A DNA stretch of 64,000 bases, taken from positions 610,786-674,785 of the forward strand of contig OZ287702.1 of assembly GCA_965649825.1 (NCBI GenBank). Direction: 5' to 3'. This DNA comes from Penicillus capitatus (lineage: Eukaryota; Plantae; Chlorophyta). Of the stretch, positions 1-64,000 are shown piece after piece. The notes beneath the pieces were generated by a model. That model was not told where the DNA came from, searched no databases, and saw nothing but the letters and a program-made list of their open reading frames with translations. The position numbers were made by a program, and so were the translations under genes. Positions within the stretch are counted from its first letter, which is position 1. Each line of letters opens with the position of its first letter.

Positions 1-987
1 GACACTGCAGCGTGCGTTCCAGCCGATCGGACCAAATGAAGGCTAACGAAAGTTCACACCTCCATGCCCTCAACACCTGCGTTGGACTCTGAGTATACTT
101 ACGATCAATGCGCTTCTCGTCAAGAATCCGCAAATAGAAGTAGTGTGTTGCCCGTTCACTTGTGGAGCAGCTTGAGACCACCGATCGTCGATCTCCTGAA
201 GTCGTGGGCATTCTACGCTTGTCAAACAGTTGTTTGCGCCTAGTTCATGCATTCAATCTCTGGCTGGGTTTCAGAACAATTGCTTGTGTTTTGATACTAT
301 AAAGTTTGACAGCAAAGCAAAAGACTTCGTTCGCGAGAGTGAGTTCCGCTGTGTTTCGAGTTAGAGGATTGCTACAAGAGAAATAAATTCGATCATCTGT
401 TGCCTGCAAGCTGACAATACGCACGATGTTGGCATAACTCGAGAGCACGCAGAATGAACTGCCTGTTTCGTCGTGTCTCGTGCAATTAACTCTTCGATTC
501 TTTGCTTATCGCGGAAACGACGAGATGGCCGTCAGCCGGCAAGAACGTGGAGTGCTCGATGTCAGTGAAAGGCGTTCGTCCATCTCGTCTCGCTGTTGAG
601 GTGTGCTTCTGGGCGTTGGAATAGGGAAAGGACCGTGTTCCTTGATTTCAACGCACAATGAGTGCTCGGAGGTCGAAGTTGATCGACGGATATACGATTC
701 TTTGCAACAACAATCCAAAAGTATTTGACGGAGGGTGACACGGTCCTTTAGTTTAAGTGGAACGGACATCTCGCATTTAGATTCACTTGCGTGACCATAC
801 CGACTGTAACAACTAAGATGTTAACTACAAAGATGTCAAACGACGGGACGTTGTAAGCAGAGGCCAAGTTTTCTTGCAATTCCATCCCCTCTCGATACAT
901 AACTTAAAGGCGTTAAACTTCTTTGCTCGATCGTCGGACGAGAAGCATAGAAAAAAGCGTAGGGTTTTGTGCGACGGTTAGGTAAAA

Positions 988-1240
988 GGGCAATAGTTTT
1001 TGTTCGGATGATGACCCTATCGTCGGCCCCCAAACTTAGCGCGACGTTGTCCTTTACCAGCCAGAACCCATCCAACTCGGCGCGGGATTGCCAGACACAA
1101 CCGGGTCAACTCTGATGGGACGTCCCTCCTCTGTGTCCGGCACAGGAATTAAACCCCCGCGGTCGTACTTCTCGAACTTGTCCAACTGCACCATCCGCAT
1201 TCGGGTCGATCCCCACAGTCGAGAAGACGCTGTCTCCAAC
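988..1240. repeat. Diverged partial third copy of the inner end of the ~2 kb repeat family (see 47285-49136 and 58005-60090)
   Basis: Aligns to 58014-58260, e.g. gaccctatcgtcggccccc-aactt-gcgcgacgttgtccttt and gaacccatccaactcggcgcggg-ttgccagac-caaccgggtcaac. Similarity decays after about 250 bp. Confidence 0.85.
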
Positions 1241-1526
1241 GTTTGCGCACCGGTGACGACTTCACCGACGACCTTTTGACGACTTAGTTCACTGACCACC
1301 CTACTACACCCGTGACAACTTCGCCGACGATTTCTGACAACTATGCCGTTCATTACCGTCTATTCAAGACAACTTCGCTGGAATATTTAAGCAACGAGAA
1401 GACTTAGCACTGAGCACTACAAAAGCTCTATCGATGACTCCGACCTTCACTAATATAGATTCTTGACGACTGTTAAGGATGTTCAAGCGAAGCGTAGCTT
1501 CTTGTGTGATATTTTATGGAAGGAGG

Positions 1527-1792
1527 TGTCGCCAAGATTCGTCATGGCGATGTGACTGCCTTGTTCTCTGTGGGTCACCTGGTGGGAAGAACGCTTATTA
1601 TCACATCAGAAGGGCTGCTTCTCTGTGAAAGGGTACTTTCTTCTGACTCTGCGTACAGGTTGACTCATACGCCTAGAAAGTCACCTCACCATGCTCATAC
1701 ATAATGAGCACTCTTAACCAATCGAGACCTAGCTCTGTAAACAAGAAGTCTTCCGCTGTTAAGTTCGTCTTCGTTCGGCCCGACCGGCGACA
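1527..1792. mobile_element. Solo LTR (266 bp) of an LTR retrotransposon
   Basis: TG...CA ends, perfect 7-bp terminal inverted repeat TGTCGCC/GGCGACA, and 5-bp TSD GGAGG (1522-1526, 1793-1797). Homologous, in opposite orientation, to the solo LTR at 17347-17615 (shared cgatgtgactg, tcaccatg, aagtcttccgctg, cccgaccg-cgaca). Confidence 0.85.
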
Positions 1793-3534
1793 GGAGGTGT
1801 TGGTCTTGTAAAGTGGTCGTATGGACAGATTTACAAGTTTTAAGTACCAACGTCCGACTGCCAGAAAACGACTAATCTGGGTCTTTTCTTTTAGAGTAGC
1901 TTCTCGAGGTCCGTTCGTCGATTTGCCAGTCTGGAAAATTCCTCTTATACCTCAGTACCGCATCTTCCAAGCTGCATCGAGATTCGAAAATATCGAAAGT
2001 GTAGACCAGTCACTTCCTCGGCCTCACGATCAAAAAATCCGCTACCTTAAGCCGCGCGGTTCCATGTTTCTAAACCGCTAGAATGTAGAAAGGACACGTG
2101 GGTCGCGAAATACTGGCCTATTGTCGAATGGTCGCCGTAGCCACACATCGGCGATTTCGTCGCTTAGGGAAGGACGATATAATTCCAACTTTGCTGACCA
2201 GAATCAACATATTCTAGCCTTATTGACCTGATTTTCAAACGCTTCACCTGCATCATATCATTCTTCATCCTGTCGACACTGTCAGTCACTTGCTTCCGCC
2301 ACCTTATCGGTTTCGAACAGTTTTTTGTTTCGCCGGACTGATTGCTTTCTGGTAATATTGGATTCCCATGTCCAAAGCAATAAGCGAAGATGCGAAATAT
2401 AAACTATACGCTTTGTATTCGTAAAACAGGCATCCTCTAGTGTCGAAAACGACAACTGACAAAGAAGTCGATAGATGCTGTTCGGAAAGAAGTGTCAAAC
2501 CGTTTAATGTTTTGGAAACGGCACCCCTTCCCAAAGAAAGAAAATCATGGATTTTTGACGTTAATTGAAGTACATACGGATTCTATTCGACGGATCATTG
2601 TTGATCAATGTTTGTCGTCATTAGTGAAAGGCAATCAATTGAATGAATCAGTTGATTTGACTTTGCGATCGATCAATCGATCGACAGACGAGGGTGCTGG
2701 ATCTGATCGATCGACCGACGGATCGATCGACCCTCTTCGATCGTCGAATAAGGAACACTGTTCGTTTCGAATATGTAGAGAAAGCACGCTTTTGAAGAAT
2801 AAGGATGTTTTCGACAACATGGTCATCGCTTATCATTGATCGCTGACCCACACCTCCCTGCAACTAGGCCAATTCACCAACGATCGAAGAATCTATGGTC
2901 GTGCGATGTCGATTGATTCGTATGCCTTGAAATCAGAGGAATTCGCAGGAAATGTACTGGATATGCATTTCACAGTTGTGTCGTTCGCGGTGGTGTTGTC
3001 GGCGAAGAAAGCAATCGAGTTACCCTCGTCATTTGAGACTAGAAACCTTGAGAGCTAATCGTTACACGAATCATTTTCATGGAAAATCAATGAGACACAG
3101 ATGTTAGATGGGTCACCACCGCGCTCATCTTATCACAGTAATCTCCAGATTAGCTCTGTTAGTGTATCTTCCACTTTGACTCTGGCTTAGACAGAACTCT
3201 CGACCAAAGCATCAATGACAATAGAACGTTTGTTAGCGTAGCGTCTTTTTCAAAAAGTGAAAGACACCCTTCGGCAGAGCCATCCGAATGAAGACTGATG
3301 TACTCATCGACGAATCGATGGCCAACCACACACCTTGACTGCATAGCGATGAATGGAATCGAACTGGAAAGAAAAGGTTTGTGTCCGTAGCTCTTCAGTT
3401 TGTTAAACTCGGATACTCGGGACTGCAACCAACTTTGATGACGGCAACGTTGTGTGTAGTGTCTAGAAAGTACGGTTTGAGTATGGCCTAATAGATAAGA
3501 ATGTCCCAAAGGTCTTTGATAAGATCTTTTTGAC

Positions 3535-6500
3535 TTAGACAGACGTCGTTGGAGCAGTCTGGGTGTCACTCGAAATAGACTTAGAACTGCGCAGGCAGGG
3601 TTGAAAGATACTAGATACTCTCATTGAGACAAAGGCCTTTAAGACACGAATCATGCTCCAATCTTGCGCATCAGCAATTCCTTCGTCTTCGATCACAGCT
3701 CTTAGATAGACATCGGCCGATTCGAGCAGTTTGTAGATCAAGAACAGAAAGAAGCTGCAAATGGTGATCGACAGTAACACTGTGAGCAATACCCTGACGG
3801 GATCAGAAGTCCGATCATCGTTAAAAAACAGACCGGATGCGAAAGTGAGCTGCGTAATAAATAGGGATGCAGTCTCGTACGTATTCAACTTGGAGAATCC
3901 CTCCTTGAAGGGCTGACAGCTAACATGTGTATAAGCGGCAAGCATTAGCATACAAACAGCGAGAATTCCTTGAATATTTGTTCCCAGAGGGTAAGAAAAG
4001 ACGACAAGTATTGCCAGAACTGATTTCCTCAGCATCACGATAGATTCCCAATAGACAAAGTTATCCTTGTACGCACGACACAAAAAACCTGTGGCCTCAA
4101 AGAGCCAAGGATTGTGAGAAGGATCCATTGATCGTTGCTTGATCAACACGTAGCAGAGAATGATGGGCATACCAAACGAGACACCAACGACGACAGGCCA
4201 TCCAATGACGGCGGCAAGAACGGCATGTGAATCCTTGTAGCACGTCAAGGACGTGTCCATTGCCCAACGACTGGTCGTGTGATCGAAGTCGACTTGGGTC
4301 GAGTCTTGTATATCGATGCAATTAAGTATGTTCACAGCTGTCTTCGTAACGGAGATGTAGGACATGTAAGACACCGCTAGGAAACTCAGCAATCCTCTTT
4401 TGGCAAAGTACCACGTGTTCTCATTGAGCCTGCGAGTCACAAATGCCCAGAGAACGATGTAGAACATCAGAATTCCAACAGGCACCACCAGATAGACCAC
4501 GGATCGAATCACGGATCGTGGAGGGTCATGATCGTTTCCAAACCAACAGTCTATGGCGAGGACAACACTTTCGGTCGTAGCGCCACTCAAGAAATCTGTC
4601 GACAAAAGTGATCGAGATCGATCGATCAATGCGTGATTTCTTACCGGCAGACGACAATAGAGAGCGCATCCATGCGGTCCAGTTTGCGTTAACGATCGCC
4701 GCCGATGCAGTCACCTGAAGGAAGTTGATGATAATCTGCAACAGACCCACGTCATCATCATCGAAAACTGTCGTTGGCGACATGCCTTGAATATCTCGAC
4801 AACGTGCCCTTTCGCCAAGGCAGGATCTTTTGTGTTCGATGTCGAGCCAGGAACGGAAACGGGTAAACTCCTCTGGGAGATGTCAGCCGACATTTGTCGA
4901 TCAGGCCTCATTTCTGTCAGTTGGCAGCTGGCCGCCGTATTCGTTGTGCGTTTCTTCGATGATCGCAGACGAATGTTGTTTCGCCTGCTCACGTGTTGCA
5001 CAAAACTCCGTTGTGGTAGTCTTTTGTTCAGATTGCTTCGGATAACGAAGCCCGACAAAAAAAGCAGAACGCCCACAGAGAGGACAAGCAAGACAGCCGT
5101 TTCTGGATCGTCTTGGCATTTACGGCAATTGTTGTATTGCGTTCTTCCATACCCCGAATCGCAAGATCCACACAGAACGTCTTTGTATCCCTGTTGCAAC
5201 ACATGTCGTTGTTGTAGACAGAGGGCGAAAGCATACCTTCCTGCATTGGGCCTTGGAGTATTCCTTGTCCAAGAGCTCATCGAAATCGCAGTCGTCGAGG
5301 CTTTGCGTCAACGCACTCAATGTGTCCTCTCTTCCATCGAAATCGCAAGCTTTTCGCGATATACAGCGCTGAATATGTTTGGAACACGGCGTCCGATGCC
5401 AGTGACCTCTTCTCGGAAGAATGACGTTTGTCGTGCAGTCTCCGTTTTCAGGGCAGGATGCACATTCGGTGGCATTGGGTTCGAAATTGTATTGAGATCC
5501 GCTGCAAGGGAGACAGAGCGCTCCGTCATCTTGGACGAACTCCCCGATTCGGCAGCTTCGTACATCGACGTCGATCGTGAAGTGTCGCAGGTAAGGTTCA
5601 CTGAAATCGATGAGAATTCGGTAAGATCCCGGCAATTGAAGTCCCGAGATAGGCGGAAATCCATTTCGCTGCTGATCTAACGACGTGGTTATACTTCCGG
5701 AGAAAAAACCGTCCGGAGAGTGCATGGTTGCTTGCACATACTCGTCTCCTGAGCCGATCGGCGATCCTTGATCATATCCGTCCAGAGGCTCGAGTAAGAT
5801 CGCCGGAAGTGCGTCGCCGCTTTTGTGGTTTCTCGCCAAAAGCCGATTGTTCTCGATCGGCTTCATCCGACTCTTTTCATTGCTATCCATTGTCAATCCA
5901 TGGACTGTCTTGATACAGGAAGCGACGGCTGGACCGTAGCGTCCGGCTCGATTTCCTGTCCACGCTGGACAGATATCTCGGGCAGATGTTAACACGTCCA
6001 ATTGCAGAAGAGCGTCGCTGTCGTCTTCTCTGAAACATGAGTAACGCAGGACTCTATAGTCACGCGTAAAGATCGCTCCTCCGGACTTGTTGGCATTGTT
6101 GTTCAGGAAACGGCTTCCCGTTATCGCGACAAATGTACAGGACGCATTCATGCGCGAACACCCTCCTCCTTGCTTGCGTTCAGTAGCAACGTGCAGACCA
6201 CCTAAGACACAAATGCTTACTGAGATGATTAAGCGATGAAGATAACCTCCAAGATCGGCTTGGTTCTTTTCAAATGTGCACTCGTTTAGATGAAGTGCCA
6301 GCGACTGGGGTCTGTCGGAGTCAAAAGCGACGGCACCTCCATGTCGGCCAGCTCTGTTCTCACGGAATACGCAATCGGAACAAAAGAATGTCGAGGAGAC
6401 GTTAACAAAGATCCCTCCGCCGTCTTGGATCGCGTTGCTGACACGAATCTGAAGACGTGATGCTGTTAGGCTTGAGTTTGACAGCCATGCAGCGCCACCC

Positions 6501-9500
6501 GTTGCTGCTGAACAATTGGAAAAGGTTGTTCTGACGATAGACACTGTACTATTCGACGTCGCTGCGATCGATCCACCAGACAGAGAAGCCGCATCATTCT
6601 TGAACGAAGACGCCGTCATATGCAGCGTCGAGTTTTTCTCCAGGAAGACGGATCCCCCGGTGATCGCACGGTTCTCCTCAAAATCGGTTTTTCGCACAGT
6701 TGCCGTAGCGTCCAGTACATAAACGCCGCCGCCGCTCTGAGTCGCCGAGTTGTTGTTCAGGAGGGTGCGATCGAGTGTTATGCTGCTATTGTCTCGGATC
6801 AAAATGGCTCCGCCTTTTCTCGATCGACTATCGAAGATGACAGAATCTGAGATTTCAGAAGTGCTGGATTCGGAGCCAAGTAAGACTCCTCCGTTTTCAA
6901 CGGCTGAGTTATTTCGAAAAGTGACGTTTCTGGCAAAAAGCTTGCTTTGACTATAGATGGCACCACCAATGTTGCTTGCATGATTCGATGACACGATCGA
7001 ATCTTCGATCATGATCTCTCCCTTCCGGATGACGAGCATCGCACCAGCCATTTCCGCGACGTTCGAGTCGATAATGCAGCCGACGATATGAATCGTCGCA
7101 TTGTAATTGTTGATGGCGCCACTGGATTCGGCAGAGTTTCCCTGGAGCACGGAGTCGAAAAGCGTGAAATCTGTTCCATCGACGATACTAGTTCCGCCGC
7201 CCTGTTGGGAGCAACGGTTGTTTCGAAGTACCAAATTGCGACCGACGATGTTGGGGCAGAGATTTGCATCGATCGCCCCTCCACCATTGACGGCTACGTT
7301 CGACTCAAACTGCGAATCTGTGACGGTCATGTTGCTCGTGTGGCAAGCAAGACCGCCACCGCGACTCGTATGAGCGTAGTTTTGTGCAAAAGACACGTTG
7401 TGGATGATCGTGTCCGAGGACAGGACATCTACTCCTGCTCCACGATGACCGAGGTTTTGCATCACCAGAGAGTTCCTGAGCGCAATCGACGTTCTGAGAG
7501 CTGCAACGCCGCCGCCAGCTGTTGGTGCTGCGTTTCCCACAATTGTGTCCCGATCGGATTCGATGCTTCCGTACTCGATCAAGAATCCAGCACCAGAGGA
7601 CGCTCGGTTGGATAGGTATGCCGACGCTTGTGATGTGACGTTTGATGACTCAGCCGAGAAGGCACCGCCTCTTTGTCCTGCGATGTTGTTTCTCCAGGTG
7701 ACCTCTTGGATCATGACGCTACGCAGTTCAACGAGATCTGCACCACCTCCGTTTGCGCTGACGGTGTTGTTGGAAAATGCTGATCGCTGGATGACGAGTC
7801 CAGTCGATCTGGATGCCTGCACGCATCCACCGTTTCCAGATGTGTTGTTGCTGCACTCTATGTCTGACAGGATCGCCTCGTCCATCTCGACGAGACAAAG
7901 AGCTCCTCCAGAGGTAGAAGCGCTATTCGTCTCGAATACAGACGATTGCAGGTCGAGGATATTCTTTTCGGCAAAAATGGCTCCTCCGCGATTTCTGACC
8001 ACATTGCTTCGGAAAGTGCAGTTACGGATTCTCAGATCGGTGTCCACAGAAGCAATGGCTGCACCAGTCTCTGCACTGTTGGCATCGAAGCTGCAGTTGG
8101 AAAGAGTGACTCGATCAGTGGCATCTGTCAGAATTGCGGCGCCCGATAGGGCGGCGGTATTTCGGCGGAACGAGCTATCGGTGATATGAACCCTCGAGGC
8201 GCGATCAAGCACGATCGAGGAATCTCCATTTTCTTCAAAATCGGATTCTGCGAGCCGAAGTTCGCCTCCCCTTTCGATTCGGAGTGACGATAGGCTGTTC
8301 TCTCTCGTTACGAGACGGTGAACAGAGGAGAAAGACTCCGGTGGCATCAGCATCAGTGATTGTTGCGCGTCTCCCTGAGAAAGATGGGTATTCCTCTCTA
8401 GTTTCACGTCACGTAAAGTGTTCCGCAGGGAGAAGCTTCCGAAACCGCCATCTCCACACGCATTATCAGAGAAGACGACGTTCACCATTTCAAGGGCGGA
8501 GCATGACGACCGATCGATCGAGATGCCTCGCGCTCCGTCCAGAGAGTTACGGCGGAAGGTCACATGACGTAGTTGAACGGTTCCCTCGGTTTCGTTATGA
8601 TCGCATCGATCGACCTGGATGATCGATCTGCCTTCCCTTTTCAGAGAGCAGTTCCGGAAAACGATGTTGGCGATCAGCGCATCGGGTGATCTATCAACAG
8701 ACAAACCGTCACTCTTTCACGAGAAATCGAATCGACGGTCTCGCCTGATGAGAATCGCGCCTTCCTTTTTCGGACACCTGATTGTCGCCTGGGTCGCCGG
8801 TGGGACTGCGCCGTTTTCCAGAGCGGTCTCTTCCGAAAACGCAATCAGGGTCAGATTCCACGAAATGATCACTCTGGTGGCGAGACGGATCGTTTCTTCG
8901 GTCCGAATGCGAATGGTGTCGCCTGGCTGCGTACAGTTGATGACGGCACCAAAATCGATTCTCGCATTCCGAAGGGCAGCGCTGCTCAATGTCCACATTC
9001 CGTCTTCGTTATCAAGAAGCCGGGAGATCTCTTGATCTGTGAGGTGACATTCTCTCCCTGTCAGAAAGCACGGCCTTAGCATGAAAGATTCCTGATGGAC
9101 CCATTTGGATACTGTGGGCAGTAGGATTGCTGTCGGTCTGGTGCAGTTCGCGTCTGAAGTTTTTGTTTTCCTACGGTAAACGAAGGGAATCAAAAGAAAC
9201 GCAGAGCGTTCGTCTACCTGCAGGTCTTTCGCGAAGTCTATCGCTCCTTCGGCTGTTGTCTGATGAACCGTCGAATTTGACTTCCCTGTTCAAAACACCT
9301 GCTCAGACTTGTTTTAGCGAAGCGAATGAAATCGCGATAGTCCGTCAGGTCAACAGAAAACCGTCGCCTCTCCGCTGCAGAGTTTCTAGCGAGAAATTCA
9401 AGAAACAAAAATGAAGCCGATATCTTTCCGGTAATATCCGCAGAGCGATGGTAAGCATTCTGCCAATGGTGGTATACCTTGTCGACTACCTGTGGCCAAA

Positions 9501-9634
9501 AGTCTGTAATCTCTTTCGCTGTGGTCTGCTTTGACAGTCTTTGTAAGTGTTAGCAACAAAAGAACCAAGGAGAGCCAGATGTGGCGTTGTTCCGAAACGA
9601 CCTTTGCAATACCATTCAACACATTTGACGCCAT
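3535..9634 (-). CDS. Receptor-like membrane protein A: signal peptide, parallel beta-helix (PMP/pectin-lyase-like) repeats, Cys-rich (GCC2/GCC3, TNFR-like) region, multi-pass TM domain; multi-exon
   Basis: ORFs 8717-9193, 5120-8704, 4711-5280 and 3535-4629 join through introns at 8744-8691, 6246-6202, 5236-5191, 4785-4736 and 4644-4596. Many F..N.A..GGA repeats; CRIGEF..CLPC...C.SCP.NG.C motif; GFL..AY...FVYWE...MLRK membrane motif. Start and 5' exons (9634 to about 9070) are tentative. Confidence 0.85.
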
Positions 9635-9986
9635 AGAACAGGTATTCTTGAGCGTTTTGTCAAGGAGGACACAATGTCCGACAGGCTCTTCTATAGAATT
9701 GATACTTTCCGTCTCGGGGATATAGAAACGGTAAGCAGTCGGTTATTCAAAAGTGCCAGGTTGTGGACCTGATTGTTCTGACAGATAGGAATCTGTGGTT
9801 ATCTGTAGTCGCTTGCCAAAAACCGCACGATTGGTTATCGAGCGTACACGTGCAGACCTAACGACTGGAAGATCCGTCTCCGGCCGCTGGCATCCGGCGA
9901 AACTGCAATAGGATGCGGTTGGTTAAGCTATAGCGGTCAGTGCGCATTATGCGGCTGAATAAGCACACCGATCGACCCGTCGGGTA

Positions 9987-10711
9987 ATGGAGCATCTCTC
10001 TGCGATTCTGTCAGTGGCGGAGACGCCCGGCAAAGCTGAACAGACAGTGTTGAAAATCATCGAAATATGCGGCGAAGACGAAGAGGTCATCAGACTTCAG
10101 AATTTGCCGACAGCTGGTTGTGTTACTAAATCGGTGCTTGACCTTCGACAATGTACTCTTCCGGGTGCACTATTACTGATTACCGACCATCTCATACATA
10201 TCTTCTTCACAGGCGACTGGCGAGGCAAACGAGGCACTCAAGAAAATCAACGAGTCTCCAATAAACGTGACAGCTTTCGCAGACGACGAGCTTTGTGTCT
10301 GGCCGACAACAACGAAGTGTCTATAGGATACTATGCTATTGGTCATTGTCCCTGAAGCGAGTTACCTCTTGGAAATCAATCAAGCTGACTGTGTCAACGG
10401 TGGTTCCGACCCAGCAATGGTGATAACTCGACGGTAGGATTGGCGAAACACGAATCGTTTTCTTGCACAAGTGTTAAACACATCGTCGAGAATGTCGATC
10501 TGTGCTCAGCGAACTGCGCAAGCGTGTGTTCACGAAGCAACTATTAGGAGCGGACTCAATGAGCATATCGATCTCCTCGAGAGATATCGATCGGCGAAGA
10601 AGATTACTCACAGGTCTAGTTTCCTTTAAAAGAGTCGTTCGGTCTGGACAGTCCACAATAGATGGACAATCCAAACAACTGAGTGACGATAATAATGACT
10701 TATACATCTAG
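9987..10711 (+). CDS. Hypothetical multi-exon protein (structure uncertain)
   Basis: ATG at 9987, then protein-like segments in shifting frames (LVVLLNRCLTFDNVLFR, ATGEANEALKKINESP, DTMLLVIVPEASYLLEI) separated by candidate GT-AG introns. No recognisable domain. Confidence 0.3.
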
Positions 10712-10878
10712 AGATACGTGGTTGCTTGAGGCCTGCAACAGCCATGTGTATGATAGAATTGACGTCATTGCTGAAGTCGACCGGCCAATACTTCCCGTTT
10801 TACATTTAAAACTTTGTAATGGTTTAGAAGATGACGCCCACTGCTTCTCCAGGTTGCCTTCATCTGAGATTCTTCTGT

Positions 10879-11512
10879 TTAATGGCTATGGTATTTGTAA
10901 TCGTCGAGAGATACTCCGGACGGCAATGGTTCGATGGATACGCCAGATGGTATTGCCTCGAAGTACAGACCGTCTTCTGTCACGTTGTATGGAACTCCTG
11001 CGTCGGTAAGATGCTTAGCAACAATGCCAGACTCAGTGACATTGACAGGTGCATCTCCTTTTTTAGGTCGTGCTTGGAAGGTTACAACTTCATATACTTT
11101 TTTCTCAATCGTGCACACGACTCTGCCCGTGGCGGTTTCAGAGCATTTTTCCATTGGGACAACTTTTGCCCTGACTGTCGGAAAAATACCCGGGATAAAG
11201 TATCCCCAGTGATGATCCAACAGTTGTCGCTGTATCACCACTAGTTCCTGTTCCACTTCAAGTTGTTTCTCTGATTTGATATCCGCAAATTCTCGCAACA
11301 CTATTGGTTTGCTCGTCAAAGCAGTCGACTCTGCACAAAACAAATCGTAAACTCGATAAAGTACTAACTCAACACACCTGCGTTGTAAAAACAGTTGCAG
11401 AAAGCGACGGCCTGGGAAGAACAATAACAAATAAGACGAACGCTGAGTTGAATGGTAGTCAGTTAAAACAACTTACGATGACGATATGGACGAATCTCAA
11501 CGTAGACGACAT
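10879..11512 (-). CDS. Secreted protein of unknown function, 173 aa, 3 exons
   Basis: Exons 11512-11477, 11411-11378 and 11330-10879 with GTAAGT..CCCAG and GTGTGT..TGCAG introns give MSSTLRFVHIVIAVAFCNCFYNAESTALTSKP...DDYKYHSH*. The N-terminus looks like a signal peptide. Confidence 0.7.
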
Positions 11513-12650
11513 ACCCCCTGTCTCTGAGATAACCACGTGATGCTTTAACGATGTCGCACAGTAGTAACACGGGACGGAAACAACAAAAAATAGTGACGGC
11601 GAATAGGAACTGACACGCGAATCGAGTTACGATAGAGGGCAGTGCCGCGTCATTAAGTACAAACGACGGCTCGCATACAGAGGCAGGAGAATCGTTCAAA
11701 TCCTGTGATGGTTAGCCGCAGGTACTCGCTGCCAGTCATTCGTCGATGTATTTTTTCCGCCAATGCCAACGGTTTCTCCCGATGATTACTGTCCAGTCGT
11801 ATAAAACCGACGCACAAAGATATTCGACACGGTTTGCTAATCGCTGACATCCTTGTCGTGTATGTCGTTTTTTCACCAAATGGCCTTTTTGATTGGCTAA
11901 ACCCGAACTCTGTCAGGTTATTTCTTATAAGTCGCGAATAAGTATAAAAACACTTTCTCTGGCATTGTTGCATTCGTCTCGTTCGTCTTGTCTGAGATAA
12001 TTGGCGTAATTCTGCAGTTCGCTTGCGCGGCTACAGGTTTAGAGCAAGCAGGCTCCTTATAGAAGGCTTTGACAACAACTGTTCTGTCATTCTTATCAAC
12101 ATATCAAATGAAATGCGAGTTTCAAAACGACATGATGACCACATTTTTGCAGCAAATGCATCGGATGAAAACGACTGACTCAGGATGGTCATTTAAAAGC
12201 ATTCCTTTCTTGACGACACATTGACATCGCAATGCAGCTGTTTGATGCATTCCAATCCAAGTCAGACATGACATCAGCGACCGGACACACGGACACTTTA
12301 CGTACAAAGCACACATGCTCTATACAAGCGATAAGCGATAAGAATTGCAAAACTCTTGGACGCCGCATATGCACAAGCGAAACTCTGTTATTAAAAATCT
12401 ACGAATAAAGAACCTAAGCATCTCATCTTTGGCACGAACGGAGAACAGAAAGCAAAGTCTCAGGGAACGAATGGAGGTGTGCTATGGATATCGGCGCCAA
12501 ATCTGCAGACACCTCCTGATCTGCATGGCAGACGTCTTCATACCGCTCATCGTCAGCGAGAATACCCCGATGGGAAGGTCTGTCGTGCCATGATGGAGGA
12601 CATAGAACAAAATCGGACCATCTTTGTCAATGGAATCGATAAATCGTAGG

Positions 12651-13438
12651 ATGCGTTTCGTTTTCGATAACACGCCACTGCTAAAGATACTCCTTCACGG
12701 AGCGAAATTCTCAACGAGTTCGATCAACGGTCTGTTGATTGGACGCAGCAACAAAGACGGTGTGCGCGTTGTCGACGCCATTCCACTATTTCACACCATT
12801 CTCACTCTCTCCCCCCACCTTGAAATCGCGCTCGCACTTGTATCTCTCTCTTGCATCTCTGTATGGGTCAGTCGGTCCTTAAAGGTCGACCAGAGACTTA
12901 AAGGAACGGACGATGGCATTGTGGGTCTCTACGTTGCCGATGCACATATGAGTCGAGATGACTTTGATGCCGCTTCCAAGACAATCGCCAACAAACTCGC
13001 CACCCTCACAACCACCCAATCGACACTCGCTCTCATCGTCTATCACACAGCATCGTACAGATCGCATCGTGATGTGACCGTATGCTTGCAGATGGAAAAC
13101 AGTGGACTACGTGAAATGATGCAGCTCGACAACGTCTTGCCTTTCAAAGTAAGCATCTGTCCGATCGGTCGATACGTCATCATCGATAGCGATGTGTAGC
13201 TCTATACCCGTATCTCCGATCCGAATTCGAATCATTGGTCGGTGTCGGATTACGAATCTCAAGGCGCCCATATCATCCAGCCGCTTTTCGTCGACATGCT
13301 CAATCGCGAACACTACAAGAAGTTGCACGACTTCGATGAGCATCTCGACGACATTCAAACGTACTCCCTCCCGCCTTCCTTCATGTCTTAACCTCCATTG
13401 CTCTTCACAGGGATTTCTGGAATGCAGAATTGATATAA
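12651..13438 (+). CDS. EMC8: ER membrane protein complex subunit 8/9 homolog (MPN-like, UPF0172)
   Basis: LLKILLHGAKF...INGLLIG, VVDAIPLFH, LSPHLEIAL, and a C-terminal LHDFDEHLDDI..DFWN after splicing. Alternative in-frame ATG at 12630. Confidence 0.9.
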
Positions 13439-13482
13439 GCCGTGTTTTGATGTGACGTGTCCAATAGCGAGACAAATGATGC

Positions 13483-13889
13483 ATGAGCGTCGAACGGGTT
13501 GCGTTTGTGCCATCAATGTCTTCGGAACTCCTCGCGCTTTCCTCTTATCTCACGTATAGCTCCCCTGAGTGTCTTTTCTTGTTAAGTCTCACATTGACGC
13601 TTGTCAATTTCGCTCTGCTATGTTCAGCACGGGCTCGAAAACAAAGTCTAAAGCTTCTTATCGCCACAGGCAACCTACTACTCGTCACTGTCCTCGCCCT
13701 CGTTGTCTTGGGCCTCCCATTTGGTAACCGTCGGTACAGGAAAGAAGACACGTTGCAATGACAGATCGTTGGTTCGTAGGTTTCCTGTACCTGGCTTTTC
13801 AAGGACTGGTATGGTTGGGGTCTTCTCTGGCCGATACCTTACCTGCACTAAGAAACCTGCAGAACGTGATCGCACGAGCTTTTTTCTGA
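13483..13889 (+). CDS. Possible small multi-TM hypothetical protein
   Basis: Hydrophobic ORF 13483-13761 continues through candidate introns 13724-13764 and 13809-13862 into DRWFVGFLYLAFQGL/NVIARAFF*. It starts only 44 bp after the EMC8 stop, so it could be 3' UTR. Confidence 0.3.
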
Positions 13890-14189
13890 TAAGAACACGA
13901 GCTCCAAGACCTGCAGATTCAATCAAGATTCGGTGCTCACACTAGATTTCTTTGGGCGCTGTGACTGTGTCGTGAAACATCGGGCCCAACCAATAGTGTA
14001 AACACGGGTCACCATATCCATATGAAGACAGCTGTTTCTGGATATCCCTAGTTTGATACCTGACCTTAAGTAGTAGTTTGCTGTGTAGACCATCGCGACG
14101 ATCGCTGATGTCGTGTTTCTTGACCCCTCCCCAATGAGTTTATACACGTGCGCATGCGATCGGTGTGAACTCATCCCTTTAAACGGCTC

Positions 14190-15082
14190 TTATGTGGATT
14201 TTCTTTGAAAAACAGCAGTGGACACGGTGGTCCCTTCGCTGCCACCAAAAGTAAAAGATTTGTAGTTTTGGACGCGATCCAAGAAAACGAATGCATCTTG
14301 AAACACTTCAGAGAGCTCTTCGACGGTAAAGTTACAAGACGTAATGATGAGAAGACCTTCATTCAACAGAAGGCGTGTGATGGACTGAGCATATACAGAT
14401 CTTCGAAACACACACAAAGGTCTACGGTTAGGATCAATGAATGCGAGACACAACTTCTTTGCGTTGCCACTCTCTGACAAACTGATGGCGTCAAACGTTC
14501 CTTTGTCGATCACCAGATCGAACCTAATCAACAGAACTGATAAAAAGTTACTGTGGTCATGTTTATGGACCTCTCATTCAATTGGGTGTTGAGGATGTCA
14601 TCCACCTATCGCGCACGACACTTAGGCCAGTCCGCGTCGAAAGACCATACCTCAAACGCGATATCATGTATCTCCATTGATGCCGTGATTTCTTGGCACA
14701 AGATGATAGACTGAGCACTGTAGTCCATTCCTGTTAAGCACTTGAATCTGAAAGAGAATCTGCACGAGTGATATGATATCGAACGATGAACGACCCTTGT
14801 TGGTGGAGTCCCCTAAGGATATGGCCATTGCCGCAGCCGACTTCCAATATCCGAGCATTCTGTGCATCAGGGAAGTGGCTGTGAAGCTGATGGATCATCC
14901 ACTCCATCAGAATCTCCAACACCTGCTCGCCGAACCTGTAGAGAAGCTGCGGCTCCAGGAACTAGCAGGAGAGAGAAGCACCAAATCTCGCCCTCATCGC
15001 CGAACACTTCGAAGTTTCGGCGCTCTTCTGCGTAAGCATCTTCCCAGAAGGCCTGCGTACCAAGTTTTGAAAGATGTTCCAT
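14190..15082 (-). CDS. EEF1AKMT2: EEF1A lysine methyltransferase 2 (EFM4/METTL10-like), multi-exon
   Basis: [16 protein letters not shown]...[18 protein letters not shown] (SAM-binding motif I), [26 protein letters not shown], and [14 protein letters not shown]. Confidence 0.92.
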
Positions 15083-15894
15083 TTATACTGTGGCATTTGG
15101 ATCGACGCGTTTCAATGCGGTTCGCTACAGTCGTCGATAGAATCTGATCACGAATCGATTCACCACGATGCGTCGTCTATCGCGTCGGAAGCACTTGATT
15201 TAAAAAAGGCGGTGTGGAGAGCGCACTTCAGCTATCGATTTATCTCGATCAGGCCTGCAGTGTGATGGCCTCGTTTCGCAGATCGCGTCCTCGAATTCAC
15301 TTATTCTCTGTTCTATAGCGTTGCGTTGTTCGTAATGGCAGCACCGGGATGAGCAATTCTATTAACCGGCCTGTCGACCAGCCGATTCTGAAACAAGCAT
15401 CTCCATGAAGACGAGGCGTTTTTCGCTGATAAGTCGTGGCTAGAAGGTTCGATTGCACATCGAGACATCCGATCTCAAGAGTGACACCGAAACGAAAAAC
15501 GATCGATACACATATGGCACTTTACTCTTTTGTCGTGAAAGGAAGGATTCGAAAAGTGTTCAATCATGCTTATCGAGTTACCAAATAGAATCTGTCCTTT
15601 GTAGAAAAATACTTTTTCGAAATATCTACCGATTTCATCGACACTTCAAAACTGAACGATGCTGCGAAAAACTACTCTTCTTGAATGCCAGACGAGAGCA
15701 TCCTCTCCGTTACCGAAGTCGACGATACGATGTTTACCTTCATCGACCCGATCGGTGAAGCTTCGCGTTAGCGGGTACTGTAAGCTACTTGCGAACAGAA
15801 TAAAAAAGGCTCGGTTAGATTAAGTAGAATGGCAACTAACGCACAAAAATCGAAGTATGCCACTTGCTTTGACAAAATGAGATTAAACAGCAAC

Positions 15895-16199
15895 TTGATC
15901 TCCAATCGATCAGCCAAGTTCCTTTTCTTCACCACATACGTGTGCTGCTAACGATCTGAGTTGATCAGTGTCGATACATTCACTAGCTAAATAGTCGAAA
16001 TCTCGCTATCGAAAATGTAATGTCTTAGTCCTGTCACCTTGATATAATCGGGATACAATTCGAGTTACACAGTGTTCATCTAGATGCAATCGATTTCGAC
16101 CTGTTCGAGATCGATCGATCGGCTTCGATCTGTGTGTCTGCGATCGATTAGAACTTTTCGATTGTTCTAATGCCTATCGAGAGTCGATTACGCGCGATT
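15895..16199. repeat. Diverged direct repeat, copy 1 (partner 19625-19898)
   Basis: Colinear shared blocks gatc-g-caagtt, atctgag-tgat, aatagtcgaaatct, ctgtcac, tgcgatcgatt, ttctaa and tcgattacgcgcgatt. Confidence 0.75.
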
Positions 16200-16449
16200 A
16201 AATGGCTTTCGATATCATCGTTTCAAAGTGTGCCAGCGGACATTTCACTTCATTCGTATCGCTCCCACGTGCAGATAGTTCCTTTTAAAGCAGTACTTAG
16301 TTGAATGAATTGCCACTGACGCACTAGTGTGTCTAAGATCTCTGAGTGTTCGGACGACATAAGATACATCCCCGTCGCGTGTCATAGGTTGTGCTGCGAT
16401 CCAGATCAGAATCGACATGGAAGAGGCGAACTGCGCCCTTGGACAGGAT

Positions 16450-16929
16450 TGCCGAGACTACCAATAAATGCTGTCATTTCCAATCCTCGTTGAATCAAAC
16501 AGATCGACGTTTGTCTAATTAGATCGAAGCAAAAGCAGAACAGTGACTGGCCTCTATTCTTGAGACCAAGTTCAGTCTCCTAAGTCCACTGTGGACATAC
16601 GACAGTGTCTTGGCATTGAACGCGATTGTTTCATAACGATCGAGGAATCGACATACTGAAATCAACAATCATTCAGAAGACGACATGTGACCGTTCGACA
16701 CTCTAATGCTTTGAAACTAGAAACATTTCTGGGTTTATGAAACCGTCTACCCGTCACAGAGACATACAGGGTAAACAATTAACTGACATGACAGATGCAC
16801 AGTGCCAAAAAAGATCTACCCGGCTGGTTTCTACTTATGAAAGCGATGAGTGTCGCTGTTTTTAGCAGAGTCCTAAAGATCTGGACAAACGCACTTCCAC
16901 CAGAGTCTCGTCTTCTCTTGCCGCTTTGG
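16450..16929 (-). repeat. 3' flank of the F-box/LRR duplication unit, homologous to 37502-37995
   Basis: Shared blocks caagagaagacgagactc, agtagaaacca, gtagatctttt, ctgtgcatctgtca, agaagacgaca-gtg, gtgtcttggcatt and tgccgagactaccaat-aatgctgtcattt. Confidence 0.8.
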
Positions 16930-16942
16930 TCAAATAAAACAA

Positions 16943-17041
16943 GCTCTGTCGAAGATTGAGAAACAGTCTGTTTCCGCTCTGTCGAAGATTGAGAAACAGT
17001 CTGTTTCCGCTCTGTCGAAGATTGAGAAACAGTCTGTATCC
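16943..17041. repeat. 33-bp tandem repeat x3 at the pseudogene C-terminus
   Basis: gctctgtcgaagattgagaaacagtctgtttcc at 16943, 16976 and 17009 (last copy has one mismatch). It encodes three copies of TDCFSIFDRA on the minus strand. Confidence 0.95.
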
Positions 17042-17346
17042 GACTGGACTACCTTTAAGATCATCTGAGGTGATTTGCGTCTTATGCGTTCCAGTATCTG
17101 TTCCTCTTCTTCGTCTTTCTCGTACTCTTCGCCGCACAGCAGCCACAATTTTTCCAATCTCGTGACCAAGTTGGTAGACAACAGGGAAGTCCATATTCTC
17201 CTTTCTGTAGAATCGAACGATTGTATTTGTAAGATGCGAAGATTATGCAAATCTTCGAGCACATGCATCCCTTTGACTAATACAGTCCCACTGTAGCTGA
17301 AGTCATCTGATCCGATATGAAGGACTTCCAGATTTGTGTACCGCGA

Positions 17347-17615
17347 TGTCGGCGGTCGGGTCGGACGAAACGATTAATCAGCGGAAGACTTGTTACAACT
17401 GTTGGAGCAAGGTCCTGAATAGTTCAGTTTCGCCATTAAGTACTCACATGGTGACGTGACATCCCTAGGCAGGCGACTCAGCACCGCTTCAGAACCATAG
17501 AAAAAGGCCCCTTTCCGGCCCGAAACCCAAACTGACAAGACCCCAAGTGGCCCAAAACAAAGTGCACCCCTCCTGCACAAGACAGTCACATCGACAGATC
17601 GCCATCTTGCCGACA
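17347..17615. mobile_element. Solo LTR (269 bp) inserted in the F-box/LRR pseudogene
   Basis: TG...CA ends, 7-bp TIR TGTCGGC/GCCGACA, and 5-bp TSD CGCGA (17342-17346, 17616-17620). Removing it restores ELIFISR-YTNLEVLHIGSD, matching paralog 3 (ELIFISRQTNLEVLHIGSD). Confidence 0.92.
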
Positions 17616-18943
17616 CGCGAAATGAATATCAACTCAGAATCGTCAAGGACTGGGACAACACTCAGAGATCGAAGATTTAGCGATGTCATCTTCTCCCATG
17701 GCAGAGACAGGTGCTCCAGGTCTTCTTCCATGGGTAGTAAATAATCTGGGTTAAGCACACTTTGCCAACTTAATAGCTCGAGTTTTCTGAACTGGGACAC
17801 GAAACTCACATCGCTGTCCGTTAACGTACATTCTTTGAGTCTTAATGCCTTTAGATTAGGCAGTGTTCCTCTGAGTGATGCGCCATCGAAGCAACATGAT
17901 CTCATACTCAGACACTCCAGCTGTTCAAATTTATCAAAAGCCTCGTTTGGAATGGCACGCCATTCTGAATCCCACCAGTTTTCGTCGATATTAAGAACCT
18001 GCAGAAATTTCGCGACATGACTACGAGACAATCGCTTCAGATTTTCTTCGCAATGTGGAAATATAAGATTTAAGCAAACCAATCGATTCGGCTGGGTAAA
18101 TGTGTCAAGCGTGAATCCATCTGTGGCATTCACTAAAACTGAAGAAACTGTTGCCGGTGGATTTGGCAGTCAGGTCAGCGTTTGAACGTCCACGCCGCAG
18201 AGCGTCACGTTCTTCACTTCATCGAGAAAATCAAGCTGCTTGCAGTGAATCAGCACGGAACCGTCCACTTCCAGTGATTCTAATCTCTTCAGACTGCAAA
18301 CTATTTGCGTCAGCTGGCTTGAACAGTCCTCCCTCTCCTTGCTGTCCCGCATCATGGACGTTGTGTTAAAATGTGTTTTGCCATAGAGCTTGAGGTTCTC
18401 GAAGTCATACAGGTATACCGAGGTGATTCTTTCCAGTCTCGAAAGGTATTCTAGTGCTCTTGCGCGACGATAATGGAAGATAGTTATTGCCTCGAGAACA
18501 ACTTCGATATGCTTCAGCTTTGGCAACTGGCGGAGAACGTTAACAGTCCTCTTCAATATTGTGTTGTGCCACTTATTCAAGTAGAGTTTCTTATGTTTTT
18601 GGTTTTTCGGCAACGCACATTTCGAAGGGTAAATCAGAAAAGGCGAGATGTCCACAGAGGTCACCCGTTCGAACTTCAGAAGCGACGCGATGTCTTCGTC
18701 GACAATGGTTTGCGTAGCGTCGGGGCGAATCTAATCCACGTGCATGTCGACCGCCGCCGACCAGTGTCTGTTCAGCAGTCTCAGAGACCGACCCTCCAGT
18801 CTCCATCGTCGAGTGTCCTTGAGTATGCGAAAGAGACCGTCGACGACAGGCAACGGCAGCGACGCCCAGTCTCGGTGGCCTCCCTCAACTGACGTCACGG
18901 CTTCAGGCGATTCAGTCAGGAGACATTCTTCGTGTTGTTCCAT

Positions 18944-19480
18944 TTTTTCTTTTCTTCTGTGACGATTCTGAACAAATGACGGAAACCTGGCTACAAATAC
19001 CCCCGGTCTACGAAGATGAGAAGCAGTGAGGATGTTCCGAAGCAGATGTTTAAAATGCTGATGCGACTGTTGTGTCATATGCGTCTGTACGACCCTAGCT
19101 GTGTCAGATCACTTGCTCTCTTTGGCGTTTGTCAGAAATGAGATATGTAAGCTATCGAAACGATCAGCTGTCTTGTTTTTTCTGCTGTATCGTCCAACAA
19201 TCCAAACTCAAGACAGTATCGATCATCATAAAACGATTGGAAGTCGCAGTTTTACTTAAATGTGAAATTCATAGCGATTATCCACCGTCAGCTCTTTAAC
19301 ATTCCCTTCGAAAGACATTCTATCAGTGAATTCTGTATTTATGGCATACACAAAGCATCCTACAGGTTGTCTCCGCGGCTTCGCCGTTGTGCAAAATATC
19401 GACGCGTTTTGTAGAAATCGGGCTTCAAATTCAAAGAACGTGTACCTGATAAGGTACAAGTAGCTGTGTAGTGATTTGTC
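18944..19480 (-). promoter_or_regulatory. Conserved 5' flank/leader of the F-box/LRR family, homologous to about 29450-30025 and in part to 32930-33047 and 35740-35870
   Basis: Shared blocks ttgtgtatg-cat--atacagaat-cac, ctgcttcggaacatcct, gcttctcatcttcgta and gaccgggggtatttgtagccaggtttccgtcatttgttc-gaatcgtca. Confidence 0.7.
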
Positions 19481-19624
19481 TTCGGCGTCATTGAGCTCTG
19501 TTAATAACAAGATAGCACCTCCTGAGAGTCAACTTTCGCATAATCTCGGATTCCGAAACCACAGACGAGTAGTCGGGTACATCAGTTGCATCATGAATGC
19601 CGCGCAAAAGTATTAAACAACATG

Positions 19625-19898
19625 TTGGTCTCTAAGAGATCGGTCAAGTTTTGTTTTTGGGCACATCCTCGGACCGTTGGCGAATCTGAGGTGATTGGGT
19701 GTCCGATATCGCTAACCGAATAGTCGAAATCTTACTAACAACAAAGTGATGTTCTAATACTGTCACTTCGATACAAAAGCGAGTTGTGATTTGAGATATT
19801 AAGTGCTCACCCTGTTCTGAATGTGTAAAATTGCGATCGATTGCTGTCGGTCGACTATTCGATCTTCTAACGGGTACACGTTTCGATTACGCGCGATT
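19625..19898. repeat. Diverged direct repeat, copy 2 (partner 15895-16199)
   Basis: Same colinear blocks as copy 1. Confidence 0.75.
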
Positions 19899-20154
19899 TG
19901 ATAGATTTTTGTTTATTTCGTTAATTGGCATAAACATCTCGGTCTCTTGCCTGCATTTTGTTGTTCGAGGTTCTCTTAAATGAACGCCTGAGACTTTCCA
20001 AAGCGCGAATCGAGCGGTAGAACAGCCTAAAGCGAAGGATCCAATGATTACAACTGCCGCGATCTGATAACTATTGTATTAGTGAGATCGATTGCAAAAG
20101 TAGGGGACACACGTTGAGACTTCGGTCGACGACGTAATCTTTTTCTGATGGCCG

Positions 20155-21076
20155 TTAGCTTTTTGATTTTATCTCCGAAAATCGATCCCCCGTGCCAAAA
20201 CGCATAGTTGGACAAGACATCTTGCGCGAATTCTTGTAAACAGACACAAGAATGAAAGCTCGAATAGCAGCTTTAATTGTACCACTTGGTGACCGATCGA
20301 TGTCTGCTGCGATGACATGGCGGCTGTTGCCGTTGCCGTCCCAAGCAAAATCCTCTGATGCCTTCCTGAAGTGTACAGCTTATCATGACTGACGCTGTTC
20401 GCCTTTCCGACCGTCGCTCGTGGCATCGACTTCTTCAAAGCGCACAGCTGATTTCCGAATCCTGATTCGGCCGTTCCATACGTTCCGGGTCCCGGAACTG
20501 CTATATGCGTTGGCTTCTGTCCAGGAATCCCCGCACAAACGTCCCATCTCTTCGACGTTCTATCAATCGTGCAACCCGCCGCCACGTCTTGAGGTGTACT
20601 ACGACGTCACCCAATCAGTGCAGCCGATGATCACGTAGACAGGAGGCTCTACGTATACGCGATGGACGGCGGCGTGTTGAACTGCTCGAGAAAGGTCGAT
20701 GCATAGTGTGACCACCGACTTGATGTCGCAAATTTCCACGACGGAAGCGTTTTCGTCTTCGAAGCCATTTGCTTCCCGATCGCCGCCTCGCAGCGATAGA
20801 ATCCCGGTCCGGGGCATTCCACCCGTGTCATGTCCGTGTCGCTTGCATAACGTCGCGCGATCGTTGGCTGCGGAAAGCTCGATTTGTTCGACTGGATCTG
20901 ATCGCCAAAGCTCGAAATCGATCGCGTCGTGTGGCCAGTCGATTCCTGAATGCATCAGCCATCATCACTGCCACACGTCGTCTTTTGTCACAATCGATTC
21001 GAACTTTGCCGAGATTGCGCGTCAAGAATTCTTTTCCCTGAAATTGACGATCGGTTCTCTTCGAAGAGCCGAACAT
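20155..21076 (-). CDS. SHIPPO/STPG-repeat (ODF3-like) protein, probably axonemal; multi-exon
   Basis: Spliced product has repeated modules CPGPGFY..EAAIGKQ..SK..T.PSWKFATSSR, VPGPGTY...SGFGNQ....KKSMPRATVG and TSIGHQVNSRKMSCPTMRFGTGDRF. An additional 5' exon is possible. Confidence 0.75.
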
Positions 21077-21337
21077 CGACAGGGAATTAAGTATGGACTT
21101 CTACTGCATCATTTCGCATGACTTAAGCGAAGCGTGAGGATTCAATCCATCGATCGTATCGATCAAAACTGGATCGACTGATCGAAGTTTATTGAAGAAA
21201 ATAGCAACATCGCCTGTTTCGATAACCAAACGACCACGCACCTTTCATCAGAGTCGTTTATATTCATAAAACTGGACTCATATCTTCCTGAGGCATGCTC
21301 ACGAACACAGGAGTTAAAATAAAAGGATAAACGGTCT

Positions 21338-23375
21338 TTAACTCTCCATGAAGGAGCTACTGGTCGATGCTTCTTTGCTTTGGGTCGCGTAAAGGTCGCT
21401 AACAGCGTTTAAAAATTCTAAACAATCACATTGGTGTGGATACGCACTAACAGTAAACCATGCACCCTGCACAGACATACTCCATCAAGTCATCAACCGA
21501 CGACACACTGCTTACCTGTAATGGGCTCATAACTCTGTAAAATGTCATATACTCAAGCTCTGAATTCAGTTTCTGCTCCTTGCTGCAGACAGAACAGCGC
21601 TGGACGTTAATCGTTAAGGGATACTGGTTTAAACCTTAAGTTCTCTTTCAATCTGTCCAAGACACTGTTCAATTTGGACGTGTGACGCAATCTCTGGACA
21701 AAACTGGCGATATTAAAACATCCCAGTGGTGTCGACACTGGTGCACGTCCTCCTTGATCGGCTGGCAACTGCACAAACATACAATACTCAACTCGCTAAA
21801 AGCATGGGGTGATGCACTAGGTGCTGGATGGCTTCTAAGTTGAGCGTGTGACGTTGAACAAAGATCTTTTCGAGCTTTGCAAGGTGCTGCTCTCTTAGAG
21901 TGAGAGCGGATGCGATTTGATCTCTTCCCAATTTCAGACTCCGGGCGATGCTGCGCCACATGACACGATCATGTGATTCCCTTTGTTTACTGCACACACA
22001 GAGACAGACATTCTTCAACACTTTGTCTACAAGCACTTCTGAAGCCTACCTATCGAGTGAGGCTGTAATGAGATCCCAGAGATCTGGACCGTCATGTCGA
22101 GTCAGCTGCATGCATGTCATACACACATCTCCTGCAACACAGCACGTCTGCGGCATTCACTGACAGCAGCAAGTGATTACCGACAAGATGATAGATATCA
22201 TCCACCGCCTTTTTGGGAATACTCTCATCCAACGGATTTACCAGAAGTTCTGGATCGAGGTTGTTGTTCTTTAAGTACTTCTGAAGATCTTTCACCTAGT
22301 AAGACACACGTGTCAAGGCGCGTGGGGAAGGCCCGGCAGGAATGCTATATGGCGTACTTTCTTGTGGAAAAGTTTTGCAGGTCTGGAATCTAATCCTACG
22401 ACCGCCTTCGTCGGTTTTTCTTCCTTTGGCAATCCGGGGAACTCAACCGTGTTGTTTCCTGTCCCACGTTTCGCTTCTTCCAAAAGACTTCGCATCGTCT
22501 GAAGTTCTGCTTCCTTCTCGATGAGTTTTCGTTCGAGCATCAAGTTCTTCTCTTCTAAGGCCACTTTCTCTTCCTTTATCGTATTCAGCTGTTTCAGTTG
22601 TTCACTCAGAGCATTAACTGTCTGTTCCAATCCCAAAGTCTTAGCCTTTTTGCGTTCTCTGTGCCAACGTGGCCTGTTGATAGGCGTCCCGATCAGATGA
22701 TCGTGTCGTACCTGTATCGCTGTTGAGCAAGTTTGTTAAGTTGCTGTTGTCGTGCCGTCTTTGGTCGAGATTTTCGAAACTCTTGCCCTTGCCCTTGCCC
22801 TGAGCTCATCTCTCGCATTTCAGTTCCCGATGTTGCATGCAACGACAGCGATTCATCGATCGGAGGCCCAGATGAAAACGGCGAAGCACTGGACGATGGA
22901 CCATAAAGACCACTACCACCACCACTGCCGTAATCACCAGCGCCTTCCGGTTGCAGAAACGGAGGCAAGAGTCCGCCACTCGACGACAGTCTAGTGGGAA
23001 ACGGCTCCGGTGGATCCATATACATGTCATTCGTCCGTGCAGGTGGAGCACTTCCTCCATGGTCTGCATACGATCCCATGTGCTGTGGCTCCATGAATGT
23101 TGTATAGTTTGGGGCTGGACTCGAAAACCCTCCGTACGGTTGCTGTTGCACCGGCAGCATCTCCTGCGTTCTCGGAATCGCCTCAAGAGAAATATTTGAC
23201 GGTCGCCGATGGACACCTCCAATCGCTAAACTTGGAAACAGAGTTATCGATGAAGCTGTTGGGAAGCAGGAGATGAACCGTATGGATTGCGGTCCTCCGT
23301 CACAGCCGAGGTCTGAAGACGGCTTACATAGTCTTCGAAAAACTGGTCAACAGGGATCAGTTCGTCAAGTTCCAT
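21338..23375 (-). CDS. bZIP transcription factor (chlorophyte type with conserved C-terminal domain), multi-exon
   Basis: Basic region RQQQLNKLAQQRYRERKK followed by a leucine zipper LEQTVNALSEQLKQL. The C-terminal exons read LDRLKENL..EQKLN...MSPLQGAWFTVSAYPHQCDCLEFLNAV. Start at 23375 is tentative. Confidence 0.85.
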
Positions 23376-25008
23376 GCTTAATAAAAGCTTATTCTCCGTA
23401 AACACGCAAAGCCTCGACGAGGATGCGCAGAAGGCGACGATGTGACGATATGTATTTTACAGGAACGGTAAAAGAACGACGTCGAGTCGGCAACTAAAGC
23501 GAGTAGCAGCCTCGACAGATGATGGCGGATAGTGCACAAGAAGTTCTCAATTCAGCGAGGCAATGACTCAAATAGAGACTGAAAGCCACTGCTCGGGTCA
23601 GTCACTTCGATGCTGATGACGTGACGTTTACAGCGTAGCTGGTGCGCGCTGAGTTGGCGCGAATGCTGACAACGTGTCGATGAAGCGGACCTCTATTTGG
23701 GGGTTAGATAAATTCCCTTTACTGCTAACACTACCTGGAGGAGAGGAAGAGACTGTGTTTGCGGGGAGATTAATGACGTTTCTCGGATAAGATGACTGTC
23801 AGAGTTTGTTTCCCTAAGAATCGAGTATTAGATTGTCTTACACATTCTTTTACCTTCGTCGAGTTTTATTTTCTATCGATCGAGACAGAGCGATGCCATT
23901 CAGTTTTAAAAACTTGCGGTCAGATATACGACCCGTAGTACAGCACAGTGGAAGGATAGCGATACCACATACGATCGCGCATGGTATCCACCTTGTTATG
24001 CGCGACGATAGTAGAATCGCTTGATCAGAAGGAGCGATAATGGCCACCGAAGATCAGATCTATGCCGCTGACCCGCCATCTTAGCTAGCGATCGGCCTTT
24101 GAGCTATGTCGACAGGTTGTAGAGCTGATGAAGAGGGTGACCCTTCCTTCTTGATTCAGAAGGATGGTAGTCTTGGTTTTCGAGACAGGCGATCTTCACG
24201 CAATCTCTGTTCTTTCAGTCGGAATCATCAAACTGAACCGATCAGGCTTGAACGATGAATCGAAACAGAAGAATCGATCCAGGGAATAAGATGGCGGTCT
24301 TTGCCTTATCGATCGATCTGTACTAAATTTGCCTCTTTGATCGAGTAAGGCGGGATAAGACCCTCGAGTCAAACAGCCCTTACCCTTCAGCTTCAAACGC
24401 ATTGCAGAGTACCCCAAGTAATTGCAAGCCGCGGGAAAACATCTGCCATCGATCGAATTCGTAATCGGTGAACGTCGACAACCAGTTGCGATTGCCATCG
24501 GAAAAATCCGTTGTCGTCCGATCGCATCGATGTCCGTCGATTGAAGAAGTGTGCAAGAAACAACTAATCCCCGATAACAGTAATCCTTTCATAGCAATAG
24601 TATTGGACGATCGGAGTCTAGCGGATGACTCGGTCGCCATCATCGTCCCCTCACCAGACACTATTCGCCGGTTCCGCAACTTGCTGTAGACCGCGCATCG
24701 ATGAGAATTTAAAGAGAAAAGCTGAGAGATTGAGGCACTACAGACAATCGAAGCGACGCTACCCATCCTCGATCGTATCGCGCATTCGGATCGCGTTCGT
24801 TTAAAAGAAACACAAGGCGATGTCGCAATGATCGCCGTTTCTAGATCGATCGATTGCATGGCGAATCGTGACCGCGACAACAATGTGTCGTGACAACGAA
24901 TGTCACCGTCAGCGCGATGCGACAGCCACGTATGTACGATATCAGCTTCATCAATGTCATCATTCAGGGTTGGTCGTCTCGATTCTTGCGCGCGTCGCAT
25001 TCGTTATC

Positions 25009-27991
25009 ATGATGAACTCGTCTTCGGCAGTGTTGCCACCGCCAGTGCCACGTCCATTCGAAATCGTCGGCGACAACCCCGGTCCGCGATGTGGGCATAC
25101 CCTCACTGCCGTCTACGCCAATGAAACAGACCCCAACACAGCCAAGCTCATCCTGTTCGGTACCTTTGCCGATTATAGTACCGTTGCCATTTGGCGACGG
25201 GATCCTCTTAATGCAGGAGGAGCAACGGCTTTGGAATCTGGAGGAAAAGGAGAGGCGAATACCGGTGGCGGTGCAGGCGGTGGTAGACTGATAACGCAGT
25301 GTCGAACGGTTGGCCAAGGTGGTGTTGTAGGCATACGGTTGGCAGGTGCCACGAGTGAAGTGCACGTGTTTGATGTCTTCTCGGGCGTTTGGAAAAAGAT
25401 TACACCATTGGGCGAAGCACCGTCTCCCCGAGCAGCACATGCAGGTGCAGCTGTGGGAAGTATGGTCGTCATCCAAGTAAGCATGTCTTTCATCCCTGAC
25501 CACCTTGGACATCTGACGATGCAGGGAGGCATAGGCCCAGCAGGCCTCGCGTCGGAAGATCTACATGTCTTAGATTTCACAGACTTTGGCAATCCAAAAT
25601 GGCACAGGTCTTGTCCTGGATGCATTTGCGATCGGCGGATATCATGTGTGTGGGAGATAGGGTGATCGTGCATGGAGTGGGCCCAGGGGCACGTTATGCT
25701 CATGTACTGGCCCTTGTAGCAAATCGCTTTTTGGTCGTGATGGGTGGAAACGATGGCAAGAATACATTGGGGGATGCCTGGGCGCTCGATACATCTGAGA
25801 AACCATACAAATGGAGAAAGATCTGCGAAGCGGATGACATGCCATCTGCACGGTATGCACGATGATCGATGGTTTGTTCGATCTACGAGCAGTAGATAGG
25901 AAACGGTGCTGACTGTTGGTTGCTTTTAGAATGTATGCTTCCTCTGCGCCCCGCAGTGACGGTTTGCTGCTGCTTTGTGGGGGTCGTGATGCGAAAGGCA
26001 CTCCATTGGGGGATGCTTACGGTTTTGCTCGACATCGTGATGGAAGATGGGAATGGGCCACAGCTCCAGGTCCAATGCCAACTCCCAGATATCAGCATTC
26101 TGCTATTTTTGTGAAATCGCGACTTCATATCACCGGTGGTGCCGTCGGTGGTGGCAAGATGGTGGACGAAGAGTTATCTGTGGTGAGCCTGGATACACAG
26201 GCAGGCGTCTGGTGCCAACCAGAGAACAGTGCAAGACGTTTGGGGGATCATATGAGACGGTGCAGACATACGACCAGTTCCATCGGAGATGTCGTTTTCA
26301 TTTATGGTGGATTACGCGGAAGCACCCTGTTGAGTGATTTCCTCGTTGGATTCGATGGCTACGGTATCTCACACTTTCTCACTCTTTCTAGCTTACGGTG
26401 TGTGATCAGCGGATGAGATGCAAATCGGTGATCCTGCGTCGAAGGTGTGGCAGGAATGGATTTCATCGGGACGTGAACTGGGAGATATCACCAAGAAAGA
26501 TGCCGAAGAGGCAGCCGCCTTTTCTGCCTCTTTCCAGCTGAATAGCAATGCGCAAAGCACCTCCGAACCATCATCAAGACCTCCCATTGCTCAAGAAGTC
26601 CAGAGTTTCAAAGCACGACCGACACAGGCCGACGAAGACAGTCCTGTGGATGTCAAACTGTGGAACAGGTGCGCATATCTTAGACCATCACCATTCTCTG
26701 AGCTGTGCTGTACAGAGCCATTGTGGTTCCGAACGAATCGGCGGGAAATTTGAAGAGTTTAGTGCGACAGCTCTCACTGGATCAATTAGATTACGAAGGC
26801 AAAAGAGTCTCGTTGCCTATCAATGGCGACAGTCCGCTCATCACACGTCAGACTTCACACATGCCAGGAACAAGCACCATTCACAGACACGTCATCGAAA
26901 CGCTTTTGAAACCGAAATCCTGGAGACCGTCAGCCGAGCGACGCTTCTTTCTCACTGCCGAAGAGATCAGCGAAATGTGCGAAGAAGTCGAAAAGGTCTT
27001 CAAAGATGAAGCCACTGTGCTTGAATTGAACGCGCCAGTCAAGATCTTTGGCGATCTGCACGGGCAGTTTAAAGATCTGATGCGTCTGTTTGAAGAATAT
27101 GGCTATCCGAATGTGGGAGGTGACATTACCTACATTGACTATCTCTTTCTTGGAGACTATGTGGACCGCGGTGCCCACAGTCTGGAAACGATCTGCCTTT
27201 TGTTGGCCCTAAAGATCATGTACCCCAGAAACATTCATCTCATTAGAGGAAACCACGAAGCGGCAGACATCAATGCCTTGTTTGGATTTCGATTGGAGTG
27301 TCTGGAAAGACTGGGAGATCCAGACGGTATCTGGGCATGGCAAAGAATCAATACGGTGTTCAACTGGCTGCCGCTGGCTGCCAGAATCGAAGGAAAGATT
27401 TTCTGTATGCACGGAGGCATTGGCCGATCCATCGAGACCGTGAGACAAATCTCGACGCTCGAGAGGCCCTTGACACTGGAAGACGGAGGATTGGTCTTGA
27501 TGGATCTTCTCTGGTCCGACCCAACGACAAACGATTCCATTGAAGGCGTTCAGCCAAGTCCACGTGGTCCAGGACTCGTGACCTTCGGACCCGATCGCGT
27601 GAAAGAGTTTTGCAAGAACAACGGTTTACAGATGATTATCCGAGCACATGAGTGTGTCATGGACGGCTTTGAGAGATTTGCACAGGGACACCTGATCACG
27701 CTATTCTCAGCGACAAACTACTGTGGCACAGCAAACAACGCCGGTGCCATTCTGGTCATGGGACGTAATCTTGTCCTCGTCCCTAAGCTCATCCATCCAC
27801 TGCCTCCTCGAGCAGACGACGATGCCAGTTCAGATGATTTGGACTCCAAACCTGCCGAGGCTTGGATGCAGGTCAGCCATTCTTTCTTGTCTTGTGCTCA
27901 CTCTTCTTTATGTCTGCAGAGTATTAATGACGAGAGGCCACCGACGCCACCCCGTGGTCGTCCAACAGACGCAAAGCCCATGTTCTTCTAG
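25009..27991 (+). CDS. BSL1: BSU1-like Kelch-repeat Ser/Thr protein phosphatase (PPKL)
   Basis: Kelch repeats PGPRCGHTLTAV, PSPRAAHA, GPGARYAHVLALV and PTPRYQHSA. PPP motifs GDLHGQ, GDYVDRG, RGNHE, MHGGIG, DLLWSDP, RAHECVMDGFE and TLFSATNYCG. Ends with the DERPPTPPRGRP tail. Confidence 0.96.
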
Positions 27992-28080
27992 AGTGTCATG
28001 CATCGGCGTTTGGCATAAGCATCGAGGAAGGTGTTGATGTTCATTGACAGATTTTGCTTCTTTACATTCAATACGACGTT

Positions 28081-29275
28081 TCACACTGTATGTACGCGAT
28101 GGGAATCTTGTGCGTTGAGGAGGGACAGGATATGTGTCGCAAGATCTCCTTTTGAGTGCATCTCTTCGATGACATCGCATCCTCCTACGAATTCACCTCG
28201 GACATAGAGCTGAGGATAGGTTGGCCACTGGGCATAGTTTTTGAGTCCTTGACGAACAACGTCATCCTGAAGGATATCATAATGGCCAAACTCAATGGCA
28301 TTCTGTTGCAGTGCTGCCACTACACGTATGCTGAATTTGCACAGTGGGGCTGTCGGAGATCCTTTCATGAAGAGCATGACAGGTGATTGCTTCGTCAATC
28401 TCTCACACTTTTGATCTATGGTCTCATTGAGCACACCTTCACCAGCCTTATCCACAATCTCTTTCTGCAGTTGCTGCTTCTCTTTGAGTTCGGTGATGAT
28501 GTCGCATCCGCCAAGAAACTCGCCCTTGACATAGAGCTGAGGATAGGTTGGCCAACACGAATACTCTTTCAGTCCCTGATCTGTGGGTCAATTCCAAAAC
28601 ACGTGTGACGGTGACACACTTGACGTATTGCCTCGTCTTGAAGGATATCGAAATGTGAGAATTGGATGTGCGCCTCATTCAGCGCGTCAATAACGCGTGA
28701 GCTGAATCCACAACGTGGAGCATCTGGATTGCCTTTCATGAAGAGGATGACATCGGCTGAATGAATCAGCTGGGCGATCCGTTGATTCAGGGCGTTCTCT
28801 TTCGACTCCTTCGGTAAATCTGCTGCGTACTCGTCGAGCTTCTTCACGAGTGTCGGTGCATTTGCCCCTTCTACTCGATCCACCACTTTTCCTTGCTAAG
28901 TACCAAACTCCGTTGGCAAAGAGATCGTCGCCTGGACGTCTTGTCACTTTAAAGAAGAGGACATGTGGGATTGCTTGGACATCGTAGTCTTTCTGAATAG
29001 CTGTTTCCTTTTCGACATCGACCTGTCCCCAGAGTTGCTTCAATGATATTGCGAGGAGAGGGAATCAGGGAACCGTCAAGAATTGGATCTCCGGATGCAT
29101 GGTGGAGAGCTCTTTGCAGATGACGGCCATTTGACGAGACGGCTCGCTCCATTCTGCCTGGCAGAGGACGACAACCTGAACGCCGATGCATTCAGTTCGA
29201 TACACCGTATATCGAACGGACGTTTGATGGTTTTTGAATAGCATCTCGCAGTTGTGCTGCTGTTATGGTATCCAT
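28081..29275 (-). CDS. GRXS17: Multidomain monothiol glutaredoxin (Trx-like + 2 Grx domains; GRXS17/GLRX3-like)
   Basis: N-terminal Trx-like QAEWSEPS and VDRVEGANAP. Grx1 FMKGNPDAPRCGFS and WPTYPQLYV.GEFFGG. Grx2 FMKGSPTAPLCKFS and WPTYPQLYVRGEFVGGCD. Confidence 0.92.
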
Positions 29276-30025
29276 CGACACAGTCGACGCGATTCGACTC
29301 TCTCTTTAAAATCAATGAATGGACAAAGAAATGCATATATTTAACAATTAAAGCATCATGGCAAAAGGGATCGACGTTTGCTATTCAAGTGCTGAAGGTT
29401 GATGAACAAGAAGGAATGTGTTGATCATTGTCACGATGTAAATGGCACCTGGTCTACAAAGATCGTCACTCAGCTACTCGTGTTCTGTCGCTTACATGTT
29501 CCTTTTTCCATTTATTCATCATTATTCATTTTTCTGATAACAATCGTATCGAAAGTTCTTAAGACTCTCTCATAAAAACATGGAGAAGACCGAAATGAAG
29601 TCCTTGTGTATGACATGGATACAGAATCCACGAATCGACAACACTCAACATGTATGACTACTAATGGACAATGGCTGAGCATTGAACATCACATTCAAAC
29701 AAGGCTGTGAATCCAATCGTCTTAAGACGATCAGGACTCTCTAAGACTGTTTCGAGTTCGAGGGATGGACAATCCGGCAGAAAAACCGACTCCAAATGCA
29801 CGTTTCGACTGCTCACGTATCTTAATTCTGACAAACATTGATTAAGAGCATCCTGACATGATAACCTAGTGATCGTAAGAACGCACGAATCGATTGTCGC
29901 GTCGGCAGCGTTCCAAACGTCTGCTTCGGAACATCCTGACGGCTTCTCATCTTCGTAAAGACCGGGGGTATTTGTAGCCAGGTTTCCGTCATTTGTTCGG
30001 AATCGTCATAGAAGAACAGAAAGAA

Positions 30026-31660
30026 ATGGAGAGACAGGAAACATGTCTCCTGACAGAATCGCCTGAAGCCGTGACGTCGGTGGAGGGAGGCCACCGAGAT
30101 TGGGCTTCTCTGCCGTTTCCTGTTATCGAGTGTCTCGTTCGCTTGCTCAAAGACACTCGACGATGGAGACTGGAGGGTCGGTCTCTGAGGCTCCTCAACA
30201 GACACTGGTCAGCAGCTATCGGCATGCATGTGGATGAGATTCGTCCTGACGCTACGCGAACCATTGTCGACGAGGATATCGCATCGCTGCTGAAGTTCAG
30301 ACGAGTGACATCCGTGGACATTTCTCCGTTTCTGATTCAACCTTCCCGATACACAAAGCCAAAAACCCGTAGACAGAAGAAACTTTACTTGAAAAATTGG
30401 TACGACACGAAGTTAGAGAGGATTGTTGACAGGCTCCGCCAATTGCCACAGCTAGCGCAGATTGAAGTTGGACTCAAAGTGGTGACCATCCTGTACAATC
30501 ATTGTTCAAGAGTTGGAGAACAGTTTTCCAGATTGGGGAGGATCACCTCAGTGTACTTTTATGGCAGAGAGAACCTCAAGCTTTACCGCAAAACACATCT
30601 AAGCATATCCTGGACGGAGCTGCGCCATGACGAGCATCAATCTGACTATTCGAGCACACTCACGACTCTGGTGCGCAGTCTGCGTCATTTGGAAACACTG
30701 GAAGTCGAAGGGTCCGTACTGGATAGTTGCGTACAGTTTGATTATCTGGACCAAGTGAAACATGTCGTCCTCGAAGGTGTGGACTCAAGAATACTGACTC
30801 AGCTTTCAAATCCATCGGCGGCAGTTTCTTCCGTCGCCGTTTTTCCCCCGCACAGATGCACACGAGATATTCCTGTTCAACAGACGCGTCTGGATGGTCT
30901 AAGCCTGGCCGGGGTTAAGCAGGACGATCTCAACCAATTGTCTCGCACTTCTGCAGCGGAATGTCTAAAGGTTCTGGACATGGAGGGATACTTCGAAGTT
31001 GAGGAACTTGTTTTTCCAAGCGGAACCACCATTACGACATTCAGGCAACTAGAATGCTTAAATTTCGTATCATGTCACATTTTGGGAGCATCCTTGAGAG
31101 GGACTCTTCCCAATCTCAAGGCATTGAGAATCGAGAATTGCACCCTGACAGACAGCTATGTGACATTTGTTACCCAATTTCATAAGCTGGAGCTGTTGAA
31201 ATGGTATGACGTCATTTGTCCACGGCTAAGGTTACTTCACTTGCCATGGGAAAAGTTAAAGTTGCCAAACCTTCGATCATTATGCGTTGTTCCCCTCTGC
31301 GGCGACTCCGAAGTTCTGTCCATTTCCAGACAAACGAGTCTGGAAGTTCTGAAGATCGGATCCTGGTTTGACAGCTTATTTCCCGTCAATCTCACAAACG
31401 AAGGACTATGTGTACTGGAAGAACTGCATAATCTTCGCATCTTGTACATAGTCGCTTACGAAACGAAAACAAGAAGAATGTGGTCATCCTTGCTATCTGT
31501 CAAGTTCCTCACGAAACTGGAGCAACTGTGGATGCAGTTTGACCGTGAGAGTGTTGAAGACGAGGACAGCTTCGAACGCATAAAATGCATTTCGCCTCAT
31601 TTGATCTTGAAATCTGGCTGGCACAGTATTCTAAGGCTCGATTCGGCTATTTTCATTTGA
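30026..31660 (+). CDS. F-box-like/LRR (RNI-like) paralog 2, intronless
   Basis: Uninterrupted ORF. N-terminal F-box-like DWASLPFPVIECLVRLL...LRLLNRHW, followed by LxxLxxLxL repeats (LPNLKALRI, LEVLKIGS). ATG at 30026 is aligned with the paralogs. Confidence 0.85.
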   Translation: MERQETCLLTESPEAVTSVEGGHRDWASLPFPVIECLVRLLKDTRRWRLEGRSLRLLNRHWSAAIGMHVDEIRPDATRTIVDEDIASLLKFRRVTSVDISPFLIQPSRYTKPKTRRQKKLYLKNWYDTKLERIVDRLRQLPQLAQIEVGLKVVTILYNHCSRVGEQFSRLGRITSVYFYGRENLKLYRKTHLSISWTELRHDEHQSDYSSTLTTLVRSLRHLETLEVEGSVLDSCVQFDYLDQVKHVVLEGVDSRILTQLSNPSAAVSSVAVFPPHRCTRDIPVQQTRLDGLSLAGVKQDDLNQLSRTSAAECLKVLDMEGYFEVEELVFPSGTTITTFRQLECLNFVSCHILGASLRGTLPNLKALRIENCTLTDSYVTFVTQFHKLELLKWYDVICPRLRLLHLPWEKLKLPNLRSLCVVPLCGDSEVLSISRQTSLEVLKIGSWFDSLFPVNLTNEGLCVLEELHNLRILYIVAYETKTRRMWSSLLSVKFLTKLEQLWMQFDRESVEDEDSFERIKCISPHLILKSGWHSILRLDSAIFI

Positions 31661-33047
31661 TTCGGTAGCCAAACGCTACCCAGGAAACACCGACAAAAGA
31701 TCAGAAGTTGACGCTCGAGTGATCATAGTTTCAGCTATGATTGTTGCATGTTGCAGTACAGCAATGCAAAAACGGTGAGCCTGTTTCAATCTTGCACGGA
31801 CGCTGCGGCTTTTGCGAGACTTTGAAGCGATTTCCAATTACCCTTATGCTTTTCACACATATGCGTTGTCTATTTTCCCTCGTTCTCTATGGCACTTGTG
31901 AAGTCAACAGACGGGGCACGGTGTTTTCTGGCTGTGATCGAGATTCAGAGGTCGTTTGCTTTTAGTGTTCAGCTATAACTGCCAATCCCACATAAACTAC
32001 CATCATTTGGATTAAACTCTTGTATTCGCGTGCAGCCTTACCAAGAGGATTTTAGCCTCTCGAGTACAAGTATGATAGAAAGCTCCGAACGGCCGGATTG
32101 AAACGATCAATAACTTCGTTGACTGACGTGGATTGCCAAGCAGAGTTCTTTATGACTTCAGAGTCCGATGCCCACGAGAATCTTCCGCAAATCGACAAGG
32201 AATGGAGGTGCGAACTGATGGAATGACGATCGACAGGCTAAAGAAAGAAATATCCTTTCTCTTTCTTTGAAAGCCGGGACTATCGAATCTCGCTTGACTT
32301 GTTCCTTCTCCTCTGTTGGCCGTCATCATCACGATAAGCAACAACATTGCCTTCACCTAAAGCTCCTTTTTTGCAAAACTCATCCCTCGACGTTCGTCCT
32401 TTCAAGTTTTGAATGTCTCTCATTTTGAACGGGTAAGGTGAAACAAACCAGTTCAGATTACGGTTCATCGAACAGTTCACCAGAAGTATCGGCAAAACCA
32501 ACAGAGACCTGTCTTGGATCATTGCTGTATACAACACAGTCTTACTGGAGATAAGCCAACCAGAGATACTTGCTCTTGAATGAAGCACCGGGTTTGTCGA
32601 ACGCGTTGGTTAATGCGATGGACAACAAACGCAGAGTCATACTAGAGGAACGAACGACTTGAAGCTTCCCCGCATGTCGTGTTTCCTCGCTGCAATTTCC
32701 GATCGTTGTCGAACATTAGTACTTGGCGTTCATGGAGAAGAGGCAACATAGAATCTTCTCGAGCTGATCGAGTAAGTCCCAGATTCGGATGAATATGCCA
32801 CTTACGAAAACTGTATATGATCCTACCTAAGCATTTCTACTGTTCGTATGTTCTGCTTTCACGACACAGCGATTTGAAGCTTCTCAAGTCAGAAACACAC
32901 GACGTGCGAACGCATGATGCAGCTGTCACATCAGCATTCCAAACATCTGCTTCCGAACATCCTAACAGCTTCCTGTCTTCGCAGAGACTCAGATACTTGT
33001 AGCCAGGTTTTCGCCTTTTGATCACAATCGTTGTAGAAGAACAAGAA

Positions 33048-34721
33048 ATGGAGAGACAAGAAACGGGTTTAGTAACCGAGTTGACTGAAGCCGAGACGTC
33101 ATTGAAGGAAGGTCATCGAGATTGGGCTTCTCTGCCGTTTCCTGTTATCGAGTGTGTCGTTCGCGTGCTCAAGGGCACTCGGAGATGGAGACTGGAGGGT
33201 CGGTCTCTGAGGCTCCTCAACAGACACTGGTCAGCAGCCATCAACATACACGTGGAGGAGATTCGCTCCGACGCTACGCGAACCATCGTCGACGAAGACA
33301 TCGCATCGCTGTCGAAATTCGAAGGCGTGACATCTATTGACATTTCGCCGTTTCTGATTCTCCCTCCCGAACTTACACTGCGAATAAACTGCAAGAAGAA
33401 AGAATACTTGAGAAATTGGTATGATACGATGCTGGAGAGGATTGTTGACGTGCTCTCCCAGTTGCCGAAGCTGATGCAAATCGAAATCAAAATCAGCGTC
33501 GAAACAATGGTCATCTTCCGCCGCTCTCGGTCAGCAGCACAGGAACAGTTTTCGAGACTGGAAAAGATCACTTCAGCGTACCTGTACGGAAAAGAGAACC
33601 TTAAGCGGTATGGCAAAACGCATCTAAACACGACGCACACGTGGCTACACAATAAGGAATCGAAACAGGACTATCCAATCATACTGGCGCAACTGCTGGG
33701 CAGTCTAAAGCGATTGGAATCATTAGAAGTGGAATGGTCTGCGCTGAAACACTGCAAGCAGTTTGAGTTTCTGGACGAAGTGAAAAATCTGATACTTCAC
33801 GGCGTGGATTTCCGCATGCTTACCCGACTACCAAATCCATCGACAACAGTTTCTTCAGCTGTAGTGCCGATGAATGACGGTTTCGCTCCTGACCCTCTTG
33901 TCCACCTGAATTGTTTGCATGGCTTAAGCATTAAGTGGTCACCTCAACAAGACAATCTGATTCCATTGTCTCGCAGTCGCGGTGCCGAATATCTGAAGGT
34001 TCTTACTATTAGCGAACACTGGTGGGAGGCAGACTGGCGTGCCATTCCAAATGAGGCGTTTGGAAAATTTAAACAGCTGGAATGTCTGAGTATGAGATCA
34101 TGTTGCTTCGATGGAGCATTACTCGGCGAAAAACTGCCGAATCTAAAGGCATTGCGAATCGAATTTTGTACTGTGCTCGACGGTATTGCGACTTTCGTGT
34201 CCCAGTTCAGGGAACTCGAGCTCTTGTGTTGGCAAAGCGTATTTACCACATATTATTTAGAAGAACCCATGCAAGAAGCCTTGAAGCCATTGTCTCTGCC
34301 ATGGGAGAAGATGACATCGCTAAATCTTCGATCTCTGAGTGTTGTCCCAGTCCTTGACGATTCTGAGTTGATATTCATTTCGCGGCAAACGAATCTGGAA
34401 GTTCTTCATATCGGATCAGATTACTTCAGCTACAATGGGTATGTGGCAGACAAATGGATGCATGTGCTCGAAAAGTTGCCTAATCTTCGCATCTTGCAAG
34501 TGCAATTCTTAGAAATCGCACAAAGGAGAATATGGTCGGCACTGCTGTCTTCCAACATGGTCACGAGATTGGAGCAATTGTGGCTGCAGTGCCACAATGT
34601 GTATGAGGAAGACGAGCAGATACTGGAAGACATAAGACGCAGATCACCTCATATCATCTTAAAGGTAGGCCGTTGGAATACAAACTGTTTCTTAATGTTC
34701 GACAGAGCTTGTTTCATTTGA
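33048..34721 (+). CDS. F-box-like/LRR paralog 3, intronless
   Basis: Uninterrupted ORF with the same architecture; ends FDRACFI like paralog 1. Confidence 0.85.
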   Translation: MERQETGLVTELTEAETSLKEGHRDWASLPFPVIECVVRVLKGTRRWRLEGRSLRLLNRHWSAAINIHVEEIRSDATRTIVDEDIASLSKFEGVTSIDISPFLILPPELTLRINCKKKEYLRNWYDTMLERIVDVLSQLPKLMQIEIKISVETMVIFRRSRSAAQEQFSRLEKITSAYLYGKENLKRYGKTHLNTTHTWLHNKESKQDYPIILAQLLGSLKRLESLEVEWSALKHCKQFEFLDEVKNLILHGVDFRMLTRLPNPSTTVSSAVVPMNDGFAPDPLVHLNCLHGLSIKWSPQQDNLIPLSRSRGAEYLKVLTISEHWWEADWRAIPNEAFGKFKQLECLSMRSCCFDGALLGEKLPNLKALRIEFCTVLDGIATFVSQFRELELLCWQSVFTTYYLEEPMQEALKPLSLPWEKMTSLNLRSLSVVPVLDDSELIFISRQTNLEVLHIGSDYFSYNGYVADKWMHVLEKLPNLRILQVQFLEIAQRRIWSALLSSNMVTRLEQLWLQCHNVYEEDEQILEDIRRRSPHIILKVGRWNTNCFLMFDRACFI

Positions 34722-34844
34722 CCAAAGCGGCCAAGAGAAAACAGTAGAGTTAGGTGAGTCTCTTTCCCTGGCAGACGATTTGATGCATACGAATATCTAG
34801 TGCTTCAAGGCTTGGCTGCAGTATTATCAGACGAAGAGTGGTTT

Positions 34845-35560
34845 CACAGGCTGTCGGGCGCAAGGAGAGTCTCAGCAGCCGTTGTACACAGACAGCCGGT
34901 GATCATAAACGCTCCCAGTCTGTAAATACGTTCGATTGCTTAGAGCTTTTTAGCGTCGGCCAGTCCGCAGCTTCTCCACACTTCTGCACGATAGAGAGCG
35001 GTCGGGTAATGCATGACTTAACGAGAATCCGAGTAGCGTGGATGATGCGCCCCAGATGGAATGGTCAAGAGGTCGGATAGCTAGCTGCCAGACAGTCCAC
35101 ATCTCTTTTTAACGTCTTGGATATGACGCATATAGTTTAACTTGGCGTCCACGTTGGGACCAGGTAACGGAACATCGGTCCTTTGGAGAGCTTCTCGGAT
35201 CCCAGGCGATCTTCCATCGGAGCTGCTTCCTCAAGCTAATCGCACCAGGTTGTTGCTTTTCTGGGGATTATACAACATGGGTTTGCGGTTCCCCTGTTCA
35301 CTTTTCGTCAATACTCTCTCGAGAAGATTGGAGCATTTCTTGACAGGTGTAAGTTTGGAGTAGAGCAAACAGTCATCAGCGAAAAAGAAAAGCTTAGAGG
35401 TGAGTAAGCAACGTATCCTATCCAGCACCTTCATTTGACAGAGGCGGCAAAAGGTACGAGATCAGATTGTTTGAAGACAATCGGCCCGGTCTCGGGTTCG
35501 GACTTGCAGCCGATACTTGAAAAGCTGAGTCCAGTTGAGCATTTCGTGTACTCGTGCATT
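34845..35560 (-). mobile_element. Degenerate non-LTR retrotransposon (LINE) reverse transcriptase fragment
   Basis: Across frameshifts and stops the RT motifs occur in the expected order: GPIVF..DL, KLFFFADDCLLY, LYNPQKS, FRYL(G)..VDAKLNY..HIQDV, WGASS, LYRAEVW, MITGCLCTTAAETL. Confidence 0.8.
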
Positions 35561-35920
35561 TGATCACCAATGAACATCGTTTGAGAACTTCAAAATCAGG
35601 CCAGTGGTCGTACGAACTACGACTCTGCAACTATTATATCGGCATTTCAAACGTGTCGCGCTGTCGCGAACAGACACGCTGGAGCGCGACGATCTTGAAA
35701 TCCGAGAGCAGAAACAAAACGCACCGTCTCCATTTTGTGTCTAGATGTGACAAAACGTCTACTTCCGAGCATTGTCCTTGCGGCTTCTCATCTCTGCAGA
35801 GACTCTGTCGGGTATTTGTTGCAGGTTTCCGTCGTTTGTCCACAATCGTCGAAAAGAGCAGAAAGAACAGAGAGACAAGAAACGGGTTTAGTGTCCGAGT
35901 TGCCTGAAGCCGGGAGGTCA

Positions 35921-37501
35921 ATGAAGGAAGGCCACCGAGACTGGGCATCTCTGCCGTTGGCTGTGGTCAACAGTTTCGTTCGCGTGCTCAAGGACACTCG
36001 GACATGGAGACTGGAGGGTCGGTCTCTGAGGCTCCTCAACAGACACTGGTCAGCAGCCATCAACATACACGTGGAGGAGATTCGTCCCTACACAACACGA
36101 AGCATCGTCGACGAAGACATCGCATCTCTGCCGAAGTTCGAACGGACGACATCCGTGGATATCTCACCGTTCCTGACTCGCCCGCGGAAAAATGCAATGC
36201 CGATAAACAGCGAACAGAAGAGACTTTACTTGGAAAATTGGTACGCCACGAGGTTGGAGAGAATTGTTGACGTGCTCTGCCACCTGCCGCAGCTAACGCA
36301 GATTGAAGTTGGACTCAAAGTGGTGACCATTCTCCACAATCATTGTTCAAGAATCGGAGAACAGTTTTCCAGATTGGAAGGGATCACCTCTGTATACTTT
36401 TACGAAAACGAGAACCTCAGGCTCTATGGCAAAACACATCTAAACACAAACTGGACGGGGCTGCGCCTTAACGCACCGCATTCGGACTATTCAGACACAC
36501 TCATGGCGCTGGTGTGCAATCTGCGTCGTTTGGAAACATTGGAAGTCGAAGGGTCTGTGCTGGTTAATTGCACACAGTTCGGTTTTCTGGACCAAGTAAA
36601 ACATGTCACCATCAAAGGTGTGAACACGATAATACTGGCTCAGCTGTCAAATCCATCGGCGACAGTTTCTTCCGTCGTGGTGTTTTCTCCAACTGAATTC
36701 GAAAAGGAGATTCTTGTTCAACAGACGCGTCTGGATGGTCTGAGCCTGGCCTCGGTTGGGCACTACGATCTCGACCAATTGCCTCGCACTTCTGCGGCGG
36801 AATGTCTGAAGGTTCTAGACATGGAGGGGTTCTTCGAGTTTGAGGATTTCGCTTTTCCAATCAAAACCTACATTGAGACATTCAGGCGACTGGAATGCTT
36901 GAATATCAGATCGTTTTTCTTTATGGGAGCATCCTTGAGAGGGAATCTTCCCAATCTCAAGGCACTGAGAATTGTGAACTGCATTCTGAAGGATAGCGAT
37001 GTGTTGTTTGTCACCCAGTTCCACGAGCTGAGGCTCCTGAATTGGCACGGAGTACGTAATTCAGACGAAGAGGCACTTCACCTGCCATGGAAGGAGTTGA
37101 ATCTGCCAAAGCTTCGATCATTAAGTGTTTATCCAATCCTTGACGATTCTGAACTGCTATCTATTTCTCGACAAACGAATCTGGAAGTTCTCCACATTGG
37201 GTCGGGAGACCACGCCATTTGTGCTGGAGCTGTCACATCCGAAGGGATCTGTGCGATCGAGAATCTGCACAATCTTCGTATGTTGCAGTGTTCTTTTGTA
37301 CAAAGAAGAATATTGTTGTCCCTGCTGTCTACCACTCTGGTCACGAGACTGGAGCAATTGTGGCTGTTGTGCATCTCAAAGTATCAGGAAGACGATCAGA
37401 TACTGGAACGCATAAGATGCAAATCGCCTCATATGGTTTTGAGAGTGGGCCGTCCACGGGCAATCGATTTTCACCTGTTCGATCTGGCCTATTTCATTTG
37501 A
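35921..37501 (+). CDS. F-box-like/LRR paralog 4, intronless; ancestral start codon lost
   Basis: Frame open from 35735. The position homologous to the paralog ATG (ATG GAG AGA CAA) reads ACA GAG AGA CAA. First in-frame ATG is at 35921 (MKEGHRDWASLP), just before the F-box-like motif. Confidence 0.8.
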   Translation: MKEGHRDWASLPLAVVNSFVRVLKDTRTWRLEGRSLRLLNRHWSAAINIHVEEIRPYTTRSIVDEDIASLPKFERTTSVDISPFLTRPRKNAMPINSEQKRLYLENWYATRLERIVDVLCHLPQLTQIEVGLKVVTILHNHCSRIGEQFSRLEGITSVYFYENENLRLYGKTHLNTNWTGLRLNAPHSDYSDTLMALVCNLRRLETLEVEGSVLVNCTQFGFLDQVKHVTIKGVNTIILAQLSNPSATVSSVVVFSPTEFEKEILVQQTRLDGLSLASVGHYDLDQLPRTSAAECLKVLDMEGFFEFEDFAFPIKTYIETFRRLECLNIRSFFFMGASLRGNLPNLKALRIVNCILKDSDVLFVTQFHELRLLNWHGVRNSDEEALHLPWKELNLPKLRSLSVYPILDDSELLSISRQTNLEVLHIGSGDHAICAGAVTSEGICAIENLHNLRMLQCSFVQRRILLSLLSTTLVTRLEQLWLLCISKYQEDDQILERIRCKSPHMVLRVGRPRAIDFHLFDLAYFI

Positions 37502-38649
37502 CCAAAACAGCAAGAGAAGACGAGACTCCGATCAAAGTGCGATTGTATAGATCTTTGGGACGAAATCTACTGAAAACAGCTGCACGTCCATTCCAGAAGT
37601 AGAAACCACTTAGGTAGATCTTTTATCGGCGCTGTGCATCTGTCACGTCAGTCGGTTCTTTACTTTGTGTGTCTCTGCGACGGTTAGATGATTTCATGAA
37701 CACGGCAATGTCTCTGGTATCAGAATATTACAGTATCCAAACGGACACGTGTCGTCTTCTAAATGTTTGTTGATTGCTGTGTGCATTGGTTTCTCGATCG
37801 CGATGAAACGGCCACGTGGAATGCCAAGACACAGTCGTGATGTCCGCTGTGGTTTACGAGGTTGGACTAGGTCTAAAGAACTAAGGTCAGTCACTCTTCT
37901 GTTCCTGCATCGATCAAATTGGGCAGACGATGATCCGTTTGAAACGATGATGCTTGAAAATGACAGCATTCATTGGTAGTCTCGGCAGTCTTTTCAGACG
38001 ACAGCGACGTGTGATTCAACCGAGCTCGCGAGTAGAACCTAATTGCTGTAAGCTTGAAAGAAAAGAGTGGCGAATCTCGTTCTGTCGAGGCAAACTGGAA
38101 TTCAGGTAGACCGACGATAGAAAAAAGTGAGACAAATGAAGCTCAGTCAGAATGAAACTGAACTGTCTGTCGGTGAGTGCGAACCTGGCGGACTTGTGAA
38201 CAACGACAATCGCATTTCTCTTTAGCACCGACCAGTCCTCGCATAAAACGACGGCAGAGATCTGTCCGTCACACAGTTGATGTCTATCGTCGACGCTGAC
38301 GATTTTTAAGAGTTCACACAATTTGCCTCCTGCTTGTCGAGTCTGACGCAAATTGCGCAGCTTGCGGTACACGATGGAAACGTTCTTACTGTAGTCTGAA
38401 CATTCTGTGACTTTAAACATAACAGAGCGTCAGCGACGCTTCAACTGATTCAATACTGTTGCAACAGAACCTATCTCAAAGAGAGAGAGAGCAAAGCAAT
38501 CAACGTGAAATGTAAGATCCCAACGCCAATCAAACGTCCACCGTTCAAACGACGGCGGACAAAAAATCAAAAGAACAGGTAGCAAAATAGACAAGCGAAA
38601 ATTTACCAGTCAAAAAATACAGATGTTATGCGATATCTCAGGTCGTCCT

Positions 38650-41600
38650 TCAAGAGACGGACTCGGATGGAAGCAGACTTGTGGAAGCATCCCCTACCTC
38701 AGAATGCTGGTTCGAAGTTCTCCTGGACCTCGAAGATGCTGAAAGTCTGATCTTCTCAAAGGACTTCCCAATCTTCTTTGCTTTGTGAGCAAAATACGAC
38801 TTCAATACGGCACCACTGCTACCTCTTCCACAGTCAACACCCTCGCAGAGGAGCGTGTGCTTGATCTCGGTGAACTTCAACGTCAATAAGTGGTATCCAG
38901 CGAAAACAAAGACGCAGGTGTTCAAGGCGAAAACGAAGACGACCAGACACACTCGAACATAACTGGAAGTTGTGTTGGGGTCGTTGAGGACGACCCCTGC
39001 CATGATCGTCCATCCACTGACAAAGAGCGACAGGCCCTCCAGGAAGTTCAGTGGATCGAGCTCTGTCTGGTACGGCAGGAAGGTGAGATGGAGGTAGAGT
39101 GCCATCATGAAGACGCAGGCCGTGAGGATCCCTTGCAGGTTGCTGCCGAACTTGTAGGCGAACACGGAGATCACGGCGATCAGCGCCTTTCTGAAACTGA
39201 TGAGGCAGTCCCAGTACACGAACTCCTTCTTGAATCCGCTGATCAGAACGCCGATCGTTCCCTGGATCCACTCGGAGCCGAGCGCTTGCCTTTTCTGTGC
39301 GACGACCAGGACGACGGCCAGCACAATCGGATAGGCGATGACGAAGATGAGCAATGGGATGGCCAGCGCGTCGACGAGGATGGCGTGGCTGTCAACGTAG
39401 CATCGAACGGAGGTGTCCGCCACCCAATAGGTCGTCGTGCTTTCGATGCTGTCGAGCGAGACGGCGTCGTAGACGTCGATGCAGTAGAAGACGTTGGCGG
39501 CCGTCTCCGTCAGGGAGAGGTAAGAGACGTACAGGACGGAGACGGCAGTCAGGATGCATCTCTGGACGAGGTATCTCCACGGCCTGCGCAGCTTGAACGT
39601 GTTGTAGATCCAAAGTGTGCAGATGACGGCTGTAACGAAGAGGGGGATGAGTACGGTCAGCACCGTCTGTATGACGGATCTCGATCTCTCGTCGTCGTAA
39701 GGGAGCAGACACTCAAAGGATGATGTTGACGCTTCGGTCACTGTCCCGCTTATCCAATCTGCAAGATGCCAAAGAATGTCTCAGATGGAGCAGATGCAGA
39801 TGCGCATCGTTCTTACCCCATGCCTGCAAGAGATGAATGATGGATTTGGTCCAGTCCAGATCAAGCGATATCCCAGCAGACGCCGATTGCAGAAAGTTGA
39901 TTGTTATCTGCAGAGTATAACATAAACAAGTGAGGATGCACAGAACGTCAGAGAGTATCTACCTGCAGAACGAAAACGAATTTCTCCTTCGCACCCTGTG
40001 CAATCTCGGCGTCTTCCTGTGAATACGCGGCTCTGGTGAGGGCTTCCTGCACATGGGACTCCCTCTGCGTCGTCCTCAGCCTATCGATTCTGCGCATCCA
40101 CGTCGTCTTGACGTTTTTCAGATTGCCTCCGATCTGTTCCCAGGACGAATATGCTAGAAGGGCTACGGCTAACGCAATGGCCATGGTTATCCAAGTCCAG
40201 TGTTGGCAACGACGGCAGCGGGACTGTCCGATCTTGGCGTGGTCTTCCGTGCATGCTCCGCAGAGGACACCTCGGTATTCTTTGCCGCATTCTGCGCCTA
40301 CATACGCTTCAATCTCTTTGTTTGTCAGATTGCAGGTCGCCTCGTCATTGGTCACATTATTGTTCAGAACTTTTTCATCCTTTATCTTGGTCATATCCAG
40401 CTGACAGGCATCTGTGCGAAGACATCGTTGAACGTGATGTGAACAGGGGAATGCATTCCAGTATCCAGCCTTTGGCAGCACATACTTGCCAGAACAATCA
40501 GCGTTTTCTGGACAGACGGTGCAGATTTGATTTTGGTTTTCTGGATGGAAATTGTAGTGACCGGGTTTGCATACGACGCAACCTTTGTTGTCATCAAAGG
40601 GGACTTCGTTGATCACACAAGATCGGATGTTGACAGATAGCGTGACGTGTTCTTCGTTCAGATCTGGGACAATCAAGGTCGCCGTGTACTTGCCTGGCGT
40701 CACCAGCGGCGGGCCGACATTGATGTTATCTTTCCCAGATGTCAGGTTACCGACCAGGTCGTTCGGCAGGAGACCGTCGTCCGACACCAGAACTGCTCTG
40801 GCGTACGACAAGTAATCGGGCAGATGCACCTCGTCCCACTCGCCAGGCTCTATCCTTGCAACTCGGGATCCTCTTCTAGCTGGTCCCTGTCCATAGTGAT
40901 CGTACATGGAGACTTCCACAACTGGGAGATCGACGACACTCTCACGCTTTCCCAGATCATATGCGTCTCCTTGCCTCAACAAGATATGCGTCCCGTTCTC
41001 ATAGTGCAAAGTGACATGGTAACCTAGTGCCCGTGTGGCAATATGGCGTCCATAGCCACCTTCCCCCACTTTGTTGCCTTCCATTAATTCGGGCATAGGA
41101 TTCTTCGCAGATGATGCAATTGCTAAATTCTGATCGGGGCGATCTTCCGTGTGGTTTTTGAATGTGAGGCCGAAAAAGTCCATGTGGTGACGATTTCTTG
41201 CAAAGATCGCACCGCCAGCTACCGAAGCATGATTTTCTATAAAGCTAAGCCTCTCACAGTGAGAATCAGTAGGGTATACTGGGCCGACATACTCTTCTGA
41301 GAACCCTGTCACAAACGAAGACTCGAAGAAAACGGCACCTGGACAAAATTGAAGAGTCTGAGAAACTGCTATCGAATGATAACAAGGGAAAGCTTACCTC
41401 CAAAGGCTGCTCTGTTTCTGAAAAATGAAACCGCAATTAAGAAGAAAAAAAACGTATCATCCTTCGTTATCGTGTACTCGATTGGGATATGGATGAGAGC
41501 GATGGCACCACCATACAGTTCAGCCTTATTCGTAGAAAATGTGCATCCTTCGATCCGGAGTCCGATTCTATTAATACCTACCGCCATTGCACCCCCGATT

Positions 41601-44077
41601 CTAGCCCTGTTGTCAACAAATGTCGAGTGTTTTGCGATGATATTTCCGGAGTCAACGAAGGTAAGGACTGCTCCTCCAGAAAAGCTGGCGCTGTTATTCC
41701 GAAAGCTGCATCTTGTCATGACAACTCGCATAGGGATTTTGGCATAGATCGCCCCGCCTCCTGACGCAGTGTTGTTCTCGAATCTGCAATCGGTCACCTC
41801 CAGGAAGCTTTTCTTGTCACTAGGGGAAGAGTAATAAACGGCACCTCCAACGCTCCCTCTCCTCGTCCCCACTGTATTCGCAGTGAAATTGCTTCTCTCT
41901 ATCCTCGCAAACTTGGTATGGTCAATGTGAAGAGATCCCAGCACCGGTTTAGTGTTTATACCATCTAAGGCATTGTTGCTTTGTGCCGTGCAATCTGATA
42001 CGTTAAGAGAGTTGATACTCGTCACGTACAGAATTGAAGCCGCTACACTTGCCCTAAAACTATTATTGACCCTGTTGCCGATAAACTGACTTCCTCTCAC
42101 TTCGACATCAACATTGCTTCCAGTCACGAAGACTGTCATCCCGAGGAATATGTTGGATGAGAATTCACTGTCCACCACACTCAACTTCGAAGGCATGGGA
42201 TTGGATGAACTGGTTGACAAGAAGATAGCGTGCCCATGTAAAACAGTGGAACAATCGAGTTTGTGGAACACTGCTTTCTCAAACCGGAACTGACCGCTGC
42301 TGTCCACAAAGCGAAATCCGGACCCCAGAGCATTGCCCGCTCCGGTGTACGAGGAATTCCTGGATGTGAACGTCACATTGTGCGTGTTGTCCAGGACAAC
42401 CATTATGATACGATCACTGCTGTCATTGTGGCTAGCATCGAACGTCCGTTGTTTTCCAAAATCTACGAATTCCAACAGGACATGCCCGTTGTGAAAGCGA
42501 TCGATCACCAGCAAGCCTTGGGGTTGGTTTTGCACTACCACTTTTTTCGTGTCAAATCGGTTGAATGTGTCAAAGTGGCTATTGGAGATGTTGATCGCTG
42601 ACGTCGCATCGGCGGAACGGTTCACCAAAATGAGTCCTCCACAGGGATAGCAGTCCTGTTCAAAGTAGGAATCCCTGATTTGAAGACGCTTAAGAGAAGT
42701 GGCAAGGATGGCCGAAGCCACGTTGGCAGCATTGTTATAGAAGCTGGAGGAGTTGATGACAGCGCTGGATCCATCTCTCAAATCGAGGCATCCTCCTGGA
42801 CTGCCGTAGCGGTTTCCTTTGAATTCAACGCCCGTCATGGAGACAATGCTTCCAGAGGCAACGATAACGGCGCCGACCACACCAGTGTTGTTGAAGAACA
42901 ATGAATCCCCACTGATCGTCAGCGACCCTTCATCGACTGACACAGGATAGCCAACGTTGTTGACGATGGAAAGATCCTTCAGCGTGCTCGCAGATGTTTT
43001 GGGAAAGTAAAACACGGCGTTCTCCAACGCATGCATCTCGGCATCGTGATCGGGAGAATTGTTGGACCTAGATCGATCGCCACTCACACGATTGCTGCCA
43101 TAACAATAAAACATACTTAAAAATGGCTGGATCGTTTGTGTAGGGAATCCCCTGCGACACTCCCTCATCAGAGACTGCTTTGTCAAAGGTCAGTGGTTGA
43201 AGCGATTGAACGTTCTCGTTGACGACGATGTTCTCAAGATCGTTCAGGTGACCAAAAATGGAACCGAGATAGTATTGATTTTGCCGAAATTTGAAACCAT
43301 ACATTTTGATTTCGACACAGGACGGATCTTGAACACGGAATCCTGCGATGCCGCCTGGATTGCTGTTGTTGGTAAAGTCGACCGTATGCATCTCCAAAAC
43401 AACATCGTCATCCCTGGATCGATCGCAGCTGATCTCGATGACACTGAGGTGGTAGAACGGATCGGCGAAGACACAGTTTTGGATAGAGATGTTTTCCAAG
43501 ACCACGTCGACATCCCTAAAAAAAGAAAAGATCTACAACAATATCGTGGCAACACTGCACCGACCTGATGACGAAGAGAGAGTCGTTTGGAGGACACGTT
43601 AGAGTCGCTTTCGTCGACATATCCGGAGAGCGTGAGGCTCGAATTTCCAGACGTTTTGAAATTTCGATCTGTCTTCGCGGTTGGACCGGCGTTGAAGTGT
43701 CTAGGTAAATGGCATCGCCATCTGAGGCACAGTCGACAATGTCATGCAGGTCGTGGTCCGCAAAGAACGTGTCGTCGACGTGCCATCTACGCGCAGCGTC
43801 GTCAAGGATCTTTTCAACAATATCTTCAGACAGCTCGCACGTACCACCTAAAACAGAACTGCCTTGGTGACAAGCATAATGCAGCAGTTTCTCAGATTTA
43901 GGCGTACGCATGTCCCCTCGTCGACAAAGAAAGGCAAGGGCAAAGATCGGGTGTTTTGTCAGTAGCAAAAAAAATTGATGCATCACCTGCGCTTTGCTGT
44001 GCTCTTGTTGAGCAAGCGACTAGAAGAACGGTCCCTGCTAGGTACAGCAGCAGAGACTCTGATGTGCGTCTTCGCAT
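38650..44077 (-). CDS. Receptor-like membrane protein B (beta-helix repeats + Cys-rich + multi-pass TM), multi-exon
   Basis: Signal peptide MRRRTSESLLLYLAGTVLLVACSTRAQ. ORFs 43516-43986, 43068-43505, 41369-43186, 39948-41312 and 38650-39741 join by GT-AG introns. F.NN.A..GGA repeats, CVINEV...CVVCKPG...C.VCP.NADC, and FVYWD.LISFRK. Confidence 0.85.
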
Positions 44078-44435
44078 GTTGCAAAGAGTTCCTCGTCGAA
44101 AAAAAATGGAAAGCGTACTCAGAACTTTAACAAGAGCGACCAAAACATGAACGAATTTTGAGGCTCTGTGCGCGAAGATCAAATGGAAACGCCATGCTTC
44201 AATTGAATTAATTAGCATTCGTCTTCCAAGGCAGACAGACGAGTGGTAATCGCACGTCTTCGATTGGAGCAATTCGTTCGATTCTCCAACTTTTGGCAGA
44301 AGCGTATGCAACGAATTCAGTTGAACAGTCCATCTCTAGTACTTGTCAACCTAACTTCAATTGACAGATTCGGCAGAAAGCGGAGATCATGAATACGGAC
44401 AGTGTCACGTCATGCTGAATCACCGATAGGATGTT

Positions 44436-44781
44436 ATGAACTTGTCGTCCATTATTTCCGCCACTTGGCTCTTGTTTTTCAGTTTGTATGGCAATACGCA
44501 GCGAAACAGCCCGTCCGTATTGCTGTGGCAGTCATCTGATACAGTTCTGTGTCGTCGAAGCAGCTCGTGCGAAGCGTGGCAGTACACATGTAACGATATG
44601 ATTTACAACGAAACAGATAAGCAGTTTATCGCTCGATGCTGTGCATCCGGAGGTTGTGGGTGTAATATCGAGATATCTGTCGACGACACCGCAAGGTAGA
44701 TTGACTATCCGACACGTCTTCTTGTTGTTGCTTCTGTTTCATCTGAATCCGCAGACCTGTGGTGACGTTATCACGCTGAAG
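44436..44781 (+). CDS. Possible small secreted Cys-containing peptide (uncertain)
   Basis: Hydrophobic N-terminus MNLSSIISATWLLFFS, a Cys cluster RCCASGGCGC, and a GT-AG intron after 44697. Exon structure is ambiguous. Confidence 0.2.
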
Positions 44782-44907
44782 CTCGGCTAGAGCTGCTTTG
44801 CATGACGTACTGCGAAACCCGAGAAGTGTCGACGCATTCGACGAACATCAATAGAAACACAATCACGAGAAAGTCCGCGAATAAAGAACAATTATCGTTT
44901 GGCGTTC

Positions 44908-46128
44908 TCATTCTTGCCCTCTTGATTCCAAGGGCGCCGGAGAAACTTGACGATCCGCGGTCTGCTGATTTCCGACCTTGGAGTGATCGTCATTAGTGTT
45001 GTCGGAGACGACGACGGTCGCCTCCTTTACTCCGTTGAGCTGCCCGTTCGATACGACAGGCGAACGCGGTTGCTCCGCATGTACGTCGACAATCTGACTC
45101 TGCACCAATTTCGACGCACTGGTCCTTCTTCTCCCTTTGCCTTTTCTCTCGGTGCCTGTCATATTCCTCTCTCCTGCTGCAACTTCCAGACGCAATGCTT
45201 CGAGTTTCGAATGCAGCAGAGAAGAAAAGGCCGATGCCGCCGTCGGGGAATGCGTTGTCGAATGTGGACTCGCCGGATTCATACGCGACTCTGCGACCAA
45301 GCAATACTCGTTCATTGTGAGAAGGAAGGAAGGATCCTCGCCTGTGGCGAGAGCGGCATAGAGTGCCCTGGCCCTCGACTCGACGGCGGTCTCACATTGA
45401 CTGCGATACTGTGCCAGTCGCGTCATCGTCGTCGCCTTTAGATGGTCCGCCTTGGAAACACACCGCCGATGTTCTCAGTCGGATGCGACGACGGTCGTTA
45501 CTTGCGCCGTGAACTGTTCCTGCAGTCGAGACATCGCTGCCCTGTATCCCTGTTGACAGTCGACAACCTTCTGCCGCAAGATATCTTCCTCTTCCTGCTT
45601 CGCACTCTCGAGTTCGCGCAGCGCCTGCTCCAATCGTCGCTGTGTTCCCTCGATCTCTGCAAAACGGAATGGTCAGTTGAAAGCCGAAGAGCACGAACAC
45701 TTCACCGACCGCGTTGACGTTCCTGCACAGCGAAGTACGTCTGCTCGTGGAGGCAGCGTTGGTGTTCGCTGGTGTCGAGGTCCTGAGCGATGCCAGCAGG
45801 AAGTGCAGTGTCGCGCAGTCTCTCTGGCATCTCAACCGACGACGTATCTGCCATCTTCGGAAAGAACGCCTTCGCATGGTATACAAAGCAACGCAGGTGC
45901 AAGCGTCGATACCTGGCCGTCCTCGGCTAACTGTCGAGAATCGAGGGTCCACGGAAGAGTCAAGGTATTCACTACGAGGAGTAGCAATGGTTCTCAATCT
46001 CCCTTCCAAGAAAGCAGCCTCGGATTACTTCCACTCGGCGGTTTTGGATGGAATAGAATGCTTCGGAGCTTCTGGATGTCCTTGGTTGCCGTGAAATCGT
46101 CGTTGGTATCACTCTCGCTGTTGGGCAT
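44908..46128 (-). CDS. Coiled-coil protein of unknown function, multi-exon
   Basis: Spliced model MPNSESDTNDDF...FAVQERQR/EIEGTQRRLEQALRELESAKQEEEDILRQKVVDCQQGYRAAMSRLQEQFTAQ/ADHLKATTMTRLAQYRSQC..., using about 50-60 nt GT-AG introns. Confidence 0.6.
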
Positions 46129-47284
46129 ATCTATCGAACTTTAGCGCCGAGTACAAACTGCGACCTCGTTTGCAATGTTCGAAAACGAACGGTGTCGCTC
46201 TGTCTGAGATCTACAATAAATACCCGAGAGGCGAGATCGCGACAGAGTCATCAAGGTCGACGTCTTTTCGTTACAGTGACATCATCTGTGTTCCACTGTG
46301 TCGTCGACGTGCAATAGCGCAAAGAATAGCGTTATGTGTTTACAGGTTTATTGATGATCAAATGACGCTGATGTTTGATTTTCTGGATTTGTCTCTCTCT
46401 GCTGTGCCTGCCAAGCAAGTAGAGCATCGGCGAAGAAGTGATCAAACTTTACGTTTCGTCAATGTCTTTTCAGGCGGCCGGCTTTGCACAGGAGTTGCAT
46501 CAGGTCTTTTCCGTAACGTCTCATAAGCGACATGACCTGAACACTGCGACTCCGGCAGTAAAAAGACAGTCTGACAGTGGAAGGAGGATAAATAATGTGT
46601 CATTGCGGACGCATGTGCAAAAGAGACCCGACCAACGAGGCGGCTAAGAAGGAAGACAGCAATGGACAAAGCCGTAAGGCGTTGACAGATTGTTTGTCCG
46701 CGAAAGAAACGAAGAGCATAACTCTTGGAGATATGCCTGGTGATTCGAATTGATAATTAAACTATCAACTGTTTTGTTCGCTGATGGCCTTAGGGATGTT
46801 TACTTGCTCTCGTAATTGTGTCGCATGCTTATCCCGTTTCCACGATGCGTTCGACGCCGATGATGATTGTGACCAGGTCGATGTCAACGGACAGCCGCGT
46901 CAATCAAAACGATACCTTGTTCTTTCTTTCAAACGCACCCATGACCACCGCGACATCCATGTAAAATCCAGTCGAGTGTTTTATAAAAGCCAGTTAGTCT
47001 ATAGGTTATAAAAGATGTGGATGGTAAACATCAGATCGATGAGTAAGGCTGGTGTCGTTAGCGTCTTCAGGTTTCGCTTCGATTGTGTAGCTGGGCTGTC
47101 GCCAATTCTTACTATGGGGTATGCACACTGCTGTACGCAAGACTTCGTCCCAGAGAGTGATTGAAAACGTTGGCTACATATTACTCCACAAAGGATACCT
47201 CGACGAAGCATAAAACGTCAATCGTCGGCTATCGCCTGACTTAAAAAGTTTGACAACCTCCCCGCTCGATGCGTAAATGATCAA

Positions 47285-49136
47285 CTTGCCAGCAAAGAAA
47301 AGTTAGATAAATCCTTATTGTGTCTGATTCGGCCGCAGTTTCTCGGCGACTGTCGACGAATCGTATGCGAGAAGGTGCCGCATCTGGCAAAATCAGACAG
47401 GCGATGAAGGGTCCTTATTAATCCAATATGCCCTGTGCGAGGGTAGAACCCTCGCGGTTTCTTAACCCAAGAGGTAGAGGATGGAGTCGCTAACAGGACG
47501 CTCAAATCGTAGAAGGTCACAGAATGTGACAGAAAGGGCAGCACAGAAGACGCAATATGCCCTGTGCGAGGGTAGAACCCTCGCGGTTTCTTAGCCCAAG
47601 AAGTAGAGGATGGAGTCGCTAACAGGACGCTCAAATCACGGAAGCTCTCAGAATGTCCACACAATGCCGCAGAGGCTGAGAGAAGAAGGACACGCACAGC
47701 AACCCGCGGAACGTCTTTCTTGATTCTCAGCTTCGACGATGCGATCGTGAGACACAGGAGAGCTGTAAAGCATCACGCTCGAAGAGCACCTGCGCTGTCG
47801 AAGGGATGCCGGCTGTCAGCTTGCATACACCAGAGTTTCAGAGAAAGGCACAAGCAAGGAAATGATTCCTCCGCGTTCTCCACCTTCTGTAGCCAATCAA
47901 CAAGTACCCAATGGCGTTTGAAACCTGGCAGGAGGCCATTGCCACTGCCAGCTGCCGTCAGAGAGTGAGGATGGACGTCCGTCCGCGTCATGTGCTCAAC
48001 AGGAAAAGGGATAGAACAACACGTCGAGCTAAACTGCCACGACGGCGAAGAACCCACGAACACAGCAAGTGGAGATAGCATTGCTGTTTCAGCATTCTGC
48101 AACTCAAACGGATATATCTTGTCTGTCATTCGCATCGGGTTTTGTCGCGTTGCGAATAGACTTCCTTCTGTGCTGCCTACAAAGAGGCAAAGACACTGTA
48201 TTCGTTGCCATGCACCATACAGATTGCCACAATAGTGGATCGGATCGATTTTACTGTGTGGTGAGAGACTTCTGAACAACGCAATCCACCCTGGAACCCG
48301 ATACGGACTGGAAACCACACTGACCTGGAGTCCGACACAGAACCGCGCTTGTTGCTTCACTGGACTTGCCACCGTGTTATCCATGCCGGTGCAATGTGTG
48401 CCGCCATCGTGAAAAGGGTATCCTGGTTTCGAGAGGTCTCGACCGCGGCACGTGGCCCCGACAGCGGGCAAAGATATACAGTTTGGAAAGGAACGTACTG
48501 CCAGGCGATCCCCGGGTGTGCCACTTGCATCGCCTATCTCGATCGAGACGCGTTGTGCCAAAGGGGTAGCTCGAAATCGATGTTGTCGATTATGTAGCCT
48601 ACGGAACGCGTCTGCATACTCGACAGACGACACACAGACAGCGCCCGTCCCACATTTCGACCCACACAGTTAGCAAGCAGCAGTAGCAGACAGAACCGCA
48701 ACGGCGTTTTGTCGGTCGAGGAGACGAACCGCACCTGTTGTCCGGCCCGCCGCTCAGTATTCGGCGAGCGTGTATGGCGGGCGATCGGGCGCGTGGCTCT
48801 TGATGATATGATTACGTCGCATCGTACAAATCGACCTACCGTTTCCGTCCGTGCAGAGGAAATTTTCGGGGGGGGTACAGGTTTCGGAGAACACGTCTAC
48901 CGTCAGGATCCACCCGGAGCGCATGGTGCAGCTGGACCATATCGAGATGTACGATGCAGGGGTGGATCCTTGCGCTGGACTCAGAGGAGGGTGTCCCGTC
49001 AGTGTTGACCCGGTTGAGTCTGGCAAGCCCGCACCGAGTTGGATGGGTTCCGGCGGGGAAAGGACAACGTCGCGCCAAGTTCGGGGGCCGACGATAGGGT
49101 CACCACCCGGACAAAAACTATTGTCCACGCGACTTT
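47285..49136. repeat. Left arm of a long inverted repeat (1852 bp); unclassified repeat element
   Basis: Its reverse complement aligns over the full length to 58005-60090. A sampled 100-bp window had 7 mismatches, mostly transitions. Confidence 0.95.
47425..47637. repeat. 129-bp tandem repeat, about 1.65 units, in the left arm
   Basis: aatatgccctgtgcgagggtagaaccctcgcggtttctt...gagtcgctaacaggacgctcaaatc is repeated. Confidence 0.9.
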
Positions 49137-50201
49137 ACAGTTGGTATATTTTGCGCATCTTGCTGAGCATGTTCCTTTCCGTTTGTGATGTACATATAGG
49201 CTCAGTATATCGATCGAATGGATTTTTCTTGTAACAAACAGAGGTTTGCCAGACGTACTCGGACTTCTGTTGTTTTATTTAGGATTTTCGCATGAAGATT
49301 CTTGTAAGTATATCCAGAAAGACGGTCCTCTGCTTAGACAGCTAGAACAAAGCGAAGCCGTGAGTTGGTCGTGTTTCCCTTGTCTTCTTTAGCCTTCTTC
49401 TGCAGGGAGCTGAGTTCCGTTTTTAATCGAGATATCCGCAAAATCCGTTTGGAAGTCGCAGAAATTAATGAAAGCTATGTATGCTCTACGGTCTTCACAA
49501 CCGCCACTTGACGGAGGTTCAAGATACAACACGAAAAACGATCTTCCTCATATCACCGAGCAAATTGTTCAAGCACCCGCTGCGCTTCTGCTAGAATCCT
49601 ATCCGCCGTCAAGTTTCACCAATACGTAGGCAACGATCGCTTTTGTTTGACCTACCACGTCTATGTTGTGAGTGATTCCGCCGTAAGCATAAGCTTCGAC
49701 TATTTAACACTTCATGCTACATCTGCCAATTACCAAGAATGTTTCCAGTACTACATCTTGTTCACTGTTAAGTTCACCTAACCAGCGAGTCGCGAAAGCT
49801 AATTGAAGTTGCCGATGGATTCATCTCTCGGGGTGTGATGAGCGAGCAGCGCTCTCAGAGAACCATCGATGAAACAGTAGCGCGTGTTCACAAAAAACGG
49901 CTATTACAAATGATCGTTTACCTGCATTCTATTTGCGATGGCAGGTGTTTACGATCGACTACCGTTTGGAAAACCGATGTGTCTGTTCGCTCGAAGAAAG
50001 TGAGGGAGAACCATGGCTGTCTGCCAGGGCTTCCTGCCAACAGAATCAGATGACAAAATATGGTGCCGAGTGAAAGTAAAACAATTCCTGTCGTGAAACA
50101 AACAGTCGTTTTCAAACTCATGTTGCTCATTGAAATTGAAGTCTATGGAAAAGTCATCAAACATCGGAAAAAACATTCGACCGGACACTGGAGTCGTCAG
50201 C

Positions 50202-53200
50202 TTAAAAAAATGGCATCAATCGGTTGATCTCACATTTCAACCAAACAAAAAAAACTCTCGACATCCCCCAATCGCACTCCAAGGAAACTGTCCCGTTTTC
50301 TATCAGGAGCAGTTTCAAGTATACAGCAGCGTATTCGGAAAGAAGATAAACGAAAACCAGGAACACTGTAACGTTGAGCAGGCCGCATGCTGCGGTAGCT
50401 GCACGGATGCTCGTCTGCGAAAGTGAGTCGGTGCTTTTTAGAGATGCTGTAATGAGCGTTGTGATGAGAGATGTAAACAACGAACCTATTTCGATTCTAT
50501 TCAAAGTATGAAACCTCTTGCGGTAGGGCATCGCTGCGATATGCGCTATCGTAGCGACAGTAATGAAACCAGCAACACCGATGATTGGGATCTGACTGTC
50601 AAAGCGTTGAGCGCAGAAAATCAGGAAGGCGATGATGACCTTCCGCAGCGTTATGGCGACTTCCCAGTAGCGACGCTTTCCCAGTTTGTAGCTACGGTAC
50701 AGGAACCCCATGATCTGATAGAACCAACTGTTGCCATCGGTCAATCGTTCTTCGGCTGATCCGAGCGCCAGAACAAAGAAAATGAGAAGTCCGCCGTAGA
50801 TCACAACGACGAAGAAAGTCATCAGCAGCGTCAGCATCAGATGGTCGTCTTTGAAGCACTCCAGACTCGTGTCCACTGCCCAGTAACTGACTTCTTTCGT
50901 TTCCACATAATTCGTAGAGTCGTTTACGGCGATGCACAGGACAGTGCTGAAAGCTGTTTTCAGAACGGAAACAGCAGTAAGGTACCACAGAACCATGATC
51001 GATAGCATGCATCGTACTGCCAGGTAACTCAGAGGTCTCCCGACTCTGCGGAAGACAGTGACCATTGTCCAGAAGACTGCCATAAAAATGAACGAGAGAA
51101 TCGGGATAGCGCATGCACTGATGATCAATGCCATGACTGTTGGATGCACATGCGGATCATCTTCAGTAGAGAGACAAACAGCCGAGAACCGGGTCGTTTC
51201 CGACGCAAGACCCCCCATGAACTCTGCATCCATCGCAGCTTCGATAGCATAAGACAAACGCATTTGATTGCTTACCTGCTACTTGAGCAATAATTAACAT
51301 GGAAATGGCCCACCCAACATCCACCGAAACAATCAAGACAGTCACTTGGATAAAGTTCAACGTGATCTGCAACAAGATCACGAAGCGCAGGCAGGCTTGC
51401 AGATTATTAACCTTGAGCATTTCAACGGCTTTCCACTTTGCCAGGACTGTTTCACTGGCAGGTATTCCGTCGTCATCGTCGATCTGTCGGATGCCTTGAC
51501 TACGAATGCTAGAAGACTGCGCTTCTTGTGGCGCTCTTTCTTCTGATCTGTCGGTTGGTGAAAGCTCCGGCAGCTCAATAGATCGACTGCGCCATTCACA
51601 GCCAAGAGACACCGCCATCTGTCCATTGCTCATTGTACTCATATTCCTTCTGGTCGCATTGCTCATTGTACTCAGATTCCTTCTGGTTGCATTGCTCACT
51701 GTACTCAGATTCCCTCTGATTGCGACGGCCGATAACACCAAGAGAATCACAGATGACGTGCATATTACTAAGAGATTCCCGACCGTTGTCGGGCATACCT
51801 CGCAGCTTGAAGAAAAAGTATTCCCGTGCCCTTTCTCACAAGATCCGCACAATGGACCCGTATGACCCTGCATTCGATAACACCGCTGACTACTTTAGTG
51901 CTTGAGAAAATAAACTCACCGGAGCACACTGAGCCTTCCTATACTCCTCGATCTGCTCATAGCTGATGTTACAGGTATCCGTGTTCATTGCCATGTCTCG
52001 CATCGTTTCATCACGAGTATCATACTCACAGGCATGAGAGGTCAGACATCTTTGAATGTCCTCAGAACACGGTACGCTCTGCCAATATCCTTCGTTCGGG
52101 ACGATGCTTGTCGTTTCACAGTTTCCGTTTTCGGGGCATGGTTGACATTCTTTTGCTGTGGGATCGAAGTTATAAGAAGTGCTGCTGCACTTGCTGCAGA
52201 TTCTGTTTTCAGGAACAAGCACTTCTCCAATCGTACAGTTCCGCACTTCGACAGTGATCGTCAAGTCCTCCATCACCTTTTCATTGAAAGAGATGGTCAA
52301 GTTGTAGATTCCGGGGTAACCAAAGCCCACCATCCTCGGATAGGTGACTCGATTCTCCCTGACAGAGAGGGAAAAGTCCCCGACCAAAAACTCTTCTGGC
52401 GATGTCAGCGTGGCAGTGATTTCGTGATAACTGATCGGCGATTCTTGATGCAGCCCATCCAACAACCGGACAGTGATTGTTGGCAACGGAGTGCCACTGG
52501 CGTAATTCTTAATTACGTACGTCTCCCCAGTCGACGCTTCTGTCGTCTCTCCTCCAGATTCAACCATCACCATTGCCATCGAAGCGAACGAACCAACAGT
52601 TGAGCCAGACACTTTCGCGTTGTTCTCTTTCCACGAAGCACAAAAGTCTTTTTCTGAATGGATGCTGCTCAGCATCATCGATTCACTCTCGTTGAGAAAC
52701 GTCAGACTCCAGTCAGGCTCAACCGAAGAGCAGTCGGTGCGAATGGCTTCTAAGTACCCTGTCAAAATCGCCCCACCATACCGACGTGCTTTATTGGCCA
52801 CGAATCGACTGTTGATGATGGCGGCGAATGCACAACTGGAGCCATTGTTTAAGCATTCCTCAATGCCCATGGGATTCAAAAAATACAGTCCACCTAAGGG
52901 GACAACAAATAAGATTTCTTTCGTGACTCTCTAGCACACCTGCAGCTTTGGCTTTGTTGTTTACGATGTCGCTTCCTTCCAGCTGGAGTGCCACTTTCTG
53001 CGTTTCGCCAGCCTCAAATGACATGGCTCCGCCGTTACACTTGGCAACATTATTGCTGAATATGCACCCAGCACATAAAACGCTGCTGTTTTTTGCTTTC
53101 ATCGCACCGCCGTCTTCTTCGGCAAAACAATCTGATACCGTCAAATCTCGCGCTGTCACTGTGGACGAATCTGATTTGATCGCGCCTCCGCGTTTGGCAC

Positions 53201-56200
53201 GGCCTTGAGTCATGACTGTGCTTTCGACGAGAACTGAGCTTTGGGAGGATGCGTAGATAAAACCGCCTGAGCCTGATGCACTCCCGTCGATGAGATACGA
53301 GTTCGAGATTCTCAAGCTCGTTCTTTCTGCAGACAACGTTCCTCCACGCGCAGAAGCAGAATTACCCACGAAAGTCACATTGCTGAAACGTCCACGATTC
53401 AATTCGGTATGGCAACTCGCCCCTCCATTCTGCCCGGCTTCGTTGTTCTTGAATAACGTGTTATCTATGATCAGCAATGGGATTGAGAATGTGTAAAGGC
53501 CTCCGCCGTTGAGAGCCTTGTTTCTTTCAATCGCCATTTCCGTCATGGTGACATTCGAGGCATCATCGGCATAGAATCCGCCACCGTTATCATCAGCAGT
53601 GTTCCTCTCGATGGCCGTGTCTTTCACATCAACTCTCGACGCAGTAATGTGAATACCACCACCGTGACGCCGAGCTCGATTTCCTTGAACGGTTGTGGCG
53701 TTCACATGGATAGTAGACTCGTCTAGAAAGATGCCGCCGCCGTCAAGGATGCAATTGTTTCCTTCGACAGTCACTTCTGTCACGTCAGCGTCTGAGTCAT
53801 ATAGATACATGCCGCCACCCAATTCATCGCAATGGTTTTTCTGGATGATCGTTTCGCTAACACTGACGTTTGAGCGTTGCGCGAAAAAGCCGCCGCCCTC
53901 CTCATCAGCGGTGTTTCCATCGAATCTCACCCTTCTCACGATGACGTTTGAGCGTTCTGCGTCGATGCCGCCTCCGTCATCGGCAGCACTGTTTTTCTTG
54001 ATAACCACATCTTGTACACGGATACTTGAACCAGTAGAGGAGATTCCGCCACCATCTTTGCCACAATGATTTCGTTTAATGACTGAACCCCTCACAACGA
54101 TATTAGATTCGTCGTGCGCAGAGAGGCCTCCGCCATTTCCGCCTGTGGCATTGTTATCGGCAATGGCAGTATCTTCGACACTGACAGTAGAGATATGCGC
54201 ATAGATGCCTCCTCCATCGTTGTCACAGGAGTTTTCCTGGACGATCGCCTTCTTGACATTCATTTTCGAAGAATGCGCATGAAGGCCGCCGCCATCGCGG
54301 GCAGCCCGATTTTTCTCAACGGTCGTGTTGCTCATATCAACTTTCGATTCGAAGGCATAGACGCCGCCGCCGCCTCCACTGCTCACAATATTTCCGCGGA
54401 TGGTCGTTTCTTGCGTGATAAGAGATGTGTACTGCACAAAAATACCAGCGCCGTCATCGCCGGCACTGTTTCTTTCGATAGTTGCTCTGATGACTGTGAC
54501 GTTTGAGGCTTTTGCGCAGATGCCGCTGCCATCATTCCCAGCTCGGTTTCCGTCAATGACCACTTCGCTCAAAACAACATCAAAAGAGTCTCTGGCGAAG
54601 ATACCACCGCCATCGCTTGTCGCGTTGTTGGATATGAAGTCCGTGTCTCTGATCACCGTCGACGTGTTTTTCAGGTAGACTGCACCTCCACTCGGCGAAG
54701 TCGCACATTTCTGAACGGTCGTGTCATCGGCAACAAATTCTGTATCCTCCAGACGACGGCATCTTCCTGCGACTCCAGCCTTGTTTTGTTGAAAAATGGA
54801 TTCATCAATTCTCAGAATCGAGTCGATGGCATTAATGGCGCCTCCGGTGCCATCTGCTCTGTTAGCGTCAAACCGACAAAGGCGGATATGCATGGAAGTC
54901 TTTTCTCGCAGAAAGACGGACCCCTTTTCTTTGGCAACATTCTCCAGAAACGTGCAGTTCTCTGCGAGGATCTCTGATCTGCTTGCGCTGATAGCTGCAC
55001 CATAACGCGCTTCGTTTTGTCGAAAAGTGCAATTGCGGAGCAAAACGACCGTATCTCTGAAATCCATGCACGGGCTGGTCTTGTCTCTGTGTCCAGCGAC
55101 AGTATTCTTGGAGAACTCAGCCGTCGACAAGTTCAGAGAGCCTCCGATGATGTGAAAGATGTGAACATGGTTCCCCGCAGCAACGATTCGGTCCACGGAA
55201 GTGCGAGACTGTCCAGAACTAAAGAAGATGGAGGATCCGGATCCGGATCCGGATCCGGATGGTTCGATTTGCCGATTCCGCCGTACGGAGAGATTCCGAA
55301 GTCGATTATCCTTGGCCATCCAGACACCGCAGACGCCGACGCCGTCGCAGTCGTTGTCGTGGAAGTCGAAGTCGTCAACTTCGAGAGCAAGACAAGAACT
55401 GATATCGACCTTGACTGCCACGGATCCATTCAGATGATTGTTTCTGAATTCAACATGATACAATCGGACTCTTCCTTCTCTGCCGAAGGAAGGACATGAC
55501 TCGACACTGACGACAGACTCCAAAGGGAACTCAGTTTCGAACGAGCATTTCTCGAAGACGAAATTGGCGAGTGTCACGTTTGCACTCCTGCAAATGCAAC
55601 GCTGTTGGGTGACCATCGAAAGGCGAAGTGTGTTTGCTACCTTATCGTAAACACTCCTTCGTTCTGGCCCGGACACGATATCGTCGTTCTGCGGGAATGG
55701 TTAATGACGCTCTTCGATTGTTCCTCATTCCCAGCGAAGCCATTCACTGTCAGTGGCCATGAAATGATGGAACGAGATGAAGGTTTGATTGTCTTTGTAA
55801 CGTTAAAGACAACCGAATCTCCAGTCTTCGTGCAAATAATAATGCGTTGAAGATCATTTTCGACTTCGTCGAGAACAGCGTCGTCCACCAACCACGTTCC
55901 CGTTTCGTCAGCAAAGCGTTTCTTCTGTTTCTCGCTCAGAAGGCATTCGTTTACTAGACATCGGCCCACGTCCGGTTGCGGATGGGGAAAACGGGAAGTT
56001 GTTGCGAACCTGCCGGACTTATGAAATCTTCTCGCTCTGCGCCGATTTTGCGAAGCAGCGCCCGTTTTCCGTTTTCCCTCTGTACACAACACAACGTATA
56101 ACTCTAATGCGCGTGTAAAACGGAACTAGGTGAACCTTTCCGTTGAGATGACCGGTGGATCTTGTGTTCGACAGCAAGAGGGCTTCGCTGCCTCTTGCGT

Positions 56201-56390
56201 TGCTAGACCCTAAGTGCGTTTGAGTAAGCTGCAGAAAGCAAAGTGCGGAAGAGTACGTACTGCTTTCTTCATGAGATTTGACCAGCTGTGCACGACTCGG
56301 ATGATGCCACTGTCGATCCTCCGCACAGTTTACGGGCAGGAGGTCACTTCTGAAAGCGAGAAACCACAGAAAAACGGTTCCGACACACAT
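50202..56390 (-). CDS. Receptor-like membrane protein C (long beta-helix repeat array + Cys-rich + multi-pass TM), multi-exon
   Basis: Signal-like MCVGTVFLWFLAFRSDLL at 56390 (tentative). ORFs 55637-56092, 52860-55676, 51890-52879, 51163-51873 and 50202-51263 join by GT-AG introns. Many GGG(I/L)YA..S repeats, CTIGEV...CSKC...CQPCPENGNC, and GFLYRSY...YWEVAITLRK. Confidence 0.85.
51624..51722. repeat. 33-bp in-frame tandem repeat x3 inside receptor C
   Basis: cattgctcattgtactcagattccttctggt(c/t)g x3, encoding RGNLSTVSNAT-RRNLSTMSNAT-RRNMSTMSNG. Confidence 0.92.
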
Positions 56391-58004
56391 GTTTCGTTGC
56401 GCGAGCACTCGAGAACGAGGATTTGTCTGTGCTGTGTGGATATAAAATGCTGCTACGGTCTTTTCAGAATGAAAGGTCCAGCGACGGAAGATCAAACGAT
56501 TGCAAGTCTGAACAAACGCACAAGGACTTAGATCGTCGAAGATGCTGCTCTCAATGTGTTGCATTGATACGGGAAGCCAGTCGCCCGTGTAACTGTCGCG
56601 TCAGAATCTGAATGAAGCTAGCTGGCTTGGCATTCGTTCTGCCCGGCGGTCCTAACCATCGTTTCGCGGTGGATGGCCAGGACAATGCGATCTGAAGCGA
56701 TGAGCTTCTATTGCTAGCACACCTGAGTCATACACTTTATCGGAAATGTTGGAAGATCGACGAATGCTTTACCGTTTTTGCGATTTGACGAGATGCGCCC
56801 TTTCCGAAAGGAATGAACGTTTCATGTCAACGGAGAGATGAATGTAACCTCGATCGAGCCTATACGCACAGCGATTGTGAACGCTCTACAGCAGTCGGGT
56901 GGGAACAACGGAAGGCGATTAAATTGCGCTTTGATGCAAAAAAGTGACACAAGCGTAACACAAACACCGAACCATCTATCAGACATCTACAGCGACGCTC
57001 GACAAATAACTGCATACCAGTGGATAGTATTCAACCTGTAACCTGTGGGCCGGTGTAGTCAATGATGTTCAAATCCGTTAAGCCTTCAGCTCTGTCGATT
57101 GGCACTAAATGATAGATATGTAACCCCGCGTTTATACCCATGAAAGTGCGATACAGAAAACTGTAAGCGCTTGACAGCGTCCCTTCCACGCTAAACATAG
57201 AAAGGGAGAGTTTACCGACAACGCGAGTGCACATTGTCTTCGCGATTAGAGAGGGCGTTCGTTGTGAGGGATCCACCGTGTCGAACACAACGCCACTCGC
57301 GTTGGACGATATTGAATCAATCATCTAGCAAGGGAGAGATGTGACGGCGATCTGTTGTCTCTGAGAGATCGATCAGCGCAGAGTCCTCAGTGCAACCAAA
57401 TCGCTTTAGTTCGGCAACGCCATTGATGCTTCGTCCAATGAGCAATGAACGAATGCGAAACAACAATTCATAACTTCTTCTTTGTTGTGTTTGTCCGATT
57501 GCGTCGCTAACGCAGTTTGCTCAAATCGAGTTGTCATTGCTTTGTGTATGTGCTCTTGAGATGTCAATGCACATCTTCTTTTGACTTTATGTCGAACACC
57601 TTAAGCGCAGATACTTCAGCAATGTGTATGCGACATGAAGGTTCTCTTTCGTTTTGCTTCTCTATATGTAGCTACGACTTAAACAGCAACGAAGTAGACG
57701 GTGCGTGCACAGCACATATGCTATCATCGTCTCTTCAGGTTCCATTGGATTCAAAACTTGCGATTGGTAGGCATTCAAAGTCAACAGTGTTCGTCAGAAT
57801 ACAAACGGATCAGCTTGAAGAACTTTAAAATGTGAAAACTACTCCACTGATGAGTGCAATCGATGAAGAAGAGGCGAAACTGTTTTTCCTTCGGCAATGA
57901 AAGTCGTCAAAGTACCCACTCGATGAAAAAACGCAACTGTCCGACATTAAGAACCCGCAAGATATGGTCGCGTTTTCTGCGACTTTCGACAGCTGACGGA
58001 TCCA

Positions 58005-60090
58005 AAAGTCGTGTGGACAATAGTTTTTGTCCGGGTGGTGACCCTATCGTCGGCCCCCGAACTTGGCGCGACGTTGTCCTTTCCCCGCCGGAACCCATCC
58101 AACTCGGCGCGGGCTTGCCAGACTCAACCGGGTCAACACTGACGGGACACCCTCCTCTGAGTCCAGCGCAAGGATCCACCCCTGCGTCGTACATCTCGAT
58201 ATGGTCCAGCTGCACCATGCGCTCCGGGTGGATCCTCACGGTAGACGTGTTCTCCGAAACCTATACCCACCGAAAATTTCCTCTGCACGGACGGAAACGG
58301 TAGGTCGATTTGTACGATGCGACGTAATGATATCATCAATGGCCGCGCGCCCGATCGCCCGCCATACACGCTCGCCGAATACTGAGCGACGGGCCAGACA
58401 ACAGGTGCAGTTCGTCTCCTCGACCGACACAACGCTGCCGCTGTTCTGTCTACTGCTGCTTGCTAACTGTGTGGTTGAAACGGGGGACGTACGCTGTCTG
58501 TGTGTCGTCTGTCGATATGCAGACGCGTTCCGTAAGCTGCATAATCGACAACATCGATTTCGAGTTGCCCCTTTGGCACAACGCGTCTCGATCGAGATAG
58601 GCGATGCAAGTGGCGATTACACCCGGGGATCGCCTGGAAGTACGTTCCTTTCCAAACTGTATGTCTTTGCATGCTGTCGGGGCCACGCGCCGCGGTCGAG
58701 ACCTCTCAAAACCAGGATAGACTTTTCACGATGGGGGCACACATTGCACCGGCATGGATAACACGGTGGCAGGTCCAGTGAAGCAACGAGTGCAGTTCTG
58801 TGTCGGACTCCAAGTCAGTGTGGTTTCCAGTCCGTATCGGGTTCCAGGGTGGATTGCGTTGTTCAGAAGTCTCTTGCCATCCAACAGAATCGATCCGATC
58901 CACTATTGTGTCAATCTGTATGGTGCATGGCAACGAATACAGTGTCTTTGCCTCTTTGTAGGCAGCATAGAAGGAAGTCTATTCGCAACGCGACAAAACC
59001 CGATGCGAATGACAGACAAGATATGTTCGTCTGAGTGGCAGAATGCTGAAACAGCGATGCTATCTCCACTTGCTGAGTTCGTGGGTTCTTCGCCGTCGTG
59101 GCAGTTTAGCTCGACGTGTTGTTCTATCCCTTTTCCTGTTGAGCACATGACGCGGACAGACGTCCATCCTCACTCTCTGACGGCAGCTGGCAGTGGCAGT
59201 GGCCTCTTGCCAGGTTTCAAACGCCATTGGGTACTTGTTGATTGGCTACAGAAGGTGGAGAACGTGGAGGAATCATTTCCTTGCTTGTGCCTTTCTCTGA
59301 AACTCTGGTGTATGCAAGCTGACAGCCGGAATCTCTTCGAGCGTGATGCTCTGTACCTGTCCTGTGTCTCACGAGCGCGTCGTCCGAAGCTGAGAATGAA
59401 GAAAGACGTTCCGCGGGTTGCTGTGCGTGTCCTTCTTCTCTCAGCCTCTGCGGCATTTGTGGACATTCTGAGAGCTTCCGTGATTTGAGCGTCCTGTTAG
59501 CGACTCCATCCTTTACTTCTTGGGCTAAGAAACCGCGAGGGTTCTACCCTCGCACAGGGCATATTGCGTCTTCTGTGCTGCCCTTTCTGTCACATTCTGT
59601 GAACTTCTACGATTTGAGCGTCCTGTTAGCGACTCCATCCTCTACCTCTTGGTTGACAAACCGCGAGGGTTCTACCCTCGCACAGGGCATATTGCGTCTT
59701 CTGTGCTGCCCTTTCTGTCACATTCTGTGAACTTCTACGATTTGAGCGTCCTGTTAGCGACTCCATCCTCTACTTCTTGGGTTAAGAAACCGCGAGGGGT
59801 CTACCCTCGCACAGGGCATATTGCGTCTTCGGTGCTGCCCTTTCTGTCACATTCTGTGACCTTCTACGATTTGAGCGTCCTGTTAGCGACTCCATCCTCT
59901 ACCGTTTGGTGAAGAAACCGCGAGGGTTCTACCCTCGCACAGGGCATATTGGATTAATAAGGACCCTTCATCGCCTGTCTGATTTTGCCAGATGTGGCAC
60001 CTTCTCGCATACGATTCGTCGACAGTCGCTGAGAAACTGCGGCCGAATCAGACACAATATGGATTTATCTAACTTTTCTATGCCGGCAGG
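58005..60090. repeat. Right arm of the long inverted repeat (2086 bp)
   Basis: Inverted copy of 47285-49136. It is longer mainly because of two extra 129-bp units. Confidence 0.95.
59482..59950. repeat. 129-bp tandem array, about 3.65 units, hairpin-rich
   Basis: Units start at 59482, 59611 (128 bp), 59739 and 59868 (partial). Each has GCGAGGGT-TCT-ACCCTCGC (one variant), and full units have TCACA-TTC-TGTGA. Confidence 0.95.
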
Positions 60091-60314
60091 AGTAGTGTTT
60101 CCCAAATAAATACTGGACTGAGAAGATGGCTAAAAGCAAAAGACCATCCATGTCTCCAGATCTTCAGAGGAAACTTCTCGTTTGGCGTCTTGCAAACATA
60201 TGATTACCAGAAACGCTTTCACAGTGTGAAATAACGTGTACGCGACCCGACATAGTATGAACACCTCCGAGACCATGTTTTTCATGATCGATTATGCGGA
60301 TAGCAATCAGATCT

Positions 60315-61819
60315 TTAACAGCAATGTTGACGATTGTTTCCCAATGTTCTCAATCTCAACGCCTGGAGTTTGATGAAGCCCTGGGCATCTTCTTGATTAT
60401 AAAGCCCTTCGTCGTCTTCGAATGACGAAAGCTTTTCATCATAGAGACTGAAACTGCTCTTTCGTCCGACAACAATGACGTTGCCCTTGTAGAGTTTCAC
60501 CCGGACAATGCCAGCAACATACTTCTGCGTCTCGTCGATGGCAGCTTGAAGGGCGATACGTTCCGGAGAGAACCAAAATCCAAAATAGACCAACTCAGCA
60601 TACTTGGGCATCAATTCATCCTTCAAATGCATCTCCCCTAACACAACCCCTTTGACGCATGCACACAGAGAGTGGCCATTGTGGTGGACCTCTGTCCAGA
60701 GTGATGCTTTCCATGGCGCGACGGGCATGGAGAAGAATGGTCCCGCCAGGCGTTTCGTAGACGCCACGCGATTTCATTCCGACGAATCGGCTCTCGACAA
60801 TATCGATTCGGCCGATGCCGTTTCGACCGGCAAGATCATTGAGTTTCGTCAAAATCGTCGCAGGATTCATACGCACGCCATCGATGCTGACAGGATCGCC
60901 CATTTCAAACTCGATATCCACATACGTCGCCGAATCTGGAGCAGCTTCGGGAGAGACCGAACGCGTAAACATGTCCTCCGACGGCTCCACCCATGGATCC
61001 TCAAGAGACAGCCCTGCAACAGCAGACACAGATGACGACCAGACGTCCTGCATCTTCGATGCCTTCGTAAGAGATGTGTAGCAAATTGGCATCTGTCGAG
61101 AACGGAGGTTCGCCTCTCTTGTGCGCCGGCACTCGGATACGATTCTCTTCGGCAAATTGAATCAGCTTCGTGCGACTCGTAAGATCCCATTCCCTCCAAG
61201 GAGCAATGACTTTGATATCGGGCTGTAGAGCATAGTAGCCCAACTCAAATCGAACCTGCATCACAGCCACAGACGGCGTTTTGATCAGATTCGGGCGTCG
61301 CGAGATCGTTACCTGGTCATTGCCTTTGCCTGTGGCACCATGGGCCACTGCGTCTGCCCCGACTTCGCGTGCTATTTCTACTTGTCTTTTGGCGATGAGT
61401 GGACGTGCGATCGAGGTCCCCAAGAGATAAGTGCCCTCGTAGACCGCATTGGCTCGAAAGACCGGGAAGACATAGTCCCGAACGAACTCGTCCTTCAAAT
61501 CTTCGATATAGATCTCACTGGCTCCCATCTTTTCAGCATTCTTTCGTGCCGGTTCGAGTTCCTCTCCTTGGCCCAAATCCGCTGTAAAAGTGACGACCTC
61601 ACAGTCGTAGGTGTTCTGCAGCCACTTGAGAATCACAGATGTGTCCAGACCGCCACTGTATGCCAAGACGACACGATTGACTTCGCGTTTGGCAGTGGCC
61701 GTCGCTTCGATCCTCGCGATCCGACGGATCTTTGTTCGCGGCCGTTTTCGACGCGTATGCGATCGCGTCTTCGGCAGTGCCCGTGCCGATCCGATGCGGA
61801 CGTTGAGGGGAGATAGCAT
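60315..61819 (-). CDS. ASS1: Argininosuccinate synthase with N-terminal transit-peptide-like extension, multi-exon
   Basis: [81 protein letters not shown] and GFWFSPER. Confidence 0.97.
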
Positions 61820-61846
61820 CGATCTTGTGGGCGATCAATACGACAA

Positions 61847-63050
61847 ATGACGATCGCTTGCCGACATGCTTCACTGCGTCGTGTGTTTGTGCCATTCATT
61901 CGACGTCTGGCCTCGAGCGACGAGGAATCGATCGTTACTTCGCTTGGCACGACGACACATATCCCTGCTCCCCACGTCGAGCGGCCAAAAGTCTCACCCC
62001 TGACGGAACTCGGCAGCAAACCCAAAGAGGAGGAAGAGGAGAAGGAAGTGATCACGTTCTTGGGGTCAGGAGAGGCGGAACCGAAAACTGAGAGGCGGAA
62101 ACCACAAGATCGGGTCATTACGTGGCTGGGCGAGAAGCCAGAAGGAATCGATGAAGCATACGACGCAGCGGACACTGTGAGGAAGCTGCGAACAGAGCAG
62201 GCAGAAGAGAAGACGGAACGAAAGAAACGAGCAGCGTCGTATCCTGCCCTCGAAGGACTTCCGATTGAACTGATACCGAAATCCGTACGGCTGCTGCGGC
62301 CGGAAAGTGTAAATGAACCACTCGATCTGCACGAGGCCCTTCGTTGCATCATCGTCGCCTCTATGCATGTTAAAGAACAGTGAGATGGTGTCTGTTTAGG
62401 AGGAGGCCTCGAAAGATTACGACAACACTGTGAGAATCGACATCTGTCTCTCCGTCGACCCGCGCAGGGGCGATCAGTTTGTCAGAGGGTTGTCTGTTCT
62501 GCCGCATGGAACGGGTCGAGCGCCACGGATCGCTGTTTTTGCCGAGGGACATCATGCCCAGGCGGCCAGAGAGGCAAAGGTGGAGATCGTGGGCGGGGCA
62601 GAACTGATTCAGGAGATCCTGGACAGTAAAGGCGCCAATGTCGAGAAGATCGACAAGTGTATTGCCACACCCGCCATGATGGCGGCCGGTATGTCAAAAC
62701 TCGGAAAGATTCTGGGCCCACGTGGACTGATGCCCAATCCTCGTGCTGGCACACTGACGGAGAACATCGAGGAAACGATTAAGAAGCTGCGCCAGGGCCA
62801 GATCGAGTTTCGCATCGATCGGCAGGGGATTCTTCGCGCAACGATCGGCAAAATCAGTTTCGGCATGGAGAAGCTCATGGAAAACTTCATCGTCTACGGT
62901 AGCGATGTCATCCAGGCGCGTCCTGGCGTTTTCCAGAAGAAGCCATTGACAAAGTTCCTCAAACAAATCACGATCTCCACCAATATCGGACGCGGTTTTC
63001 CGATCTCCGTGCCATCCTATGCCGCGCTATTAACCGATAAGGCCTCGTGA
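61847..63050 (+). CDS. MRPL1: Ribosomal protein uL1, probably mitochondrial; 2 exons
   Basis: Arg-rich presequence MTIACRHASLRRVFVPFIRRLAS. An intron at about 62353-62399 joins to DQFVRGLSVLPHGTG, VGGAELI, KLGKILGPRGLMPNPRAGT and GQIEFRIDRQG. Confidence 0.9.
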
Positions 63051-63113
63051 CCTGTCACATCAAGACGTCGATTTGCAGATGGCGTTGTCGTAAGCCGATG
63101 TAAAAACAGTACG

Positions 63114-63995
63114 ATGTGGCACGTCGTCTTGCTCGTGGTCGTGCATTTGAGCCCCGCTCTGTCTATAGAATCGCGCTTCGATGAGTATCTATGGACGAAG
63201 GAGTCGTGGAAAGACTTCAAATTGCACAAGCCGCGTGACCGTTGGCGTGTCGAAGATGCTCCCTCAGCAGCACAGTATATCCATTCCCTAAGACAGCAGT
63301 GCGAATTCATCAGCGCGGACGGCCCCGGGGTGCCAAAACGCGACACAGCCAAAAGCGAAGAGGCATATGCGGACTGGCTGTCGGCCCTCGTCGATCGAGT
63401 CGTTGCCGGGGCAACGGTCTTTGGCAGCGTCTGCGGCTCGGCCGTCGAAGGAGGATTCGAAGCAGTGCTCGGCGATATCTACGAAGACGCTCTGCCCTCA
63501 CTCGGTCGCATTCGGATCCTTGTAGAGGACGTCTGCATTGACACCGTTGATGATATCATCAAGAAGTTCACTCTAAAGAGGGAAGTGCGTCAGGACGGAA
63601 CAGAGGAGTGGAAACTCGAACAGCGCAAGGAGGAGGACGAGGGAAGCTACGGGGAAGAGGTCGAGGCTGCCGAGTTAGCCTGTGACCGATTCATGCACCA
63701 ACGTCGTGGCGAGTTCGTTCATGCATTGCACGAGGCGGCGATCGACATCGATCGAGAGCTCAAGACGCTTGTGGAATGGCAATTGGAACAGGCGCGTGGA
63801 GTGATCGGCACTCGACGAGGGAAGGAAGGAAAGTGTGAGGATATTCATCCAAAGTGTGAGGAGTGGGCAGACAACGGCGAATGCGCACACAATCCATCTT
63901 ACATGCTCAAGATGTGTCGAATCAGCTGCGGCATCTGCGAAGGCGATCCATCCTTTGAAAAGTCATGCATCCGTTTCTGTCTGGCTTCCTCATAG
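63114..63995 (+). CDS. Secreted ShKT-domain protein (may continue beyond the window)
   Basis: Signal peptide MWHVVLLVVVHLSPALS and a six-Cys ShKT motif CEDIHPKCEEWADNGECAHNPSYMLKMCRISCGIC at 63834-63938. Confidence 0.8.
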   Translation: MWHVVLLVVVHLSPALSIESRFDEYLWTKESWKDFKLHKPRDRWRVEDAPSAAQYIHSLRQQCEFISADGPGVPKRDTAKSEEAYADWLSALVDRVVAGATVFGSVCGSAVEGGFEAVLGDIYEDALPSLGRIRILVEDVCIDTVDDIIKKFTLKREVRQDGTEEWKLEQRKEEDEGSYGEEVEAAELACDRFMHQRRGEFVHALHEAAIDIDRELKTLVEWQLEQARGVIGTRRGKEGKCEDIHPKCEEWADNGECAHNPSYMLKMCRISCGICEGDPSFEKSCIRFCLASS

Positions 63996-64000
63996 AGTGA

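Follow-up and report, generated by a model that had tools for sequence, protein, structure and literature searches.

Background

Inverted low-copy repeats lying around genes are the main substrate of recurrent inversions in well-studied genomes, and the Xq28 FLNA-EMD inversion is one inverted-repeat-mediated example. On primate sex chromosomes, large palindromes that contain a spacer undergo both arm-to-arm gene conversion and inversion of the spacer. Their arms range in size from 9 kb to 1.45 Mb, are more than 99% identical and carry genes within them.

Several mobile elements are recognised by their ends. Foldback (FB) elements are surrounded by a target-site duplication, have termini made up mostly of tandem subrepeats and form dispersed families with variable middles. 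Pack-MULE and Pack-CACTA elements share their termini with an autonomous transposase family, and their cargo consists of gene fragments with a parental copy elsewhere. LTR elements have 5'-TG...CA-3' ends and a target-site duplication of 4-6 bp, while Helitrons start with 5'-TC, end with a hairpin followed by 3'-CTRR and show A/T insertion. A programmed switch has a nearby recombinase, short defined sites and a flipped promoter or alternative exons. Human polymorphic inversions are mediated by inverted segmental duplications, among them HsInv0209 with arms of 7 kb and 94% identity (PMC3961182).

Here we describe a locus of the green alga Penicillus capitatus in which two inverted arms enclose a receptor-like gene; the window, that is the whole stretch of DNA analysed, is 64,000 nucleotides long. 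The locus is a known kind of structure. With human inverted low-copy repeats it shares kb-scale inverted copies of about 94-96% identity around a unique gene-bearing segment, the absence of transposon hallmarks, patches of near-identity as likely exchange sites, and the shared and swapped variants that exchange leaves behind. It differs from them in that no inverted haplotype was found (2 of 2 are colinear) and in that the arms are only about 2 kb long and wholly non-coding. As in the primate palindromes there are two arms evolving in concert and a unique spacer, and reciprocal exchange would be a route to spacer inversion; unlike there, the arms measure 1.85-2.08 kb, homogenisation is confined to the parts near their two ends, and the gene is located in the spacer. 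Foldback and Pack-type elements resemble the locus in their long inverted termini, the outer tandem subrepeat, the lack of a transposase inside and the host gene between the arms. They are unlike it in that here no target-site duplication is present, the termini are not composed of the subrepeats, neither other members nor an autonomous partner were found, and the gene is complete with its flanks. We favour, with some reservation, the reading that the arms are an old local duplication, inverted and low-copy, which resembles a palindrome with an 8.9-kb spacer and whose arms exchange sequence, and not transposon ends.

Structure of the arms and the interior

The arms, the interior and the gene are arranged as follows:

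47287..49136, plus strand: left arm (L), 1850 nt, non-coding
58005..60088, minus strand: right arm (R), 2084 nt, reverse complement of L
49137..58004, no strand assigned: interior (spacer), 8868 nt, unique
50202..56092, minus strand: receptor C, predicted extent from ORF blocks plus a probable upstream exon
55637-56092, minus strand: probable upstream exon of receptor C
52860-55676, minus strand: ORF block of receptor C with Chlam_PMP beta-helix repeats
51890-52879, minus strand: ORF block of receptor C
51163-51873, minus strand: ORF block of receptor C with a Cys-rich DUF7630 and a 33-nt repeat
50202-51263, minus strand: ORF block of receptor C with 6-7 hydrophobic segments

The inverted arms around a receptor-like gene are therefore real, as originally noted, and the coordinates agree within 2 nt. 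By BLASTN L and R were 93.8% identical over 1718 columns with gaps counted. Considering substitutions only, the identity was 95.8%, with 77 mismatches (51 transitions and 26 transversions) in 1823 aligned columns. The length of the match makes a chance origin untenable. R is longer than L almost wholly because of two additional units of a 129-bp tandem array; the indels between the arms were 19, 4, 3, 2, 1, 1 and 1 nt in size. Divergence between L and R was uneven, with 2.0% in the outer part, 1.6% in an inner module and 5.7% in the middle (P=3e-4). The outer edge of R is located 227 nt past the stop codon of an argininosuccinate synthase gene. The best match of this synthase, P0121, was a bacterial protein with an internal duplication and is irrelevant to the locus.

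L carries an ORF of 286 aa (47773-48633, minus strand), the R copy of which is broken by a stop and a frameshift. Together with the sizes of the indels this disfavours a coding role of the arms. No Pfam domain was found in the six frames of the arm, and searches of Pfam and PDB with the ORFs of the module gave no match. Rfam, applied to the whole window at the gathering threshold and to the arms, a third module copy and the module of a related species at a permissive E-value, returned nothing, as did a tRNA search with ARAGORN. There was no sign of selective constraint on the arms beyond conversion.

Receptor C is a receptor-like, multi-pass membrane gene with Chlam_PMP repeats and, as expected from the first inspection, the only clear gene of the interior: the remaining interior ORFs had no Pfam match, and no transposase was found among them. 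The gene is about 6 kb long, consists of multiple exons and has its own flanks inside the interior. It was intact in both haplotypes analysed, and its membrane part is under purifying selection (dN/dS 0.38-0.47). The paralogues and the genome were reached via the membrane-domain ORF, as repeat proteins of bacteria dominated the matches to the beta-helix ORF. The paralogues found were 42-54% identical in the membrane domain, the best of them about 50-54%.

The surrounding region of the window is rich in duplicated receptor-like and LRR genes, and its LRR gene family includes older tandem and inverted duplicates of 71-77% identity. These LRR duplicates, together with the module-bearing duplications of a related species described below, indicate that local segmental duplication is common in these genomes.

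Second haplotype and orientation of the interior

A second haplotype, here named X (L003), was colinear with the window and contained both arms with the same four boundaries. It was about 1% divergent in unique DNA and differed by 1-4% throughout. Both haplotypes originate from one sample and were assembled independently, in contigs of 344x and 23x coverage. Since the same four boundaries recur in an independently assembled haplotype with 1-4% divergence, the inverted repeat is not an assembly artefact.

The orientation of the interior was identical in 2 of 2 haplotypes, and the inversion itself was not seen; as far as these two haplotypes go, the flip-flop of the gene that had been proposed is not borne out, although a polymorphism could easily escape a sample of two. 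Junction ORFs were considered as a marker of an inverted haplotype and rejected, as they end within the near-identical module and those of the window itself were not called from identical starts. There is no sign of a programmed invertible switch. No recombinase domain of such a switch was found in the arms or in the scanned interior ORFs, and a flip would swap neither coding nor promoter parts, since the whole of receptor C and its own flanks lie inside the interior.

Sequence exchange between the arms

The four arms of the two haplotypes were almost equidistant, with six pairwise identities of 95.2-96.6%. Among the informative sites 16 had an orthologous, 13 a concerted and 9 a swapped pattern. 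These patterns were clustered into 13 runs, compared with 25.7 expected (permutation, P<1e-5). Orthologous arms differed by 3.67% and the flanking unique non-coding DNA by 1.44%, a 2.5-fold excess (Fisher P=6e-14). As far as can be judged from sequence comparison, the mosaic patterns and the excess divergence of orthologous arms support that the arms exchange sequence with each other. Three blocks stood out:

47519..47956, plus strand: concerted block 1, arms identical within the haplotype and different between haplotypes
48685..48743, plus strand: swapped block, W_L = X_R and W_R = X_L (window, W; second haplotype, X), with 5 substitutions and a 3-nt indel
48884-49091: concerted block 2, arms identical within the haplotype and different between haplotypes

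Gene conversion between the arms homogenises both arm ends within each haplotype. The least diverged stretches between L and R, the outer part and the module, coincide with the concerted blocks, so that the seemingly conserved termini of the arms are explained as conversion tracts. In addition, the arms have swapped at least one short tract. The swapped block is between 59 and 140 nt long and has blocks of orthologous pattern on both sides. Reciprocal exchange between the arms is probable, but a symmetric heteroduplex, or two opposite conversions on separate chromosomes with a later allelic crossover, could produce the block without an inversion.

Tandem array and inner module

Both modular ends that had been noted in the arms, a 129-bp array outside and a small hairpin inside, were located:

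47424..47656, plus strand: 129-bp tandem array of L, 1.8 units
59463..59951, minus strand: 129-bp tandem array of R, 3.8 units
48787..49135, plus strand: inner module of L, about 330-350 nt, terminating with the hairpin at 49109-49126
58006..58352, minus strand: inner module of R
980..1257, minus strand: third and older module copy, with 84% identity to the arms across 225-235 nt

The array begins 137 nt inward of the outer end of the arm and spans only 13-23% of it. A CGAGGGT/ACCCTCG hairpin is present in every 129-bp unit. The R array of haplotype X has only 1.8 units, which appears as a gap of 257 nt relative to the window; with 3.8 units in the window, the copy number of the array is thus polymorphic.

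The inner hairpin, GGACAA-N6-TTGTCC at 49109-49126, is located 10 nt off the inner end of L. The inner module is the sole part of the arms with homologues elsewhere, once at 980-1257 of the window, 2.3 kb downstream of receptor A, and furthermore in the related alga. About 120 nt of the module form a core which is approximately 95% conserved between the two algal species, while the surroundings of the module in the related species are quite unlike those of the arms. There the module lies within a 1.9-kb repeat at the meeting point of duplications that measure at least 11 kb and include an inverted one. Module copies outside the arms run about 10 nt past the arm end and bear a terminal CCTAACCGTCG, which the arms lack; the boundary of the arms therefore falls inside the module, as is expected of a duplication breakpoint.

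The module as a structured RNA is not supported. Its folding z-scores were -2.6, -1.2 and +0.98, and RNAalifold gave 3-4 compensatory pairs from three independent sequences only, with a covariation term of -0.16. The 8-mer GCGACTTT at 57980-57987, 18 nt off the inner edge of R, equals the final 8 nt of L. This match is probably due to chance (roughly 0.005-0.02 expected).

Search for transposon hallmarks and further copies

The remark made at the outset, that transposase and target-site duplication are lacking, was upheld. No target-site duplication was found for L, R or the composite, and for the latter no direct repeat of at least 3 nt was present within 6 nt of the two outer boundaries. A terminal inverted repeat within an arm was absent as well. 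The arms start with TGCC and end with ...GACTTT. These ends are not TG...CA, and with no target-site duplication at either arm they do not agree with an LTR; they also fail for a Helitron, despite the hairpin 10 nt off the inner end, as the flanking bases are unfit. A Foldback structure is disfavoured by the single 129-bp array, which does not reach the termini and leaves about 1.5 kb of unique sequence. Against a Pack-type element, no transposase domain was found in the arms or the interior, target-site duplications were lacking, and the enclosed multi-exon gene is complete, not a captured fragment. Two copies of at least 1 kb and at least 90% identity lacking transposon hallmarks do conform to an inverted low-copy repeat.

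For the arm body of about 1.5 kb no other copy was found in any sampled sequence or ORF cluster. The 90%-identity clusters of the arm ORFs contained this locus only, among about 15 billion proteins; this collection includes two assemblies, of this alga and of the related alga, but the comparison is an indirect one, as gene calls on the contigs are sparse. No homology to the arms was detected in 315 kb of fetched loci, including three paralogous receptor loci, and these three also had no long inverted repeat; the idea that other genes of the family are flanked by the same arms thus found no example there. Scans of metagenomes and viral contigs with a motif of the module gave 0 matches, as did a metagenome scan with a motif of the 129-bp unit. 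In an empty-site comparison with Bryopsis sp. KO-2023, synteny was limited to the head-to-head pair of ribosomal L1 and argininosuccinate synthase.

Origin of the inverted arms

The arms might have arisen by two independent insertions, in opposite orientation, of an unclassified non-autonomous element of about 1.9 kb beside receptor C, with the module as its conserved end. We consider this unlikely. In its favour, the four boundaries are sharp and do not differ between the haplotypes, the inner-end module recurs in the window and in the related species with its core of about 120 nt conserved at about 95%, and a subterminal array with a terminal hairpin is a feature of some DNA transposons and Helitrons. 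To this have to be opposed the lack of target-site duplications, of a terminal inverted repeat and of canonical LTR or Helitron ends, and the lack of a further 1.5-kb arm body in the sampled sequences or ORF clusters. Moreover, the end of the arm is not the end of the module, since other copies extend about 10 nt beyond, and the concerted blocks account for the conserved termini. Of the earlier proposal of two insertions that allow the gene to flip, recombination between the arms is supported by the mosaic and the 2.5-fold divergence, while nothing shows independent insertions. A single composite cassette, Foldback-like or Pack-type, with terminal inverted repeats of about 2 kb, which captured receptor C and moves as a unit of 12.8 kb, is very improbable, even though long inverted termini and a tandem subrepeat near the outer ends do surround one gene. 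Neither a target-site duplication nor an interior transposase is present, the array is subterminal and covers just 13-23% of the arm, the termini are not made of subrepeats, and no autonomous partner or further arm body was found. Neither a second cassette nor a donor copy was found in the sampled sequence, and 3 of 3 fetched paralogue loci were devoid of such arms. The divergence of the arms is 4-6%, and they predate the split of the haplotypes. Capture of the gene, as originally suggested, also disagrees with a complete gene of about 6 kb that retains its own flanks and shares only about 50% identity with the closest paralogue found (42-54% in the membrane domain for the closest receptor paralogues).

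Read-through over both arms might give a double-stranded RNA stem of about 1.85 kb and small RNAs that silence either the region or the family of modules. Given 95.8% complementarity of the arms, a transcript across both would fold back; with 8.9 kb between the arms, and with receptor C intact in both haplotypes at a dN/dS of 0.38-0.47 and not decaying as a silenced gene might, we regard a source of long hairpin RNA as quite improbable. This reading would be compatible with a structural explanation by duplication. Long-read assembly is known to produce spurious inverted duplications, but a chimeric join or a mis-collapsed haplotype is extremely improbable here: the arms differ by 4% and by several indels, 8.9 kb of unique DNA lies between them, and the structure is found in two contigs of different coverage (344x, 23x) that differ by 1-4% throughout. 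A further alternative, which we hold to be distinctly unlikely, is that repeated flipping of an intact seven-pass receptor gene keeps the arm pair in place, a flip-flop on the scale of a gene in a eukaryote, which would change the chromatin or enhancer context of the gene or suppress allelic recombination around a fast-evolving receptor; the module of about 330 nt would then be a preferred exchange site or an unrecognised RNA or SINE-like element.

Under the favoured local duplication, an intergenic segment of about 1.85 kb would have been copied in reverse across receptor C to its opposite side, long before the two sampled haplotypes split. The edge of the copied segment would have fallen about 10 nt inside a pre-existing dispersed module of about 330 nt. 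From then on the arms have gone on pairing and exchanging, and the 129-bp array has varied in copy number. Sharp ends at all four arm boundaries are expected also from two insertions. Speaking against the duplication, the arms may belong to a rare non-autonomous element family with few distant copies.

As crossing-over between inverted repeats inverts the enclosed DNA, an inversion of receptor C is possible, and inversion of the interior is plausible. By non-allelic homologous recombination the gene would now and then be inverted. This would turn it around intact, its own flanks included, and would in itself leave the product unchanged. Most likely the structure is a passive by-product of local duplication that can create inversion polymorphism and disturb allelic recombination locally.

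Conclusions

To our knowledge, inverted repeats of this kind are hardly documented in green algae. The locus is a compact, sequence-resolved example, in which the comparison of two haplotypes directly reveals conversion and a swapped tract. It also shows that caution is necessary: a long inverted repeat is not necessarily a transposon terminus just because its ends are modular, and here the conserved ends are conversion tracts. The repeats adjoin a rapidly evolving family of receptor-like genes. If an inversion polymorphism is absent, the locus would be an ordinary segmental duplication; if one is found, it would provide a tractable system for non-allelic recombination and its effect on the evolution of algal receptor genes.

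Geometry of the inverted repeat

Receptor C, one of three receptor-like genes (A, B and C) in the window, lies in a spacer of 8868 nt that separates the left and right copies of an inverted repeat (arms L and R). A repeat search and self-BLAST of the window bore out the inverted repeat of the original prediction, the coordinates agreeing to within 2 nt. The following features were located:

47287-49136, arm L (1850 nt)
47424-47656, 129-bp tandem array of arm L (1.8 units)
49109-49126, hairpin with a 6-bp stem, 10 nt from the inner end of the arm
58005-60088, arm R (2084 nt), inverted relative to arm L
59463-59951, 129-bp tandem array of arm R (3.8 units)

Global alignment of the arms gave 95.8% identity, with 77 mismatches (51 transitions, 26 transversions) in 1823 aligned columns and indels of 256, 19, 4, 3, 2, 1, 1 and 1 nt. 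Two units of the 129-bp array account for the 256-nt indel. A 30-nt motif of this unit was found six times, always within the arm arrays (chance expectation 0).

The final 8 nt of arm L (GCGACTTT) recur in direct orientation at 57980-57987, at a distance of 18 nt from the inner edge of arm R. This copy pairs with AAAGTCGT of the arm in a small hairpin across the arm R boundary. The match is probably due to chance; it could also be a trace of the duplication junction.

A second haplotype of the locus

The membrane-domain ORF of receptor C, used as a query, retrieved a protein of 99% identity, encoded on a contig of 6.93 Mb (ENA ERZ25074695, also in NCBI; 344x coverage). This second haplotype (X, locus L003) is colinear with positions 40185-61472 of the window haplotype (W) and carries both arms with boundaries identical to W and the interior in unchanged orientation. 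The sole large difference is that arm R of X has two fewer 129-bp units. A 24,157-nt contig of 23x coverage from the same sample was 100% identical to W over positions 38215-58633 (20,419 nt fetched and compared). W and X thus represent two variants of a single locus that occur together in the sample, and the inverted repeat, which occurs in both, is not an assembly artefact.

The 23x contig corresponds to positions 38215-62371 (end 62371 extrapolated from its length). As it occurs beside the 344x contig with the other haplotype, it represents a minor strain or haplotype at about 1:15 in the sample. The divergent "bubble" between the haplotypes covers receptor B, the arms, receptor C and the argininosuccinate synthase gene.

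Sequence exchange between the arms

Divergence between W and X was about 1% in unique DNA (left intergenic region 1.44%, right flank 0.87%, interior outside the gene 0.94% and 2.0%, receptor C 1.0%). Orthologous arms differed by 3.4% (L) and 3.95% (R), pooled 3.67% versus 1.44% (Fisher P=6e-14). The six pairwise identities among the four arms (W_L, W_R, X_L and X_R) ranged from 95.2% to 96.6%, and paralogous arms were almost as close to each other as orthologous ones.

The 38 informative substitutions comprised 16 orthologous sites (O; L=L', R=R'), 13 concerted sites (C; arms equal within a haplotype and different between haplotypes) and 9 swapped sites (X; W_L=X_R, W_R=X_L). Their order was OOOO CCCCCCC X C X O X C X OOOOOOOOO XXXXX OO CCCC. 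These 13 runs compare with 25.7 expected, as few being reached in none of 100,000 permutations; when the tandem-array sites were left out, P was 5e-5.

Divergence between L and R was 2.0% in the outer part, 1.6% in the inner ~330 nt (here named the module) and 5.7% in the middle (chi-square P=3e-4). The least divergent parts coincide with the concerted blocks at 47519-47956 and 48884-49091. The seemingly conserved modular ends are therefore conversion tracts rather than constrained transposon termini. In the middle of the arms, 100-nt windows diverge by 6-10%, a level that suggests a duplication several times as old as the W/X split.

A swapped block (48685-48743; 5 substitutions and a 3-nt indel) is located between orthologous blocks. 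Such a block would remain if the interior had been flipped by one crossover between the inverted arms and flipped back by a second at another point. It could as well stem from a symmetric heteroduplex, or from two opposite conversions later joined by allelic recombination. Since the block is short (59 to 140 nt) and can be explained in these other ways, we regard reciprocal exchange between the arms as probable and inversion of the interior as plausible, though unproven. Of the earlier proposal of two insertions permitting flip-flop inversion, the exchange between arms is supported by the mosaic of sites; the inverted orientation was not seen in the two haplotypes compared.

Origin of the arms

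No target-site duplication was found at either arm or for the arm pair as one unit, and no terminal inverted repeat within a single arm. The arm ends (TGCC... and ...GACTTT) match neither LTR nor Helitron ends. Pfam domains were absent from the six frames of the arm and from interior ORFs other than the receptor. A 286-aa ORF of arm L (47773-48633) is broken in arm R by a stop and a frameshift, and about two-thirds of its nucleotide differences alter the amino acid; the arms are therefore non-coding. Membership among Foldback, Pack-type, LTR or Helitron elements was rejected, in each case on at least one defining test.

The closest paralogues of receptor C found were 42-54% identical in the membrane domain. 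Thus no recent donor copy was found, contrary to what a capture-and-move model predicts. Together with the lack of a target-site duplication, this speaks against the proposed capture of the gene by a Foldback/Pack-type element.

The window contains only one further match to the arms, a copy of their inner end (~235-280 nt) with 84% identity and in opposite orientation; it lies downstream of receptor A, at a distance of 2.3 kb. In a collection of 15 billion proteins, the 90%-identity clusters of the arm ORFs held this locus alone. When 1.84 billion cluster representatives were searched exhaustively by HMMER for the module-covering ORF, two clusters were returned, the locus itself and P0281 (68% identical). 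The latter and its cluster mates are located in another sample (ERZ26696514), presumably a related species, on two ~1.1-Mb contigs at three places each. There, a 1.9-kb repeat with 96.6% identity between copies is the sole sequence common to two different gene contexts. A third, oppositely oriented context joins at least 11 kb of the left side of the one to at least 11 kb of the other's right side. These are segmental duplications meeting in a low-copy repeat, and they look like the product of segmental duplication and non-allelic recombination.

In these loci (L008-L013; ctg303781, ctg303794) the three contexts, each of ~20 kb and 44-49 kb apart, share the 1.9-kb repeat, context C being composed of B's left side and A's right side, oppositely oriented. 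The right end of the repeat cuts a Patched-like exon, so context B carries a gene fragment.

Homology of the 1.9-kb repeat to the arms is limited to ~330-350 nt (arm positions 1479-1835, 70-73% identity), namely the module:

48787-49135, module copy in arm L
58006-58352, module copy in arm R
980-1257, third copy in the window
10011-10343 of L008-L013, copy in the other sample

Its core of ~120 nt (GTTGACCCGGTTGAGTCTGGCA..CCCGCGCCGAGTTGGATGGGTTCCGGCGGGGAA) is ~95% identical between the two algal species, with unalignable surroundings. The module is low-copy and non-syntenic, had no Rfam or Pfam match and showed weak covariation, with one clear compensatory pair (GGACUCA/UGAGUCU stem). Candidates for its nature are a SINE-like or MITE-like element or core, a conserved non-coding element or an unknown non-coding RNA. 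For the other ~1.5 kb of the arm, the 129-bp array included, no homologue was present in the 315 kb sampled; this arm body likewise had none at three paralogous receptor loci or in metagenome and viral scans.

The CCTAACCGTCG in which the other module copies terminate is missing from the arms. The inner boundary of an arm therefore falls inside the module, ~10 nt short of its end, which is easier to explain by a duplication breakpoint than by an element terminus. We consider the main rival, in which an unclassified non-autonomous element was inserted twice, rather unlikely. The structure is probably a low-copy inverted duplication that resembles a palindrome with a spacer. Its arms undergo gene conversion, changes in array length and, probably, reciprocal exchange.

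The locus has the structural and concerted-evolution features of inverted low-copy repeats or palindromes. Sex-chromosome palindromes are a comparable system, and the locus resembles them in its spacer architecture and in arms with gene conversion. In humans, inverted segmental duplications mediate recurrent inversions (PMC3961182). The locus works like them. The defining outcome, a population with both orientations, was not observed in the two haplotypes compared.

Gene setting and local duplications

The DNA of the window is eukaryotic. The genes considered here were:

3535-8704, minus strand, receptor A
38650-43186, minus strand, receptor B
50202-55676 and somewhat upstream, minus strand, receptor C
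60315-63050, head-to-head argininosuccinate synthase and ribosomal protein L1 genes

The three receptors are mutually divergent (27-35% amino acid identity). In each, beta-helix repeats of the Chlamydia-PMP type are combined with a Cys-rich part and with a C-terminal ORF that has 5-7 hydrophobic segments. The label "receptor-like" is fair.

The argininosuccinate synthase gene adjoins arm R and has short introns (~60 nt). The protein encoded by its spliced exons shared 86% identity with a EukProt green-algal protein and 81% with the Bryopsis sp. KO-2023 and Ostreobium proteins. The head-to-head pair is also found in Bryopsis sp. KO-2023 (L002, 8115-12061), with no synteny outside the pair. These similarities place the organism among the chlorophytes, close to Bryopsidales.

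A family of LRR genes has tandem and inverted copies of 71-77% identity (16.4-19.3 kb versus 29.7-38 kb). Local duplication, inverted duplication included, is a habit of this region. The LRR-type genes form an older inverted duplication, with one inverted copy (16447-19271, minus strand) and three tandem copies (29683-37990, plus strand).

In the beta-helix part of receptor B (41185-42685) W and X differ by 7-11%, compared with ~1% in neighbouring DNA, and by several small indels. This part is a hypervariable ectodomain, resulting from either exchange among PMP repeats or paralogues or diversifying selection.

Conservation of receptor C

Receptor C is intact in both haplotypes. Its sole W/X indel (1 nt at 52926) is located in a short stretch between two ORF blocks, probably an intron. 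The dN/dS ratio between W and X was 0.89 in the beta-helix part (26 non-synonymous versus 9 synonymous changes). For the second ORF block, which adjoins this part, it was 0.38, and for the membrane part 0.47.

Two in-frame repeats were observed within the gene. Immediately ahead of the membrane part, a 33-nt repeat (x2.9, 51624-51718) codes for "NLSTVSNATRR" motifs rich in NxS/T; in the beta-helix part, a (GGATCC)x4.7 repeat (55233-55260) codes for a Gly-Ser run.

Receptor C is being maintained, and its ectodomain evolves fast. Downstream of the gene, about 1.1 kb separates the stop codon from the arm; upstream, the other arm is at least 1.9 kb away from the last clear coding block (55637-56092). 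An inversion would therefore flip the complete gene together with its own flanks.
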